A model generated the notes under the pieces. It was not told the origin of the DNA. It was given only the letters and a program-made list of their open reading frames with translations, and made no database searches. This document shows, one piece after another, positions 1 through 64,000 of a DNA stretch of 64,000 nucleotides. The position numbers and the translations under genes were made by a program. Numbering within the stretch: the first letter of the stretch is position 1; each line of letters begins with the position of its first letter. The stretch comes from an uncultured Verrucomicrobiota bacterium (lineage in GTDB: Bacteria > Verrucomicrobiota > Verrucomicrobiia > Limisphaerales > CAZIFU01). The stretch is from the NCBI GenBank assembly GCA_964539075.1, contig CAZIFU010000287.1, positions 15,134-79,133 of the forward strand, in the 5' to 3' direction.

Positions 1-1149
1 GCCGCCGCCGTTGCCAAGACCGGCATTCCGGTCTTCGCGCACAAAGGCGAATCACTCGAAGAATACTGGGACTTCACCCTCGCCGCGCTCACACATCCCG
101 GCAACAAAGGCCCGCAACTCATCGTGGACGATGGCGGCGACGCCACGCTCCTCATCCACAAAGGCTATGAACTGGAAAACGGTGACAACTGGATCAACAC
201 GCCCAGCGACAATCACGAAGTCGCCGTCATCAAGGCGTTGTTGAAAAAGGTCGCGAATGAACGCTCCGGCTTCTGGCACGAAGTCGTGAAGGATTGGAAA
301 GGTGTTTCCGAAGAAACCACCACCGGTGTGCATCGCCTCTACCAGATGCTGGAGCGGGGCAAACTTCTCGTGCCCGCCATCAACGTCAACGACTCCGTCA
401 CCAAGTCCAAGTTCGACAACCTCTACGGCTGCCGCGAATCGCTCGCCGACGGCATCAAACGCGCCACCGACGTGATGATCGCCGGCAAGGTCGCGGTCGT
501 CGCGGGCTACGGCGACGTCGGCAAGGGCTGCGCGCATTCGCTCCGCGGATTTGGCGCACGCGTCATCGTCACCGAGATTGACCCCATCAACGCGCTGCAA
601 GCCGCGATGGAAGGTTTTGAAGTCACCACGCTCGAAGACACGCTCGGCATCGGCGACATCTACGTGACGACCACCGGCAATTGCGACGTCATCACGCTCG
701 ATCACATCCTCAAGATGAAGGATCAGGCCATCGTTTGTAACATTGGCCACTTCGACAACGAGATCCAGGTGGAAAAGCTCAACACGCTGAAAGGCGTGAA
801 GAAAATCAACGTCAAGCCGCAGTACGACAAATACGCACTGCCCAACGGCCGCACGATTTATCTGCTCGCCGAAGGCCGCCTCGTGAACCTCGGCTGCGCC
901 ACCGGCCATCCGAGCTTCGTGATGAGCAACAGCTTCACGAACCAGTGCCTCGCGCAACTCGACCTCTGGGCCAAACGCGACACCAACAAGATCGGCGTCT
1001 ATCGTCTGCCCAAGAAGCTGGATGAAGAAGTCGCCCGCCTGCACTTGGATCGCATCGGCGTGAAGCTGACCAAGCTCACGAAGAAACAGGCCGATTACCT
1101 CGGCGTGCCGCCCGATGGCCCATACAAGCCGGAGCACTATCGGTATTGA
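1..1149 (+). CDS. ahcY: S-adenosyl-L-homocysteine hydrolase (5' end outside window)
   Basis: Frame open from base 1; motifs [50 protein letters not shown]-terminal KPEHYRY. Confidence 0.97.
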
Positions 1150-1157
1150 AAATCAGG

Positions 1158-1186
1158 TTGTTTGAATCCGCCGCGTGTGTCATTGT
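1158..1186 (+). promoter_or_regulatory. Putative sigma70 promoter of cassette 1
   Basis: TTGTTT-17 nt-CATTGT with extended TG, ATG 6 nt downstream at 1193. Confidence 0.45.
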
Positions 1187-1192
1187 CATCCC

Positions 1193-1366
1193 ATGAACAG
1201 AGCAATCGTCACCAAGATGTACGGCGCAAAAGAGATTGAAGCGGAAGTCCGCCAAATGCGCCGGACAGCGAAGCGGATACTCGCGTCGAAAAGCGCGACG
1301 CGACGATTCCTTGCGGCCACCGGGATGTACACGCTGAAAGGCGAATTGAAGCCTCAATTCCGCTGA
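1193..1366 (+). CDS. Small basic protein (57 aa), candidate antitoxin
   Basis: ORF with TGATG overlap onto the next gene; start chosen from promoter geometry. Confidence 0.6.
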   Translation: MNRAIVTKMYGAKEIEAEVRQMRRTAKRILASKSATRRFLAATGMYTLKGELKPQFR

Positions 1367-1935
1367 TGCCTTCGCAATCCCTCGCCATCGGCTACCATGG
1401 GTGCGACCGCAGGTTGGTCGAAAAAGTGGTGGCGGGAGCGGCGGAACTCAAGCCGAGTCAAAACGCCTGGGACTGGTTGGGCCACGGCATCTATTTCTGG
1501 GAGGATAGTCGGGCGCGAGCCTTGCGTTGGGCGGAAACCGAGGCCCAACGGCACGGCACCAAAATCAAAACTCCCGCCGTGCTTGGCGCGGTCATCCAAC
1601 TCGGCCATTGCCTCAACCTCACCGAAACCGAGTCGCTCTCCCTCGTCAAAGGCGCGCATGAATTTTATACCAGCGCGTGCGCTTCGACGGGTTCCCCCGC
1701 AGCGACCAATCGCGGCCCGGAACTGCGCGCGCGATTTCTCGACTGCGCGGTGGTCGAAACCCTTCATCAACTTCGCACGAAAGAAAGAAAACAACCGTTC
1801 GACACCGTGCGCGGCTTTTTCTTGGAAGGGCGTGCTTTGTATCCCGGCGCGGGCTTTCGCGAGTTGGATCACATTCAAATCTGCGTACGCTCGCCCAAGC
1901 AGATCATCGGCTACTTTCTGCCGCGAAACGGTTGA
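1366..1935 (+). CDS. Hypothetical protein, probable ADP-ribosyltransferase-like (DUF3990-like) fold, candidate toxin
   Basis: YHG, GxGIYFW, RAxxWA and HIQICV motifs spaced like the H-Y-E/Q triad of ART enzymes; family assignment is inference. Confidence 0.65.
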
Positions 1936-1944
1936 ACGCATTGG

Positions 1945-2053
1945 GCACCTCGACCGCATTGGCGTGAAGCTGACCAGGCTCACGAAGAAACAAGCCGACT
2001 ACCTCGGCGTGCCGCCCGAAGGACCTTACAAGTCGGAGCACTACCGGTATTGA
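1945..2053 (+). pseudogene. Duplicated 3' end of ahcY (109 bp)
   Basis: Aligns to 1041-1149 with 12 mismatches, 9 synonymous; encodes [35 protein letters not shown]. Confidence 0.95.
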
Positions 2054-2223
2054 TTACCGTGGCTGCGCTCGTGAGAGCGCGGCTGAAATTGGCCTTGTTC
2101 TCAAGAACACCACGAACATTCAATGGCGAGCGGAGATCCCTTTCGCCTTTCTGCTTTCAACCGTGAAATTTGCTGTACACGCCAAATTTGTCGCCGCCAA
2201 AGAATGCAAAAGCCGCAAAGATT

Positions 2224-2263
2224 TCTCCCTGTCCGTCTCGAACGGCGAGAGGGCCGGGGTGAG
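2224..2263 (-). repeat. CCCTCACCCC-family palindromic repeat
   Basis: cctcaccccggccctctcg...agggaga; same family near 3997, 5846, 6184, 13735, 34382, 34505, 38985, 60500. Confidence 0.7.
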
Positions 2264-2272
2264 GTTTCGAAA

Positions 2273-2764
2273 TCAACTTAACCCCTGCTGAATCCGCCGC
2301 ATGAGCCGCGGCTCATTCTTCTTCGCAAGCTCATGTTCCCACACGCGCAACACAAGCCAGCCAGCGCCCTGCAACGTGCGCGTCACAAGCGCATCGCGCG
2401 CGATGTTGCCCGCCAGCTTCCGCCGCCAGAAAGCGCGATTGTTCTGCGGCTTCGTCGCGTGCTTCGGACAGCCGTGCCAGAAACAACCGTCCACAAAGAG
2501 TGCGAGCCGCACCTGCCTGAAAACGAAATCGGGGCGCACGGTGAATGGCGGGAAAAACTTCCAACGTCCAACGCTCAACTTTGAACGTTCAATGTTGGAA
2601 GTTGGACGTTGAACGTTTATTCGGATGACCACCTGTCGTCTCCATCCTGAAATCCGGTTCGCGCGCAACACCCGCGCCAGCACCAGTTCCGTGTCCTTGT
2701 TCCCGCGCCCGCGTATGCTCGACATCACCTCCGACCGCTTGGATTTGGAAAAGACATCAGTCAT
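2273..2764 (-). CDS. vsr: Very short patch repair endonuclease with in-frame heptamer-repeat insert
   Basis: MTDVFSKSKRSEVMSSIR, PDFVF, FVDGCFWHGCP, FWRRKL, LRVWEH; insert at about 2558-2617. Confidence 0.9.
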   Translation of the reverse strand: MTDVFSKSKRSEVMSSIRGRGNKDTELVLARVLRANRISGWRRQVVIRINVQRPTSNIERSKLSVGRWKFFPPFTVRPDFVFRQVRLALFVDGCFWHGCPKHATKPQNNRAFWRRKLAGNIARDALVTRTLQGAGWLVLRVWEHELAKKNEPRLMRRIQQGLS

Positions 2765-2775
2765 GAACAAAAATC

Positions 2776-2891
2776 TTTGACGCTAATTTCGCCAATTGTC
2801 GCCAATTCAGATTCGCGCTAATTCGCGCAATTCGCGTCTGAAAACGTCAGCCATTTGTTTTTAACCGCAGATTACGCGGATGAACGCGGAT
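2776..2891. repeat. Degenerate 9-mer-like tandem repeats
   Basis: cgctaattt/cgccaattg/cgccaattc, cgctaattc/cgcaattcg, gattacgcg/gatgaacgcggat; similar tracts at 3938-3970, 4074-4140, 12023-12065. Confidence 0.55.
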
Positions 2892-2929
2892 GCGAAAGGA
2901 GCGCGACCTTCAGGTCGCTTCAACTGTCG

Positions 2930-3187
2930 AACCTCGGCTTTGACATTAAATCTTTCGAGACCGACGGACACGACCGACTGATCGAAGTGAAGACGACTCG
3001 CTTTGGTTCATTGACCCCATTCTTTGCTTCCAAGAATGAAGTGCAAGTTTCCGAAGCGCACGAGGCTGAGTACCAACTTTACCGTCTGTTCAATTTTACC
3101 AGGCAACCGAGACTTTTTGCTTTGCCGGGTTCTCTTCGCAATACCTGTTCCCTTGATCCGATTCAGTTTTCTGCCCTGCCGCGCTGA
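2930..3187 (+). pseudogene. C-terminal fragment of a DUF3883/NO VEIN-C (PD-(D/E)XK-like) protein
   Basis: LGFDIKSFETDGHDRLIEVKTT...FFASKNEV...YQLYRLFNF; N-terminal part replaced by repeats. Confidence 0.6.
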
Positions 3188-3191
3188 ATAG

Positions 3192-3593
3192 CTATTTCAA
3201 CCAGTTGATTTTGATTTCCTTTTCCAGCGGTTTGAAGTCGGTGTCGGCGGTGACGAGTTCGGCTTTTTTGCTTTTGGCTAGCGCGGCGGCAAAAGCATCA
3301 GCCAGGCCGAGGTCGTGCGCGGTTTTCAATTGCGCGGCTGACTCGGCCAGGTCGCGGTCGAGCGGCGCAACGTCCAGTGGCATCGAGTGTTCAAACCGGC
3401 GCGCGGTTTCCCAGCCTTCCTTGCCGTGCTTGTTTTGCATCTTGTAAAGCACTTCCGCCCAGTTGACGGCGCTGATGAGCATGGGCTTGTCGGCGTCGGC
3501 GGCTTTGTGGAAAAGGTCGCGCACCTGTTCCATGCCCGGTTGCCCGAAGAACATGGCCAGCAGCGCCGAGGCGTCGAGAACGGTGGTCTTCAC
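3192..3593 (-). CDS. vapC: PIN-domain VapC toxin
   Basis: VLDASAL, SAVNWAEV, LGLADAF, LVTAD acidic PIN motifs; overlaps upstream antitoxin by 4 nt. Confidence 0.92.
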   Translation of the reverse strand: MKTTVLDASALLAMFFGQPGMEQVRDLFHKAADADKPMLISAVNWAEVLYKMQNKHGKEGWETARRFEHSMPLDVAPLDRDLAESAAQLKTAHDLGLADAFAAALAKSKKAELVTADTDFKPLEKEIKINWLK

Positions 3594-3856
3594 TTGCGGT
3601 TTTCCCGGTCGCGTTCGGCGCGGCGTTCCTCCAGATGCTCCTGCACGACGGATTTTTCGCCGGGCTTCTGTTTGAAGATGCCGCAGAAGGAATCAATGTA
3701 TTCGCGCGTGACGGGCTGGAAGATGATGCGATCACCTTCCTCCACAAAATTGATGCGCGTGCCGGGCTTGATGCCGAACCGGCGGCGGATGGACGAAGGG
3801 ACCACCAACTGGCCTTTGGATGTGACGTAGGCCGAATTCATAACATATTCTTTCAT
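3590..3856 (-). CDS. AbrB/MazE/SpoVT-family antitoxin
   Basis: VTSKGQLVVPSSIRRRFGIKPG swapped-hairpin signature; start at 3856 or 3841. Confidence 0.9.
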   Translation of the reverse strand: MKEYVMNSAYVTSKGQLVVPSSIRRRFGIKPGTRINFVEEGDRIIFQPVTREYIDSFCGIFKQKPGEKSVVQEHLEERRAERDRENRK

Positions 3857-3864
3857 TCGGCCAA

Positions 3865-3893
3865 AGTCTGGCATAGCCAATAATGTAAGGCAA
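3865..3893 (-). promoter_or_regulatory. Putative sigma70 promoter of the AbrB-VapC operon
   Basis: TTGCCT-17 nt-CAGACT with extended TG, 8 nt before ATG 3856. Confidence 0.45.
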
Positions 3894-3937
3894 GAAGTAT
3901 TTTGTAAGACATAAGCACAATGCCTGTTTTGCGTTTG

Positions 3938-4140
3938 AATCAGCGAGTATTAGCGTAAATCAGCGGTTAAACAGATTTCAACACCTCACCAATGCCCTCA
4001 CCCCCAGCCCCCCTCCCATCCGATGGGCGAGGGTGGCGTCAGAGTCTGCCCGATCGAGGCGGAGAGGGAGATGGCTTTTGTGTTCCTTGTGTTCTTTCGC
4101 GGCGATTTCATCCGTGTCCATCGGTGCTCATCCCGTGGTT
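3938..4140. repeat. Cluster of 9-mer-type and CCCTCACCCC-type repeats
   Basis: atcagcgag/attagcgta/atcagcggt; ccctcacccccagccccctccc...gagggaga; tgtgttcct/tgtgttctt. Confidence 0.55.
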
Positions 4141-4166
4141 GAAATGCATAATCAAGGCTAAAGAGC

Positions 4167-4195
4167 TTGACGACGGCGGCGAACGAACCTATCAC
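4167..4195 (+). promoter_or_regulatory. Putative sigma70 promoter
   Basis: TTGACG-17 nt-TATCAC, ATG 6 nt downstream at 4202. Confidence 0.55.
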
Positions 4196-4239
4196 CGCAG
4201 CATGGCCCGTGGAACGTCGCCGCCACGGGCGACACGAAA

Positions 4240-5802
4240 ATGAACGCTCCACACACCCGTCGTGAATTCCTGGCGGATGTCGGCCGCGGCATGTTGGTCG
4301 CCAGCGTCGGCCATGGCATGGCGACCGAACTCGGACTCGCGCCCGCTTTCGCCGCCGAGGCGGCCGACTCACTCGACTTCGGCCCGCTCGAACCGCTCGT
4401 GCGTCTCATGCAGGAGACGCCCGTCAACCGGCTCCTGCCCGCGCTGGCCGGCCAGCTCAAATCCGGCACCGACCTCCGCCGGTTGGTCGCCGCTGCTGCG
4501 CTCGCCAACGCCCGCACTTTCGGAGGTGAAGACTACGTCGGCTTCCACACGATGATGGCGCTCGCGCCGTCGCTGCACATGGCCCACGAACTTCCCGACG
4601 CGCTCCAGCCACTGCCCGTCTTCAAAGTCCTTTACCGAAACACCAATCGCATCCAGGAACGGGGCGGGCGCAACGAGGAGGTCCTGCACGCGGTCAAACC
4701 CGCGACGCTCTCCGAGGGTCTCCCCGGCGGTGAACTTCTCCGCGACGCCGTCCACCGCAACGATGTGAACGAGGCCGAGCAAACCTTCGCCACGCTCGCG
4801 CAACGCAGCGCCGATGACGCCCTCAATCACCTCCTCCACACCGTGCAGGACCAGACCGAAGTCCACCGTGTCGTCCTGCCTTATCGCGCCTGGGATTTGC
4901 TCGACCTCATCGGCAAGGAGCAAGCCCACACGCTGCTCCGCCAATCTGTCCGCTACTGCGTGAAGGCCGAGTCGTGGCAACACACCGCTGCCTTGGACGA
5001 GCCGCGTACGCTCCTGCCGAAATTGCTCGAACGGCACAATCTTCTCGCCCGCGCGCCCGGCACCCGCGCCGTGGAAGACGAGTGGGTCGAGGAACTCAGC
5101 CAGACCATTTTCAAATCCACGCCCGAACAAGCCGCCGAAACCGCCGCCGCCGCGCTCGCCGAGGGTGTTGCGCCCGCCGCCGTCGGTGAAGCCATTTCGC
5201 TCGCGGCCAACCAACTTGTCCTCCGCGACACGGGCCGGACGCCGCGCGACGAAGTGGCCGGCAAACCGCCCGGCAGCGTTCACGGCGACAGCATCGGCGT
5301 TCACGCCAGCGATTCCGCGTGCGCCTGGCGCAACCTCGCCCGCGTGAGCAACGCCCGAAACACCTTTGCCTGCCTTATTCTCGGCGCGTATCAAGTTGCC
5401 CTCGACCGCACCGCGCGCGGCGGTGATTTCTTGAACTGGCCGCCGCTGCCGGTGAAGGGGCATCTCGGCCAGATCAAATCCACCGAGGCCGGCGCGCTGC
5501 TGCGCGAAGCCGATGAAGCCATCCGCCAAAACCTCCAGGGCCACGCCGCCGCCGTCATCCACCGCTATGGTGAACTCGGCCACTCCCCACGTCCGGTGTT
5601 CGACCTGCTGTTGCGCTACGCCGTGAGCGAAGACGGCGCGCTTCACGCCGAGAAATACTACCGCACCGTGACCGAAGAATTCGCCGCGCTGCGCCCGGCG
5701 TTCCGCTGGCGTCAACTGGTGGCGCTCGCCCGCGTCACCGCCAGCGAATACGGCCGGCCCGCGCCGGGGATGGCGGAGGCAAGAGTGGTTTTGAAGGTTT
5801 AA
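4240..5802 (+). CDS. Hypothetical protein with twin-arginine-like N-terminus
   Basis: 520-aa ORF with host-like codon usage; TRREFL motif; His-rich motifs (GFHTMM, VHGDSIGVHASD, LHAEKYY). Confidence 0.8.
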   Translation: MNAPHTRREFLADVGRGMLVASVGHGMATELGLAPAFAAEAADSLDFGPLEPLVRLMQETPVNRLLPALAGQLKSGTDLRRLVAAAALANARTFGGEDYVGFHTMMALAPSLHMAHELPDALQPLPVFKVLYRNTNRIQERGGRNEEVLHAVKPATLSEGLPGGELLRDAVHRNDVNEAEQTFATLAQRSADDALNHLLHTVQDQTEVHRVVLPYRAWDLLDLIGKEQAHTLLRQSVRYCVKAESWQHTAALDEPRTLLPKLLERHNLLARAPGTRAVEDEWVEELSQTIFKSTPEQAAETAAAALAEGVAPAAVGEAISLAANQLVLRDTGRTPRDEVAGKPPGSVHGDSIGVHASDSACAWRNLARVSNARNTFACLILGAYQVALDRTARGGDFLNWPPLPVKGHLGQIKSTEAGALLREADEAIRQNLQGHAAAVIHRYGELGHSPRPVFDLLLRYAVSEDGALHAEKYYRTVTEEFAALRPAFRWRQLVALARVTASEYGRPAPGMAEARVVLKV

Positions 5803-5845
5803 GATCGGGTTGGAATGAGAATCGGCACATTGGGCACAGGAAATT

Positions 5846-6195
5846 CCCTCACCCCGGCCCTACCCATGAACCTCGCTGGCTGCGCAACGATGCGGCAAGG
5901 AGGCGGGTGATCGAAGTCGCGAAGCGCTTGGAGTGCGCCGGCCCCAGCCGGCGCTTTCCACATCATCAACAGCGCCGACTCGCGTCGGCGCACTCTCCCG
6001 CCTTGCGGGACTGACGCGCGGGCGAAGGCTCCATCCGGTTCAGGGGCACAATTCGTGAACTTCGATTCATGGAATTTCCCCCTGAGGGAGAGGGGGAATC
6101 TTGGCCAGCGTGTTCGCAATCCGAGCGCGCCCGGGTTGGTGTAGGACTGGATACCGTTCTCCCTCTCCCCCTGGGAAAGGATTGGGGTGAGGGCA
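5846..6195. repeat. Nested repeat cluster
   Basis: CCCTCACCCC element interrupted by a CCCATGAACC...GGTTCAGGGG shell (5863-6046) that contains a TTGGAGTGCG-type hairpin pair. Confidence 0.65.
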
Positions 6196-6289
6196 CCGCT
6201 TTATCGTTTGTCCCGATTATTACTGGGAAATGGTATGACTCGACCACGTTCCACCGCGTCCGACGGGCGTTTCGCCAACCAGGGAACCT

Positions 6290-7663
6290 TCAATACTCCC
6301 GATGCTTTTTGATGCCCGGCTGCGGGATGGGATACTTGCCGTCGGCGTCGGCGGGCAGCGGCGAGGGTGAATTCATCGTCAGCTTGTCCACGTCCGGCGC
6401 ATACTCGTGCTCGTGGTTGAGCATCTCCTCGAACGTGATCTCCTGGCCGGTGTGCGCCGCCATGCGGCCCATGGAAGTCACGAGGCTGGCTTCGACGCCG
6501 CGTTTGACTTCGTTGTAAGGCTTGTCGTCGCGAATGGCATCGAGAAGATCGTGCCATTCGTTGCTGTAGGGATCCGCCTCGCCCGGTTTGACATCGGAAG
6601 TCCAGATCAGCTTGTCGCGCTGCGGAGACAGGCCTTTGTAGGTGCTCGAAGGCAATCCGCAGTCGTTATGCGCCGAGGCGATCGCCATGCCTTTGGTGCC
6701 ATGCACGTAGCTGGAGTAAATCGGCAGGGCACCCACCATGCAGCGGCCGTCCATGAGGAACTTGGAGCCGTCGGCGAACGTGTATTCCACTGAATAGCTG
6801 TCGAAGTTCTGGTCAATGTCGTTGCCGCGATAATGCCGGCCGCCGATCGCCTGGGCCTTGACCGGCCAGGCGTTCTTCATCCAGCAGAGATGATCAATGT
6901 GGTGGATGTAGAAGTCGCTGAACCCCCCGCCGCTCGCCCAGAGGAAGCTGTGGAAACGTGAAATCTGCCACAACAATTCACTGGGTTGGCCGGGCCATTT
7001 TTCCGAGAATGCCGACCCGATCGGTCCCTGCATCCGGTAACCGCGCATGAGAACGATGTCGCCGATTTCGCCGTCCTGAATGCGGTGCTGCAGTTCCTGG
7101 AGCGCGCGGCTGTGACGTGACATCAAGCCCACGCCGACTTTCAAGTTCTTCGCCGAGGCCTCCTCCGCGAGCTTGAGCATGCGGCGCGAAGTCGGGCCGT
7201 CCGCCGTCAGCGGCTTTTCCATGAAGACGTTCAGGCCCTTTTGGATGGCGTAAGTAAAATGCACCCAGCGAAACGCCAGCGGCGTCGTGAAGATGACGAT
7301 GTCGCCCTTCTTGAGGCAATCCACCGCCTTCTGGTAACCGTCGAAGCCGATAAACTGGCGGTCTTCGGGCACGTCCACCTGTTTTTCGAATTTTTCCGTC
7401 AACGCGTGGTGGCTGCCCTTGAGCTTGTGCTCGAAGACATCGGCCATGGCGACGAGTTTGGGCGGGCCGCTGCAGGCCAGCGCGTTGGCGGCGGCGCCGG
7501 TGCCGCGGCCGCCGCAACCCACCAGCGCCAACTGGATATTGTCGCTCCCGACGGCGTGGACGTGCGGGAGGGCCACGCCGGCCAGGGCTGACGCGGCGGC
7601 GAGGCGGGTGCTGTTCTTCAGAAATTCGCGGCGTGAGGTGAGCAGGTTTTGGTTTTCGTTCAT
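6290..7663 (-). CDS. Tat-exported Gfo/Idh/MocA oxidoreductase
   Basis: SRREFL signal, ALVGCGGRGTGA, FMEKP motif. Confidence 0.9.
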   Translation of the reverse strand: MNENQNLLTSRREFLKNSTRLAAASALAGVALPHVHAVGSDNIQLALVGCGGRGTGAAANALACSGPPKLVAMADVFEHKLKGSHHALTEKFEKQVDVPEDRQFIGFDGYQKAVDCLKKGDIVIFTTPLAFRWVHFTYAIQKGLNVFMEKPLTADGPTSRRMLKLAEEASAKNLKVGVGLMSRHSRALQELQHRIQDGEIGDIVLMRGYRMQGPIGSAFSEKWPGQPSELLWQISRFHSFLWASGGGFSDFYIHHIDHLCWMKNAWPVKAQAIGGRHYRGNDIDQNFDSYSVEYTFADGSKFLMDGRCMVGALPIYSSYVHGTKGMAIASAHNDCGLPSSTYKGLSPQRDKLIWTSDVKPGEADPYSNEWHDLLDAIRDDKPYNEVKRGVEASLVTSMGRMAAHTGQEITFEEMLNHEHEYAPDVDKLTMNSPSPLPADADGKYPIPQPGIKKHREY

Positions 7664-7717
7664 AAAGCCATCTTCCTGACGTTCGCGAACCGATGTCAAT
7701 TCAAGAAGTCAGCCCGG

Positions 7718-7807
7718 TTTGGAGTTCACGCTTTAGCGTGTCTGCGCCGTTTGGAGTTCACGCTTTAGCGTGTCTGCGCTGACAGCCTAAAGGCTGGACT
7801 CCAAACT
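7718..7807. repeat. GGAGT-type REP-like hairpin with tandemly duplicated left arm
   Basis: tttggagttcacgctttagcgtgtctgcgc occurs twice, then acagcctaaaggctggactccaaac. Confidence 0.75.
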
Positions 7808-7833
7808 CCGGACATTCACGAACTGCTCCGCAC

Positions 7834-9417
7834 TTACATCCCATCCCGCAGAATCTCCCGCGCGGCGTTGTAGCCGCACGCGCCCATCACGCCGCCGCCC
7901 GGATGCGTGGCCGCTCCGCACAGGTAAAGACCGCGGACCGGCGTGCGATAGTTCGCGTAGCCGGGGACCGGCCGCAGGAAAAAGAGCCGGTGCAGGTGCA
8001 TCGCGCCCTGAAAAATGTTGCCGCCGGTCAGGCCATAACGCCGTTCCATGTCGAGCGGCGAAAGCACCTGGCGGGCAATCACCGCGCGGCGGAAGTTCGG
8101 CGCGTACTCGTTGAGGATGTCGAAGCACCGGTCGGCGAATTTTTCCTTCACGTCATCCCAGCTCGCGCCGCGCAGGTCCGTCGGCGCATACTGGACGAAC
8201 AGGGACATGAGATGTTTGCCCGGCGGCGCGACCGTCGGGTCCACCACGGACGGGATCGTGCCTTCCAGGATCGGGGATTCCGAAGGGCGGCCATATTTCG
8301 CGTCGTCGTAAGCGCGCTCGAGGTAGTCGAACGTGGGCGAGATATGGATCGTGCCGCGATGCTGCGGGCCGGCTTCCCTGCCCGGCAACGCCTTGAAGTC
8401 CGGCAGTTCGCCGAGCGCCACGTTGATTTTGAGCGAGGGGCTGGTGTAATCAATTCCGCGCACGGACTCGACGAAGTCGCCCGGCAGTTCGGCCGGGTCC
8501 ATCAGCTTGAGGAATGTGACATGGGCGTCGGCATTCGACACAACGGCGCCAGCGCGCAGCTCGGTTCCGTCTTCGAGCACGACGCCGGCCGCACGGCCGC
8601 GCTCGACGAGAATTGTTTTCACCGGCGCGTTGCAGCGAATCTCCGCGCCGCGCTCGCGCGCCGCCGCGGCCAGCGCGTTGCTGATGCCGCCCATGCCGCC
8701 GCGCACGTACCCCCAGACGCCGCGCGCGCCGTTGCACTCACCCATGACGTGGTGAAAAAGCACGTAGGCCGTGCCTGGCATGGACGGCGAGGCCATCGCG
8801 CCGATGATCGCGTCGGTGGCCAGCGTGACTTTGAGTTGTTCGGACTCGAACCAGCGGTCGAGAATGGGCCGCGCGGCGCCGGTGAGGATTTCGATCGCCT
8901 GCGCGCCGTCGCGGCCGAGTTTGCGGAAGCGCCAGGCCAGCCGGGCGAGTTGCGCCAGGTCGCGCCACCGTCCCGACCACGGGTCGGGCGGCGTCTGCAG
9001 GAGCGTCGGCTCGATGAAATCGGCCACGCGTTCGAGCATTTTTTCGTAACGGGGCAGCGCCGCGGCGTCCTTCGCGGAAAATTTGCTGATCTCGCGCCGG
9101 TTCAAGTCCGCGTCCGGTCCGAGCAACAGGTGACGGCCATCGGGGAACGGCGTGAACGAGGAAGGATTGCGCGGCAGCAGCTCGTAGCCGTGGCGCGGGA
9201 GATCGAGGTCGCGGATGATTTCGGGCCGCAACAGGCTGTTCACGTAGGCGGCGGTGGAGACTTTGAAGCCGGGCCAGATTTCCTCCGTCACGCAGGCGCC
9301 GCCGACCAGTTCGCGCCGTTCCAGCACGAGCACGCGCCGGCCCGCGCGGGCCAGGTAGGCCGCCGTCACCAGTCCGTTGTGCCCCGCGCCGATGATGAGA
9401 ATGTCGTAGTGAGCCAT
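7834..9417 (-). CDS. NAD(P)/FAD-dependent oxidoreductase, phytoene desaturase/PYROXD2-like
   Basis: IIGAGHNGLVTAAYLA, VLERR, C-terminal LYLCGAATHPGGGVMG. Confidence 0.9.
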   Translation of the reverse strand: MAHYDILIIGAGHNGLVTAAYLARAGRRVLVLERRELVGGACVTEEIWPGFKVSTAAYVNSLLRPEIIRDLDLPRHGYELLPRNPSSFTPFPDGRHLLLGPDADLNRREISKFSAKDAAALPRYEKMLERVADFIEPTLLQTPPDPWSGRWRDLAQLARLAWRFRKLGRDGAQAIEILTGAARPILDRWFESEQLKVTLATDAIIGAMASPSMPGTAYVLFHHVMGECNGARGVWGYVRGGMGGISNALAAAARERGAEIRCNAPVKTILVERGRAAGVVLEDGTELRAGAVVSNADAHVTFLKLMDPAELPGDFVESVRGIDYTSPSLKINVALGELPDFKALPGREAGPQHRGTIHISPTFDYLERAYDDAKYGRPSESPILEGTIPSVVDPTVAPPGKHLMSLFVQYAPTDLRGASWDDVKEKFADRCFDILNEYAPNFRRAVIARQVLSPLDMERRYGLTGGNIFQGAMHLHRLFFLRPVPGYANYRTPVRGLYLCGAATHPGGGVMGACGYNAAREILRDGM

Positions 9418-9553
9418 GACCACGGCCATCCAACCAGAACTGCGCGTAAAAACGAAGGAGGATTCGTACAAGCCGGCAGGGAACGGCGGGGAACGGTTGA
9501 CTTTCGCGGTTTCTCCCGTAGCGTCGCTCGCAAGTTGCGCCGCCGCGCCCGAC

Positions 9554-11656
9554 ATGAGAACATTTTGCTGCTGCGTCCTGTCAAGTTTGCTTACCATGAG
9601 TTGCGTTACCTTGCTCGAAACCCAACCACCCCGTCCGCCCGTCGCGAAGAAAATCCCCAAAGTGGACGTGCTGCACGGCGAGCGGCGCGTGGACGATTAC
9701 TTCTGGCTGCGCGAGAAGACCAATCCGGCGGTGCTGGCCTACCTCAAGGCGGAAAACGCCTACACCGCCCGCATCATGAAGCCGACGCAAAAGTTTCAGC
9801 AGGCGCTCTACAAAGAAATGCTTGGCCACATCAAGGAGACCGACCTCTCGGTGCCGTTCCGCTACGGCGGCTTCTGGTATTATTCGCGGACGGAGAAGGG
9901 CAAACAGTATCCGATCCTCTGCCGCAAGCGGGGCAGCCTCGACGCAACTGAAGAGGTCACGCTGGACTTGAACCAGCTCGCGCGCGGCCGGAAATTCCTC
10001 GCGCTCGGCGTTTATGAGGTCAGCGACGATGGCAACCTGCTGGCCTACTCGATTGATACGACCGGCTTTCGCGAGTACACGCTTTATGTCAAGGACCTCC
10101 GCACGGGAAAGCCCGGTCCGGAGAAGATTCCGAAGACCGGCTCAGTCGCGTGGGCGGCGGACAACCTCACGTTCTTCTACACGGTCGAAGATGAAGCCAA
10201 GCGCCAGTACCGGCTCTTTCGACATCGCCTTGGCGCGGCAAAGGACGAGTTGATCTTCGAGGAGAAGGACGAGTTGTTCGACATTGCGGTGGATCGTTCG
10301 CGCAGCAAGGTGTTTCTCTTTCTCGCCTCCACCAGCAAGACGACCACCGAGTTTCGCTACCTGGCCGCGGCCGGGCCGGACGCGGCCTGGCAGATCGTCG
10401 CGCCGCGCGAGCACGACCACGAATACGACGTGGACCATCACGGCGACAAGTTTTACATCCGGTCAAACAAAGGCGGGCGAAACTTCCAGCTCGTCACCGC
10501 GCCCATCGCTGACCCGCGTCCGGCGAACTGGACCGTGCTCGTGCCGCATCGCACGAACGTCATGATCGAGGGTGTGGAGCTGTTTGCCTCGCACTGCGTC
10601 CTGCTCGAACGCGAGAACGCCCTGCCGCGCGTGACAATTACCGACCTGAACGGCGGCGCTTCGCAGCGCATCGAGTTCCCCGAGCCGGCTTACGAAGTCG
10701 AGCCGGAGAACAATCCTGAATGGGAGACGACCGCGTTTCGTTACGCCTACCAATCCTTCGTCACGCCGCAGTCGGTCTATGACTACGACCGGGCAACGCA
10801 CACCGCGAAACTGCTCAAACGAACCGAGGTGCCACACTACGACGCGGCGCAGTACGAGAGCGAGCGCATCTTCGCTACGGCGAGCGACGGCACGCGCATC
10901 CCGATCTCGCTGGTTTATAGAAAGGGTTTCAAGCACGACGGCTCCGCGCCGCTGTCGCTCGATGGCTACGGCTCCTATGGCATCGTGAATGACGTGCGGT
11001 TTTCCGCGAGCCGGCTGGCGTTGCTCGACCGTGGCGTTGTGTTCGCGCAGGCGCACATCCGCGGTGGCGGCGAGCTGGGCAAGCTCTGGCACGACCAGGG
11101 CCGGATGATGAACAAGAAGAACACGTTCACCGACTTCATCGCGGCGGCGGAATTTTTGCTCGCGGAGAAATACACGGCCAGGGACCGGTTGATCATCACG
11201 GGTGGCAGCGCGGGCGGGCTGCTCATGGGCGCGGTGATGAACCTGCGGCCGGACTTGTTCAAGGCGGTCGTGACGCGCGTGCCGTTTGTGGATGTGATCA
11301 ACACGATGCTCGACGAGACGCTGCCGTTGACCGTCACCGAGTTCGAGGAGTGGGGCAATCCGAAGAAGAAAGACGAGTACGACTATCTCAAAACTTACAG
11401 CCCGTACGACAATCTCCGGCCCGCCGCGTATCCGGCGATGCTCGTGAAGACTTCGATCAACGACAGCCAGGTGATGTATTGGGAGCCGGCCAAATTCGTG
11501 GCCCGGCTGCGGGCGCTCAAGACCGACGCCAACCCGCTGCTGTTGCAGATCAATCTGCACGCCGGCCACGGCGGCAGTTCGGGCCGCTATGATTACCTGA
11601 AGGAGATCGCGTTCAACTACGCGTTCATCCTGGATCAGGCCGGCATCCACCAGTGA
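9554..11656 (+). CDS. ptrB: Oligopeptidase B (S9A)
   Basis: DDYFWLR, GGSAGG catalytic Ser motif, DSQVMYWEPAKF, AGHGG. Confidence 0.92.
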   Translation: MRTFCCCVLSSLLTMSCVTLLETQPPRPPVAKKIPKVDVLHGERRVDDYFWLREKTNPAVLAYLKAENAYTARIMKPTQKFQQALYKEMLGHIKETDLSVPFRYGGFWYYSRTEKGKQYPILCRKRGSLDATEEVTLDLNQLARGRKFLALGVYEVSDDGNLLAYSIDTTGFREYTLYVKDLRTGKPGPEKIPKTGSVAWAADNLTFFYTVEDEAKRQYRLFRHRLGAAKDELIFEEKDELFDIAVDRSRSKVFLFLASTSKTTTEFRYLAAAGPDAAWQIVAPREHDHEYDVDHHGDKFYIRSNKGGRNFQLVTAPIADPRPANWTVLVPHRTNVMIEGVELFASHCVLLERENALPRVTITDLNGGASQRIEFPEPAYEVEPENNPEWETTAFRYAYQSFVTPQSVYDYDRATHTAKLLKRTEVPHYDAAQYESERIFATASDGTRIPISLVYRKGFKHDGSAPLSLDGYGSYGIVNDVRFSASRLALLDRGVVFAQAHIRGGGELGKLWHDQGRMMNKKNTFTDFIAAAEFLLAEKYTARDRLIITGGSAGGLLMGAVMNLRPDLFKAVVTRVPFVDVINTMLDETLPLTVTEFEEWGNPKKKDEYDYLKTYSPYDNLRPAAYPAMLVKTSINDSQVMYWEPAKFVARLRALKTDANPLLLQINLHAGHGGSSGRYDYLKEIAFNYAFILDQAGIHQ

Positions 11657-11838
11657 CCGTGCAAGGCGCTGACACGATCCAATGCCCGTTCTGCGGCCAG
11701 CGCTGCGAGCTGGTCATTGACACCAGTATCGCCTCGCAACGATTCACGACGGACTGCGAAGTGTGCTGCCGGCCGTTCGAGGTAATCGCCGAGTGTGAAG
11801 AAGGCGAGGTGGTGAGCCTGGAAGCGCGTGCGGGTTAA
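11653..11838 (+). CDS. CPXCG-motif cysteine-rich protein
   Basis: CPFCG...DCEVCCRP; GTGA overlap with ptrB stop. Confidence 0.85.
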   Translation: MTVQGADTIQCPFCGQRCELVIDTSIASQRFTTDCEVCCRPFEVIAECEEGEVVSLEARAG

Positions 11839-11875
11839 TTGACTGGAAAAAGAACGCCGCGCGGCGGAGCCGCAA

Positions 11876-11965
11876 CCAAAAACATTGAACACTGGACATC
11901 CAACATCCAACATCGAACGCCGGACTTCGAAGTTCCCGTGCGCCAGTCAGTTCGATGTTCGATGG
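11876..11965. repeat. Heptamer-tandem hairpin
   Basis: (CCAACAT)n-like arm and ttcgatg/ttcgatg inverted arm. Confidence 0.65.
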
Positions 11966-12077
11966 GAAAATCGTCGCGGTGCGCGACGATTTAGACGGAT
12001 GCGACTGCAGAGATGAAAGGCCGTGAATTCATTTCTTTGTGTTCTTTGCGTTCTTTTGCGGCTATTTTCCAAACCTG

Positions 12078-12374
12078 ATGACACCCAACTTGATTCTCTG
12101 GATTTACGTGGCGTTGCTCGTGGTCGGCGGGTTGATGGGCCTTCTGAAAGCCGGCAGCAAGGTTTCGTTGATCATGTCGGTCGCGTTTGCCGTGCCGATT
12201 GCACTCGAAGCGGCGGGCGTGCTGCACGTCGCGCACCTCGCCGACATTCTGATCGGCGCGCTGCTGGTCGTCTTCGGCATCCGCTTCGCGAAGGGCAAAA
12301 AGTTCATGCCCGCCGGCTTGATGGTGATCGTCTCGGCCGCCGCCCTGGTGCTGCGGCTCGTCGTGTTGAAGTGA
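12078..12374 (+). CDS. TMEM14-family membrane protein
   Basis: GGLMGLLKAGSKVSL and RFAKGKKFMPAGL motifs. Confidence 0.85.
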   Translation: MTPNLILWIYVALLVVGGLMGLLKAGSKVSLIMSVAFAVPIALEAAGVLHVAHLADILIGALLVVFGIRFAKGKKFMPAGLMVIVSAAALVLRLVVLK

Positions 12375-12395
12375 GTTCCTTTCCGCTTCTTCGTT

Positions 12396-15194
12396 GTGGC
12401 TGAGCGCTCGCTTCCCATCTGGCAGCTTCATGCCGGCATCCTCGGCCATCTGAAAACCGGCAATCGCCTCGTGCTCGTCGCACCGACCGGTTCCGGCAAG
12501 ACCACGCAAGTGCCGCAGATGCTTCTCGACGCCGGCTTCGCTGGCGGAAATCCGAAATCCGAAATCCGAAATCCGAAACGGATTGTGGTGCTTCAGCCGC
12601 GACGGGTCGCCGCCCGCACCGTGGCCGCGCGCGTCGCGTGGGAGCGCGGTTGCAAACTGGGCAAGGAGGTCGGCTACCAGATTCGTTTTGACGATCAGAC
12701 CAGTCTCGGCACGCGCATTTGCTATGTGACGGAGGGGATTCTGCTCCGCTGGCTCCAGGACGACCGCGCGTTGCCGGACGTGGGCGTGATTTTGTTTGAT
12801 GAGTTTCATGAACGCAATTTGTTCAGTGACGTCGCGCTTGCGCTGGTGAAGCAGCTTCAGCAAACACAGCGGCCGGACCTGAAAATGGTCGTCATGTCCG
12901 CCACACTCGATGCCGAGCCGGTAGCGGATTATTTGGCGTTCGGGCATCCACCTTCCGGCGGCCCAACGGTAAAACCGCCTGAAGGCGGAACTCCAAACAC
13001 GGCCTGCCCGATTCTTATCTCCGAAGGCATCAGCTTCCCGGTGGAGATCCGTTACCTCGATCACCAGGACGAGCGGCCCATCACCGAGCAGGCGGCCGAT
13101 GGTGTCGAGGCCATCATCAACGCGGGCGAACCGGGGGACATCCTCGTCTTCATGCCGGGGATGGGCGAGATCAACGCCACGATCAACGCCCTGCGCGCCG
13201 CACGACTGATTGAACGCGTGGCGTTCATCCCGTTGCACGGCGATCTCCCGCCGGAGGAACAGGACCTGGCCTTCGCACAGAATCCGTTGCGCAAGGTGGT
13301 GGTCGCCACCAACGTGGCTGAAACGTCCGTCACCATTGACGGCATCCGGCACGTGGTGGACAGCGGTCTGGCGCGCGTGGCCCGCTACGACATCGAGCGC
13401 GGCATCGGCACGTTGTTCCTCGAGGACATCAGCCGCGCCTCGGCGGACCAGCGCAAGGGCCGGGCGGGCCGCACGGCGCCGGGCATGTGCCATCGGCTCT
13501 GGACCGCGAGCGGCCAGTTGAACCGCCCGGAGCGCAACACTCCGGAAATCCAACGCAGCGATCTGGCGGAGGTGGTGTTGCTGCTGCATTCGCTCGGCAT
13601 CAAGCGCGCCGCCGGGTTCGACTGGCTCGACAAGCCGGACCCACTGGCCGTCGAGCGGGCGGAGAAGCTGTTGCGGACGCTTGGAGCCTTACGAGCTTCG
13701 ATGCACACACCCCTCACGCGCTCTTCTGACAGCCCCCTCACCCCATCCCTCTCCCCCTCGGAGGGGGAGACGGTGCCCGCAGAGCGGGTGAGCGGTGAAA
13801 CCACCGACCTCACCCCCATCGGCCGCCAAATGCTCCGTTTGCCGATGCATCCGCGTTACTCGCGAATGCTGGTCGAGGCGTCGCGACGCGGCTGCGCGCC
13901 GGCGGCCGCCTTGTGCGCGGCGCTGGTGAGCGGCCGCGATTTGCTCCAGCGCGTGCGCCGGGAGGACCAGCACATCGCCGAAGCGCGCGAATTGTTCGAG
14001 GCCAGCCAGGACTCTGATTTTTTCACACTGATGCGGGCGTATCAGTTTGCGAAAAATTCCAACTTCAGCGTCGAGCGCTGCCGTCGCCACGGCATCAACG
14101 CGCAGGTGGCGCGGCAGGTGGAGCAGACGTTCGGGCAAATTCTCCAGATCGCGCAGCAACAGAAGCTGGTTCGGGGCCGGGAATCGGGGGACGAGGGCGA
14201 AGAACCTCCAACGTCCAACGTCCAACGTCCAAAGCCGGATGATGACGTCTTGCTGCGGTGCATCGTCGCGGGATTCGTTGACCAGCTTTGCCTGCGGCGC
14301 GATCAAGGGACGCTCGAATGCGATCTGACCGAAGGCCGGCACGGCACATTGATGCGCGAGAGCGTGGTGCAGAGCGCGCCCCTGTTTGTGGCGGCGACGG
14401 TTCGCGAAGTGACCGGGCGCGGCCCCGAGAACCTTACGTTGCTCGGTCTGGCGACGGCGGTGAAGCGCGCGTGGCTGGAAGAGATGTTTCCGGACCAGTT
14501 GAGCGCTCGCGTCGAGCACCTGTTCGACCGCACGCACAAACGTGTCGCCGGCGTGAAACTTGTGCGGTTCCACGACCTGGTCATTCATCACGAGCACCAG
14601 AGCGAAGTCGTGCCGGCGGCGGCGGGGCGCTCCCTGGCGGACGCCTATCACAAGGGCTATTTCGAACTGCCGCTGTTCAACCACGAAATAAAGCAATTCA
14701 TCGCCCGCGTGAACCTGGTCTGCGCGGCAAGGCCGGTACTGGAATTTCCGCGGTTTGACGAAACGGCGATCGCAGCGTGCCTGGCGCGGGCGTTCGCCGG
14801 GTTGACGCTGGTGAAGGAAGCGCAGGCCACGCATCTGAAGGAATCCTTCGCCGCGCACCTGGCCCCGGAGCAAGTCGGCTGGCTGGACGAACTCGCGCCG
14901 GCGGCGGTTCCCTGGCCCGGCGGCCGCAAGGTGAAGCTGCTCTACTCCGAGGACGCGGAGGCGGCGAAGAGCGAGGCGATTTCCCCGGAGGCGCAGGTGA
15001 AGTTGCTCGAGTGTTTCGAGCTCTCGGAGCATCCGCGCGTGTGCGAGGGCGCGATGCCGGTGAAACTCTGGCTGTGCGCGCCGGATGGAAAACGCCTGGA
15101 GTCCACGCTCGACTGGCCGGCCTGGAAGGCGGCGCAGTATCCGAAGCTCAAGCCGGCGTTGCTGAGGAAATATCCCGGCTTTACGTGGCGATAG
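12396..15194 (+). CDS. hrpB: ATP-dependent RNA helicase HrpB with four in-frame repeat inserts
   Basis: APTGSGKTT, DEFHER, MSAT, ATNVAETSVTIDG, QRKGRAGR; inserts near 12547, 12938, 13706, 14180. Confidence 0.92.
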   Translation: MAERSLPIWQLHAGILGHLKTGNRLVLVAPTGSGKTTQVPQMLLDAGFAGGNPKSEIRNPKRIVVLQPRRVAARTVAARVAWERGCKLGKEVGYQIRFDDQTSLGTRICYVTEGILLRWLQDDRALPDVGVILFDEFHERNLFSDVALALVKQLQQTQRPDLKMVVMSATLDAEPVADYLAFGHPPSGGPTVKPPEGGTPNTACPILISEGISFPVEIRYLDHQDERPITEQAADGVEAIINAGEPGDILVFMPGMGEINATINALRAARLIERVAFIPLHGDLPPEEQDLAFAQNPLRKVVVATNVAETSVTIDGIRHVVDSGLARVARYDIERGIGTLFLEDISRASADQRKGRAGRTAPGMCHRLWTASGQLNRPERNTPEIQRSDLAEVVLLLHSLGIKRAAGFDWLDKPDPLAVERAEKLLRTLGALRASMHTPLTRSSDSPLTPSLSPSEGETVPAERVSGETTDLTPIGRQMLRLPMHPRYSRMLVEASRRGCAPAAALCAALVSGRDLLQRVRREDQHIAEARELFEASQDSDFFTLMRAYQFAKNSNFSVERCRRHGINAQVARQVEQTFGQILQIAQQQKLVRGRESGDEGEEPPTSNVQRPKPDDDVLLRCIVAGFVDQLCLRRDQGTLECDLTEGRHGTLMRESVVQSAPLFVAATVREVTGRGPENLTLLGLATAVKRAWLEEMFPDQLSARVEHLFDRTHKRVAGVKLVRFHDLVIHHEHQSEVVPAAAGRSLADAYHKGYFELPLFNHEIKQFIARVNLVCAARPVLEFPRFDETAIAACLARAFAGLTLVKEAQATHLKESFAAHLAPEQVGWLDELAPAAVPWPGGRKVKLLYSEDAEAAKSEAISPEAQVKLLECFELSEHPRVCEGAMPVKLWLCAPDGKRLESTLDWPAWKAAQYPKLKPALLRKYPGFTWR

Positions 15195-15456
15195 GAGTGC
15201 AGGCACCCGTGCCTTCGCCCGGAAAGCTTCGAGTTCTTGTTCTTGCGGTTTCCCAAACTTTGTCGCATATGCGACGAAGTTTTGAAGCGCGTGGAGGCTT
15301 CGCATATTCGAAACTCAAGCGGACGTTGCTGATAAACATCCCGACTTTACGTGGCAGTAGGAACGCTGGCAGCTGTTCTCACGCTTGAACGTTTCAAGTT
15401 TTTGTTCGAGGGGTTATCCCAAACTTTGTCGCATATGCGACAAAGTTTGGGAGCGC
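15134..15456. repeat. 166-bp-period tandem duplication of the hrpB 3' end plus palindrome
   Basis: Stop-equivalent TAG at 15194 and 15360; TCCCAAACTTTGTCGCATATGCGAC at 15251 and 15417; perfect 36-bp palindrome at 15417-15452. Confidence 0.85.
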
Positions 15457-15513
15457 GTGAGGGCGTGAAACCCTTGTATTCGCGGGACGGCGGCCTGCGC
15501 TCCAATGCGGCGG

Positions 15514-16422
15514 TTACTTTTTGGGCGCTTTCTTCGGCTCCGCTTTTTTCGCGTCGGCTTTACCGGGTTTCTCGTAGGAGACGTTGATGTCCATCCTGCC
15601 TTTCCAGGTGTCGGGCACCGGTTGGCCGAGCGTCCAGTAGACGGCATTGAGCACGAGTCGCTGGAAGGGTTCCACGCTGAAGTCTTCGGGGTGGCCCAGC
15701 GTGGTGAAGAAAATGCGGCCGCCGAATTTGTTTTTCCAGGTCCAGGCCACCGGGTTGTCGGGGGCGGGCTTGTTGGGATCAACGGCTTTGCCCGACAACA
15801 GCCGCGTGGCATCGGCGGGCGGCCATTTGGGCAGGACCTGGTAAAGCCAGGAGCGGACGTGAAACGACCCGGTGGCGCCTTTCAGGATTGGCTCCTTCGC
15901 CGCCGCCGGAATGATCGAGACATCCGTGCTGCATTGATGGCCGTAATGCGTGTGGCCGTCGGCGCCCCAGCCGGGCGGCGCGCCGAAGGCTTCCGCGGCC
16001 CAGCCGTTCCATTTTTCCAACGGATCACCTTCGGGATATTTGAAGGAGTGCGAGCTGGTGCGAAAGCCGATCATCGGTCTGCCGGATTTTGCATAAGCCT
16101 CGACGTGCTGGATCTGCTGGGCGGGCAACGCGCGCCAGCGTAAAAAGAAAATGGCGAGGTCGGCGGTATCGAGCGCTTCAAGGCCGGGAATGTCATTGCC
16201 GGCTTCATCGGGAACGGATTTGAGGACGGTCGTCTTGAAACCGTACTGGGTTGACAGCGCCTGGGCGAGCAAGGGCATCGTCCGTTCCGAACCGTATTCG
16301 TGGTCGCCGACGATGAAGACAATGTGTGGGGGTGGGGCGGCTTTCGCCGATGTTGCCGTCAAGCCGGCCAGCAGCAGGAGCGCGAGCAGGCCAGCGGTGA
16401 CAAGGTGGGGCAAAGTTTTCAT
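15514..16422 (-). CDS. ThuA-like domain protein (secreted)
   Basis: Signal peptide; GDHEY, GFRTSSH, PVAWT, FFTTLGHPEDF. Confidence 0.85.
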   Translation of the reverse strand: MKTLPHLVTAGLLALLLLAGLTATSAKAAPPPHIVFIVGDHEYGSERTMPLLAQALSTQYGFKTTVLKSVPDEAGNDIPGLEALDTADLAIFFLRWRALPAQQIQHVEAYAKSGRPMIGFRTSSHSFKYPEGDPLEKWNGWAAEAFGAPPGWGADGHTHYGHQCSTDVSIIPAAAKEPILKGATGSFHVRSWLYQVLPKWPPADATRLLSGKAVDPNKPAPDNPVAWTWKNKFGGRIFFTTLGHPEDFSVEPFQRLVLNAVYWTLGQPVPDTWKGRMDINVSYEKPGKADAKKAEPKKAPKK

Positions 16423-16524
16423 CGGATTCTCAGTTGGTGTGAGCGGACAACATCCATTTCCTCCCGCTATCGTAAAGGGGGAAAATTCCAACCGCGTGCG
16501 ATGGCATGGCGAGGCCGGATCCGG

Positions 16525-16827
16525 TCAGACCTCGAAATCGAACACGATGGCGGACTCGATTTGCGCCAGAAACAATGCCTTCACGCGTTCATGTTCGGGA
16601 TGCGGCAGGTACTCGTCGCGCGCCGCCACATCCCTGAACGTCATCACCAGGCCGTGGGTGTACCCCCCGCTGAGGCCCTCGGTGCTGATGTTGGCGCCGG
16701 CGACGTAATCCTCGATGCCCGGGAAGGATTCGGTCAATTCGAGGAGTTCATTGAACAGTTGGTCAATCTGTTCAGTGCTGGTGCCTTCTTTGAACTTGAC
16801 CAGAACAACGTGCTTGATTTTTGTCAT
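16525..16827 (-). CDS. Dabb / stress-responsive alpha-beta barrel protein
   Basis: IKHVVLVKFK, GYTHGLVMTF, YLPHPEH, FDFE. Confidence 0.9.
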   Translation of the reverse strand: MTKIKHVVLVKFKEGTSTEQIDQLFNELLELTESFPGIEDYVAGANISTEGLSGGYTHGLVMTFRDVAARDEYLPHPEHERVKALFLAQIESAIVFDFEV

Positions 16828-17055
16828 AAAAACGATTTTCGCCTGAGTTCGTCGCTAAATTTCGGAGTTTCCCAACCCGCGCCGCCGCCATGATGCCGAG
16901 GGCGACTTCGACTGCGGGCTTCTTCCAGCCAGCCAGCGTGATGACGTTCATGGCCTCATAATGGCCGTTCGCGGGGCAATGTCAAACTTCGCGGGAAAAA
17001 TTATTCAGCCATTCGCAGCGGCCTGCGCCAGCGCTTTCAGCCTTTTTCCGGGAGG

Positions 17056-19197
17056 TTAAAAGGAGAGAATTTTGAACAGGTTGCTCTCCTCGTCGGTCCA
17101 CAGGCGGATGCGGTGAAAATCGCCTGCCGGCTCATCGGTGGCGTCACGGATCTGTTTGGTCTGCAGAAATTCATCATTGCGCGTCACCAGCATCCACTCG
17201 GAATTATAGGCGCCCGATGTTTCCTCGTCCTCCTCGCGTTCGTCCACGTCGTCGTCGTCAATGATCGCGCACGGGAAGCGAAAATGGTCCGCCAGCCCGA
17301 GCACCACCGGTTGCAGGTTCAGGTAGCGGTTGGAAATGTGCACGCAGATCACGCCGTCGGGCTTCATGTGGCGCTGGTAGGTTTCAAAGCACTCTTTGGT
17401 CAGCAAATGCACCGGAATGGCGTCGCTGCTGAAGGCGTCGAGCACCAGGATGTCGAACTGTTGCGGCGCCTCGCGTTCGAGGGAGAGCCGCGCGTCGCCC
17501 AGGATGATTTCGACCCTGGCCTCGCAATTCGACAGGTAGGTGAAACGGGTTTGGGCAATCTGCTTCACTTCCGGGTTGATTTCGTAAATGCGGATATAAT
17601 CACCGGGCTTGCCATGGGCCGTCACCGTGGCGGTGCCCAGGCCGACCACCCCGATGCGCCGGTTGATTTGCCGGGGAAAATGACGCATCGTAAGGCCCAC
17701 GCCACTGCTCTTGGTATAATACGTGGTTGCCAGCCGCTGCTTGTCTGGTGCCACGAACTGCAGGCCATGCGTGGTGCCGCCATGCTGCAACACGATTCGG
17801 TGGTTACTGGGCGTGTCTTTGCCGGATTCGTACGCGGTGAGGACCCCATAAAAATTGCGCGAGCGCGTGAGGATTTGCTTCCATTCCTCGGGCTCATCGC
17901 CATAAAGCGCGATGGCCAACCCCACCAGCACGACGATCAACACGTCCCGCGCCCAGCGGGGTCGGCCGCCGTGGAGCGGACTGGCCGGGTCGTGAAACAG
18001 CGCCAGCACCGCCAGGAGGCAGCAGGCCCAGAAGCCCCAATGCAATTCCGCATACGAACGGAACACCAACGGCGCCACCAGTGCCACCAGCAGCCCGCCA
18101 AACGCGCCCCCGGCGGCGATCATCAGATAGAAGGCTGTCAAGTGTTTGGGGCTGGGCCGGAGGCGATAGAGTTCCCCGTGGCACACCATGCAGCCGATGA
18201 ACATCGCGGTCAGATACACGGTGATCTCGGTTAACATGCGGGGAGCCTGAACCGCGTGATCCAGGAGCCAGACCACCGGCCGAAGCCAGATACTGGCCGA
18301 GTCCGGTACGGGCTTGCCCAGCATGATCCAAACCACCGCGCCGAGGGCCAGCACCAACCCGGAAAGCCACACCGGCCGCCAATACCAGCGGGGGCTGTCG
18401 AAACTGACGATAAATGACACCAGATAAAAGCTCAACGGCAGCACCCACAAAAATGGGATCACCGCAATGTCCTGGCAGATTTTGTTCGTCACTGCCAGCA
18501 GCAACACCGAGGCGCACGCGGGTAGAAAAAACCACAGCAACCGTCTGACCGCGCTGATTTCCTCCGGCTCCGATGTCCCGTGGCCAGGCGGTGGTTCGAC
18601 CGGCTTCGCCGATTTTTTCCAGAGGCTCACCGCGCAGTAACCGCAGACCAGGACGAAGACACCCAGCCCCGCCGACCAGAGATTCGCTTGGTCCCGGCGC
18701 GTGAGGTTCGGCTCGACCACGAAGGGGTAACCCACCAGCGCCAGCAGTGAACCGACGTTGGAGAGCGCGTAGAGGCGGTAAGGTGATGCCCCCGGCCGCG
18801 TCTGGCTGAACCACGCTTGCAGCAGCGGCCCAGTGGCCGAAAGCACAAAATAAGGAAGGCCCAGCGTAATGAACAACAAAACAAGAATCCGCCACATGGG
18901 ATTGCCCGGATCAGCCGGCTTCCACCCGTTGTCCGGCGGGATCAGCCACAACGCCAATGCCAGCGCCGCCAGGAGCAGCGCCAGATGCACGACCGCCTGT
19001 GCGCGCGGCCGCAGCCATCGGATGCTGAAATGCGCGTAAGCATAACCGCCCAACAGCAGCGTCTGGAAAAACAACATGCAGGTCGTCCAGACTGCCGGCG
19101 TGCCGCCGAACCACGGCAGGATGAATTTGCCGATCAGCGGTTGGACCAGGAACAACAGGAACGCACCGGTGAAGATGGCCAGACTGTAAGCGAGCAT
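17056..19197 (-). CDS. Fused membrane domain / spermidine synthase-like SAM-dependent protein
   Basis: Multi-TM N-terminal half; HGGTTHGLQ, VVGLG, YEINP, GDARLSLE, DAFSSDAIPVHLLT. Confidence 0.88.
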   Translation of the reverse strand: MLAYSLAIFTGAFLLFLVQPLIGKFILPWFGGTPAVWTTCMLFFQTLLLGGYAYAHFSIRWLRPRAQAVVHLALLLAALALALWLIPPDNGWKPADPGNPMWRILVLLFITLGLPYFVLSATGPLLQAWFSQTRPGASPYRLYALSNVGSLLALVGYPFVVEPNLTRRDQANLWSAGLGVFVLVCGYCAVSLWKKSAKPVEPPPGHGTSEPEEISAVRRLLWFFLPACASVLLLAVTNKICQDIAVIPFLWVLPLSFYLVSFIVSFDSPRWYWRPVWLSGLVLALGAVVWIMLGKPVPDSASIWLRPVVWLLDHAVQAPRMLTEITVYLTAMFIGCMVCHGELYRLRPSPKHLTAFYLMIAAGGAFGGLLVALVAPLVFRSYAELHWGFWACCLLAVLALFHDPASPLHGGRPRWARDVLIVVLVGLAIALYGDEPEEWKQILTRSRNFYGVLTAYESGKDTPSNHRIVLQHGGTTHGLQFVAPDKQRLATTYYTKSSGVGLTMRHFPRQINRRIGVVGLGTATVTAHGKPGDYIRIYEINPEVKQIAQTRFTYLSNCEARVEIILGDARLSLEREAPQQFDILVLDAFSSDAIPVHLLTKECFETYQRHMKPDGVICVHISNRYLNLQPVVLGLADHFRFPCAIIDDDDVDEREEDEETSGAYNSEWMLVTRNDEFLQTKQIRDATDEPAGDFHRIRLWTDEESNLFKILSF

Positions 19198-19233
19198 GGC
19201 GCGAGGGAAAAAAGTGGCGGCGCGCGACGGGAC

Positions 19234-20016
19234 TCAGTTGGCGTATTTGGCCAGCAGGCGTTGCAGGCTGGCTTCGGTCAATCCCGCCGGATGTCCTTCC
19301 CAGCGCACGATGCCCCGTGGATCGATCAGGAGGCCGTGGGGGATCCCGCGCACCTGCGCGGCGGCAGCCGTCCGGCCGCGGGTGTCGATCGCGCTGTAGT
19401 ATTCCATCTTCGGCGTGGTCAACTTGCGCACCGTTGCTTCCGGCTCATCAGACAACCCCAACACGATCAGGCGGTCGCCATATTTGTCATGCAGTGCGTT
19501 CAAGTGGGGAATCGAGGCCCGGCACGGCCCGCACCAGGTCGCCCAGAAATCCACGAAGAGAAACTTTCCCTCGCGTGACGGCGCTTCCTTGATCCACTTT
19601 TCCACGGCGATGGCGGGCGCAGGCTGGTTGAGAAAAGACTTCGCTGATATTTTATTGGCCGCGTCGGCAACTTCCGGTTCCGCGCCGCCGCGCGGGTGGG
19701 GGGCCGGGGTGTTGGGCGTCAGATACATCGGGTGACCGCCTTTGGCCCTGGCTTCCGCCTGGAGCTTTTCCGCCTCCGCCGCCTTGACTGCGTCAAAGCC
19801 GAACTTCTTCTGCAATTCCGGGTCCAGCTCTTTGAGCTTCGCGTTGGCGACCCCGCCGGCGTGCATGAAATACAAATCCGTGGCCGACTGGGCGGTGACG
19901 ATGGCGTTGGTGTACGTGCGCGGTCCCACCTTGAGCGTCGCAAGTTTTTCCTCGGCGGCCCACAGGGTGGAGGTGAGCACGGCCAGGCCTGCCCACCGAA
20001 TAATTCGGGACGTCAT
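19234..20016 (-). CDS. TlpA-family thiol-disulfide reductase
   Basis: Signal peptide; VDFWATWCGPC. Confidence 0.88.
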   Translation of the reverse strand: MTSRIIRWAGLAVLTSTLWAAEEKLATLKVGPRTYTNAIVTAQSATDLYFMHAGGVANAKLKELDPELQKKFGFDAVKAAEAEKLQAEARAKGGHPMYLTPNTPAPHPRGGAEPEVADAANKISAKSFLNQPAPAIAVEKWIKEAPSREGKFLFVDFWATWCGPCRASIPHLNALHDKYGDRLIVLGLSDEPEATVRKLTTPKMEYYSAIDTRGRTAAAAQVRGIPHGLLIDPRGIVRWEGHPAGLTEASLQRLLAKYAN

Positions 20017-20073
20017 CCCTTGCGTATGCCTGAGGACCGGACGTTTGACAAGACTAACCGCGTGGGCGCTCGT

Positions 20074-20856
20074 TCAGCGCGTTTTGCCGATCGGGTCCGC
20101 CTTCCCGTCGTTTCTGAAATTGTCCCGCCAATGGCTCAGGAAGAATTTCTTCTCCATCGGCAAAAAAGTGTCCGCCGTGCCCACGATCGGGCGCAACGCC
20201 GTGGACATTTGCAAAGCGACGAGCAGAAAGAGGACCGTCCACACGCGCCGCCCGCCCCCCGCCTGGCCGCTCAAATGGCGGAAGCCGGCGTCCAGAAAGC
20301 GCAGGCCGAAATACGTGGCGAGCAGCCAGAACGACAGGTGCAGTGCCCCCATGGCCGTCAGCGATTCTGTGGTCTGCGAAAACACCCAGGCCACCGGCGC
20401 GAACCCGATCAACAACACCGTCATCAGCGCCAGCAAACCCGCCAGCAAACCGAGCACCTCCACCAGCCGTCCTTGCGAACCGCCGAGGCACGAAAAAATG
20501 TAGAGGCTCGGCAAACAGATCAGCGCCGAAAGAAGCAGCCCGCCGGCGATCTTGACCGGCGCCGCCCAGAGTTGCGTTCCGCCCGAAAACGTGCCGACGA
20601 CAAGCCCGTACGTCAGGGCGCAAAAGATCGCGCTGACGAGCAGCGCGCTGACGAGCGGGCCGGGCCGCGGCTGGCGCAACTGAAACATCACGCGGCGCGG
20701 CTGGCGCAGGAGGGCTTCGATGGCGCTGACGAGATTCAGGATGGGCCGGTCCTCGCCTGGATTTCCGCCCAAGGGGCGATTGGCAGCATCGAGCGGCGCT
20801 TGGACCGGCGGGATTTGCGGCGGCACGAGGGGCGGGGTGGAGGGCAAGTCGTTCAT
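20074..20856 (-). CDS. Yip1-like multi-pass membrane protein
   Basis: About five TM helices; paralog of the next ORF (both end in LRPxVG...F). Confidence 0.7.
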   Translation of the reverse strand: MNDLPSTPPLVPPQIPPVQAPLDAANRPLGGNPGEDRPILNLVSAIEALLRQPRRVMFQLRQPRPGPLVSALLVSAIFCALTYGLVVGTFSGGTQLWAAPVKIAGGLLLSALICLPSLYIFSCLGGSQGRLVEVLGLLAGLLALMTVLLIGFAPVAWVFSQTTESLTAMGALHLSFWLLATYFGLRFLDAGFRHLSGQAGGGRRVWTVLFLLVALQMSTALRPIVGTADTFLPMEKKFFLSHWRDNFRNDGKADPIGKTR

Positions 20857-20882
20857 GGTGTCGTTTTGGTTGAAGTGTTTGT

Positions 20883-21596
20883 TCACGGTGAAAACAGATG
20901 GCGCGCAGCGCGGAAGAGCGCTTCGTAGAAACTGCCGCGCAACCAGTCGTCGCGGAGGAATTGCACGGGCAATCCCGGCGAGCCGACGAACGGCCGGAGA
21001 ATCCACGCGAGCTGGCTGCCGAGGAACAGGTTTACCGCCAGCCAGGCGAAAAGGACTTTGCGGGCGATGACCCGGCTGCCGCTGAATTCGCGCAACAGTT
21101 GAACCAGGCGCACATTCGCCGTCATGCCCGCGAACGCGATCATCGCCGTCTGCGACACCAGAATGAAGCTGTAGGCTGACAAGTTGACGCGCGAGCCTGG
21201 CTCAAGTGGCGGCGTGTTCCAGACCAGGAAATAAAGCACGGGGCTGAACGCGCCGAGAATGACCGCGGCGATGGTGAAGCTGAGCAGCACGGCGAGCAGC
21301 GACTGGCGCACAGTGAGGTTGAGGCCCAGCAACGGGGCGAGCATCGCGTTGAGCAGGCCATTGCCCAGGGTGGTGAGCAGGAGGATGAGCGGCAGCTTGA
21401 TGGCCGTGTAGAGCGCTTGCAGCGGGTCGCGCCAGGAACCAATCGCCGCGCCAAACGCGGCCGTGCCGGCGACGATCACGACGAGGCACAGGTGGAGCCG
21501 CGCGGAGGTCCATTGCTCCAGCCAGCCGCGGATGGGTCGCGCTTCGCCGCGCAGCAGCACGGGAACGTCGCGAAGCTGGATGGCCAGGACATTCAT
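20883..21596 (-). CDS. Yip1-like multi-pass membrane protein
   Basis: AIKLPL and QLAWILRPFVG; overlaps neighbour by 4 nt. Confidence 0.7.
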   Translation of the reverse strand: MNVLAIQLRDVPVLLRGEARPIRGWLEQWTSARLHLCLVVIVAGTAAFGAAIGSWRDPLQALYTAIKLPLILLLTTLGNGLLNAMLAPLLGLNLTVRQSLLAVLLSFTIAAVILGAFSPVLYFLVWNTPPLEPGSRVNLSAYSFILVSQTAMIAFAGMTANVRLVQLLREFSGSRVIARKVLFAWLAVNLFLGSQLAWILRPFVGSPGLPVQFLRDDWLRGSFYEALFRAARHLFSP

Positions 21597-22309
21597 GGCG
21601 TTGGCTCAATGAATCTGCACGCCGCTAGCGCGCCACCGGTGTCGGAGCGAATCCTTCGCAACACCATCGCCACCGGCGCGGACATCAGCAGTAGCGCGAC
21701 GAGGAACAGCGGCCAATTGAAGCGTTCGGGAAGCAGGTTCCGTAGCGCGTCGTCGCCTTGTCCAGCCACACGCAGGGCGTCGGCCATGAACACGTAGAGC
21801 ACCAGAGCGGCACCGGCCGCGGCCAGCGCCCACCAAGTCCACTCGGCGCGCGGGGCCGGTGGCGTGCGCTCAAATTGAGTCACAGCCGTGCCCCAAAGAA
21901 CCATCAACGTGGCGATACAAACCGGCGCCAGCACCGGGCTCCACCACGGCAGCGGCACCAAAAACAGAATGTCCCAATCGAACAATGACCGCGGCCAGCC
22001 GGTGATCGCTTTCAGGAAAACGTAGTAGAAAATGTCCCACACGCCGAATGCGATCAGGCCGTAGCCCAGCCGCGTGCGCCACGTCCGGCCCGCGAGCCAG
22101 CCGACGGTCAGCAACATGATCAACGTGGCCAGCTCGCGGACCATTTCAGCCGGCGCGAGACCCCCGAATTTCGGCAAGGGATACGGCTGATACGGTTCGA
22201 TACGGTCAATCAACGTCCGCAGGTAGAACACAACCGCCGCTTCGACCCAGGCCATCGCGACGGCATAGACGACGACGATCAGCCAGCGGCGGCAGCAGCG
22301 GTGGTTCAT
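21593..22309 (-). CDS. Hypothetical membrane protein
   Basis: Hydrophobic ORF with WVEAAVV, RELAT, WDIFYY, WDILFLVP; coupled to ispH by ATGA overlap. Confidence 0.75.
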   Translation of the reverse strand: MNHRCCRRWLIVVVYAVAMAWVEAAVVFYLRTLIDRIEPYQPYPLPKFGGLAPAEMVRELATLIMLLTVGWLAGRTWRTRLGYGLIAFGVWDIFYYVFLKAITGWPRSLFDWDILFLVPLPWWSPVLAPVCIATLMVLWGTAVTQFERTPPAPRAEWTWWALAAAGAALVLYVFMADALRVAGQGDDALRNLLPERFNWPLFLVALLLMSAPVAMVLRRIRSDTGGALAACRFIEPTP

Positions 22310-23244
22310 GCGAGAGAGATCAGTGGGTCGTGGATTTCTACCAGTTCGCGCAGGCGCGTTTCGACGGCGTCGATGAGCGGGTCGGGCGTGGACGTGCCGG
22401 CGGTGATCCCGACGATTTCAGCCCCGGCGAACCATTCCTCGCGCAGATCCCCGGCAGTCTGCACGTGGTGGACCCGCCGGCAATGACGGCTGCAGGTGCT
22501 GACCAGTTCGCGCGTGTTGTTGCTGTGCGCGCCGCCAATGACCACCACCACGTCGCACCGTCGAGCCAGTTCGATGGCTGCCGTCTGGCGTTGCTTGGTC
22601 GGCTGGCAGACCGTGTCCGTGAACCGCACCTCGGAACGCGGAAAACGTTGAAGGATCAACGCCACCAGCCGCCGCACCCGGTCAATCGGCTGGGTCGTCT
22701 GCGCGACAATTCCAAACCGGGCGTGTTCCCTCAGCTTTGCCACGTCTGCCTCGGTCAAAACCACGTCGAACGCGTCCAAATCCTCCGTCATGCCGCGCAC
22801 CTCCACGTGGTCGCGCTTGCCGACGATGACCGGATGACAGCCTTGCTCGACCAGCCTGGCCAGGGCGCGGTGCGCGAAGGCCACCAGCGGGCACGTGGCC
22901 TCCAGCACGTTCAAGCCGCGCTCGCGCACCCGGCTCTTGGTCCGTTCCGACGCGCCGTGGGCGGTCACCATCACCGTCGGTGTGGTCACGCCGGCCACCT
23001 GCTGCTCGAGGCGAATGCCTCTGGCGCGAAGGCCGGCGAGGACCGTTTCGTTATGAACCAGGTCGCCGAGTATGGTCAACGGGCCGGCGGCTGCCTGCTC
23101 CTCGGCCAGCGCGATGGCGTCGCGGACGCCGAAGCACATGCCGAGGTGTTCGGCGCGGAGGATTTTCAGTCTGGCGGGCGGCGGCGCAAACGGAGCCGGG
23201 CCGGCGGGCGGATTCCAATGCGGGGTGGCGGAAGTTTGTGTCAT
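22306..23244 (-). CDS. ispH: 4-hydroxy-3-methylbut-2-enyl diphosphate reductase
   Basis: GMCFGV, LVHN, AHG, ATCPLV, HVEV, DTVC, SNN, TAGTSTP: three Fe-S cysteines and catalytic His/Glu present. Confidence 0.92.
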   Translation of the reverse strand: MTQTSATPHWNPPAGPAPFAPPPARLKILRAEHLGMCFGVRDAIALAEEQAAAGPLTILGDLVHNETVLAGLRARGIRLEQQVAGVTTPTVMVTAHGASERTKSRVRERGLNVLEATCPLVAFAHRALARLVEQGCHPVIVGKRDHVEVRGMTEDLDAFDVVLTEADVAKLREHARFGIVAQTTQPIDRVRRLVALILQRFPRSEVRFTDTVCQPTKQRQTAAIELARRCDVVVVIGGAHSNNTRELVSTCSRHCRRVHHVQTAGDLREEWFAGAEIVGITAGTSTPDPLIDAVETRLRELVEIHDPLISLA

Positions 23245-23253
23245 GGCCGATTA

Positions 23254-23270
23254 GCTTTGTATTGCAAAGT
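23254..23270. promoter_or_regulatory. Candidate operator CTTTG-N5-CAAAG upstream of ispH
   Basis: GCTTTGtattgCAAAGT; same motif at 24256. Confidence 0.55.
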
Positions 23271-23313
23271 ATAAGACTTGAAGGGTTCGTTGGCGTTCAA
23301 AATATTTTTCGAT

Positions 23314-23625
23314 TCAGCGGGCCCGGCGGGACTGGCGGACGATTTGTTCGAGCAGGTTGATGTAGGCGGCGAACGCCTTCTTGCCGGCGGCCGTCAGCGC
23401 GCAGGTGGTCAGCGGGCGGTTGTTCTGGAAGGATTTGGCCACGGCGACGTAACCGGCCTCCCGCAGGGTGCGGATGTGGGTGGTCAGATTGCCGTCGGTC
23501 ATTTCAAGCGTGTCGCGCAGCTCGGTGAACGACAGTTCGGGTGTGGCGGCCAGCGACGACATGATGGCCATGCGCCCCTTTTCGTGAATCACCCGGTCGA
23601 GCTGAAGGAAAGGTTCCGGGTTCAC
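23314..23625 (-). CDS. Winged-helix transcriptional regulator (MarR/ArsR-like)
   Basis: LDRVIHEKGRMAIM, SFTELRDTLEMTDGNLTTHIRTL, LTAAGKKAF. Confidence 0.9.
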   Translation of the reverse strand: MNPEPFLQLDRVIHEKGRMAIMSSLAATPELSFTELRDTLEMTDGNLTTHIRTLREAGYVAVAKSFQNNRPLTTCALTAAGKKAFAAYINLLEQIVRQSRRAR

Positions 23626-24248
23626 GCTTCATTCTTCCGCTGCTCGGTGAAGTGGAGGTAAACACCGTAGGCCAGATGCAGTCCGCCGAACAAAACGCCC
23701 ATCACCGGGTGTGGCGACTTCGCCGGCCAGGCATTTTCCGAAATGGCCAGGCCCAGTGCCAGCGCGCAGCCACAAAGGATGAAACCCCAGCCGAAGAGTC
23801 TGATGCCGCGCGGCGTGAAGAACCCGGCCGCGTTGAGCGCGCAGCCGTAAAACAGCGCCCAGATGGGAATCAGCCAGCCCACAATCACGGACTCGTGCTG
23901 CCACTTCTGCGCGAGAATCAAAGTCAACACCGCCACGCCGAAAAACGGCGGGAGCAAGGCCTGGGTGATCCGGCGCGCGGGCGGCGACCAGAACGGCTCG
24001 GCGTCTTTCAAGGACTGCCGGCGCGCCAGCAGGTAGGAAGCGGCCAGGGCGGCCACGGCGGTCAGCAGCCACAAACCGACAAAGCCGCGGGTGGAGTGGA
24101 ATCCTCCCAGTTCGCCGACGAACGCGGCCGCCACGCCCAGCAGCCCGGCGCAAAGCATGATGGGCGCCAGCGCGCAACGGTAAATCGCCGAACGTTCCAT
24201 CAAGGTCCGGATCACTTGCAGGTTGTCCTCCGCCCAGTTCAGTTTCAT
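23622..24248 (-). CDS. Hypothetical membrane protein
   Basis: AEDNLQVIRTLMERS N-terminus, about six TM segments, FGGLHLAYG. Confidence 0.8.
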   Translation of the reverse strand: MKLNWAEDNLQVIRTLMERSAIYRCALAPIMLCAGLLGVAAAFVGELGGFHSTRGFVGLWLLTAVAALAASYLLARRQSLKDAEPFWSPPARRITQALLPPFFGVAVLTLILAQKWQHESVIVGWLIPIWALFYGCALNAAGFFTPRGIRLFGWGFILCGCALALGLAISENAWPAKSPHPVMGVLFGGLHLAYGVYLHFTEQRKNEA

Positions 24249-24255
24249 GCCGGAT

Positions 24256-24272
24256 ACTTTGCGCGGCAAAGT
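24256..24272. promoter_or_regulatory. Candidate operator ACTTTG-N5-CAAAGT
   Basis: Perfect 6-bp inverted arms 7 nt upstream of ATG 24248; TTGACT just upstream. Confidence 0.55.
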
Positions 24273-24349
24273 TAAAGAGTCAAGTCAATATTTCTGCGCA
24301 CGATCGGGAGGGTGGGGCGAGGACAGGTTGAAATCCTGCCGCTCAGCGT

Positions 24350-26293
24350 TCACTGCTGAAAGGCGGCGTGCTGCGGATTGCCTTCGGACATCAGGTAGGC
24401 CAGCAGGTCGAGGATCTGTTCCTCTTGGAGCAGGTTCAACAGCCCGCCGGGCATCAGCGAGAGCGCCTGCGGTTCGCGCGCCAGCAGATCCTTCTTCGCG
24501 TACTTCGTGATGAGCGTTTCGGACGGGCCGGTCTGGATGAAAACCGAGTCGCCTTCCTCCCTCACGATGAAGCCGGTGATCGGTTCGTCGCTGCCGATCT
24601 TAAAATTGTAGGCGCGGTAGCGCGGCTCGATGACTTTCGACGGGTCGAGGATTTCCGCGAGCACGGCCCGGGGGTCGTCTTTGTATTTGGCGAACACGCC
24701 CGTGAGGTTCGGCCCATAGGCGGCGCCGTGGTCGCGGACCTGATGGCACGCGACGCAACCCACGCTGGTGAAAAGCTCTTTGCCCTTCTCGAAGCCGCGT
24801 CCGCTCGCCAGCTTGCTGAGCGCGGGCGCGAGGTCTTCGAACTTCCACTCGGTAATGGCCGGCGCGGCCGGCTCGTTTGGATTTTTGGTGAGGTATTCCT
24901 CCAAGTCGTCCACGACCATCATCACGCCGCGCATCCGCTGCCAGTGGCCGGGGAATGTGCAGACGTAAGGATACTTGTCGGCCTGCTTCGGCGCAGTGAA
25001 CGACAGCTTTGTCTTCTCGTCGGGGTTGATGAGTTTGGTGGCGAAGAGCACCTTCGGTGAAGCGGGGATGTAGAGGCGGCCCTGCTCGTCGGGCACGGGC
25101 GGCATCTTCTCGGCGGCAGAGCCGATTTCCTCCAATGCACCGGGTGCGACGATGACGAGGTTGTGCGGCATCGCGTCGGGGTTCTCGAAGTGAATCTCCA
25201 CCGGCTTGCCGGCCTCGACGACGATCTGCGTTTTGTCGAAGAACATCTGCTCGTGGAGGGTCTTGATGACGATGACACGCACCGAAAGGCTGCCGAGGGT
25301 TTTGCGGATGCTCTTGCCGTCATCGGCGGGGAGCAAGAGCGAAAGGTCGCTGGCGAGCGAGGCCACGGCCAGGAAGTCCGGCCCGGTGCGCTGGGCGGGT
25401 GGCACCCTGGCCGCGTAGTCCACGAGGCTCTGCGCAACAAGCCCGGCGAGTTCCTTGTTCCAGGAATCCTTCGGCAGCTTCGCCAGCGCGTGGACGGCGA
25501 GGAGGCGCTCCTGGCCCTGCTGAATCAAACCGGCGAGCAGCGCAAAGTTTTCCTTCTCGCTGCCTTTCATCGCGGAGAGCGCGGCGATGGCGGCGCGGAG
25601 AACTTCGGGAGTCGGCGCGCTCATCACCAGGGGCGCGACCTTCGACTGGAATTGTGCGCGGAGCGCCGCGTCCGGCACGCGCGGCAAACCGGCGACGATG
25701 GCGGCGAGGCGGTCGTTGTCCTGCGACGCGGCGGTCCAGACGGCATCGGCATTGCCTTCGGCGATGATGAGGCCGGCGGCGGCGGCTTCCTTCGCGGCGG
25801 AGTGCTTTGCCTTGCCGAGCAGCGCGTCGAGGGCGGCTTTCTTCGCGGCGAATTCAGCGGGCTTGGATTTCACGAGCAACTTTGCGAGGTCGTTGAGGAC
25901 GGTGGCGGCATCCTTGTCCTCCCTGGCGTCGAGGCGTTCGAGCGAGGCGAGGAGTTCGGTGACGCGGTCGGTCTTGCGGATCAGGGCGAGCGCATCCACG
26001 GCCTCTTCGCGGTCCTTGGCGCTCATCTTCGCGCGCTCGAGGATGGCCTCATAAACCGGCGCGTATTTCGCGTCGGTCGTCTGGCGGTCCACCATGAGGA
26101 GCTGGACGTTGGAGAGGCGGCCGAGCTGGTAGGCGACCAGGCGCGGACTTTTGTCGAGGAACACGACGGGCTTCTCGATCTGGGCGGCGTCGCTGTGGTT
26201 GTGCTCCGCGTTCTGGGCGGGCAGCGGCGCGGTGGAAAGGGAAACAGCCGCGATCAACGGGAGCCAGTGGCTGGTGAGGATGAGTCGGCGCAT
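24350..26293 (-). CDS. Secreted HEAT-repeat / cupredoxin / cytochrome c protein
   Basis: Signal peptide; MPHN and CTFPGHWQRM type-1 Cu ligands; CVACH heme motif; GPNLT, EILDPS, SLMPGGL. Confidence 0.88.
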   Translation of the reverse strand: MRRLILTSHWLPLIAAVSLSTAPLPAQNAEHNHSDAAQIEKPVVFLDKSPRLVAYQLGRLSNVQLLMVDRQTTDAKYAPVYEAILERAKMSAKDREEAVDALALIRKTDRVTELLASLERLDAREDKDAATVLNDLAKLLVKSKPAEFAAKKAALDALLGKAKHSAAKEAAAAGLIIAEGNADAVWTAASQDNDRLAAIVAGLPRVPDAALRAQFQSKVAPLVMSAPTPEVLRAAIAALSAMKGSEKENFALLAGLIQQGQERLLAVHALAKLPKDSWNKELAGLVAQSLVDYAARVPPAQRTGPDFLAVASLASDLSLLLPADDGKSIRKTLGSLSVRVIVIKTLHEQMFFDKTQIVVEAGKPVEIHFENPDAMPHNLVIVAPGALEEIGSAAEKMPPVPDEQGRLYIPASPKVLFATKLINPDEKTKLSFTAPKQADKYPYVCTFPGHWQRMRGVMMVVDDLEEYLTKNPNEPAAPAITEWKFEDLAPALSKLASGRGFEKGKELFTSVGCVACHQVRDHGAAYGPNLTGVFAKYKDDPRAVLAEILDPSKVIEPRYRAYNFKIGSDEPITGFIVREEGDSVFIQTGPSETLITKYAKKDLLAREPQALSLMPGGLLNLLQEEQILDLLAYLMSEGNPQHAAFQQ

Positions 26294-26388
26294 ATACTGT
26301 CGAGGCAGTATGCCAAAGGAAGGGACGGTTTCCAGTGGAGATTGTTCAAGCGCGGAGCCAGAGCGCGGATGCCTTCATGCGCGTGATT

Positions 26389-26595
26389 GTTTGGAGTTCA
26401 GGCTTTAGCCTGCTCTGGCCGTGACAAGCTGAAGAGGCTGTGTGAAAAATACCCCAACGCCGCATCCTCCTCGTTCTCGTCCTCGTCCTCGTCCTCGAAA
26501 ACCCTTGAAAAATCGAGGACGAGGACGAGAACGACGACGAGGATAAACCGTCACGAAGGGTTTTTCACACAGCCTCTGAAGCTTGAACTCCGAAC
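26389..26595. repeat. GGAGT-type REP hairpin interrupted by a MITE
   Basis: gtttggagttcaggctttagcc ... caagctgaa[MITE]tgaagcttgaactccgaac. Confidence 0.75.
26434..26576. mobile_element. 143-bp MITE-like element
   Basis: Perfect 16-bp terminal inverted repeats GAGGCTGTGTGAAAAA; 4-bp target duplication TGAA; internal (GTCCTC)n/(GAGGAC)n hairpin. Confidence 0.85.
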
Positions 26596-26597
26596 GC

Positions 26598-29309
26598 TCA
26601 CTTGAACTTCTCAAGCTGCTTCATCGTCTCGTCGAGGCAGTATTTGATGTAGTAATCCGGTTTGTTCGGATCCTTTTCCTTGTCAAGCGCGCTGAGAGCG
26701 ACTTCGGCGGCCTTGCTCGTCTGGAAGAAGCTGCAGGCGCGGATGGCTTCGAGGCGGACGCGCGGATGCTCGTCGTTGGCCTGGACTTCCAGAAGCGCCA
26801 GCGGGTCTTTCACGCGGTCGCGCCAGTAGCAAAGGACATGCGTGGCGGCGGCGCGGGCGTGGTAGTCGGGAGAGCGGAGCAACTGCTTGAGCAACGATTC
26901 GTCCACCATGTTGTGCCACTGGTGTACCCAGAGCGCCTCCAGCAGGTGATGCGGGTAGTCCTTGTCCTTCTTGTCGAGTGACGCGGCCCATTTCTTTGTG
27001 GCAGCGATGACTTTCGCGCTGTCGTGCTTGCCGAGTTCAATCTTGGCGCGCGTGCGCAGGTCGTCTTCCGGTGTCTTGAGCGCATCGAGCAACGCTTCGA
27101 TGGGCTGGCCGTCAATTTTCACGGGCTTGAGCAGCGGGCGGCCTTCGTAGGTGATGCGGTAAATGCGGCCGTGGGTCTTGTCGCGGTTCGGGTCGCGGAT
27201 GTGGTGCTGCAAATGGCCGATGAGCGGCTTGGCCCAGTCGGCGAAATAAATGGAGCCGTCCGGCGCGACGGCGACGCAGGACGGGCGGAAGTTCGGGTCG
27301 TCGGATTTCACGAGGTCTTCGGGGAGCGTCTCACCCTGCAGGCCGGAGCCGTCCTCGGTGATCTTCACGCGCCAGATGCCCTGGAAGGTGATGACATTGC
27401 AGTTGAGGAAATTTCCCTGGAACTCCTCCGGGAAATGCCGGCTGGAGAGCATGCCGGTGCCGGCGCACGGGCGCGACGGGCGTTTCCAGAACTCCTGCAT
27501 CTTGTCGTGCTTCCTGGGGAAATCAATGTGGCCGCTGAAGGCGGGGCCGAAGTAGTTCGCGTTGCCGGTCGCGTCGGTGACGATGTCGCTGCCCCAATAG
27601 TCGAACACGCGGCCGTGGGGGTTGGCGAAGTTGTAGGCGACGTACCGCTCGAACTTGTGCGTGAGCGGTTCGTAGCGATAGACGCAGCCGTCAATGTTGC
27701 GCACCGGGCCGGCGGCGGTTTCAACCTGCGTGCGGTGGAAGACGCCGTCGCTCAGATAAATCGCCCCGCCGGGGTCGAGCACGATCGAGTTGGCGGTGTG
27801 GTGCGAGTCGGCGGAGTCCATGCCCATGAGCACGCGCTCCTTCCAGTCGGCCTTGCCATCGCCGTCCGTGTCGCGCACGAACCACAGGTTGGGCGCCTGC
27901 ATGAGGAGGACGCCGTCCTTGAAAAATTGAAAGCCGGTCGGGCAGTTCAGGTCGTCAATCCAGGTCGTGGCCTTGTCGGCTTTGCCGTCGCCGTTCCTGT
28001 CCTCGAAGATGAGGAGCTTGTCGCCCACCTTGCTGTCCGGCGTGCGCTCGGGGTAATTTGGCCACGCGGCGACCCACAGACGGCCCTTCGTGTCGAACGT
28101 CATTTGCACCGGGCTGGCGAGTGCGGGAAATTTTTCCTCGCTCGCGAACAGGGTGACCTTGCAGCCCTTCGGCACAGTCATGTGCTTGACGGCTTCTTCG
28201 CCGCCGAGATACGGGGAAATGTCCTTCTTGTTCGGCGGGACTTTCGTTACCGGGGGGAGGTTCGTGTCGGCCAGTTTGAGGTCGCCGCCTTTGGCCACGG
28301 CCCAGACGCGCAGGTCGCGGTTGGCGGTCTTCACGTCGCGCTGCGCCATTTCCTCCTGCATGACCTTGGAGTTGGTGATCATCGGCACGTCTTTCGGCGG
28401 GTTCTTCTTCGTCCCCTTGAAATCCACGCCTTCCCCGTAACTCATCTTGGAGCGGCCGCCATAGACGTTGTAGCCGTCCACGGTCCGGTAACGGGCGTGC
28501 CACTCGGCGTTCTTCGCGTTGATGGCGGCGCGGAGTTTCTCGAGGTTGCCGGACGGCGCCGTCTCGTTGAAGAGGGCGCGAAAAATTTCGTGCGCAAGCG
28601 CCTTGTCGCCGGCCTCGGTGAGATGGACGGTGTCGAAGGTGAGCGGTTGCCCCTTCTTCGACGCCTCCGCGTAAAGCTGCTGCGACAGGGGAATCAGGTC
28701 CACGAACGGCACGCCGTTGGCCTTGGCGACCTCGGCCATCGCGGCGGCGTACTTCTTCAGGTTGGCGTTGCTCGCCTCCGTGGACGGCAGATTCGGGTCG
28801 TTGATTTTCTCCGCGGCGATGGGCGAGAAGAGCACGAGGCGCGGCGCGCCCCTGCCGCTGAAATTTTTCGTCTTCGTCTCCTGGAGGAATGTATCGAGGT
28901 CCTTTTTGAACTTGGGCAGGCCCGCGTCGCCGGCGAACGACTCGTTGAAGCCGAAGAAGGCGAAGATGACATCAGCCTTGACCTTCGTGAGCCACTCGTC
29001 CGACGAGCCGAAGTTTTCCGAGCGATTGCGAAGGGCGACGTCTTCCTTGCGGGGCTTGTCGAGGAAACCGGCGACCTCGTCGCCGGGGAAGGCGAGGTTG
29101 CGGAAGACGAGGTCGTGCTTGGGGAAGCGCGCCACCGTGAGCGTCTCCAGCCAGCCGTGGTGCTGCATGCGGTCGGCGAGCGCGTTGCCGATGAGGGCGA
29201 CGTGGTCGCCGGGGTTGAGGGTCAGGCTGGCGGCGGACGCTGTCGTGGCAACCGCGGCGGCCAGCAGGAGGGCGGAAAGAAATCCACGCAAGGCTTTGCA
29301 AATGCTCAT
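26598..29309 (-). CDS. PVC-type membrane-bound dehydrogenase domain protein (SGNH + beta-propeller + HEAT)
   Basis: Signal peptide; ALIGNAL...FGFNES SGNH-like domain; LFASE...FDTKGRLWV, DTDGDGKAD, GRIYRI. Confidence 0.85.
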   Translation of the reverse strand: MSICKALRGFLSALLLAAAVATTASAASLTLNPGDHVALIGNALADRMQHHGWLETLTVARFPKHDLVFRNLAFPGDEVAGFLDKPRKEDVALRNRSENFGSSDEWLTKVKADVIFAFFGFNESFAGDAGLPKFKKDLDTFLQETKTKNFSGRGAPRLVLFSPIAAEKINDPNLPSTEASNANLKKYAAAMAEVAKANGVPFVDLIPLSQQLYAEASKKGQPLTFDTVHLTEAGDKALAHEIFRALFNETAPSGNLEKLRAAINAKNAEWHARYRTVDGYNVYGGRSKMSYGEGVDFKGTKKNPPKDVPMITNSKVMQEEMAQRDVKTANRDLRVWAVAKGGDLKLADTNLPPVTKVPPNKKDISPYLGGEEAVKHMTVPKGCKVTLFASEEKFPALASPVQMTFDTKGRLWVAAWPNYPERTPDSKVGDKLLIFEDRNGDGKADKATTWIDDLNCPTGFQFFKDGVLLMQAPNLWFVRDTDGDGKADWKERVLMGMDSADSHHTANSIVLDPGGAIYLSDGVFHRTQVETAAGPVRNIDGCVYRYEPLTHKFERYVAYNFANPHGRVFDYWGSDIVTDATGNANYFGPAFSGHIDFPRKHDKMQEFWKRPSRPCAGTGMLSSRHFPEEFQGNFLNCNVITFQGIWRVKITEDGSGLQGETLPEDLVKSDDPNFRPSCVAVAPDGSIYFADWAKPLIGHLQHHIRDPNRDKTHGRIYRITYEGRPLLKPVKIDGQPIEALLDALKTPEDDLRTRAKIELGKHDSAKVIAATKKWAASLDKKDKDYPHHLLEALWVHQWHNMVDESLLKQLLRSPDYHARAAATHVLCYWRDRVKDPLALLEVQANDEHPRVRLEAIRACSFFQTSKAAEVALSALDKEKDPNKPDYYIKYCLDETMKQLEKFK

Positions 29310-29450
29310 AATTTTTCGGGCTTTCCAGTGAACGCGATATCCGACGCAGAAAGCGCGGGATAATTCATCGGAAGCCGGCGGGATTCAAGCCGCAATTTGC
29401 GCCTCCCGGTTCACGGGCGCCTCTTGCGGGCGTGTTGCCCCGGCCTGATT

Positions 29451-29531
29451 TCGGAGGGATGAGCTACGCGAGTCCCGAACCTGTGTCGGTTGTCCGGGAT
29501 AATTCGAGGGACTCGCCTGGCTCGTCCCGCC
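29451..29531. repeat. GGAGGGACGAGCT-family hairpin
   Basis: Arms gagctacgcgagtccc / gggactcgcctggctc; family also at 47130-47208 and 50035-50101. Confidence 0.7.
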
Positions 29532-29570
29532 GGGCAAGCCTTGGGGCAGGCGGCCGCTGTAAAAAATCAC

Positions 29571-29617
29571 TTGCTTTTCATAACTTTATTCTGTAATTTC
29601 TGTCATGACAGAAATTA
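29571..29617 (+). promoter_or_regulatory. Promoter plus 24-bp palindromic operator centred on the start codon
   Basis: TTGCTT-17 nt-TAATTT, ATG 5 nt downstream; perfect palindrome TAATTTCTGTCATGACAGAAATTA at 29594-29617. Confidence 0.7.
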
Positions 29618-30159
29618 AAGAAATTATGTCCAAGCTCAGTCCAATCCAGCAGAAGTTCATCCTCCACTGGGGCGAGATGGGGACGCGCTGGGGCATCAAC
29701 CGCACCGTGGCGCAAATCCACGCGCTGCTTTTCATGTCGCCCAGGCCACTCAACGCCGACGACCTGGTCGAGACCCTCGGTGTGGCCCGCTCGAACGTCA
29801 GCACCAGTCTCAAGGAGTTGCAGGGGTGGGGGATTGTGAAGCTTGTCCACGTGATGGGCGACCAGCGCGACCATTTTGAGAGCATGAAGAATGTGTGGGA
29901 GATGTTCCGCGTCGTGCTCGACGAGCGGAAGAAGCGCGAGATTGATCCCACCATGCGGATGCTTCACGAGTGCATCGTCGAAGCCGAGAAGGACAAGACG
30001 ACCGACGAGTACACCGGGCAACAGCTCCGCGAGCTGCACGATTTCTTTGCGACGACGACCGTGTGGTATGTGCAGATTCGCAAGTGGCCGACCGCCGCGA
30101 TGGTCAAGTTCATGAAGCTCGGCGACAGAGTCCTGAAAGTCCTCGGCCTCGGTGGTTGA
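29605..30159 (+). CDS. GbsR/MarR-family transcriptional regulator
   Basis: FILHWGEMGTRWGINRTVAQIHALL, SNVSTSLKELQGWG, RKKREIDP. Confidence 0.92.
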   Translation: MTEIKEIMSKLSPIQQKFILHWGEMGTRWGINRTVAQIHALLFMSPRPLNADDLVETLGVARSNVSTSLKELQGWGIVKLVHVMGDQRDHFESMKNVWEMFRVVLDERKKREIDPTMRMLHECIVEAEKDKTTDEYTGQQLRELHDFFATTTVWYVQIRKWPTAAMVKFMKLGDRVLKVLGLGG

Positions 30160-30520
30160 AATGTTTGTGAATGTTGAACGCACATCCAACGCTCTGCGCG
30201 GTGAAGTGCTTTACGATGCCGACTGCGCCATCTGCTCGCGCGGCACGACAGGCCGGGACAGTTTCTTTGAACGACGAGGCTTCCACTGGCTTCCGCTCCA
30301 AGAGCCCGACGCAGCCACGCGCCTCGGCGTGAGTGATGTGGAATTACGCGCGGAGATGAAACTGCGCCTTGCAGATGGTCGCGTGATCGGCGGCGTGGAG
30401 GCGTGGGCGGTTTTGTTCCGCTTGGTCTGGTGGTTGTGGCCGGTCGGAGTCTTGATCGGGCTGCCGGGTAGCGTTCACGATGCACGGGATGGGTCTGCGG
30501 TGATTCGGGCAGAACACCTT
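30152..30520 (+). pseudogene. DCC1/DUF393 thiol-disulfide oxidoreductase, 3' end degraded
   Basis: LYDADCAIC, PLQ, GGVEAW, WWLWP; similarity lost after LPG and the ORF runs into the convergent gene. Confidence 0.55.
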
Positions 30521-30549
30521 GATAAACCGGACGGTCGTTGTGACGCCCT

Positions 30550-32016
30550 TTATTTCAACTGTTGCAGCAGGTCCAGCAGCGTGGCGGTGATTTTCACCGA
30601 GGCATCCACGGCAAGATAGCTCGACTTGGCGCGCCAGGTTTCGTAACCGCCCAGCTGATGGTGTTCGGGCGTGGGCAGGTAGCCGTTGTAACCGTTGGCC
30701 AACTCGATGGTGAAGGTCGGCTGGAACGGACTTTTCTCTTTCAGCTCCAGCCCCGTTTCGACAAACGTCTCGCACGGGACCGCCGTGATCGCCAGTTCCC
30801 CCAGGCGCAAGGCCTGCAAGATCAGCGTCACTTGCGCCGGATATTCCGCCAGTTGCACGGTTTCGCGGGCGTAAATCTCTGCCTCCGTCTCCAGGCGCGG
30901 CAATTTTTTCGCGCGTGACAGGATCTCCCTGGCCCGCGCGACATCCTCTGCCGTCGGCCGGCGCACGCCGAGCGTGATTTCCTTTTGCACCACGCTCAAC
31001 GGGACCCAGTTTTGATACGAGAGGCCTTGATAAACCCGGAGCGCTTCCGCCGCGACCTTGTTGGCGACGAACCGGATCTGGCCGTATGGTCCAGCCACTT
31101 TCTCCTGTCGGCCGGTGAAATCAATGTTGTTGATGTTGCCGCTGGTGCCGTTGGACATCATGGCCACGAACGGCGGATCCTGCCGGTCGGCCTTCAACAA
31201 TTCCGTCATGCGGTCGCAAAAGGCGCCGTAGTAATCCGCCGAGATGTGGCCCGCGCCGACGCCGCCGACGTAGTGCAACGAGTAGTTGGCCAGCAGCGCG
31301 ATCGGCCGGCCGTCGGGCGATTGGACGGCGATGACCGGCAGTTCGGGGTCCGTCGGCCCGGCCGGCTCCAGAAGGTTCGGGTTCTTGACGCCGGGATTCA
31401 TTTTCACCTGGTCGAAGCCGCCGAACGGATCGGGCAGCGGCGTGCCCGGTTTCATCTTCCAGCGGCGGTTGAAGACCTGGCCCGGTTCGCGGCCAACGCC
31501 CCAGCCGATGCGCGCCGGCGCCAGGTTGTTGATCGCGCGCCGCACGCCATCGGCGATGCGCAGGGCCAGGAACTTCCGGTATTCCGGGTCCGGCTCGCTC
31601 TGAAACACGGCCGCGGCGGTCCCGCAGGAGTGCGAGTGCGTGGCGGACATCAGCATGTTCTGCACCGCCAACCCGGTGGCCTCGTGCACCAGGCGTTTGG
31701 CCTCGTCGAGAATCTCGCGCGGGATCATGCAACTGTCGCTCACGACGATCGCCAGCCGCGTCTGGCCGTCGTCGAGCACCAGGCAACGTGCGTGGAGTTC
31801 GTCGTGGATGTGCGTGGCCGGGTGGTCCTGCATGCCGCCGTTGATCGAGCTGCCGAGCCGGGGCGTGATGGTGCTCGTCGCCGCGCCGGCGCGGAACTGC
31901 TTTCCGGCTTCGGCGGCGCCGGCGCGCGTGAGGTTCACCGCCACCGCAGCCGCCGCGAGCAGGGTGATGATTCTGCCGGCGCAGCTGCCGGGGGTCGTTT
32001 TGCGTTGGCCAAACAT
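30550..32016 (-). CDS. Neutral/alkaline ceramidase-like family protein
   Basis: HDELHAR, SATHSHS, NYSLHY, NGTSGN, ELANGYNGYLPT, GGYE. Confidence 0.8.
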   Translation of the reverse strand: MFGQRKTTPGSCAGRIITLLAAAAVAVNLTRAGAAEAGKQFRAGAATSTITPRLGSSINGGMQDHPATHIHDELHARCLVLDDGQTRLAIVVSDSCMIPREILDEAKRLVHEATGLAVQNMLMSATHSHSCGTAAAVFQSEPDPEYRKFLALRIADGVRRAINNLAPARIGWGVGREPGQVFNRRWKMKPGTPLPDPFGGFDQVKMNPGVKNPNLLEPAGPTDPELPVIAVQSPDGRPIALLANYSLHYVGGVGAGHISADYYGAFCDRMTELLKADRQDPPFVAMMSNGTSGNINNIDFTGRQEKVAGPYGQIRFVANKVAAEALRVYQGLSYQNWVPLSVVQKEITLGVRRPTAEDVARAREILSRAKKLPRLETEAEIYARETVQLAEYPAQVTLILQALRLGELAITAVPCETFVETGLELKEKSPFQPTFTIELANGYNGYLPTPEHHQLGGYETWRAKSSYLAVDASVKITATLLDLLQQLK

Positions 32017-32030
32017 GATTGTGCTCCTGT

Positions 32031-33095
32031 TCAAGGACTGTTGTTGGCGGGCCTTTCTTTGTCCACGCCCGGTGCGGCCAGGAAATCCACCTTCGCGCTC
32101 AACTCCGGGGTGAGAAACTTGTCCGGGTTTTTGATCTGCACCTTGATTTGCAGCGTGCCCTTTTGCCGGTTGGCTTCGGGAGCGATCTCGGCCACGTAAC
32201 CCTCGTAGGCCCGGTCGAGATACGCCTCCGGGGCGATCCGGCACTTCTGGTTGAGCGAAACTTTCGAGAGGTCCGCCTCGTTCAATTCAATCTCCACCTG
32301 CAGGTCCTTCGGGTCCGCCACCGAGATCAACGCGGTGCTCGGCCCGCGCGTGCCGCCGAAACTTTGCGGCACCACCAGCTCGTTCGGGTCCACCAGTTTC
32401 TCCAACACCACGCCGTCGATCGGCGAGCGGATGATGCACCAGTCGAGATACGTCTTGATCAACTGGATCGCGCCCTCGCCCTCCTGGACCTGCGCCTTTG
32501 CCGCCTCGAGCTGCAGGCGGGCGTCGTCCTCGGTCTTCTGCATCTCGACCTTCGTCGCGACGAGCTGTTCCGCGCGATGCAAATCCAACTCCGCCTTGGC
32601 CACGCCGACTTTCGCCGCGGCGAGCCGTCCTTCGGTTTCCGCCAGCCGCGCGCGATATTCGGCGTCGTCGAGCCGCACGACCACCTGGCCATTGGTCACC
32701 ACGTCACCCTTTTTCACACCGATCCATTTCACCACGCCGAGGAAGCGTGTGCTGAGTTCGATCCGCTCGCGGTTGATGATGTAGCCAGAGACCGTGAGCA
32801 CCGCGCCTTCGAGGCGGCCCGAGGCGGTGGCCGCTGGGTTCACGGAAGTCGCCGCCTGGGATTTCCCGGTGGCGGACGCGGTGGATTTCGGTTTAGGCGC
32901 AGCGTCCTCGGTCGTCTTGCGGCGCTCACCGCCGCCGGCGAAGACGCGGACCTTGTCCGAGGCGCGCGGCCACATGAAGAACACGGCCACGCCGGCGAGG
33001 GCGATCACGCCGATGAAAATCGCCCAGAGCGGTGTGTGCGAACGCTGCCTGGCTCCCGATTCGATGTGGAGTTGTTGGAGCTTGTCCTGGTTCAT
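32031..33095 (-). CDS. Efflux periplasmic adaptor (HlyD/MFP family)
   Basis: TM anchor, lipoyl-like VKKGDVV, coiled coil, IRSPIDG, LTPELSAKV. Confidence 0.9.
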   Translation of the reverse strand: MNQDKLQQLHIESGARQRSHTPLWAIFIGVIALAGVAVFFMWPRASDKVRVFAGGGERRKTTEDAAPKPKSTASATGKSQAATSVNPAATASGRLEGAVLTVSGYIINRERIELSTRFLGVVKWIGVKKGDVVTNGQVVVRLDDAEYRARLAETEGRLAAAKVGVAKAELDLHRAEQLVATKVEMQKTEDDARLQLEAAKAQVQEGEGAIQLIKTYLDWCIIRSPIDGVVLEKLVDPNELVVPQSFGGTRGPSTALISVADPKDLQVEIELNEADLSKVSLNQKCRIAPEAYLDRAYEGYVAEIAPEANRQKGTLQIKVQIKNPDKFLTPELSAKVDFLAAPGVDKERPANNSP

Positions 33096-34345
33096 ACGGA
33101 TTTGAGCGCGGCAATCACGGGCAGGCGCGCGGCGCGCAGGGCCGGAAGAAACGTTCCCGCCAGACCGACCGCGATGGCGAACTGGATCCCCTTGAGCATC
33201 AACTTTGGCGTGATGGCGAACTCGAAGATCAATTCGCTGAACGTCTCGAAGCCGAACCAGCTCACCGTGGTGCCGTTGAGGAGGAACGACACGCCGATGC
33301 CCAGCACGCCGCCGATCAACGCCAGCAGCACCCCTTCGATCAGAAAACTCAACACCACCGTGCGCCGCCGGAATCCCAGCACGCGCAGCGTCCCCACCTC
33401 GCGCGTGCGCGCGCCCACCGCGGCATACATCGTGTTCATCGCGGCGAAGACTGCACCGATGGACATGAAGCGCGCGAGGAAATTGCCCATCCAGCGGATC
33501 GGCACCGCGGTCTTGGTCTGCGCCTTGTAGTAGTCCAACTCGGACAGTGTGCGGAGCTGGAGGCGTTTGTCGCCCTCGATGCGCTTGACCAGGTTCGTGC
33601 GCGCCTGCGGATCGTCCGCCGGCCGGACCAACAAGCTCGAATACATGTCGCGGTCGAAGAGCCGGCGGCATTCCTCGACATCCATCCACGATTCGGAATC
33701 GAACGCGCTGTTCTGGCCGTCGAGCCAGCCGACCACCGTGAGCACAGCCGGGCCGGTCTTGAACGATTCGCCGATGTCGAAGTTCGCGAACCGGTCGGCC
33801 AGGCGGCGGCTGACGACGACCTCGCGTTTGCCCGGCTCGAACCAGCGGCCGGCCACGAGCGTCACCTGTGGGCGCAACTCCGGCCCGCGCGGCGAAATGC
33901 CGCGGAGCAGCACATTGGCCTCGCCGACATTGGTGCCCTTGCGCGGGAGGTTCATGATCACCAGCACGTCGGCGGAATAAAGCGGCTGGCCGCGCTCGTT
34001 GCGCGCGACCTCGGGGGCGTATTCGAGCGTCTTGACCTGCTCGCGCGAGATGAGGCTGCTCGACTCGGCGGTGGAGCCTTTGCGCACGGCGATGAGGTTG
34101 CGCGGGTCGCCGGTGTTGGCGCCGCTCTTCTCGATGCCCGCCGCCAGCGCCTGCACGAGCACGAACACCGCAACGACCAGCGCGATGCCGAGCACGGCGG
34201 CGAGCGTCGCGCGCCAGCGGACAATGACATTGCGGAGGTTGTAGCCGAGCTTCAACGGCCCGGTCGCCGCGGCGTAGATCATGAACACCACCAACCCCGC
34301 GTAGAACGCTACCACGAGCCAAATGATGATTGTGAAGGGATTCAT
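33092..34345 (-). CDS. ABC transporter permease (MacB/FtsX-like)
   Basis: MNTMYAAVGARTREVGTLRVLGF, PALRAARL. Confidence 0.9.
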   Translation of the reverse strand: MNPFTIIIWLVVAFYAGLVVFMIYAAATGPLKLGYNLRNVIVRWRATLAAVLGIALVVAVFVLVQALAAGIEKSGANTGDPRNLIAVRKGSTAESSSLISREQVKTLEYAPEVARNERGQPLYSADVLVIMNLPRKGTNVGEANVLLRGISPRGPELRPQVTLVAGRWFEPGKREVVVSRRLADRFANFDIGESFKTGPAVLTVVGWLDGQNSAFDSESWMDVEECRRLFDRDMYSSLLVRPADDPQARTNLVKRIEGDKRLQLRTLSELDYYKAQTKTAVPIRWMGNFLARFMSIGAVFAAMNTMYAAVGARTREVGTLRVLGFRRRTVVLSFLIEGVLLALIGGVLGIGVSFLLNGTTVSWFGFETFSELIFEFAITPKLMLKGIQFAIAVGLAGTFLPALRAARLPVIAALKSV

Positions 34346-34380
34346 GGCCAGACTTCAACCGCGGCGCTCGATGGCAGAAA

Positions 34381-34513
34381 GCCCTCACCCCGGCCCTCTC
34401 CCGGCGGGAGAGGGGGAACCGCATCCAGTCGTTCGCAAAACCGTCGCCCCCATACCGCCATCACGCTGGCCATGATTCTCCCTGTCCCTCCGGGAGAGGG
34501 CCGGGGTGAGGGG
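34381..34513. repeat. Inverted pair of CCCTCACCCC-family repeats
   Basis: gccctcaccccggccctctcccggcgggagaggggg and ccctccgggagagggccggggtgaggg. Confidence 0.8.
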
Positions 34514-34546
34514 TTTTGTTTCGCGCGTGTCTGCATGGTCACGGCC

Positions 34547-35692
34547 TCAGTCGAGAGTTCGCAATCCGTCCACGACCGTCGCGCGCGCCACCGCCAGCGA
34601 CGGCGGGAGCGCGGCAACGATTCCCAAACCGGCCGCGACGGTGAACGCCATTCCCAAAATGCGCGGCGTCACCTCGAAGCAGACAAAGATGCCGTTGGTG
34701 AGTTTCTGGATGTCAATCGTGCCAAAGAACAGCCACGCGCCGCCCGCGCCGAGCACCGCGCCGAGCATCGCCAGGCCAAAACTCTCGGCGAGGATGAACG
34801 CGAAAAGTTCGCGCCGGCGGTAGCCCAGCGCCTTGAGCACGGCCAGTTCGCGGAAGCGTTCGCGGATGGCCATGCTCATCGTGCTGACCGTGACGAGCAG
34901 CAGGGTGAAGACGACCACGGTGCAGATCGAGCCGATGAGGATTTTGATGTTGCCCCACATCGAGACGAAGCCCATCTGGAACGCCCGCTCGGTCTCGGCG
35001 CGTACTTCGGCGGAGGTGTTGGCGAAGGCTTTGTTGATCGCGTCGATCACCGCCGGCGCGACCCCGGCGGACCCGGCGCGCAGCCACCAGGTGCCCACGA
35101 TGCCGCTGTTGTTGAGCGATTCGTCGAGCAGTTTGTGGTGGAGGAAGACGTTGCGGTCGTCGAGCGTGCCGGCATAAACCGCCGCGATCTCGAGGTCCAC
35201 GTCCATCGGATAGATCGTGCTGGAGAGTTTCATCTTGTCGCCGATCTTGAGTTTGTATTTCGCCATCGTGTCCTTGCCCACGAGGCACGAGAGCCGGTTT
35301 TTCTTCCACGCCTCGATCTGCTCCGGATCGGTGTGCGCCTCGACGAACACGTTGGTGAACCGCACCGGGTCCACGGCGAACTGCGCGAAGGTGGTGAACT
35401 CCTCGTCCTTGTATTTGCCGCCGAACCAGGTGAAGGGCGTCACCGCGGCGATGCCCGGAATCCGGTCGAGCGTGGCCAACTGCCGCGCCGGCAGCACGGC
35501 GGCGAGCGACACCTTGTTGCGCACCACGATCCGCAGCGACGAGCCGATGTCCTCGGGCGGCACCGTGAATTCGTGCAGCGTGACCAGCAACATCACGAAC
35601 AGGAACAGGCTGACGGCCACGCTCAGGACCGTGAGCGCGGCGCGGCGCTTGTTGCGCAACGCGTTCCTGGCGATGAAGCCGGCGAGGGTCAT
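34547..35692 (-). CDS. ABC transporter permease (MacB/FtsX-like)
   Basis: [28 protein letters not shown]. Confidence 0.9.
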
Positions 35693-36414
35693 GGAAGTGC
35701 GGAGTGAGGAGTGCGGAGTGCGGAGTGAAGCGGCTCATCGGTCAGCTCGCCCTTTTCCAGATGAACGCTGCGCGAACCGTACGCGGCGGCCTTGGGATCG
35801 TGCGTGACCATGATGACGGTCTTGCCGGCCTGGCGACTCAAGGATTGCAGAATCGTGAGCACCTCCTGCGCGGAGGCGGAGTCGAGATTGCCCGTCGGTT
35901 CGTCAGCGACGACGAGGCTCGGGTCGGTCACCAGTGCGCGGGCGATGGCGGCGCGCTGTTCCTGGCCGCCGGACAATTGGCGCGGCAAATGGCGCGCGCG
36001 ATCGGCAAGGCCGACGAGTTCGAGCGCGGTGTTTACCAGCTTGCGGCGTGCACGCCCGCCCAGCCTGGTGAGCAACAGCGGCAGTTCGACATTTTCGTAG
36101 GCCGTCAACACGGGGATCAAATTGAAGGTCTGGAAAACGAAGCCCACGTTCTGGTTGCGCCAGTCCGCCAGATGGGATTCGTTGAGCGTGGTCAGGTCGA
36201 TGCCTTGCACGCGACACTCGCCGCGGGTGGGCCGGTCAATGCCCGCGATGATGTGGAGCAGCGTGGACTTGCCGGAGCCGGACGGCCCCATGAGCACGAG
36301 GAACTCTCCGGTTTGAATCTCCAGGGAAACGTCCTTGAGCGCGGTGACGTTGATTTCCCCTTGCAGGAAAATCTTCGTGAGCTGGCGCGTGACGACAACG
36401 GGAGTGGCGGCCAT
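35689..36414 (-). CDS. ABC transporter ATP-binding protein (LolD/MacB-like)
   Basis: [28 protein letters not shown]; C-terminal tail encoded by a heptamer repeat. Confidence 0.92.
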
Positions 36415-36591
36415 AAATGTCCCGTCACTCATACGGCAACGGCGCGCCCATTGCAACCCGTGGGGCACGCGGCCGCCTCGTCCGCGGGCTGTCCGAGGCG
36501 TTGGATTTTGTCCCCGCTTCGCCAGAAGAACCGAGCCTCGGGACCGCGGCGGCAAAAAAACACTCGCGGGCGAGGCCGCCCGCGCTCCTCG

Positions 36592-37626
36592 TCAACGCGG
36601 AAGCAACTCCGCAAACGCCGACGTCCTCTTTTCGGTGAACGCGCCTTCACCGCGCAGAATGAACAAACAGGCGAAGTTGTTTTGGACGGCGAGTTCAAAC
36701 CCTGCATCGGGTCCGAGGACGGTCAACCCCGTCGCCAGCGCGTCCGCGGTCATGCACGAATCGTGCGCCACGCTGACCGAGGTCAGGTTATGGGCAGCGG
36801 GCCGTCCGGTGCGCGGATCAATGATGTGCGCGTAGCGGCGTCCGGCAGCGCTGAAGAAGTTGCGGTAGTCGCCGGAGGTGGCCAGCGCCCGGTCCTTCAG
36901 TTCGACGACACGCTCGATTTCGCGCCCGGTGTCGAGCGGGCGCTCGATGCCCACGCGCCAAGGGTGGCTCAGCGCACTGTGGCCGCGCGCCGCCAGTTCG
37001 CCGCCGATCTCGACAAGGTAATGGCCCGCGCCGGACTTCACGAGCAGCGCGGCGACCGCGTCCACCGCGTAACCCTTGGCGATGGCGGAGAGGTCCACGG
37101 AAAGTTCCGGGTTCAACTTCCGCAGCGCGGGCGGGTCCAATCTCGCGTCGAGCCGGCGGTAATCCACCCTCCGCCGCGCTTTCGCAATCGCTTCGTCGGA
37201 TGGTACCACGGCCGTGCGCCGCTCCGGGCCGAAACCCCACAGGCGAACCAGCGGGTCCACGGTCACATCGAACGCGCCACCGGTCAGCCGGCTGATCCGC
37301 TGTGCCTCCTCGACAACAACGGCGAACTCGCGCGACACGGCGAACCAGTTCGTCTCGCGCTGGCGGTTGAAGCGCGATAGTTCCGAGTCTGCGCGATAAG
37401 TGGACATCTGTTGGGTGAGCCGTTCGAGCAGGGCGTCGGTCTCGCGTTGCAGCCCGTCGGCGGTCATGGTCGCAGAATCGGCCAAGGCCCGAACGCGGTA
37501 AGTCGTGCCCATGGCGCGGCCGGTGAGAACGATTTCCTCCGACGCCGCGGCCCGGGCGACGCCGGCGAACAGGAGTAGCAGCACGCCGCCGAAAATCCGG
37601 CCGACTGCTTTCTGCAAACGTTTCAT
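36592..37626 (-). CDS. apbE: FAD:protein FMN transferase
   Basis: AMGTT, FDVTV, DLSAIAKGYAVD, EIGGE, ATSGDYR, HIIDPRTG, ADALAT. Confidence 0.92.
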   Translation of the reverse strand: MKRLQKAVGRIFGGVLLLLFAGVARAAASEEIVLTGRAMGTTYRVRALADSATMTADGLQRETDALLERLTQQMSTYRADSELSRFNRQRETNWFAVSREFAVVVEEAQRISRLTGGAFDVTVDPLVRLWGFGPERRTAVVPSDEAIAKARRRVDYRRLDARLDPPALRKLNPELSVDLSAIAKGYAVDAVAALLVKSGAGHYLVEIGGELAARGHSALSHPWRVGIERPLDTGREIERVVELKDRALATSGDYRNFFSAAGRRYAHIIDPRTGRPAAHNLTSVSVAHDSCMTADALATGLTVLGPDAGFELAVQNNFACLFILRGEGAFTEKRTSAFAELLPR

Positions 37627-38900
37627 GGCGCACCGATCAGCCGTTCGTTGATGAGCGGAAACTGCCACCAGATCAGCGCCACCAAAGCCACCATCAGCGC
37701 GGCGGCAACGTCGCGCCGCCCGAAACGGTCGTGCCTGCCGTGCGAGCGCACGAACTCCAGCAGCGCGCCGGTCGGGCAGCCGTAACGGCAATACGCCTGC
37801 GGGATGAACAGCGAGGCGATCAGGCCAACGACCGCAACTGCGATGGTCGCCCAGCCCGCGGACTTGAAGATGTAGGCGTCGAACGGTTCGAGGTCGGCGA
37901 GATCGAACGGAGCCGCGAGCATCACCACCAGCAGCACAAACACCAGCGACAGCGCGGGCAGCCATTGGAGTCCGGCGCCGAGCCGCGCGGGCACGTTGAT
38001 CTTCCCCCGCAGCCCTAGCCGGCCCAGCCATTCCTGCGCGGCGCCGTGCGGACAGAGTTGGTGGCAATAGAGCGGTTTCTTCGCCGCCCACGGCACGACG
38101 AACACCGCGACCACGAAGAGCGCCAGGCCCGGTGCGAGCGTCCACGGCACGCCGGATTTCATCCAGCCGGCGAGCAGCGATTGGGCGATGAGGTCGCCGT
38201 TGATAAAGCCGACGTAACCGATGACCAGCACCTGGAACGCGCGCCGCCACCCGCGCCGGCCGCGCCGGTGCGCGAACGTCATCACACACCCGAGGCCGGT
38301 GACGGCCAGCAACCCGGCGTCGCGCGCGCGGAACCGCAGCGGCGGCCGTGCGGCGAGTTCCTCATTCACCACACGCAACCGGTGACGGATGCTTTCGGCC
38401 ATCGCCATGCTGGTCATCGTCGCGCCGGAGACGCCTTCGATGCCGGCTTTTTTGAAGTCGAGGTCCGCGAGTTGGTCCCAGTCCAGACCGTTGAACTTTT
38501 TCATGAACTTGCGGTCGGTCACGATGTCTTCGACGTGCGTGCGGGTGTCCTCGCTGCTGCGGATTTTGATGCCGAGGACTTTTCCGCCCGCATCGAACGC
38601 CACCAGCACGTCGGTCACGCCGCAATAGCCGATGATGCCGGCGGCCTGCGGCAGCGTGCGAATGACATAGCCGATCTGTTCACCCTGCGTGTCGAGCACG
38701 TGTAGCCCAGCGCGCTCGGCGGGGTCGAGTTGCAGGCTGACGGCGTTCGTAAAGAATCTCCTGGCTTCCTCCAATTCGACGGGCTTGTCGCCCTGCACAC
38801 GCAACCGCACGTGATGATCGCGGATGAGCCAGGCGATCAGCACCAGCACGCCGAGGCGGTAAAGCTGGAGCGCAACCAACGTGAGCTTCGCGGCGGGCAT
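37623..38900 (-). CDS. FMN-binding / 4Fe-4S membrane protein (NosR/RnfG-like)
   Basis: GVSGATMTS flavinylation motif; YCHQLCPHG and YCRYGCPTG cysteine motifs. Confidence 0.85.
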   Translation of the reverse strand: MPAAKLTLVALQLYRLGVLVLIAWLIRDHHVRLRVQGDKPVELEEARRFFTNAVSLQLDPAERAGLHVLDTQGEQIGYVIRTLPQAAGIIGYCGVTDVLVAFDAGGKVLGIKIRSSEDTRTHVEDIVTDRKFMKKFNGLDWDQLADLDFKKAGIEGVSGATMTSMAMAESIRHRLRVVNEELAARPPLRFRARDAGLLAVTGLGCVMTFAHRRGRRGWRRAFQVLVIGYVGFINGDLIAQSLLAGWMKSGVPWTLAPGLALFVVAVFVVPWAAKKPLYCHQLCPHGAAQEWLGRLGLRGKINVPARLGAGLQWLPALSLVFVLLVVMLAAPFDLADLEPFDAYIFKSAGWATIAVAVVGLIASLFIPQAYCRYGCPTGALLEFVRSHGRHDRFGRRDVAAALMVALVALIWWQFPLINERLIGAP

Positions 38901-38984
38901 CGCCCGCGAGTGTGGCAAAACGCAACGCGAAGCTCAACGCACTTCAAGGAGTCGGAATGAAATTTCCATCCTTGCCGCCGCCTG

Positions 38985-39630
38985 CCCTCACTCCGGCCCC
39001 ACTGCCATTGAATTGAGCCCAAGACACGCTAAAGCGTGGACACCGAACGCGTGGAAACCCGTTTGGTGTGCACGCTTTAGCGTGTCCCGTTTCCAAGGAC
39101 CGTTCGCTAATTCAATGGCGGTGCACCCCGGCCCTCCCGAAGGGAGAGAATCCAAGGACGCGCGATCGCGCATAGTGCCCATGACCCGGCTGAGGGACTC
39201 GCCGGCGCGCCAGCGTCTTGGAGTGCGGCAGTCCTCTGCCGCTGTCGCAAGCCGCGGGAGTCCGAAAGCGCCAGAGGACTGGCGCAGTCCAAGACCTTGC
39301 GGAGTGAGGACGGTTCATGGGTAGCCTCCACTTCCAACTTTGGACGCGCATCGGGGCCATGAACTGGTTAGCGCTTCCGTTGTCGCGCCAGCGTCTTGGA
39401 GTGCGCCAGTCCTCTGGCGCTTTCGACCACCCACGACTTTCAAAGCGCCAGAGGACTGGCGCAGTCCAAAACCTTGCGGAGTGAGGACGGTTCATGGGTA
39501 GCCTCCACGATCCGAACATCGCGTACTGGAACCATCAACCCTGGAGCGCGGCATTTATGCCGCTTCACGAATCGTGCAGTATGGGACGTCGAAGCGGCAT
39601 AAATGCCACGCTCCAAAGGCGGTTCACGGG
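38985..39630. repeat. Modular nested repeat cluster
   Basis: CCCTCAC element split by a 14-bp-IR element (39001-39122) carrying a REP pair; three consecutive CCATGAAC...GGTTCA(T/C)GGG shells carrying hairpins. Confidence 0.8.
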
Positions 39631-39723
39631 TAGGGGGAATCGCCGCCAGTCGTTCGCCGAAACCGGCGCGCTTGGATTGCAAACACGCTGGGCCGATCTG
39701 AACGGTTTGTCGGCGAGAAGATC

Positions 39724-41997
39724 TCACGGCGCCGGCAACACCTGCACGGCGTCAATATGCACGTTGCCGTCCACGCCCTCGGCCCTCACCTCGACGGCGC
39801 CGGGTTGGCCGGCCGCGAAGCGGAACACGCCGAGCGACACGAACGTCGGCGGCACCGGCGGCTCGACTTGTTGGTTGACGCGGATGGTTTTCGCGCCGTC
39901 GGCGCTGTGGACGGTGACGGGCACGTTGCGGGCGCGGTTTTCGTGCGGCTGATAGGCGTAGCGCACTTCGTAACGCCCGGTCGCCGGCACGTTGAACTCG
40001 AAGCGCGCCGTCGCCCCGGATTTCGCCGACGCATATTGATAATGCGCGCCGACGTGGCCCTTGAGGCCCTCGCCTTTGGTCCATTTGCCGGTGAGTCTGG
40101 CCTGCGCGTCGTCAATGACGATGCCGGCCAGAGTGGCCGGGTCCACGTTATTGATTTCGAGTTTGGGCGGCGGCAGTTCCTTCGCGTCGGCCGGGATGTA
40201 AATTTTGCCGCCCAGGCTGTCGCGCCGCGCCACGCCGCGGAGGTTGATCAACTCCTGCAACTCGGCGAAGTAGGAATGATAGATGTCGCGCGGCGCGCAG
40301 TGATGGAGGAGGCAGAGCGAAGCGGCCTTGCCGACGACTTCGCCGATCATGCCGCCGGTCTTCATCACGCGCACGGTGCCCAGCGCTTCGTGCGTGACGC
40401 TCACGTCGCGGCCCGACATGAAAAGATTTTCGATGTTGCGCGAATAGAAGCAGCGATACGGCACCGGGTAGCCGTGCTCGCGGTCCACTTTCTTGTCCAT
40501 GATCGCCTTGGAGATGAAGGGGTCGTCCGGAAATTTCTTCGCGTATTCGTCCTTTGGATAATGGAGGTCAATGTCCCACGTCGTGGGCACGGTGCCGTCG
40601 GAAAACGGCCGCTTGCTTTCGATATCCTCGCGGGTGAGGACCACGTCGCCGAGCAACTGGCGCGACTCGCGCGTGCCGCCGATGTAGGCGACCCATTCGA
40701 GCTTCGCGTTCTGGTGCTCCTCCTTGCCGTCCTTGTTCTTCATCGCGTTGAACGCGCCGTAAATCGCGCGGAGATTCCAGTCGCGGGTGTATTCGAGGTC
40801 GTGGATCGGGTGCTTGTTGAAGCCGCTTTCCCAGAACCAGTCGGCTTTGTTGCGCTTGGGGTATGGGAAATCGTCCATCGTCAGGGCCAACGCCCACGGC
40901 ACGTCGGGGAAGGGCGCGGGTTGATCGCCGTCTTTCCAGCGCCACATGTTGCTCATGCCGAGGTGATCCTCCTCCTTGAGCGTGTGATCGGCGCCGGCGA
41001 GCGCGCCGATGGCGGCGTGGCCCGTGGAATCCACGAACAGCGTGCCCTGGAAGCGGCGCACTTCGCTGGTCAAGGTGTTGAAGGCCAGCACGGCGACGAT
41101 TCGTTTCTTGTCGTTGCTCATCTCGACGGCGTAAGCGTGAGTGTTGAGGAACAGCGAAATGTTCTTCTCCGCCCGGATGAGCGCCTCCTTTTTTTCGTCG
41201 CCGAACTCCTCGAAGGTGCCGGGCGACGCCTTGGCGTGGTCCATGAACTCCTCGACGATCTCGCCGAGGTTCGGGTAAAGGCCGCGCCGCGTGCCGCCCA
41301 TCGCCCAGACGCGGACCTCCGAACTGCCGTTGCCGCCGAGCACGGGCCGGTTTTGAATGAGCGCCACCTTCAGCCCCATGCGCGCTGCCGAGATTGCGCT
41401 GCCCATGCCGCCGTAACCGCCGCCGACCACGACGAGGTCGAAGGGACCGGTGTCCGCCGGCTTGTCCGGCAACCCGAGCAACTGCTTGCGCCAGGCAACG
41501 AGCGACTTCGCGTCGTTGGGCGGCTCGAACGCCGTGTCCTTGCTGAACAGAATTGCGTCGCAACGGCCCTCGAACCCGGTCAAATCGTGCAGCGCGATTT
41601 TCGTGTCGGCCTTCGCGATCTCCACCGTGCCGCCGTCGTGCCAGAACCATTCGGCGCCTTTTGTGCCGAAGGTTTCCTTCAGCGGCTGGCCCTCGACGAG
41701 CACCTGGAATTTTCCCGGCGCGCCGGGGGCCTTCCAGCGCGCGACCCAATCTTTCGTGCGCACCCAGACGCGATACGCGCCAGTGCCGGGAAACTTCACG
41801 GTCGTCATTGCGTCCTTGACCGGTTCGCCCAGGCCGTGCGCGAGCAGGTAAGGCGAACCCATGCTCTCGATGAATTGTGTGTCGAGCGACCAGCCGCCGG
41901 GGTCCTGGAAGCTCTCGGCCTCCAAGAGCAGATGATCGGCGGCGAACAGGGGCAGCGCGGCGGCCAGCGACAGAAGGGCGGCGAGCAAACGTTTCAT
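39724..41997 (-). CDS. Secreted FAD-dependent oxidoreductase with C-terminal golvesin/xanthan-lyase-like beta domain
   Basis: VVVGGGYGG, LGGNGSSE, VDSTG, RESRQLLG, VPYRCFYS, GTVRVMKTGG. Confidence 0.85.
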   Translation of the reverse strand: MKRLLAALLSLAAALPLFAADHLLLEAESFQDPGGWSLDTQFIESMGSPYLLAHGLGEPVKDAMTTVKFPGTGAYRVWVRTKDWVARWKAPGAPGKFQVLVEGQPLKETFGTKGAEWFWHDGGTVEIAKADTKIALHDLTGFEGRCDAILFSKDTAFEPPNDAKSLVAWRKQLLGLPDKPADTGPFDLVVVGGGYGGMGSAISAARMGLKVALIQNRPVLGGNGSSEVRVWAMGGTRRGLYPNLGEIVEEFMDHAKASPGTFEEFGDEKKEALIRAEKNISLFLNTHAYAVEMSNDKKRIVAVLAFNTLTSEVRRFQGTLFVDSTGHAAIGALAGADHTLKEEDHLGMSNMWRWKDGDQPAPFPDVPWALALTMDDFPYPKRNKADWFWESGFNKHPIHDLEYTRDWNLRAIYGAFNAMKNKDGKEEHQNAKLEWVAYIGGTRESRQLLGDVVLTREDIESKRPFSDGTVPTTWDIDLHYPKDEYAKKFPDDPFISKAIMDKKVDREHGYPVPYRCFYSRNIENLFMSGRDVSVTHEALGTVRVMKTGGMIGEVVGKAASLCLLHHCAPRDIYHSYFAELQELINLRGVARRDSLGGKIYIPADAKELPPPKLEINNVDPATLAGIVIDDAQARLTGKWTKGEGLKGHVGAHYQYASAKSGATARFEFNVPATGRYEVRYAYQPHENRARNVPVTVHSADGAKTIRVNQQVEPPVPPTFVSLGVFRFAAGQPGAVEVRAEGVDGNVHIDAVQVLPAP

Positions 41998-42152
41998 AAT
42001 GGTGACGACGACACTAACATTCCGGCGCGCCGTTCGGCCAGCCCATTCCGCAGGGGGAACATGGGCTGGCCATTTCACCTTGGGAGCAGCCTCGATCTTC
42101 CTGAAACCGAAAGCCGGTGATGGTCGGTAAAATCGCCCACCCCATGAAACTC

Positions 42153-42304
42153 GTAGCCGCCGACGTCAGTCGGCGCACTGCCTTCCCGTCCGAGAACATT
42201 TGGCGCGGACTGACGTCCGCGGCTACCCGGCACCGTAGCCGCCGACGTGAGTCGGCGCTCATCGTTCCTGGCATAAGAGTGCGCCGACTGACGTCGGCGG
42301 CTAC
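42153..42304. repeat. Four GTAG REPs in two inverted pairs
   Basis: GTAGCCGC(C/G)GACGT(C/G)AGTC(G/C)GCGC at 42153, 42203, 42235, 42281. Confidence 0.9.
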
Positions 42305-42428
42305 GGTTCATGTTACCGCGGCGGCGAAATCCATCGTTCCTGGCCCGACTTCAGGCTTGCCAAAACCCGCGCGCTTTGCTTCCATGCAACCAAGCAAACT
42401 CCAACCCACCTTCAACCGGAGAAATACC

Positions 42429-43199
42429 ATGAATTCTTCTTTGCCTTCTGATTCGAATCGCGGTCCGCGCATCCTCAGTCCCGATGCCATTGCGCTGTTG
42501 CGGCGGACGCGGCAAGGCATGTTAGTCCGGATGCTGTCCGGTCCGGCGGCGGGTGGCGGGGTGCGGGGTGCGGGCGCGTCGCGGCGGCAGTTCCTCAAGG
42601 GCGCGCTGCTCGGGGCGGCGGCGTGGTCGCTACCGTGGGCCGCGCGGGGAGCAGCTGTAGTCCAACAGCTATCAGGCACGAACTTTGTCGCCAACGCAGA
42701 GTTTGAGTTCGTGGACACGTCAACATGCGCGTTGGGTGACATCACACACGTCAGCGTTCTAACTGGCGTGTCGATGGTGAAGAACGGCGAGACAAACCCC
42801 GCTCCGCTGACGGCGGTCGCAATTGCTCGCTTGAACTTCTGCACTTTTTATTCTCAGTTCGCCATCGGCAATGTGGTGAACCCGACTCAAATCATCGATA
42901 GCAAACTGAGGACAGCGTCAGTGGATGTTGACATTCCGGTTCAAGACGAAGGCACGAATACGGTCGTTCTCGCCCACGTGAATATCCAATGGACGGCGTT
43001 ATCCAATGCAGCGGCGGCCACTTTTAACGATGTCTTCACCGCGCCGGGATTGACAGTTGGCTACCACTCCACCGGGAAATTCATCCCGGCAATCGCAGTC
43101 GGATCGGTTACGATCGGAACTCACAACTTTACGCCCCAGCCGTCGATTGAGGCTATTATCGGCAAGGCCAAGACTCACCTGATTACGGTCCAGCACTGA
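42429..43199 (+). CDS. Hypothetical Tat-exported beta-rich protein
   Basis: SRRQFLKG motif then hydrophobic stretch; GGAGA RBS; mature region looks less GC-rich than host genes. Confidence 0.7.
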   Translation: MNSSLPSDSNRGPRILSPDAIALLRRTRQGMLVRMLSGPAAGGGVRGAGASRRQFLKGALLGAAAWSLPWAARGAAVVQQLSGTNFVANAEFEFVDTSTCALGDITHVSVLTGVSMVKNGETNPAPLTAVAIARLNFCTFYSQFAIGNVVNPTQIIDSKLRTASVDVDIPVQDEGTNTVVLAHVNIQWTALSNAAAATFNDVFTAPGLTVGYHSTGKFIPAIAVGSVTIGTHNFTPQPSIEAIIGKAKTHLITVQH

Positions 43200-43344
43200 A
43201 TCACTGCATACTGACGAGGAGCGAATCCAAGCCATAACGCGTAAGTTCTAAATGGCGTTTTGTTGACTTCATGGTTGGATGGTTTTTCTGACAGCGTCCG
43301 GCACCTTTACCATCAGCCACTGAGCGCGCCCTTTCGCCCCATCC

Positions 43345-43501
43345 GTAGCCGCCGACGTCAGTCGGCGCACTTCCTTCCCGCCGGAGAAACCTTGGCGCGG
43401 ACTGACGTCCGCGGCTACCGCGCGCCGTAGCCGCCGACGTTAGTCGGCGCAGTCTTTCCCCCTCACCCGAAAAATCAGCGCGGACTCACGTCCGCGGCTA
43501 C
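43345..43501. repeat. Four GTAG REPs in two inverted pairs
   Basis: Copies at 43345, 43395, 43427, 43478. Confidence 0.9.
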
Positions 43502-43506
43502 GAGGG

Positions 43507-44133
43507 CTATTCCATCTCGCGCGGCGGGAGGATCCGTTGCTCGATACCCGGTTCGCGCACCGACAAGTAGTGCTTCCAAAACCACGGCCAGTAATCCGGC
43601 TCGAAGGGATTCAATCGCGGATACCCCGGCACGACCGCACCCAGATACGGCCAGTCCGGCGGCGCCTTCACCAGCCCGCCCTTGAACGGATTGAGCAGCA
43701 CGTAATCCGCGCAGGCGAGGCTGAACGCGCGCCGTTGCCGCTCCTCCGCCGTGAGCACGTGATCGTGCGGCTGATGCTGGAACTTCGCCGGCTTGAGGAA
43801 CGGACCGAGTTGCGCGCGGAGAAACTTCATCCCGTTGCGCTGGTCGGCCTGCTTGCGGATGCCCATCCAGACAAGATGAACGTGGTTGGGCATGAGGCAA
43901 TAGGCCGGGCAGAGCAATCCCTCGCGGGCGGCGGCATGAAGCATCATCTCGCGAAAGGCGGCGTGGAAGGAATGGTCCAGCCAGCCCGATTGGCGATGCG
44001 CCACGGGCAGGGTCCAGAAGACCACGGCGTCGGCCTGGTAAAACTCGCGCTTCAACCGCGGGAGATAGTGGGAGAACGAGGAGCGTGGCTTGCGCTCGTC
44101 AGGGTTTGGGGAACCACCGGATGGATCGGGCAT
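43507..44133 (-). mobile_element. REP-associated tyrosine transposase (RAYT, Y1/HUH family)
   Basis: AYCLMPNHVHL HUH motif, DYVLLNP...GL catalytic Tyr, DWPY; flanked on both sides by GTAG REPs. Confidence 0.88.
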
Positions 44134-44146
44134 GGGCGGGAGATTA

Positions 44147-44202
44147 GCGCGGACTTACGTCCGCGGCTACGCCGCGTCGTAGCCGCCGACGTGAGTCGGC
44201 GC
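44147..44202. repeat. Two GTAG REPs upstream of the RAYT
   Basis: Copies at 44147-44170 and 44179-44202. Confidence 0.88.
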
Positions 44203-44291
44203 GGTTCGGCTCCCGGCGGATGGAAGGTTGCGCCGCGAGGCAGAGGAGAACCACGAACGGACGCGAAGGGACACCAGAAGGAGTTTCATAA

Positions 44292-44364
44292 GGCCAACCA
44301 CGGGGGGCTCCGTCGAGCCAATTCATTCCGCGCCCGAGGCGGCTCGACGGAGTCTCGCCCCACC
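44292..44364. repeat. GTGG-type REP-like hairpin
   Basis: ctccgtcgagcc / ggctcgacggagtctcgccccac; related pair at 58599-58675. Confidence 0.65.
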
Positions 44365-44509
44365 TTGCGAAACCACTTCTTCTCGCGCGAGGGATCGAAC
44401 ACACGAGATTCATGGCGCGGAAAAGGAGATCAAGGGACGCATAGTTTCGAGAACCGGTGCTGAAACTAACTTGTCATTGGCGTTGCTTCGTGTCCATTCG
44501 TGGCTGGCT

Positions 44510-45403
44510 TCACTTCGTGAAACCCATTTCCTTCAACCACAACGCGCATTGCGTCGTCCAGGGGTGGCGGTTGTCCGGGTCCCATTGTTGGCCGCCCAGT
44601 CCGAGGCCGTGGCGGCCCTTGGGATAAATGTGCAGCGAGAACGGCACGCCGTTCTGGCGCAGCGCGGCGGCGAACTCGAGACTGTTCTCCACCTTCACCG
44701 AGCTGTCCTCGAACGTGTGGAAGAGGAAACACGGCGGCGTATCTTTGGTGACCTGCTTTTCGTTCGACAGCAATTCAACGAGTTTGGGATCAGGGTTGTC
44801 GCCCAGCAGGTTTTTCCGCGAACCGGCGTGCGCGTTCGGCCCCGCCAGCGTGATGACCGGGTAACACAGGATGCCCAGGTCGGGCCGCGAACTGACACGG
44901 TCAATCGGGTCGGTGGCGGTCGCGTCGCCGGCGTCGTAGTGGGTCAGGCCGGTGGAGGCGAGGTGGCCGCCGGCGGAGGACCCCATCAGGCCGATGCGTT
45001 TGGGGTCGAGCTTCCATTTTTCGGCATTGGCGCGGACGTAGCGGATGGCGCGGTTAACATCCTGCATCATGGCCGGGTGTTTGTAGCCGGAGGTGCCGAG
45101 GCGGTACTTGAGCACGAAGCCGGCGATGCCCTGCTCGTTGAGCCACATGGCATAATGCGAACCTTCATGGGGTGCCAGGGCGCCGTAGCCGCCGCCGGGG
45201 CAGATGATCATTGCCCCGCCGGTGGCTTTGGCGGGGCTGGCGAAGTGCGGCGTGAGCGTGGGCGTGTCCTTGTCTACGTTGCCGAGCGCGCCGGGGGCGC
45301 CGTTGGGCCAGAGCGGAAAGGCGTCGCGGGGCGGCGCTTGACCGAAGACTTGTCCTGCGGTGACACCAAGCAACAAGGCCAGCAGACACAAAGAATATTT
45401 CAT
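44510..45403 (-). CDS. Secreted alpha/beta hydrolase (esterase)
   Basis: PGGGY, GSSAGGHL nucleophile motif, HTFED, HGLG. Confidence 0.9.
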   Translation of the reverse strand: MKYSLCLLALLLGVTAGQVFGQAPPRDAFPLWPNGAPGALGNVDKDTPTLTPHFASPAKATGGAMIICPGGGYGALAPHEGSHYAMWLNEQGIAGFVLKYRLGTSGYKHPAMMQDVNRAIRYVRANAEKWKLDPKRIGLMGSSAGGHLASTGLTHYDAGDATATDPIDRVSSRPDLGILCYPVITLAGPNAHAGSRKNLLGDNPDPKLVELLSNEKQVTKDTPPCFLFHTFEDSSVKVENSLEFAAALRQNGVPFSLHIYPKGRHGLGLGGQQWDPDNRHPWTTQCALWLKEMGFTK

Positions 45404-45524
45404 AGGCTTGCGGGAGAATAAACAACCGGCGCGCCGGATTCAAATGAATTGCCGGTGTTCCCCGCCTGCCGGGGTGGCCTCTTCCACTCTGGGTTGTTCA
45501 GCGGTCACACACCCTGAGCCCTCC

Positions 45525-45562
45525 GGCTCTTAATCTTAATCTTGCTCTTGCTCTTGATCCTC
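45525..45562. repeat. Hexamer tandem repeat
   Basis: ctcttaatcttaatcttgctcttgctcttgatcctct. Confidence 0.6.
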
Positions 45563-45604
45563 TCGACGATGGGCCAAGAGATCAAGTGCAGGAACCCGAC
45601 GAAA

Positions 45605-46012
45605 ATGAATCCGCCTTTCCGCCGCATCCCGCCTCTTGGGCCGCCCCGGGCGAATTCCCGCCAGCGCGTCCTGGCGCAATGGCGCGGTGTGGACCTGACC
45701 CCGCTCGAAAAAGCGCAATCCGTCCACGCCCGAACCCCCGGCCAATTGTTGCCCGGCGTGCTGCAGGGCATGGGCCTGGAACGCCGCCGCGCCGAAGCCG
45801 AAGTCGTCAAGGTCTGGAACCACCTCATTGATCCGAACATCGTCGCCCACGCCCAACCCGTCGGAGTGCGACGCGGCACGCTCTTCGTGGTCGTGGACAG
45901 CAGCGTGTGGCTCTCCGAAATTGTCCGTTATCGCCGCAAAGAAATCCTCGACCGCCTCCAGCACAGCTTCGGCCGCGAAGTCATCGCGCGGATTTCCTTC
46001 CGCGTCGGTTGA
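45605..46012 (+). CDS. dciA: DUF721 / DciA helicase-loader family protein
   Basis: WNHLIDPNIVAHAQP...GTLFVVVDSSVWLSE...ISFRVG. Confidence 0.8.
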   Translation: MNPPFRRIPPLGPPRANSRQRVLAQWRGVDLTPLEKAQSVHARTPGQLLPGVLQGMGLERRRAEAEVVKVWNHLIDPNIVAHAQPVGVRRGTLFVVVDSSVWLSEIVRYRRKEILDRLQHSFGREVIARISFRVG

Positions 46013-46027
46013 CGCACGCGCGCGGCG

Positions 46028-46150
46028 AAACTACGTGTTCAAAGTTCAAACGAAGCTCCAAAGACCGGGCTCCCAAGCAGACGGGTTCCCAGGCGCGTTC
46101 TTTTGGAATTTGGGATTGGGGTTTCATTTGAGCTTGGACCATTGAGTTTG
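46028..46150. repeat. Heptamer-tandem hairpin between convergent genes
   Basis: ttcaaag/ttcaaac/ctccaaa arm and ttggaat/ttgggat/ttgagct/ttggagc arm. Confidence 0.6.
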
Positions 46151-46156
46151 GAGCTT

Positions 46157-47077
46157 TCAGGACTCTTCCAACGGCTCCGGCTGGAGGCCGGGCACCCCCG
46201 CGTCCTCCAGCCGTTTGATCTCCGCCGTGTAACCCTGGCGGAAGGTCGGGTACTTGAGCTGGCAGCCCAGCTCCATTCTGAGCTTGCGGTTGAGCACTTT
46301 CCTGTGCGTCAGGCCGCGCTTGCCGGCAGCTTCCGGCTCCCCGGTCGCGAACGGTGGCATTTCTTTGCCGAGCGTCTCGGAAAGCCAGCGGAAGAAATGC
46401 AGTTGCGTCACCGGTTCGTCATCCACGGCGTTGTAAATCTCACCGGGCCGGCCGCTCTGGAGCGCCGCCACGAGGCAGCCCACCAGGTCGTCGCGATGAA
46501 TCATGTTCATCAGCCGCCCGCCCTGGCCTTCGATGCGCGCCTCGTTCCGGAGATATTGCTGAAACAGATGGCCGCGGCCGGGGCCGTAAATGCCCGCCAC
46601 GCGCAGGATCACCGCCGGAAAGTTTTTCTCCCGTGCCGCCGCGAGCAGCAGCCGCTCCGTTTCCAGCAGCACCCGGGCCGTTTCGCCGGCCGGTTCGGTG
46701 GGGCTGCTCTCCTTGACCTGCGAACCATCCGTCTGTCCGTAAACACCGGTGCTGCTCGTATAGACAAATTTTCTTGGCAGCGCGGGGGCCAGCCATTCGA
46801 TCAAATTGCGCGTGCCGTTGAAATAAACGGCGCGATATTCCTCGACCCCTCCGTGGCTGGACGAAACCGTGTTCACCACCCAATCGAACGGGCCGGGAAG
46901 CTTCTTCAAGTCGTCAAAGTTCGTGATGTCGGCCGTCAGCGGATGAATCCCGGCGGCCTGGAGCGTGGCGGCGGCGTCAGCCGAGCGGCGCACGCCGAAG
47001 ACTTCATGCCCCAGTTGCGCCAGCTTCGTCCCCAGCGGCGAGCCGACGTATCCGCAGCCGACGATCAACACACGCAT
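46157..47077 (-). CDS. NAD-dependent epimerase/dehydratase (YeeZ-like SDR)
   Basis: LIVGCGYVG, YTSSTGVYG, LRVAGIYGP, IHRDD, YNAVDD. Confidence 0.88.
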   Translation of the reverse strand: MRVLIVGCGYVGSPLGTKLAQLGHEVFGVRRSADAAATLQAAGIHPLTADITNFDDLKKLPGPFDWVVNTVSSSHGGVEEYRAVYFNGTRNLIEWLAPALPRKFVYTSSTGVYGQTDGSQVKESSPTEPAGETARVLLETERLLLAAAREKNFPAVILRVAGIYGPGRGHLFQQYLRNEARIEGQGGRLMNMIHRDDLVGCLVAALQSGRPGEIYNAVDDEPVTQLHFFRWLSETLGKEMPPFATGEPEAAGKRGLTHRKVLNRKLRMELGCQLKYPTFRQGYTAEIKRLEDAGVPGLQPEPLEES

Positions 47078-47129
47078 GACCGGAGTTAAACGCAATGGCG
47101 CAGCGAGGCCAAGCCGCAAAACCCATTTT

Positions 47130-47208
47130 TCGGAAGGACGAGCTACGCGAGTCCCTAACTTCCCGGCCGGCCCTTTCAAATGGGGACTCGCGTAGCTCGT
47201 CCCTCCGA
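47130..47208. repeat. GGAGGGACGAGCT-family hairpin
   Basis: Near-perfect 26-bp arms in a divergent intergenic region. Confidence 0.8.
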
Positions 47209-47285
47209 AGCCGACGCCTCGTGATCGCCCAGCCATCCAAACTTCGCTTTGTTTCAATCCCGTTCCCTGATAGATTGGGCGCTCA

Positions 47286-50030
47286 ATGGCCGAATCGCCT
47301 TCTATTTCAACCGCGGCTCTCGAAGCGGAAACCATTCCGCACTCCGCACTCCGCACTCCGCATTTCCCCGAACTGCTCGCCCCGGCCGGCGATTGGGAGT
47401 GCGCCCGCGCGGCCGTCGAGAACGGCGCCGACGCAATCTACTTCGGCCTGGAAAAGTTCAACGCCCGGATGCGCGCGCGCAATTTCACCGGGACGGACCT
47501 GCCCAGGTTGATGGAGTTTCTCCACCGCCGAGGTGTGAAGGGCTACGTCACTTTCAATACGCTCGTCTTCGCCAATGAGCTGGCCGAGGCGACGCAATAC
47601 CTGCGCGCCATCATCGCCGCCGGCGTGGACGCCGCCATCGTGCAGGACGTGGGCATCTGCCGGCTGATCCGGCGCCTCTCACCCGATTTCCCGATTCACG
47701 CGAGCACGCAGATGACGATCACCAGCGCCGCCGGCGTGGAGTTCGCGCGCGAACTGGGCTGCCACCTGGTCGTGCTGGCGCGGGAGAATTCGTTGAAGGA
47801 AATCGAGAAGATTCAAGAGGCACAGCGCGCTTCGTTCGGAGTCCAGCCTTCAGGCTGTTCCTCCGCGCCCGGACAGCCTGAAGGCTGGACTCCGAACTTG
47901 CCGCTCGAGGTGTTCGTCCACGGCGCGCTCTGCGTGGCCTACTCGGGCCAATGTCTCACCAGCGAGGCGCTGGGCGGCCGCAGCGCCAATCGCGGCGAAT
48001 GCGCGCAGGCCTGCCGGATGCCCTACGAGTTGATCTCCGACGGCAACCGGATTCCCCTCGGCGACAAAAAATATCTCCTCAGCCCGCAAGACCTCGCCGG
48101 GCTGGAAGTATTGTCCGAACTGGTCCGTCTCGGCGTCGCTTCACTCAAGATCGAAGGCCGCCTCAAGTCGCCCGAATACGTGGCCGGCATCACGCGCGTT
48201 TACCGCCAGGCGCTGGATGATTTACGATTTACGATTTACGATTTACGAGAATCGCGAAGTTCGGAAGCTGTGGCCGAAACCAGCCCGGCGCGTAAATCGC
48301 AAATCGTAAATCGTCAATACGAGATGGAGATGTCCTTCTCGCGCGGCCTCTCCACCGGCTGGTTCCGTGGCAACGACCACCAGGCGCTCGTCCACGCCCG
48401 ATTCGGCAAGAAACGCGGCGTGTCTCTCGGCGAAGTCACCCGCGTGCTGCACGACGCCGTGGTCGTCCGCCTCGCCGGCCCGCTCAAGCCCGGCGACGGC
48501 ATCGTGTTCGACGCCGGCCATCCCGAAGAGAAAGAGGCGGGCGGGCGGGTCTTCAAGGTTCAAAGTGCAAAGCGCAACGTTCAAGGTTCGCCCCAGGCCA
48601 CCGTGACCTTCGGCCGTGGCGCAGTGGATTTCACCCGCGTCCACGTCGGCGACAAGGTTTGGAAGACGAGCGACCCGGAACTTGACCGCCGCCTGCGCCG
48701 GACGTTTGCAGGCGACGTGCCGAGGTTTCAACGGCCGATTCACCTCGAAGTCCACGGCCACGCTGGCGCGCCACTCACGCTCATCGCCGGTGACGAGCCT
48801 GGCCACATCGTGCAGATCGCCTCGACGGTGCCGCTCGCACCGGCCGAAAAGCAGCCGCTGACGACCGAGCGCCTGACCGGGCAACTGGGCCGTCTTGGCG
48901 GCACGCCCTTCACGCTCGGGGATTTGCACAACCACCTCGAAGGCGACGTCATCCTGCCGGTCCGCGAACTCAACGCGCTCCGCCGCGCAGCCGTGGCGCA
49001 ATTGGAGGCGCTCCGCGCTCAGCCGAAGCGGTGGACGCTGAACGAATGTGGAATGCGGAATGCGGAATGCGGAATAGAGCACAACGGGTCTCACGAATCC
49101 AAAATTCCGCGCCCCGCCCTCCGCGCTCCGCAGTTGATCGTCTTGGTCCGCTCGCTCGCCCAACTGGAGTCCGCGTTGCGCTGCGGCGTCGAAACGGTCT
49201 ATTGCGAATTCGCGGACCCGAAGAAATACCGCGAGGCCGTCACGCTCTTCCACACCGCGCGCGGCTGCGCTGTTTCCCAAGACCCCAAATCCCAGACCCC
49301 ATCCCCTTCAATCTGGGTGGCTCCTCCGCGCATCACCAAGCCGGGCGAGGAATGGATTCTCCAGCAAGTCCGCTCCTGCAACGCCGACGGCTACCTCGTC
49401 CGCAACTATGATCACCTGAAGTTTTTTGCGGGCTGCCGGCGCATCGGCGACTTCTCGCTCAACGTCGCGAACCCGCTCACGGCGGAATACTTCAAGGAGA
49501 AGTTCGGCCTGGAGCGCGTCACGGCCTCCTATGACCTGAACATCACGCAGCTCGAAGCGCTGCTGCGCGCCGCGCCGCCGGAATGGTTTGAGGTGACGAT
49601 TCACCAGCACATGCCGATGTTTCACATGGAGCACTGCGTCTTCTGCGCGTTCCTCTCCACCGGCAAGGACTACCGCGATTGCGGCCGCCCCTGCGACAAG
49701 CACGACGTGAAGCTCCGCGACCGTGTGGGCATGGAACACCCGCTCAAGGCCGACGTGGGCTGTCGCAACACCGTCTTCAACGCGCGCGCCCAGACGGGCG
49801 CCGAGTTCATCGAACCTCTCCTGGCGATCGGGGCGCGTCATTTTCGCATCGAATTCGTCAACGAATCGCCCGTCGAAGTGGCGCGCACGATCACGCAGTA
49901 TCGCGCGTTGTTGCGCGGCGAAATCACCGGCGCGCGACTTTGGCAGGAGTTGAAGTTGATCAACCAGCTCGGCGTCACCCGCGGCCAGTTGGATCAGACC
50001 GAAGTGCGCAAGGTGGTGCCGAAAGCGTAG
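47286..50030 (+). CDS. Peptidase U32-family Fe-S protein with DUF3656-like region (RlhA-like RNA hydroxylase), six in-frame repeat inserts
   Basis: ELLAPAG, FNARMRA, HASTQ, HGALCVAYSGQC, NRGECAQACR, SLKIEGR. Confidence 0.88.
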   Translation: MAESPSISTAALEAETIPHSALRTPHFPELLAPAGDWECARAAVENGADAIYFGLEKFNARMRARNFTGTDLPRLMEFLHRRGVKGYVTFNTLVFANELAEATQYLRAIIAAGVDAAIVQDVGICRLIRRLSPDFPIHASTQMTITSAAGVEFARELGCHLVVLARENSLKEIEKIQEAQRASFGVQPSGCSSAPGQPEGWTPNLPLEVFVHGALCVAYSGQCLTSEALGGRSANRGECAQACRMPYELISDGNRIPLGDKKYLLSPQDLAGLEVLSELVRLGVASLKIEGRLKSPEYVAGITRVYRQALDDLRFTIYDLRESRSSEAVAETSPARKSQIVNRQYEMEMSFSRGLSTGWFRGNDHQALVHARFGKKRGVSLGEVTRVLHDAVVVRLAGPLKPGDGIVFDAGHPEEKEAGGRVFKVQSAKRNVQGSPQATVTFGRGAVDFTRVHVGDKVWKTSDPELDRRLRRTFAGDVPRFQRPIHLEVHGHAGAPLTLIAGDEPGHIVQIASTVPLAPAEKQPLTTERLTGQLGRLGGTPFTLGDLHNHLEGDVILPVRELNALRRAAVAQLEALRAQPKRWTLNECGMRNAECGIEHNGSHESKIPRPALRAPQLIVLVRSLAQLESALRCGVETVYCEFADPKKYREAVTLFHTARGCAVSQDPKSQTPSPSIWVAPPRITKPGEEWILQQVRSCNADGYLVRNYDHLKFFAGCRRIGDFSLNVANPLTAEYFKEKFGLERVTASYDLNITQLEALLRAAPPEWFEVTIHQHMPMFHMEHCVFCAFLSTGKDYRDCGRPCDKHDVKLRDRVGMEHPLKADVGCRNTVFNARAQTGAEFIEPLLAIGARHFRIEFVNESPVEVARTITQYRALLRGEITGARLWQELKLINQLGVTRGQLDQTEVRKVVPKA

Positions 50031-50034
50031 CTGC

Positions 50035-50101
50035 CGGAGGGAGGAGCGACGCGAGTCCCCGACTGATCCAGGAGTGGGACTCGCGCAGCTCGTCCCTCCG
50101 A
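50035..50101. repeat. GGAGGGACGAGCT-family hairpin between convergent genes
   Basis: cgcgagtccc / gggactcgcg arms. Confidence 0.75.
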
Positions 50102-50115
50102 AACGTTTGGCGCGT

Positions 50116-51237
50116 TTACCCGATCTTCTGCCGGAAGCGCAGGACGCACAGGGCGAAGAGCGCGCCGCCCATCCCCGACAGGACCACCAGGTGTTGCCAG
50201 AAATCGTGCAGGCTCGCCCCGCGCAGGATGATGGCCCGCGCCAGTTCGATGAAGTACGTGGTCGGCAGGCACGCGCCCAGCGCCCAGAAAATCCAGGGCA
50301 TCGTCTCGCGCGGAAAGATGAACCCGGAGAAGAAGACCGACGGCATGATGAAAATCATGCTCATTTGCAGCGCCTGCATCTGGTTTTGCGCGCGGGTCGA
50401 GAGCAGCAGCCCCAGGCTCAACAGTGAAAAGATATACAACACCGTCGCCGCCGCCAGCGCCGTCAGGCTGCCGGCAATCGGCACGTCGAACAGCCAGTGC
50501 ATGATGGCGTAGAGGCCCGAGGACATCACGATGCCGATGCACAGGTAGGGCACGAGCTTGCCGAGCATCAGGCCCCACCGGGAAAGCGGGCTGACGAGCA
50601 GTTGCTCCAGGGTGCCGCGCTCGCGCTCGCGCACCAGCGACATCGCCGTGGCGAACGTCGTCGCGATTTGCAGCACCACGCCGATGACGCCCGGCACGAA
50701 AAAGTTCGGGCTGCGCATGGCCGGGTTGTAGAGAATTTGCGGTCGCACTTCGACGGGCAGTTCGCGCAGGCCGGTTTGGGTCTGGAAGTGCAGCAGCGAT
50801 TCGCGGAAGGCCACGCTGATGGAGGTGTTCAACGCCGAGCCGGCGATGGTGGAACTGGAGCCGTCAATAAGCACCTGAAGGTGCGCGGTGCGGCCGGCGT
50901 GGAGGTTGCGCGTGAAGTCGGGCGGGATTTGCAGGCCCACGTAGGCCTTGCCGCGGCGGATGACGGCGGCCAGTTCGTCCACGCTTTGCACCTCGCCCAC
51001 CACGCGGAAGGTCTGTGTGTTGACGAAGCGCTCGATGATCTGCCGGCTCTCGGTGGTGCGGTCCTCGTTGAGAACGACCATCGCCATGTGCTTCACGTCG
51101 TTGTCCAGCGCGTAACCGAACGCGACCATCTCGATCAGCGGCGGGAAGAACATGAAGAACAGCGTCAGCGGATCGCGCAGGACCACGCGGAATTCCTTGT
51201 AGAGAATGGCGGAGAAGCCGCGGAAGGGGGTTTTCAT
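50116..51237 (-). CDS. ABC-2 type transporter permease (YbhR/YbhS-like)
   Basis: LYNPAMRSPNFFVPG, RERERGTLEQLLVSP, FSGFIFP. Confidence 0.92.
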   Translation of the reverse strand: MKTPFRGFSAILYKEFRVVLRDPLTLFFMFFPPLIEMVAFGYALDNDVKHMAMVVLNEDRTTESRQIIERFVNTQTFRVVGEVQSVDELAAVIRRGKAYVGLQIPPDFTRNLHAGRTAHLQVLIDGSSSTIAGSALNTSISVAFRESLLHFQTQTGLRELPVEVRPQILYNPAMRSPNFFVPGVIGVVLQIATTFATAMSLVRERERGTLEQLLVSPLSRWGLMLGKLVPYLCIGIVMSSGLYAIMHWLFDVPIAGSLTALAAATVLYIFSLLSLGLLLSTRAQNQMQALQMSMIFIMPSVFFSGFIFPRETMPWIFWALGACLPTTYFIELARAIILRGASLHDFWQHLVVLSGMGGALFALCVLRFRQKIG

Positions 51238-51265
51238 CGGGCAACCTTCGGGAGCCGTACGTTGG

Positions 51266-51415
51266 AAAATGACGAATGACGAATGACGAATGACGAAAGA
51301 ATGACGAAGCTCGAAGCCCCAAGACGCGTGCGCAAATCGTTCGCGTTGGCATCGGCTGTTTCGACATTCGTCATTTGGAATTCCTTGGTCATTAGGATTT
51401 GGTCATTCGTCATTG
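51266..51415. repeat. (GAATGAC)n heptamer hairpin
   Basis: Four to five GAATGAC units and an inverted GTCATT(C/T) arm; supplies the ATPase stop codon. Confidence 0.8.
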
Positions 51416-52365
51416 CCCCGAGCGCCGTTGATGCGATCACTTGTCAAAGCGACGAAAACATCCTCCAGCGACGGCGCAATCGGCCGGATGTCCGCGCGCG
51501 CGATGCCCACCTTCGTCAGTTCCTCGCGCATGAGTTGCTCGGACATGTCCTGCTCGATCAGCAGGTGCATGGATTGGCCGAAGACCGTCGCGGCCTTCAC
51601 CCCCGGCAGCCGCCGCAACGACTGCAAGCCCACCGTCACGTGCTCGCACGTCACGTCCACCCGGCGTGTGCCGGGCGGGTTGACGACGCGGAGTTGCTTG
51701 AGCGCATCCGGCTCGCCGCACACCACCAGTTTGGAGAAGGAGATGTAGCCCACGTGCGAACAGCGTTCCGCCTCGTCCATGTAATGCGTCGTGATGAACA
51801 GCGTGATCCCCTTGCTGGAAAACTCGAAGAGCAAATCCCATAACTCGCGCCGCGCCACCGGATCAATGCCCGCCGTCGGCTCGTCGAGAAACAGCACGCT
51901 CGGCTTGTGTACCAACGAGCAGGCCATCGCGAGCCGTTGCCGCCAACCGCCGGAGAGCAGGCCGGCGCGGCGAGCGAGGTAGGGTTCGAGGTGCGTGAGC
52001 GTGATAAGTTCGTCGCGCCGCTGCGCCAGCGCCGCGCCGCGCAGCCCGTAGAGCCGCGAGTAAAACGTGATGTTCTCGTGCGCCGTCAATTCGTCGTAGA
52101 GCGAGAACTTCTGCGACATGTAACCGATGAGCGACTTGATGTGCTCCGTCTGCCGCGCCACGTCGTAGCCGGCGATGGTCGCGCGCCCCTCGGACGGTTC
52201 CAGCAGCCCGCACAACATGCGGATGACCGTGGACTTGCCCGAGCCGTTGGGACCGAGGAAGCCGAAGATGGACCCTTTGGCGACGCTGAACGACACGCCG
52301 TCCACGGCGGTGAAATGTCCAAACCGCTTCGTCAGGTTTTCACATTCGATCATCGCGTCGGGCAT
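51403..52365 (-). CDS. ABC transporter ATP-binding protein
   Basis: [33 protein letters not shown]. Confidence 0.93.
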   Translation of the reverse strand: MPDAMIECENLTKRFGHFTAVDGVSFSVAKGSIFGFLGPNGSGKSTVIRMLCGLLEPSEGRATIAGYDVARQTEHIKSLIGYMSQKFSLYDELTAHENITFYSRLYGLRGAALAQRRDELITLTHLEPYLARRAGLLSGGWRQRLAMACSLVHKPSVLFLDEPTAGIDPVARRELWDLLFEFSSKGITLFITTHYMDEAERCSHVGYISFSKLVVCGEPDALKQLRVVNPPGTRRVDVTCEHVTVGLQSLRRLPGVKAATVFGQSMHLLIEQDMSEQLMREELTKVGIARADIRPIAPSLEDVFVALTSDRINGARGNDE

Positions 52366-52373
52366 GGTGAAGA

Positions 52374-52991
52374 TCACTCGGTTGTTACCTCGAACCCCTC
52401 AAAGCGCTGTTCCCAAACTTGCATCAACGGTCGCCAGTCATTCCCGTCGCCAGCCCTCAGTGCGGCGAAATAATTGGACTCGCCTGCGGTCTCCGTGGGA
52501 ACAAGGTCAACCGGCGGAAGTTCCAACCGGCGGAGCAATTCACGAAGAAAGAGACGGGTGACACGACCATTGAAATCGTTGAACGGATGGATCGAGAGCA
52601 GGCGCCCCTCGGCAAACGCGAGCATTTCCAGGAGCAGGTCATCCATCTTCCTGCTGGCATTTTGGAGACGCACACGAAGGTTCTCGCTGTAGTCACGCAT
52701 GAGGATGGGCACGCGAAACGGCGGTGGTGGGTTGTGCTCGCCGACCGTCACCTCGGCGTCGCGCCACCGACCCGCCCATTCGGGCACCAGATCAGCGGCG
52801 ATTTCAGAATGAAAACGCAGGATGAGTTCGCCACCGGGGTCTTGGGCAGCAAAAGCGCCTGAAGCAATGGCGGTTTCCACGCGGAGCACACGTTCGGCCA
52901 GCAGCGGCGCCAACTGCGAATAACTCAGGAGGCCGCTTGTGGTTTGAATGAAGCGGGTCGCTCCGCCTGGCGGTGTAGTTTCTCCAGCCAT
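52374..52991 (-). CDS. Fic-domain protein (class I toxin candidate)
   Basis: HPFNDFNGRVTR, a variant of HPFx(D/E)GNGRxxR. Confidence 0.88.
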   Translation of the reverse strand: MAGETTPPGGATRFIQTTSGLLSYSQLAPLLAERVLRVETAIASGAFAAQDPGGELILRFHSEIAADLVPEWAGRWRDAEVTVGEHNPPPPFRVPILMRDYSENLRVRLQNASRKMDDLLLEMLAFAEGRLLSIHPFNDFNGRVTRLFLRELLRRLELPPVDLVPTETAGESNYFAALRAGDGNDWRPLMQVWEQRFEGFEVTTE

Positions 52992-53122
52992 GATTGGTCA
53001 ACGGCCTCCTTCTCGAACGCCATGGACAGGGCCACCTGGCGCGGAATCCGCCGCCAACAAATCTCCTGCCGGGCTTCAGCATTGAGCCGCCGCCAGCGTT
53101 GGATGGTTTCAGTCCATTTCAT
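52925..53122 (-). CDS. Small protein, candidate FicA-like antitoxin
   Basis: Directly upstream of and overlapping fic; SMAFEK resembles the (S/T)xxxE(G/N) inhibitory motif. Confidence 0.6.
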   Translation of the reverse strand: MKWTETIQRWRRLNAEARQEICWRRIPRQVALSMAFEKEAVDQSWLEKLHRQAERPASFKPQAAS

Positions 53123-53128
53123 GCCGGA

Positions 53129-53157
53129 ACATTACTGCCGATGCGGTAGCCAGACAA
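53129..53157 (-). promoter_or_regulatory. Putative sigma70 promoter of the Fic cassette
   Basis: TTGTCT-17 nt-TAATGT, ATG 6 nt downstream. Confidence 0.6.
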
Positions 53158-53159
53158 GA

Positions 53160-53324
53160 CTACAATCCGCATAACATGCGGATGACTGTGGACTTGCCCG
53201 AGCCATTGGGACCGAGGAAGCCGAAGATGGACCCCTTGGCCACGCTGAACGATACGCCATCCACAGCGGTGAAATGCCCGAACCGCTTGGTCAGGTTTTC
53301 GCAGTGGATCATCGCGTCGGGCAT
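53160..53324 (-). pseudogene. Duplicated, truncated 5' end of the ABC ATPase gene
   Basis: 54 codons match 52204-52365 with 16 mismatches, 14 synonymous, then TAG. Confidence 0.95.
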
Positions 53325-53332
53325 GAGGCAGC

Positions 53333-54791
53333 CTATTCGGGTAGGCGCAGTTTCCAGAGAAACTCGTCCGTTGCGATGTAAACGGAATTCTTGGCAACCA
53401 CAGGCGAATGGTAAAGCCCCAGAGGCAACTGAAAGCGGCCAAGACATTTCTTTTTCCTGCCGGCCGCGAACACAATCAAGTCACCGTCATCAGTTCCGAC
53501 CAGAACCTTGCCGTCTGCAAGGCAGGGCGAGCCATAGTAACAACCGCGCGCGCCGTCAGCGAGTCGGCTGTGCCAGATTTCTTCCCCGGTCTTTTCATCC
53601 AGGGCAAATAAAACGGCCTGCCAGCCCAAGACATAAACGATTCCGTCGGCCACGGTGGCCGAGCCGTAAGTGCTGCCGAACTCTGGATGTTGAAATGTCC
53701 AGCGCACGGCTTTCGCAGTAGCGTCGCCACGATGCCCGAGGGCAATGGCGTAAAGCGGCGCGTTGGTTTGAGGTTGCTCAAAGTCATTGTTCAGACCGAC
53801 ATAGATCGTATCGCGATGGACAGTCGGAGTTCCTACGAAGAAATTTTTCCGGTTTTCGGGATACAAACCGGATTCCACTGCTCGCCAGTCGTTCGCCGCA
53901 GGTTCCGTGCAATTGGCCTTCCAAATCTCCCGTCCAGTCTTCGGTTCAAATCCATACAACCATCCATCCCCCCCCGGGAAAAATCACCTGGTCCACGCCG
54001 TTCACTCGCGCAACGGCGGGCGAAGACCACTGGCCATACATGATTGCCTGGCCCGGCGCGTGACTGCTCCAAACCACTTTGCCGCTCTCCTTGTCCACCG
54101 CCAGAAATGACGGCGCGGAACTCGGTTCGCCTGACGGACGGCAACCTTCGCCGGTAACGCAAAACACCAAGTTGCCCGGCACCATGGGCGAGCAAATCGG
54201 ATTGCCTACGTCGCCCGCATCCCGCTTGAAGACGCCGAGCTCTCGAACCATGTCGAGTTTCCAGATGAAGTCGGCGTCGGTCGGTCCGGTGAGGTCCTCC
54301 GACGTGAAAGGGCTGTTGTTCTTGCCGTCGCGGAAACCCTCCATGTCCACGCAGACCAACTCGCCACGATTGCTCACATACAACGCGCGCCCGCCTTCCA
54401 CCCACGGGCGCGAATTGATGAACCCCAGCATGTCGTTGACACGTTCTGGAAGTCTGGGATGGGCTGACTGCCACAGAATCTCGCCCGTCTGGCTGTTGAA
54501 GCACTTCAGCGCACCACCCTCTTCCGCGATCTTGTGAGTGCGCGGATCCTCTCTTTGAAAACTCGTGCCAACCAGAATCTTTTCGCGCGAGAGCGCTACT
54601 GCGCCGGAGTTCCAGCCAATCTTCGCGCGCCAGATCACATACTTGCCGCCATCCTTGGTGCAATCCCAAACCGGAGCTTTTTCCACCTCGGGGTCTATTT
54701 GAGCGCGAAGAGCGTTCGCAAGGGACAGCATCAGGACGAACGTCAGCGCGAGGCAACGAAACGTTCTTGATCGGCAGTTCTTTCGTTTCAT
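53333..54791 (-). pseudogene. PQQ-binding-like (BamB-type) beta-propeller protein split by a +1 frameshift in a G8 tract
   Basis: ORFs 53946-54791 and 53333-53959 join as FPGGDGWLYGFEPKTG if the G run at 53968-53975 is G7. Confidence 0.8.
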
Positions 54792-54806
54792 AACGTTGTC
54801 TGGTTC

Positions 54807-54831
54807 TTACTTTGCCACGATCGGGAACGTC
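54807..54831 (-). repeat. Short diverged copy of the hlyD 3' end
   Basis: g-acg-ttc-ccg-atc-gtg-gca-aag-taa (TFPIVAK*) versus 55539-55563 g-acg-ttt-ccc-ggc-ttg-acg-aag-tga (TFPGLTK*); 17/25 nt identical. Confidence 0.45.
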
Positions 54832-55180
54832 ACGATTCCGGCGGAGGATTTGCGGCCAGATAAGCCTCCAAGCGCGCGATCAAGGGTGGAAGGTCTCGTT
54901 GCACGGTGTCCCACACGACATCCAGGTCCACATCGTCGTAGTCGTGGATGAGAATGTTCCGCATCGCGGTGATCAGCTTCCAGGGGATCTCGGGGAAAGT
55001 TTTGAGGGCTTCGGGAGACAGTCGGCGGGCGGCTTCGCCGATGATCTCAAACTTGCGGTTCACCGCTTCATACTTTTCTTCGTTTGCCTTGAAATCCTCG
55101 CGGGAGACGCCGCTGGTGAATCGCCGGATGGCTTTGGCAGCTTCGAGAATATCCTCCAGATAAGCATTATCCTTCGGCAT
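54830..55180 (-). CDS. hepT: HEPN (DUF86) RNase toxin
   Basis: EIIGEAA, IPWKLITAMRNILIHDY (RX4H), DVVWDTV. Confidence 0.92.
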   Translation of the reverse strand: MPKDNAYLEDILEAAKAIRRFTSGVSREDFKANEEKYEAVNRKFEIIGEAARRLSPEALKTFPEIPWKLITAMRNILIHDYDDVDLDVVWDTVQRDLPPLIARLEAYLAANPPPES

Positions 55181-55475
55181 AAATCGGCGTTGCCGTGGAA
55201 AGGATGGAATGTTTACGGTAGCGATTGCGGCTGCGCTCAATGGCGCGGCGGCTCACCAAATCCACCGGACGACCGAACAACTCTGCTAACTTTTCCTGCA
55301 TATCCGCCCAATCGAGCAGCGTCGGACGCGCATCTGAACGAAGCGTGGCCAGCAGATCAACGTCGCTGTCACCGCGAAAATCATCGCGCAGCGCCGAGCC
55401 GAACAATTCGAGCCGGGCAATGCCGCGTTCCCGGCAGAATCGTCCAAGCTTCTCGCGATTGAAGTTCAGCTTCAT
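55167..55475 (-). CDS. mntA: Minimal nucleotidyltransferase antitoxin
   Basis: LFGSALRDDFRGDSDVDLL, GRPVDLV. Confidence 0.92.
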   Translation of the reverse strand: MKLNFNREKLGRFCRERGIARLELFGSALRDDFRGDSDVDLLATLRSDARPTLLDWADMQEKLAELFGRPVDLVSRRAIERSRNRYRKHSILSTATPIYAEG

Positions 55476-55481
55476 GCTGCT

Positions 55482-55510
55482 GTTTTACCATTTTGAATCG
55501 GCGCTGTCAA
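55482..55510 (-). promoter_or_regulatory. Putative sigma70 promoter of the MNT-HEPN cassette
   Basis: TTGACA-17 nt-TAAAAC with extended TG, ATG 6 nt downstream. Confidence 0.6.
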
Positions 55511-55538
55511 AATCGCCCTGTTCGCGCGTTTTGTGATT

Positions 55539-56501
55539 TCACTTCGTCAAGCCGGGAAACGTCGCCTCCACCGACATGCCGGCGCGCAGTTGGCCGTCGG
55601 GATTCTCCAGCCGCAGCTTCACGCCGAAGACCTGCTTGATGCGCTCGTCGGCGGTCTGCACGTTGCGCGGGGTGAACTCGGCGGCGCGGCCAATCTGCTC
55701 GACCGCGCCCTTGAACTCCCTGTCGGGGAACGCGTCGGCGCGAGCCGTTACGGCGTCCCCAAGTTGGATGTGTCCCAGCCACGGTTGCGGCACGAAGACG
55801 CGCACCCAAAGATGATTGGTCAACAGCAGCGTGGCCACCTCGCGGTTCGGCGCGAGCACGTCGCCCGGCTTCACGCTCAACACTTCGAGCACGCAATTGG
55901 TCGGCGCCGCGATGGTCATCTCGCGGAGCTGCGCGTCGGTCTCGGCCAGTTGCGCGCGCGCCTGAGCCAGCCGCTCCGGCCGCGTGCCCGCCAGCAGCAG
56001 GTCGTAACGCGCCTTGGCGGCGGCGGCGCTTTTCTCCCGCGTGGTCGCCTGGCTCACCGCGCGGTCGCGCTCGGTTTCAGAAACCGTCTTGTCGCGGAAC
56101 AATTCCTCAGCGCGCTTGCGCTCGGTGCGGGCGAGGTCCAGTTCGGCCAGTTGCGCCTCCCACTCGGCCTGGACGGCGGCGATTTCCTCCTTGCGCGGGC
56201 CGGCTTCCCACTCGGCGAGCATCGCGGCCATTTGTTCGCGGCGCGCGCGGAGTTCGGCGGCGTCGAGCTGGACGATGGGCTGGCCGGTTTGCAGTGCGTC
56301 GCCTTCCTGCGCAAAAATTTTCTCCACGCGCCCGCCGTAGCGCGAGGCGACGCGGGCCTCGTCGGTTTCAATCGTGCCGGAGACGCCCGCCCGGTCCGCG
56401 GGGAAAGCCGCCCGGTCGCAGGCCGCCAGCAAAAGCAGCGGCAGGAGCGCGGCGCCGAGTGTGATGCCAGAATTGATGTTCACCCGGCGCGAACATAGCA
56501 A
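55539..56501 (-). CDS. HlyD-family secretion adaptor (YbhG-like lipoprotein)
   Basis: LLAAC lipobox, VSGTIE, VASRYGGRV, AEFTPRNVQT, LRAGMSV. Confidence 0.9.
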   Translation of the reverse strand: MLCSRRVNINSGITLGAALLPLLLLAACDRAAFPADRAGVSGTIETDEARVASRYGGRVEKIFAQEGDALQTGQPIVQLDAAELRARREQMAAMLAEWEAGPRKEEIAAVQAEWEAQLAELDLARTERKRAEELFRDKTVSETERDRAVSQATTREKSAAAAKARYDLLLAGTRPERLAQARAQLAETDAQLREMTIAAPTNCVLEVLSVKPGDVLAPNREVATLLLTNHLWVRVFVPQPWLGHIQLGDAVTARADAFPDREFKGAVEQIGRAAEFTPRNVQTADERIKQVFGVKLRLENPDGQLRAGMSVEATFPGLTK

Positions 56502-56586
56502 GCGCGCCCGCGCGGTTCAATGCCGCAAAGAAACCTGTCCAAATGACGCCATTGGTATATTTTGACGGTGGCGAAAAGGTTTCCGC

Positions 56587-57243
56587 ATGACGTTTGCATC
56601 GCGCAATGAAGCCGGCGAACAATTGGGCCGCCGTCTGCAGCAGCAAAAGGTTGCGGCCGACCTGGTGCTGGGACTGCCGCGCGGCGGCGTGGTGGTGGCC
56701 GCGGCGGTGGCCCGCGCCCTGGGCTGTCCGCTCGACGTGATCGTCGTGCGCAAGATCGGACACCCGCGCCACCGCGAGTTCGCCGTGGGCGCGCTGGCCG
56801 AGGACGGCACGGTGGTTCTGGACGAAGCCTCGTTGGACAACACCGGGGTCAATCGCGCCGAACTGGATGAAGTGATCGCGGAGGAATCGCAGCGGCTGAT
56901 GGATTACCGGGGGAAGTTTCACCGGGCCGGTTTGCCCGCGCTCAAGGGCCGGCGTGTTCTGATCGTGGATGATGGCCTGGCGACGGGCGCGACGATGGAC
57001 GTAGCGGTGCGCGCCGCGAAGAACCAGGGTGCGCTCCAGGCAGTCGTGGCGGTTCCCGTCGCGTCGGACAGCGGCGTGGACCGGTTGCGGCGCGCCGCCG
57101 ACGACGTCATCGCGCTGCTGGTGGACCCGGGCTTCATGGCCGTGGGGCAATACTACGTGCGGTTCGATCAAACCTCGGACGAGGAAGTGGTGCAACTCCT
57201 GGACGCGGCCCGCGCTCGCGCCGATTCGCCGTCGTCGTCGTGA
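56587..57243 (+). CDS. Phosphoribosyltransferase-family protein
   Basis: LGLPRGGV, VRKIG, LIVDDGLATGAT, AVGQYY..FDQTSDEEV. Confidence 0.92.
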   Translation: MTFASRNEAGEQLGRRLQQQKVAADLVLGLPRGGVVVAAAVARALGCPLDVIVVRKIGHPRHREFAVGALAEDGTVVLDEASLDNTGVNRAELDEVIAEESQRLMDYRGKFHRAGLPALKGRRVLIVDDGLATGATMDVAVRAAKNQGALQAVVAVPVASDSGVDRLRRAADDVIALLVDPGFMAVGQYYVRFDQTSDEEVVQLLDAARARADSPSSS

Positions 57244-57312
57244 CCCGCACTGCGGAAGAAGATTTTCCGCGCGCGGACGGCGAAATAAACCGGGAGGCGA
57301 AGATTGTCCGGA

Positions 57313-57397
57313 AAACCTTGAACCCTGAACCTCGAACCTTGAAGATCGGCGCCGAACCGGGTGGCGTTCAAAGTTCGAGGTTCAAGGTTCAAGGTTT
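57313..57397. repeat. Heptamer-tandem hairpin between convergent genes
   Basis: (GAACCTT/C)n arm and (TTCAAGG)n inverted arm. Confidence 0.75.
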
Positions 57398-57481
57398 GTT
57401 TGGTTGCGGCTTTGCCGCGTCAGTCCTTTATGTCCTCGTTGTTTGACTATTTGCCCGATTCAGGAACAAGCGCCACCGTGG

Positions 57482-58567
57482 CTACAGGTGTTCGCCCGCC
57501 AGCACGTCCGTCTCCTTCAACGCGAGCGGGAATGGTTCCAGCGGCATCGGCCGGTCGTGGTTCAGGAACACTTCGCAGACGCGGCAGAAATCGGCCCCGG
57601 TCGTCACGCGGCGGATCTGGTGGAGGAACTGCCCCGTCGGCTCGACGCCCAGGCCGATGTAGTTCATGTATTTTTTCATCTTCTGCACGTGCGCGTTCTC
57701 CTTGACGCCCGCAGGCCGCACGGTTTCAAACAGCTCGCGAACATAGCGCCACACGTCGTGGCCGCGCGGCACGAAAAGCGTCTCGCCACGCCGGTGCTGG
57801 CGGATTTGGTGAAAGAGCCAAGGATTGCGAATCGCGCCGCGCCCGATCATCAAACCGCGCGCGCCGGTCTGCTGGAGGACTTCCGCGGCCTTCGCGGCGG
57901 AATAGACATTGCCATTGGCCAGCACGGGGCAGCGGACGGCGGCGGCCGCGCGGGCGATGTAATCGTAATGGACCTCGCTGCGATACATCTCCGCCACCGT
58001 GCGCCCGTGGACCGTCAACAGGTCAATCGCATGCTTCGCGAAAATCGGCAGCAGTTCATCGAACACCTGGGGTGAGTCGAAGCCAAGGCGCGTTTTGACG
58101 GTGAACTTGATCGTGATGGCGTCGCGCAACGCGCCGAGGATGGCGTCCACGCGCTGCGGCTCGCGCAGCAAACCGCCGCCGGCACACTTGCGATAGACCA
58201 CCGGCGCGGGGCAGCCGAGGTTGAGGTCCACGGCCACGATGGGGAGTTGCTGCAGTTCCCTCGCCGTGCGCACGAGCGCCGGGATGTCGTTGCCGATCAT
58301 CTGCGCGACGACGGGCCGGCCGGTCGGATTCTGCGTGATGGATTCAAGTATCCACGGCTCCAGGTTCGACGTGGCATGGACGCGGAAATACTCGGTGAAA
58401 TAAACGTCCGGCCCGCCGTAACGCGCCATGAGCCGCCAGAACGGCAAATCGGTCACGTCCTGCATCGGCGCCAGCACAAGGATCGGCGCGGCGCCACGCA
58501 GCAGGGCGTCAAATTGTTCGTGATGACTCACGCGAGGATTTAACCACGGAGGGACAAGGATGAACAC
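57482..58567 (-). CDS. dus: tRNA-dihydrouridine synthase family protein (start may be GTG at 58531)
   Basis: LAPMQDVT, AQMIG, DLNLGCP, TVKTRLG, TVHGRT, ANGNV, MIGRGA. Confidence 0.92.
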   Translation of the reverse strand: MFILVPPWLNPRVSHHEQFDALLRGAAPILVLAPMQDVTDLPFWRLMARYGGPDVYFTEYFRVHATSNLEPWILESITQNPTGRPVVAQMIGNDIPALVRTARELQQLPIVAVDLNLGCPAPVVYRKCAGGGLLREPQRVDAILGALRDAITIKFTVKTRLGFDSPQVFDELLPIFAKHAIDLLTVHGRTVAEMYRSEVHYDYIARAAAAVRCPVLANGNVYSAAKAAEVLQQTGARGLMIGRGAIRNPWLFHQIRQHRRGETLFVPRGHDVWRYVRELFETVRPAGVKENAHVQKMKKYMNYIGLGVEPTGQFLHQIRRVTTGADFCRVCEVFLNHDRPMPLEPFPLALKETDVLAGEHL

Positions 58568-58598
58568 GAATAAGATGCCGTTTCAAAAGTCTCATTTG

Positions 58599-58675
58599 GT
58601 GGGGCGAGCGTCCTCGCGAGCCCTGACTCGGTGAAGCCTTATTGATTCGAAGGCTCGCGGGGACGTTCGCCCCAC
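58599..58675. repeat. GTGG-type REP pair
   Basis: gtggggcgagcgtcctcgcgagcc / ggctcgcggggacgttcgccccac. Confidence 0.8.
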
Positions 58676-58722
58676 CTTTTTGAAACGACTTCCCAAAGCA
58701 GGAGCTCCGCGCGCCGGGCGGT

Positions 58723-59592
58723 TCATTCGAATTGCGGGTGCGCTTGCAAACGTTCCCAGGTCCCGGGCGACAGCGGCGCCTGGCGGTAAACGGGTTCCCC
58801 GAGCGGCTCGGCGCTGGTCGAGTTGCGCGCGCGCTTCAACCATTTCCGGTCGAGCGGCTCCTCGATCAACGTCCGCGTGTTGGCGGCGATGGTGGTTTCC
58901 TCCTTCTCACCCGTGGCGTGGCCGGCGCCGACGAAGAAGCCCGCGAGCAACAGCGTGACGCGGAGCATCGTGCTGCGCGAGTAGGTCGGCAGCGCGCAGG
59001 GACGCTGCGCATCGAGCAGCCGGAACAGGTTGGTGAACAATGGCAGCGTCCACATCGCCGGATTTTTCGCCGGTGAGAACGCATCGAACAAAATCGCGTG
59101 CGGGGCGGGGAGCGGGGAAGCGGGCGAGCGGGCAAGTGAGCGATGGAGAAGAGAAGGGAAATCGCCGAGGTGAAGTTCCCAGGCCACGTTCTGCCGGGCG
59201 TCGCGGAAATTCACGTGGTGCGTTTTGAGAAGCGTTTGCAACGGCGTTCCGTAGCCGCCGAAGTAGCCGAGCGCGTCGGCGTGTTCGAGCGCGAATTCGA
59301 GCGGCTCCAACGTCCGATCGAAACTGACCAGCCGGAGCGTCGCGGGGAGGTCGCGCGTGGCCCGCAGCACCGTGAGCGCGTTGGCAGCGGCGCCCAGGCC
59401 CACGTCCCAGACCACGAATTCGCCGTGATGGTCGCGTAGTCGCTCGACCAGCCGCAGTTGCCTGACATAAAGCGCCTCCGCCTCGGCGACGGGGCCGATG
59501 ACGGGATGAAACGTTTCGCGCTCGGCCAGCGAATGGACGCTGTGCACGCCGCAGGCCAGCCTCACCATTTTGTAGCCGGAGAGGGGTGGCAC
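58723..59592 (-). CDS. MnmC/MnmD-like SAM-dependent tRNA methyltransferase
   Basis: ETFHP, EAEALYV, WDVGLGAAAN, LFDAFSPAKNPAMW, TYS, KEETT. Confidence 0.8.
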   Translation of the reverse strand: MPPLSGYKMVRLACGVHSVHSLAERETFHPVIGPVAEAEALYVRQLRLVERLRDHHGEFVVWDVGLGAAANALTVLRATRDLPATLRLVSFDRTLEPLEFALEHADALGYFGGYGTPLQTLLKTHHVNFRDARQNVAWELHLGDFPSLLHRSLARSPASPLPAPHAILFDAFSPAKNPAMWTLPLFTNLFRLLDAQRPCALPTYSRSTMLRVTLLLAGFFVGAGHATGEKEETTIAANTRTLIEEPLDRKWLKRARNSTSAEPLGEPVYRQAPLSPGTWERLQAHPQFE

Positions 59593-59598
59593 AGCGGG

Positions 59599-61815
59599 TC
59601 AACGCACGGCGCGTTTGCGTTTGCCGCCGCGCGGGTAGCGGACTTTGACAGGGGCGGCGGGCGACTGCATTCCCAGTGCACCGCGTTTGAGTTCGTTGAT
59701 CTGATCGCGGAGCAGCGCGGCTTTTTCGAACTCCAGGTTGTTGGCGGCTTCGAGCATTTCGGCTTCGAGTTCGCGGAGGGTCTCGGTCACGTCGAAGTTG
59801 CCGCCGGCTTCGTTGATCACGGCCGCGGCGCGGGCGGAGCCTTCGCGATACACCGCCAGGCTGTCCTCGACGGCGCGGCTGACGCTGCGCGGGGTGATGT
59901 GGTGCTCGCGGTTGTAGGCGAGCTGCTTCTCGCGGCGGTAGTTGGAAATGGCCAGAAACTTTTGAATGCTCTGCGTCATCACGTCGGCGTAAAGGATCAC
60001 TTCACCGTTCAGATGGCGTGCGGCGCGGCCGGCGGTCTGAATCAAACTCGTCTCGCTCCGGAGAAAACCTTCCTTGTCAGCGTCGAGAATGGCGACGAGC
60101 GACACCTCCGGCAGATCGAGGCCTTCGCGCAGCAGGTTGATGCCGACGAGCACGTCGAACTCGCCCTTGCGGAGCCCGCGCAGAATCTCGACACGCTCGA
60201 TGGCGTCAATCTCGCTGTGCAGGTAACGGACGTTGATGCCGATGTCGCGGAGGTAATCGGTCAGTTCCTCGGCGGTGCGCTTGGTCAGCGTGGTGACGAG
60301 CACGCGCTCTTTTTGCTCGACCCGTTTGCGCGCCTCGTTGATGAGGTCATCAATCTGGCCCTTGAGCGGTTTGACGGTGATGACCGGGTCCACCAGGCCG
60401 GTGGGGCGGACGACCTGTTCGACGACGCCGGAATTTCCACTGCCCAGGCCCTCGCTTTGCGGGACCACCCTCTCCCCACCCGATGGGGAGAGGGACGGGG
60501 TGAGGGGTGCTCTTGTTTCTTCCGTAGCAGCCGACGTGAGGAGGCTCTGATCAATGTCCTTTGAAGAATGAGCCTCCTCACGTCGGCTGCTACGAACTTG
60601 AAGGGCACTCTCCCCTGCCCATTGAATTTCCCGACCGCCTGGCGTGGCGCTGACATAAATGGTCTGGTTCTGGTGGCCTTGAAACTCGCCGAAGTTCAGG
60701 GGGCGATTGTCGAGCGCGCTGGGGAGCCGGAAACCGTGCTCGACGAGGACGGTCTTGCGCGAGCGGTCGCCTTCGTACATCCCGCCGATCTGCGGGACGG
60801 TGGCGTGCGACTCGTCAATCACAAGCAGGAAATCCGGCGGGAAAAATTCCATCAAGGTGCAGGGCCGCGAACCGGCCGGCCGGCCGGTGATGTGGCGCGA
60901 ATAATTTTCAATGCCGGAACAAAAGCCCATCTCCTCCATCATCTCCAGGTCGTACTCGGTGCGCATCTTGACGCGCTGGGCTTCAAGCAGTTTGCCGTGC
61001 TTTTCGAACCACGCGATGCGGTCGCCCAGTTCCTCGCGGATGGTCAGGACGGCGCGCTTTGTTTTTTCAGCGGGCGTGACGAATTGTTTGCCGGGGAAAA
61101 CGGTGACCACTTCCAGGCCCTCGATTTTGTCACCGGTGAGCGGCTCGAAGCGGGTCAGGCGCTCCACCCGGTCGCCGAAAAACTCGATGCGCAACGCGTC
61201 TTCCACGTAGGCGGGGCACAGTTCGACGGTGTCGCCGCGCACGCGGAACTGGCCGCGGGTGAACTCGATGTCGTTGCGGTTGTATTGCAGGTCCACCAAA
61301 CGGAGGAGGAACTGGTCGCGGGTCAGTTCCTGGCCGGCGCGCAAGTGGACGAGCATCGTCTCGTAATCCTCCCGGCTGCCGATGCCATAGATGCACGAGA
61401 CGCTGGCGACCACGATCACGTCGCGTCGCGCGAAGAGCGAACTCATCGTCGAGAGCCGCATCCGCTCGATCTCCTCGTTCACGCTGGAATCCTTCTCGAT
61501 GAAGGTGTCGGTGCGCGGGATGTAGGCTTCGGGCTGGTAATAATCGAAATAACTCACGAAATACTCGACGGCGTTGCGCGGAAAAAAACTTTTGAATTCG
61601 GCGTAAAGCTGCGCCGCGAGCGTCTTGTTGTGCGAGATGACGAGCGTGGGCTTGTTTACGTTTTGGATGGCATTGGCGATGGTGAAGGTCTTGCCGGAGC
61701 CGGTGACGCCGAGCAGCACCTGATGCTTCGCGCCGGACAACAGCCCCTCGGTCAGCTTCGCAATCGCTTGCGGCTGGTCACCGGCGGGCGCGTATGGGGC
61801 GACGAGTTCGAACAT
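59599..61815 (-). CDS. uvrB: Excinuclease ABC subunit B with ~60-aa repeat-derived insert
   Basis: [50 protein letters not shown]-terminal UVR domain. Confidence 0.97.
60459..60593. repeat. In-frame GTAG REP hairpin plus CCCTCACCCC element inside uvrB
   Basis: Perfect 23-bp arms at 60524-60546 and 60571-60593; second element at about 60461-60507. Confidence 0.9.
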
Positions 61816-61870
61816 TTCTGATCGCGCGGGTTTTCCTCGGGCAAGCGCAAAGAGACGATTGCACGGCGAT

Positions 61871-62158
61871 TCAAATAGCCTTGGCCAGTTGGCGGCGCTT
61901 CATGCCCAGGCGAAAAAGGGTTTGCAGCAGCAGGTCAATGGATACCGTGGCATCGGCCGCCTCCATCTTGGCAACACGGGATTGACTGGTTTTCAAGCGC
62001 GCCGCCAAGGCCGTCTGCGTGAGTCCCTGTTCCTGTCGCAAAGCGCGCACCTGACGGGCGAGCGCCCGTCGCATCTCGATGAATTCCAGGTCGGCGTCGG
62101 ACAGGTCTAGGAAGTCCTGCACCGAGCCTTCCACCCAACCGTTTTTCAACTTTTTCAT
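61871..62158 (-). CDS. XRE/HTH antitoxin
   Basis: [24 protein letters not shown]; overlaps toxin by 4 nt. Confidence 0.9.
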
Positions 62159-62487
62159 GGCTGGCTTGCTTCGTAGAGTTTCACCCGCCGCCGGCAGTTT
62201 TGGATTACTGCGTCCGGCGTTTTTTCAGTCTTCTTCTCAAACACGTCCAGAACCACGACGGCGTCCGCTTCGAGGCGGTAAATCACCCGCCACGCTTTGT
62301 TCCGGTCGTTCACGCGCAACTCGTGGCAGCGCGGACCGATGATCGGCATCGGGCGGGAGTGGGGCAGACCCAGGTTCTCGCCGTCCTGCAAGTCTCGCAA
62401 GAGCATCCCGATTTCCCGCCGGGCTTCCACGCTCATCGGCGGGGTTTTCACCTCGCCGTGCAGCCAGCGCAGGGGCTTGCCGTTCAT
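62155..62487 (-). CDS. RelE-like (Gp49/DUF891-type) toxin
   Basis: LPHSRPMPIIGPRCHELRV, WRVIYR, FEKKTEKTP. Confidence 0.9.
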   Translation of the reverse strand: MNGKPLRWLHGEVKTPPMSVEARREIGMLLRDLQDGENLGLPHSRPMPIIGPRCHELRVNDRNKAWRVIYRLEADAVVVLDVFEKKTEKTPDAVIQNCRRRVKLYEASQP

Positions 62488-62497
62488 CGTGCGATGG

Positions 62498-62526
62498 AAG
62501 CTATGTCAGAACAGGTATAGTGTCAA
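62498..62526 (-). promoter_or_regulatory. Putative sigma70 promoter of the RelE-XRE cassette
   Basis: TTGACA-17 nt-TAGCTT, 10 nt before ATG. Confidence 0.65.
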
Positions 62527-62533
62527 CCGCGTG

Positions 62534-62658
62534 CCCCGTGATACCGACCAGCTTCTGGTGCTTCGCGCCGGACAACAGCCCGTCGGTCCGGTTCGCAACT
62601 CCGAAAGCTTTCGAGGCCGGTCACCGGCGGGTTTGAACGATGCGGACAACTCAAACCT
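62534..62658 (-). pseudogene. Degenerate duplicate of the uvrB 5' end
   Basis: RFELSASFKPAGD...[+8 nt]...[22 protein letters not shown] versus Uvr[14 protein letters not shown]...[22 protein letters not shown]; exact 23-nt match tgcttcgcgccggacaacagccc. Confidence 0.9.
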
Positions 62659-62928
62659 GCCAATCGAACGTCTGAGCAGGCGCGAGCGTGTCAACACGGG
62701 TGGTGTCACGATTTTCGGGAAAGGGGTCCAGCGCCGGGAGGCACGCGTTGATTCGGTCAAAAAGCGCCGTCAGAGAGGCGCTCACCATCGCGACGGGCCT
62801 GCCGAACATCCGCCGGGCGTTTCCGGGCGAATAATTACTTCACTTCGGCCGGCTTTCAGTTAATCTGGACAATCACAAGCACACACGATGCGCCCGCCTC
62901 ACGCAAAGCAGTATTCACCGACGGCGTT

Positions 62929-64000
62929 ATGAAGTTGCTCGTCTTCGCTCACACCCCGCCGCCGCATCACGGCCAGAGCTACATGGTGCAACTCATGTTG
63001 GCCGGCTTCGGCGGGGACCGGTGCAAGCGCGCGCCGCAAACTCACACCGCCGCGCCTGAGCACGCGGCCCGCTACGGGATTGCCTGCTATCATGTCAACG
63101 CCCGCTTGTCCCGAAAGCTGGAGGACATCGGGAGCGTCCGACCGGCCAAGCTGGTGTTGCTCCTGGGTTATTGTCTGCAAGCCCTCTGGTGCCGCGTCCG
63201 CTTCGGTGTCACCAATTTTTACTACGTGCCCGCCCCCGGTCAACGCTCAGCGCTGTTGCGCGATTGGGTGGTCATGCTGCTGTGCCGGCCGTTTTTCAAG
63301 CGAATCATTTTGCACTGGCACGCCGCCGGTTTGTCCACCTGGCTGGACACCGCTGTGCCCGCCTCCTCCCGCTGGCTCACTTACCGGCTGCTCAAACACG
63401 TTGATCTGAGCATCGTCCTCTCGGCCTTCAACCGGGCGGATGCCGAAAAATTCCTGCCCCGCCAGATCCAGGTCGTCAGCAATGGCATTCCCGATCCCTG
63501 TCCGGACTTTGAACGGGAGATTCTGCCGCGGCGCAACGCGCGATTCGCCGCCCGCGGCAAGATTCTGGCCGGCGGGAGGCTGACGGACGCGGAGCTGGAA
63601 AACACCGGCGGGGATCCGCAAATCTTCCGCATCCTGTTTCTGGCCCACTGCACCCGGGAGAAAGGACTCTTCGATACAGCCCAGGCCGTCCTCAGCGCCA
63701 ATCGCCAACTGGCCGCCAGCGGCAGCCCGATCTCGCTGCATTTGCAGGTGGCGGGCAACTTCGTGACGGCAGAGGAAAAAGCCGGGTTCGATCTTCTGCT
63801 CGCGGACCCGCAAACCCGCCGCTTCATTGCTTACACGGGCTTTATCTCGGGCGAGGAGAAGCACGCCGTTCTCAAAACGGCCGACTTGTTCTGTTTTCCA
63901 ACCTGTTATCGGAATGAAAATCAGCCGGTGAACCTGATCGAGGCGATGGCCTACGGATTGCCGATCCTGACCACCCGCTGGCGTTCCCTGCCCGAACTGC
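62929..64000 (+). CDS. Glycosyltransferase family 4 (3' end outside window)
   Basis: Not in the ORF track; MKLLVFAHTPPPHHGQS..., LHWH, FPTCYRNENQPVNLIEAMAYGLP (E-x7-E). Confidence 0.88.
   Translation, partial: MKLLVFAHTPPPHHGQSYMVQLMLAGFGGDRCKRAPQTHTAAPEHAARYGIACYHVNARLSRKLEDIGSVRPAKLVLLLGYCLQALWCRVRFGVTNFYYVPAPGQRSALLRDWVVMLLCRPFFKRIILHWHAAGLSTWLDTAVPASSRWLTYRLLKHVDLSIVLSAFNRADAEKFLPRQIQVVSNGIPDPCPDFEREILPRRNARFAARGKILAGGRLTDAELENTGGDPQIFRILFLAHCTREKGLFDTAQAVLSANRQLAASGSPISLHLQVAGNFVTAEEKAGFDLLLADPQTRRFIAYTGFISGEEKHAVLKTADLFCFPTCYRNENQPVNLIEAMAYGLPILTTRWRSLPEL

Follow-up and report, generated by a model that had tools for sequence, protein, structure and literature searches.

The nucleotide-excision-repair gene uvrB in the window, that is, the whole stretch of 64,000 nucleotides analysed here, no longer has a working promoter of its own; it is transcribed together with a toxin-antitoxin (TA) operon from a putatively antitoxin-regulated promoter, as supported by promoter comparison and by RNA-type contigs. 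The operon lies between intact uvrB and a decayed copy of the first 39 codons of the gene. On balance, this cassette was probably captured from a diverged relative through homology in uvrB and an illegitimate junction at the far end, in what may be termed a terminal displacement. The locus is laid out as follows.

59599-61815, minus strand: uvrB, intact, 738 aa (open reading frame list; 100% tblastn self-match at 59599-61815 only)
61699-61815, minus strand: uvrB codons 1-39, functional copy of the repeated segment (repeat search, alignment)
61816-61870, minus strand: spacer of 55 nt from the antitoxin stop to the uvrB ATG, with no recognisable promoter and no terminator
61871-62158, minus strand: HigA-like XRE/HTH antitoxin, 95 aa (Pfam HTH_37 2e-10, HTH_3 8.5e-10)
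62155-62487, minus strand: HigB-like toxin, RelE/ParE superfamily, Gp49/DUF891, 110 aa (Pfam PF05973 7.2e-14)
62488-62528, minus strand: cassette promoter and putative operator, near-leaderless start (conservation, RNA-type contigs)
62534-62658, minus strand: relic of uvrB codons 1-39 (repeat search, blastn, tblastn)
62659-62694, minus strand: relic of the native uvrB promoter (clade comparison of uvrB upstream regions)

Only two open reading frames lie in the insert, and the direct repeats on either side of it, each about 117-125 nt long, are spaced at a period of 835-843 nt. The toxin gene precedes the antitoxin gene, the two share 4 nt where the toxin ends and the antitoxin begins, and the PF05973 match of the toxin covers residues 19-103 at 52 bits against a Pfam cut-off of 23.9. 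An earlier sequence-only reading of this DNA had placed a RelE-like and XRE pair between uvrB and a decayed copy of its 5' end, and Pfam confirmed the pair as HigB/Gp49 with an XRE-type partner. By domain content (Gp49 plus HTH_37) the cassette is a type II TA system of the HigB/HigA kind, for which toxicity and neutralisation are predicted; matches of the antitoxin to the NCBIfam TA antitoxin families were all under the curated cut-offs. Toxin homologues at E <= 1e-10 numbered 1705, almost all of the 120 listed being 110 aa long, and the closest among the matches listed are 85-89% identical, while the architecture of the pair is shared by at least 10 homologous loci. The HigB and HigA proteins themselves are ordinary; the location of their genes and the read-through into uvrB are unusual. 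The neighbours within about 3 kb are genes for a glycosyltransferase and a methyltransferase and uvrB itself, and neither the open reading frame list nor Pfam revealed an integrase in the insert or in the roughly 3 kb to each side of it.

The recurrence of the uvrB start was found exactly as that reading had described it. Nucleotides 1-117 of uvrB (61699-61815) match 62534-62658 with about 74-79% identity, in segments of 64 nt at 84% and 36 nt at 75%, between which the spacing changes from 835 to 843 by an 8-nt insertion. The copies were aligned by blastn over 97 nt (79.4%, E = 7.6e-15), and their local alignment score was 90 versus 18.3 +/- 2.2 in shuffles (z = 33). In the relic the ATG has become AGG at 62658-62656, and 31 substitutions accompany the 8-nt insertion; in tblastn the relic is split over two reading frames, consistent with a frameshift, and no further uvrB-like segment was detected by this search in the window besides the gene and the relic. 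The distances claimed earlier also held, as the TTGACA of the cassette begins 7 nt past the end of the copy (62526 against 62534) and uvrB starts 55 nt after the antitoxin stop. Similarity between the copies ends at the start codon. An extension of the repeat into the 5' UTR, hinted at by MAFFT, was rejected, the spacer and the region upstream of the relic being similar only at the level of chance (P = 0.48). Over the 39 codons the relic and the functional copy are 73.5% identical, with the indel and the lost start codon, and their substitutions are distributed 8/9/14 by codon position, which is a weak signal (P = 0.04). Furthermore, the functional copy matches uvrB of the relative L093 at 107/117 nt (91%) and the relic at about 86-90/117 (74-77%). 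By this comparison the two copies are not closest to each other, as a target duplication requires them to be.

The cassette promoter consists of a -35 box TTGACA at 62526-62521, a gap of 17 nt and a -10 box TAGCTT at 62503-62498, followed by the toxin ATG at 62487. Six independent genomic contexts in which the cassette family occurs share the -35/-10 region and its motif TTGACnnnATGnCnnnnCTGACATA; homology among them starts exactly at the -35 box, and a partly palindromic sequence spans this conserved region. A strict sigma-70 consensus scan of 61600-63000 returned no promoter, the cassette promoter included; the promoter was called from conservation together with the RNA-type contigs. The native promoter was identified by placing the relic side by side with the sequences that precede uvrB in L093, L088, L091, L089, L090, L001 and L002. 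Its -35 TTGACA persists at 62694-62689, a position conserved in the clade, and its -10 has decayed to ACGTTC; the relic matches the L093 promoter at 12 of 13 positions and stands at an equal distance from the start codon. A native uvrB promoter upstream of 62658 had been proposed as a point to check, and its relic is there, dead in its -10, while no clade-typical uvrB promoter was recognisable in the 55-nt spacer before the functional copy. Transcription was traced in two RNA-type runs (X3 and X4, Logan contigs labelled 'RNA?', which carry neither strand information nor true 5' ends), with contigs covering 61682-62480 and 61825-62482. They begin around 62480 and continue without a break across the cassette into uvrB; over 62492-62867, the relic included, depth is zero. 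These data bear out the proposal that uvrB is transcribed from or through the TA promoter.

The 5' part of uvrB and the remainder differ in their affinity. Compared with L093, the first 441 nt or so, counted from the ATG, show 11.8% mismatch and the nucleotides after them 23.5% (permutation P < 0.002), and the mosaic tract reaches about 320 nt past the repeat; a gradient like that against L093 was absent against three other relatives. Judged by this change point, uvrB up to about nt 441 is of a different lineage type from the remainder, so that a foreign-type tract appears to run from the insert into the anchor gene, as expected of a capture. In L093, L088, L091, L089, L001 and L002, uvrB has one 5' end only, preceded by the native promoter; the cassette is absent and the upstream neighbours differ. 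An empty site with the flanks of the window was found neither in genome contigs, where the best UvrB was 72% identical in amino acids and had other neighbours, nor in metagenomes, where the best was 85% identical and non-syntenic, and the pre-insertion state is for this reason inferred. The neighbouring glycosyltransferase had no relative above 70% amino-acid identity in the collections searched, and the context of one of its relatives (P0128) is without uvrB. Synteny upstream of the cassette differs between the window, L190, L093 and others, so that homology would be one-sided.

The same cassette was found beside uvrB in other genomes. In two other metagenomes, L190 and L191, the closest toxin homologues among the matches listed, with 89% and 86% amino-acid identity, lie directly upstream of uvrB, and the antitoxin-uvrB spacers contain a promoter-like motif. 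No uvrB relic was detected upstream of these two cassettes (z <= 2.9 versus 25-30 in the window control), which is the arrangement to be expected of a donor: cassette beside uvrB, no repeat. The idea that a specific 29-nt promoter deletion could be demonstrated was dropped, the window spacer having no significant similarity to the spacers of L190 or L191 (P = 0.15-0.95). In a third metagenome, L193 (toxin 88%), a relic of the first 6 uvrB codons lies 18 nt before the cassette -35 box. The pattern of this relic was searched in 2.55 Mb and occurred elsewhere only at the uvrB start wherever hits were checked, with a chance expectation of about 2e-4; the L193 contig stops before a downstream uvrB could be seen. 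With relics that stop near codon 40 in the window and near codon 6 in L193, the inner breakpoint seems to vary, although a later deletion within one relic could also explain L193. Flanking repeats were not detected in the cassette contexts of L085, L168, L169, L171 and L178 (z <= 1.7). Transposon-like cassette termini were rejected, since the homology of the six contexts runs from the -35 box to the stop codon and so comprises the functional operon only; in the closest pair, the window and L083, it extends about 10-18 nt past the stop codon at the antitoxin end. The uvrB 5' end of the cassette-bearing L191 is far more distant, and L093, which has the closest 5' end, is cassette-free, which suggests that the actual donor lineage is unsampled.

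The structure recurs in other cassettes of the window, as the sequence-only reading had claimed, and also in other genomes. The idea in that reading of one repeatedly active duplicating mechanism is supported in the recurrence and not in the dedicated duplication: the sister copies are allele-like, L190 and L191 have no duplicate and L193 has another breakpoint, all of which points to capture from relatives by recombination. The copies of cassettes 1 and 2 are 88.9% and 90.1% identical with intact reading frames, and the uvrB relic is indeed the more decayed. The age drawn from this difference is not supported: the sister copies were already diverged functional alleles when joined, and percent identity is no clock. 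Synonymous bias with intact frames was observed in four of six repeat pairs, those of cassettes 1 and 2 and two from other genomes, the differences falling mainly at third codon positions: an ahcY pair (12 differences, 3 amino-acid changes, P = 1e-4), an ABC ATPase pair (16 differences, 1 amino-acid change, P < 1e-5), a pfkB 5' end pair in L083 (P = 4e-4) and a ferredoxin pair in L166 (P = 0.002). A pfkB 3' pair in L083 is 95-97% identical. Synonymous-biased copies with intact frames point to alleles that were functional until recently; on this codon pattern the extra gene-end copies in the sister cassettes are taken to be foreign alleles, not decayed duplicates. The six cassettes have six target genes, each insert amounts to two TA genes plus 7-300 nt, and no integrase was found in or beside any of the six. 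The junction regarded as illegitimate lies within 7-44 nt of the TA operon end in all five well-resolved cassettes, and the outer repeat boundary coincides with an ORF end in most. Judged by eye, the sequences on either side of cassettes 1 and 2 are no more alignable than unrelated ones. The cassette 1 toxin has no sequence match in Pfam, NCBIfam or PDB.

A model is proposed in which the ancestor carried uvrB under its own near-leaderless promoter beside a divergent glycosyltransferase gene, and DNA entered from a diverged relative in which the HigB/HigA operon already stood directly upstream of uvrB. Homologous recombination within uvrB, roughly 440 nt from its start, would have made one junction. 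The upstream neighbours were presumably unlike, leaving no homology on that side, and the second junction would therefore be illegitimate. It would have linked the cassette, at its left edge immediately before the -35 box, with the resident uvrB near codon 40. In this way the old promoter and the first 39 codons of the resident gene would have been shifted upstream as a useless piece that has decayed since, and the working uvrB 5' end would be the imported allele. The pathway may be homology-facilitated illegitimate recombination (HFIR) or a closely related one-sided recombination. Selection would act against cells that lost the insert through recombination between the copies, since an addictive TA pair would go with it. 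Junctions within 7-44 nt of the TA end are tighter than random fragment ends would give, which speaks against the capture; the shortest fragments with a complete TA pair may dominate, a post hoc argument. Published HFIR events are said mostly to delete recipient DNA, not to duplicate it.

Several other routes to this anatomy were weighed. An insertion in place by an unknown mechanism, with about 120 bp of target duplicated and the upstream copy decayed neutrally, is rather unlikely, although the topology is the one described by Furuta et al. (PMC2853133), with long direct repeats, no internal mobility gene and the start or stop codon reached. The uvrB relic taken by itself, with near-random substitutions, an indel, a lost start codon and a weak codon-position signal, would suit such a history, and the pfkB 3' pair of L083 could be a fresh case. 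Neutral decay, however, cannot give the synonymous bias and intact frames of four of the six pairs, and a duplication in place leaves unaccounted for that the functional copy is nearer to L093 than to its supposed twin, that the mosaic continues about 320 nt beyond the repeat, that the cassette adjoins uvrB in relatives without any repeat, and that the outer boundary falls mostly at an ORF end, unlike that of a random staggered event. A self-propagating unit of repeat, cassette and repeat, which as a circle or linear piece re-integrates into a conserved gene end in the Campbell manner and recreates pairs of donor and recipient alleles, would explain the synonymous differences and the confinement of the repeats to coding sequence. 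It would also agree with the very compact cassettes and with the virus-like life cycle hypothesised for restriction-modification (RM) units (PMC2853133). This cycle is nonetheless unlikely: it predicts a constant inner breakpoint, against a breakpoint near codon 40 in the window, one near codon 6 in L193 and no repeat in L190 and L191, and it predicts no donor tract past the repeat, against a mosaic reaching about nt 441. Among the joints listed from eight runs, in part limited to the best supported, no cassette-skipping joint or circle junction was found, contigs being unable to show rare forms.

Integrative elements that target gene ends, such as islands at tRNA genes and at the ends of other genes, carry a replacement end that is kept by purifying selection. 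A site-specific element of this kind at the uvrB 5' end, later deleted down to the TA pair, would leave repeats resembling attL and attR that are synonymous-biased and end at the ORF boundary, and TA modules are frequent island cargo. It is very improbable here, given that the six cassettes have neither an integrase in or next to them nor more than two TA genes and 7-300 nt of insert, that six different genes were targeted, that the crossover site in uvrB is not constant among the window, L193, L190 and L191, that relatives carry the cassette without a repeat, and that it is itself improbable for five loci to have shrunk independently to a minimal operon. A wider proposition, that TA cassettes in Verrucomicrobia-like genomes and other phyla are autonomous homing units, with a borrowed gene end as their only mobility device and addiction against their loss, is speculative and improbable. 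If it were true, repeat-cassette-repeat units would excise or otherwise come free, pass into relatives and integrate there through homologous recombination at the gene end; uvrB and other core genes would have their promoters rewired in the process. Such a cycle would extend to TA systems the virus-like one that Kobayashi put forward for RM genes.

The preferred reading, capture by terminal displacement, would mean that type II TA operons without transposase or integrase spread between related genomes by way of the end of a conserved gene next to them. The displaced gene ends would then be datable scars and offer a testable answer to the question of chromosomal TA mobility. A core repair gene has become dependent on a putatively antitoxin-controlled promoter, which could couple uvrB expression to the TA stress response. 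For annotation, a short orphan ORF beside a TA pair may represent the displaced end of an adjacent gene. Divergence between repeats that is synonymous only can serve as a diagnostic separating the import of a foreign allele from target duplication, and it is applicable to RM cases, which bear a scar of the same kind whose mechanism has been open since 2000.

The pattern is known for RM genes and little described for TA genes. In the literature searched, no description was found of TA cassettes that lie next to displaced or duplicated ends of genes, and 'insertion with long target duplication' was tied to TA systems in reference lists only. For RM gene units, insertion with long target duplication by an unknown mechanism was reported (Furuta, Abe & Kobayashi 2010, PMC2853133; Nobusato et al. 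2000, Gene 259:99); in the 2010 article, direct repeats are 46-423 bp long, most cases are from naturally transformable species, and the virus-like life cycle is presented as Kobayashi's proposal. The window insert falls within the structural definition given there, with direct repeats above 30 bp, an insert below 20 kb and no other mobile element. As in the RM cases, a small and, here, presumably addictive unit without a mobility gene lies between long flanking repeats (about 90-190 bp here), many of which extend to the neighbour's start or stop codon and so leave that gene intact, and insertion inside operons is possible; unlike them, the cargo here is a type II TA pair. In the Helicobacter pylori rows compared here, from Table 3 of that article, the repeats are nearer to each other than to the empty site (e.g., 417/423 versus 345/370), whereas here the functional copy is nearer to another lineage and the sister pairs differ synonymously, which argues for allele import rather than target duplication.

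The operon itself resembles other HigB/HigA systems in its toxin-first order, 4-nt overlap, proteins of 110 and 95 aa and conserved promoter. Its repeats resemble the attL and attR of islands at gene ends (tRNA, tmRNA and some protein genes) in being a gene end, stopping at its boundary and providing a working replacement, but here there are no integrase, many targets, a variable breakpoint and an insert below 1 kb. The closest parallel in mechanism would be the C-terminal displacement of Rhs/CDI and type VI secretion system (T6SS) effector-immunity loci, which was attributed to HFIR (Kirchberger et al. 2017, PMC5361080; Jackson et al. 2009). In both, if the preferred reading is right here, the homology anchor lies in a conserved region, the non-homologous end is illegitimate and the resident end is kept as an orphan, and the alleles within one genome stem from different strains, not from duplication. 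In the T6SS and Rhs systems, a variable toxic tip with its immunity gene is displaced and a weapon locus is diversified, whereas here a conserved housekeeping-gene end (that of uvrB, ahcY, an ABC ATPase gene or pfkB) would be displaced by an unrelated TA passenger, with promoter replacement as a side effect for uvrB.

A toxin-antitoxin (TA) cassette lies between uvrB and a relic copy of the first 39 uvrB codons, in the following order along the minus strand.

62694-62689, minus: -35 box TTGACA of the relic promoter
62658-62534, minus: relic of uvrB codons 1-39
7 nt, minus: gap from the relic to the cassette -35 box
62526-62521 and 62503-62498, minus: cassette promoter, TTGACA and TAGCTT around a 17-nt spacer
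62487-62155, minus: toxin gene (Pfam Gp49/DUF891, E = 7e-14)
62158-61871, minus: antitoxin gene (HTH_37 and HTH_3, about 1e-10)
55 nt, minus: spacer from the antitoxin gene to uvrB
61815-59599, minus: intact uvrB

Within the RelE/ParE superfamily, Gp49/DUF891 of Pfam is the HigB-like branch; the genes follow the HigBA order of toxin before antitoxin with a 4-nt overlap, and the toxin length of 110 aa is conserved in almost all of the 120 homologues listed. The uvrB repeat is real. A repeat search of the window returned 64 nt at 84% and 36 nt at 75% identity, with an offset shift from 835 to 843 that corresponds to an 8-nt insertion; blastn aligned 97 nt at 79.4% (E = 7.6e-15), and aligning one cassette flank locally with the other gave a score of 90 against 18.3 +/- 2.2 in shuffles. 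The copies show 31 differences over 39 codons, distributed 8/9/14 over the codon positions (P = 0.04), and the relic has AGG for a start codon and a broken frame. The sequence-only reading had described this recurrence with its lost ATG and 8-nt insertion, as well as the spacings on both sides of the cassette, and all of its coordinates check out. A tblastn search with UvrB found no further uvrB-like piece in the window, so that a separate paralogue as the source of the copy, which that reading had named as a refutation, is not indicated.

In seven relatives (L093, L088, L091, L089, L090, L001 and L002), a TTGACN box, 17 nt, a TAnnTT box and a further 8 nt or so lead up to the uvrB ATG, a near-leaderless layout which implies that the mRNAs would be leaderless or nearly so. 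The uvrB ORF start in this clade (ATGTTCGAAC) includes the palindrome GTTCGAAC. The relic retains TTGACA 36 nt ahead of its former start codon, a 12/13 match to L093 at equal distance, while its -10 position now reads ACGTTC; the native uvrB promoter, suspected upstream of 62658, is thus traced there by its -35 box, with the -10 lost. The 55-nt spacer ahead of the working gene contains neither a TTGACN-17-TAnnTT motif nor a terminator, and it resembles the DNA upstream of the relic no more than chance would give (P = 0.48), which indicates that the repeated segment is bounded by the start codon, with the promoter outside it.

Transcription was followed in X3 and X4, two runs labelled RNA-Seq, with X1 as the DNA comparison run. 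Depth ranged from 0 to 251 over 20 kb in X3 and X4 whereas X1 was flat, at 12-16 in most bins, and X3 and X4 were therefore judged RNA-like. A single X3 contig covers 61682-62480, overlapping X4 contigs cover 61825-62482 and 61688-61852, and depth is zero across 62492-62867 in both runs. In these assembled contigs, which carry neither strand information nor true 5' ends, transcripts appear to begin near 62490, no more than about 10 nt from the start that was predicted, and to continue across both TA genes and the spacer as far as uvrB, with no expression of the relic in X3 or X4. Since the assembly is interrupted at the conserved Walker A region, expression of the uvrB body is not measurable. 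The suggestion that uvrB is transcribed from or through the TA promoter is borne out by these contigs, and the earlier interpretation is partly right in that uvrB now has the promoter of the cassette.

The closest toxin homologues, in the metagenome loci L190 (89%) and L191 (86%), likewise lie directly upstream of uvrB, and each spacer holds a promoter-like TTGAC-17-TAnnnT or AACTTT motif. No uvrB relic was found upstream in L190 (1.5 kb) or L191 (0.4 kb), with z <= 2.9 against 25-30 for the window control. Contigs of two further runs, with 92% and 98% identity to the window, also keep the antitoxin-uvrB junction. In a third locus, L193 (toxin 88%), ATGTTTGAGCTCGTCTCA (MFELVS) stands 18 nt ahead of the cassette -35 box, where about 2e-4 would be expected by chance; this pattern occurs ten times in 2.55 Mb of fetched sequence, the five matches inspected being L193 and true uvrB starts and the other five falling within loci fetched through uvrB. 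Judging from these loci, cassette-uvrB adjacency is widespread and the relic lineage-specific, its inner end apparently not being constant.

Furthermore, the intact gene is a mosaic relative to L093: mismatch is 11.8% over the first 441 nt or so and 23.5% beyond, or 0.23 before and 0.41 after at third positions, with a change point supported by permutation (P < 0.002), and three other relatives show no comparable gradient along uvrB. The functional 5' end is identical to L093 at 107/117 positions and to the relic at only 86-90/117. L093 matches the presumably imported gene end and is without the cassette, while L191 has the cassette and a distant gene end; the donor lineage itself lies outside the genomes sampled.

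Other repeats occur in the window. Relative to L001 and L002, uvrB is longer by an in-frame insertion of some 60 codons (about 60440-60640; 738 aa against 678-680 aa), which holds a perfect palindrome with 25-nt arms at 60523-60594 (CGTAGCAGCCGACGTGAGGAGGCTC ... GAGCCTCCTCACGTCGGCTGCTACG); the insertion found at the equivalent place in L093 is a different one. The palindrome head GTAGCMGCSGACGT is shared with the 42-44 kb repeat cluster (13 window matches against 0.13 expected), and the insertion has the look of a REP/MITE-like hairpin element that a core gene tolerates. That cluster, at 42152-44202, consists of REP-like palindromic 107-nt units, 61-91% identical, with 33-nt cores GCGCGGACTGACGTCCGCGGCTAC, and encloses a 208-aa ORF (43507-44133, minus) whose match to an IS200-like Y1 transposase is weak (Pfam E = 0.16) and which may be a RAYT-type gene. 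Short tandem-like pairs at 39167-39508 and 15168-15464 have periods of roughly 177 and 166 nt and units of 67-81 nt, 77-99% identical; the latter includes the palindrome TTTGTCGCATATGCGACGAA.

Similar repeat-insert-repeat units were found at other genes. In cassette 1 (window 1041-2053), the last 36 ahcY codons (1041-1149) recur at 1945-2053, ending exactly at the ahcY stop codon, around ORFs of 63 aa and 189 aa that match nothing in Pfam, NCBIfam or PDB. Cassette 2 (52204-53324) lies inside an operon, with the ABC-transporter ATPase gene on one side, and has zero depth in both RNA-like runs. Codons 1-54 of that gene (to 52365) recur at 53163-53324, and the insert encodes a 205-aa Fic-domain protein and an ORF of 65 aa. 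L083 (Verrucomicrobia MAG GCA_016190045.1, 2845-5781) has a pfkB-family kinase gene with a TA cassette and an adjacent gene-end copy on each side: upstream a homologue of the uvrB-linked HigBA cassette (toxin 85% identical) and a 5'-end copy, downstream a cassette whose Phd-like and ParE-like Pfam matches are weak, both under curated cut-offs, then a 3'-end copy. This 3' unit also contains a long REP-like palindrome at about 4935-5040. In L166, an unrelated metagenome contig (4972-6550), a 192-nt copy of the ferredoxin gene 5' part comes after a pair judged from its sequences as Phd-like antitoxin and PIN-like toxin. One DinD-like gene, by eye, sits between 70-nt repeats in the unrelated contig L115 (1813-2875), and small ORFs sit between repeats of about 146 nt in the cyanobacterial chromosome L064 (6954-7780). 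A PIN-domain (VapC-like) ORF at window 3192-3593 (minus; Pfam PIN 2.3e-21) is probably another TA toxin, and no flanking repeat was detected there.

In a neutrally drifting dead duplicate, differences should be even over codon positions and mostly amino-acid changing. Four pairs were compared with this expectation.

Differences between gene-end copies by codon position
ahcY 3' end: 12 differences, 2/1/9, 3 amino-acid changes, P = 1e-4
ABC ATPase 5' end: 16 differences, 2/0/14, 1 amino-acid change, P < 1e-5
pfkB 5' end (L083): 14 differences, 2/2/10, 4 amino-acid changes, P = 4e-4
ferredoxin (L166): 18 differences, 6/1/11, 7 amino-acid changes, P = 0.002

All four have intact frames. This, with the third-position bias, indicates that the copies are alleles and not decayed twins: both diverged mostly within working genes of different lineages and were joined recently. 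Among the copies compared, only the uvrB relic looks truly decayed, and its AGG start and broken frame agree with the claim that it is more decayed than the copies of cassettes 1 and 2. The age drawn from that decay holds for the relic, which is old, but copy identity is no simple clock. At its outer edge the repeat coincides with the stop codon in ahcY and at the pfkB 3' end, and in the ABC gene and uvrB this edge is no more than a few nt from the ATG; homology between genomes with different neighbour genes would stop at such points.

On balance, the uvrB relic is probably a gene end displaced by recombination with relatives, the functional 5' end being imported. A recipient with the promoter-uvrB order would have taken up DNA from a relative with the cassette-uvrB order. 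The right junction would be homologous, inside uvrB near nt 441; the left side would lack homology, since upstream neighbours differ among all genomes examined, and the left edge of the cassette would be joined illegitimately to resident uvrB at about codon 40. The resident promoter and uvrB start would thereby be stranded upstream, giving the observed order. Duplication of the target in place is rather improbable given the synonymous bias at the sister loci and the repeat-free relatives, and the same observations speak for recombination with relatives over the repeatedly firing duplicating mechanism first envisaged. A self-propagating, repeat-armed cassette with Campbell-type integration is slightly less credible again, and a reduced integrase island is very hard to credit; against both stand the apparently variable breakpoints, a tract reaching past the repeat and the absence of a recombinase within or beside the six cassettes examined.

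The relic-side junction lies 7-44 nt from the TA operon end at all five well-resolved cassettes, and every repeat on that side measures 90-190 nt. Under the displacement model, it is possible, post hoc, that short donor tracts dominate and only those with a whole TA survive; a dedicated cassette-mobilising activity is possible as well. Survivorship plausibly explains why only addictive modules are seen inside repeats: inserts between 100-190-bp repeats would be easily deleted, and loss of a TA or restriction-modification module would kill or arrest the cell.

Terminal displacement at Rhs and T6SS loci, attributed to homology-facilitated illegitimate recombination, has a topology equal to that of the proposed uvrB event (PMC5361080). 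In PMC2853133, restriction-modification "insertion with long target duplication" is described mostly from transformable species, with repeats that tend to span start or stop codons, like those here; the proposed mechanism offers a mechanistic reading of it. In conclusion, this case is a TA counterpart of a phenomenon known for restriction-modification and polymorphic-toxin loci, to which it adds a diagnostic based on codon positions and, for uvrB, a documented effect on regulation.
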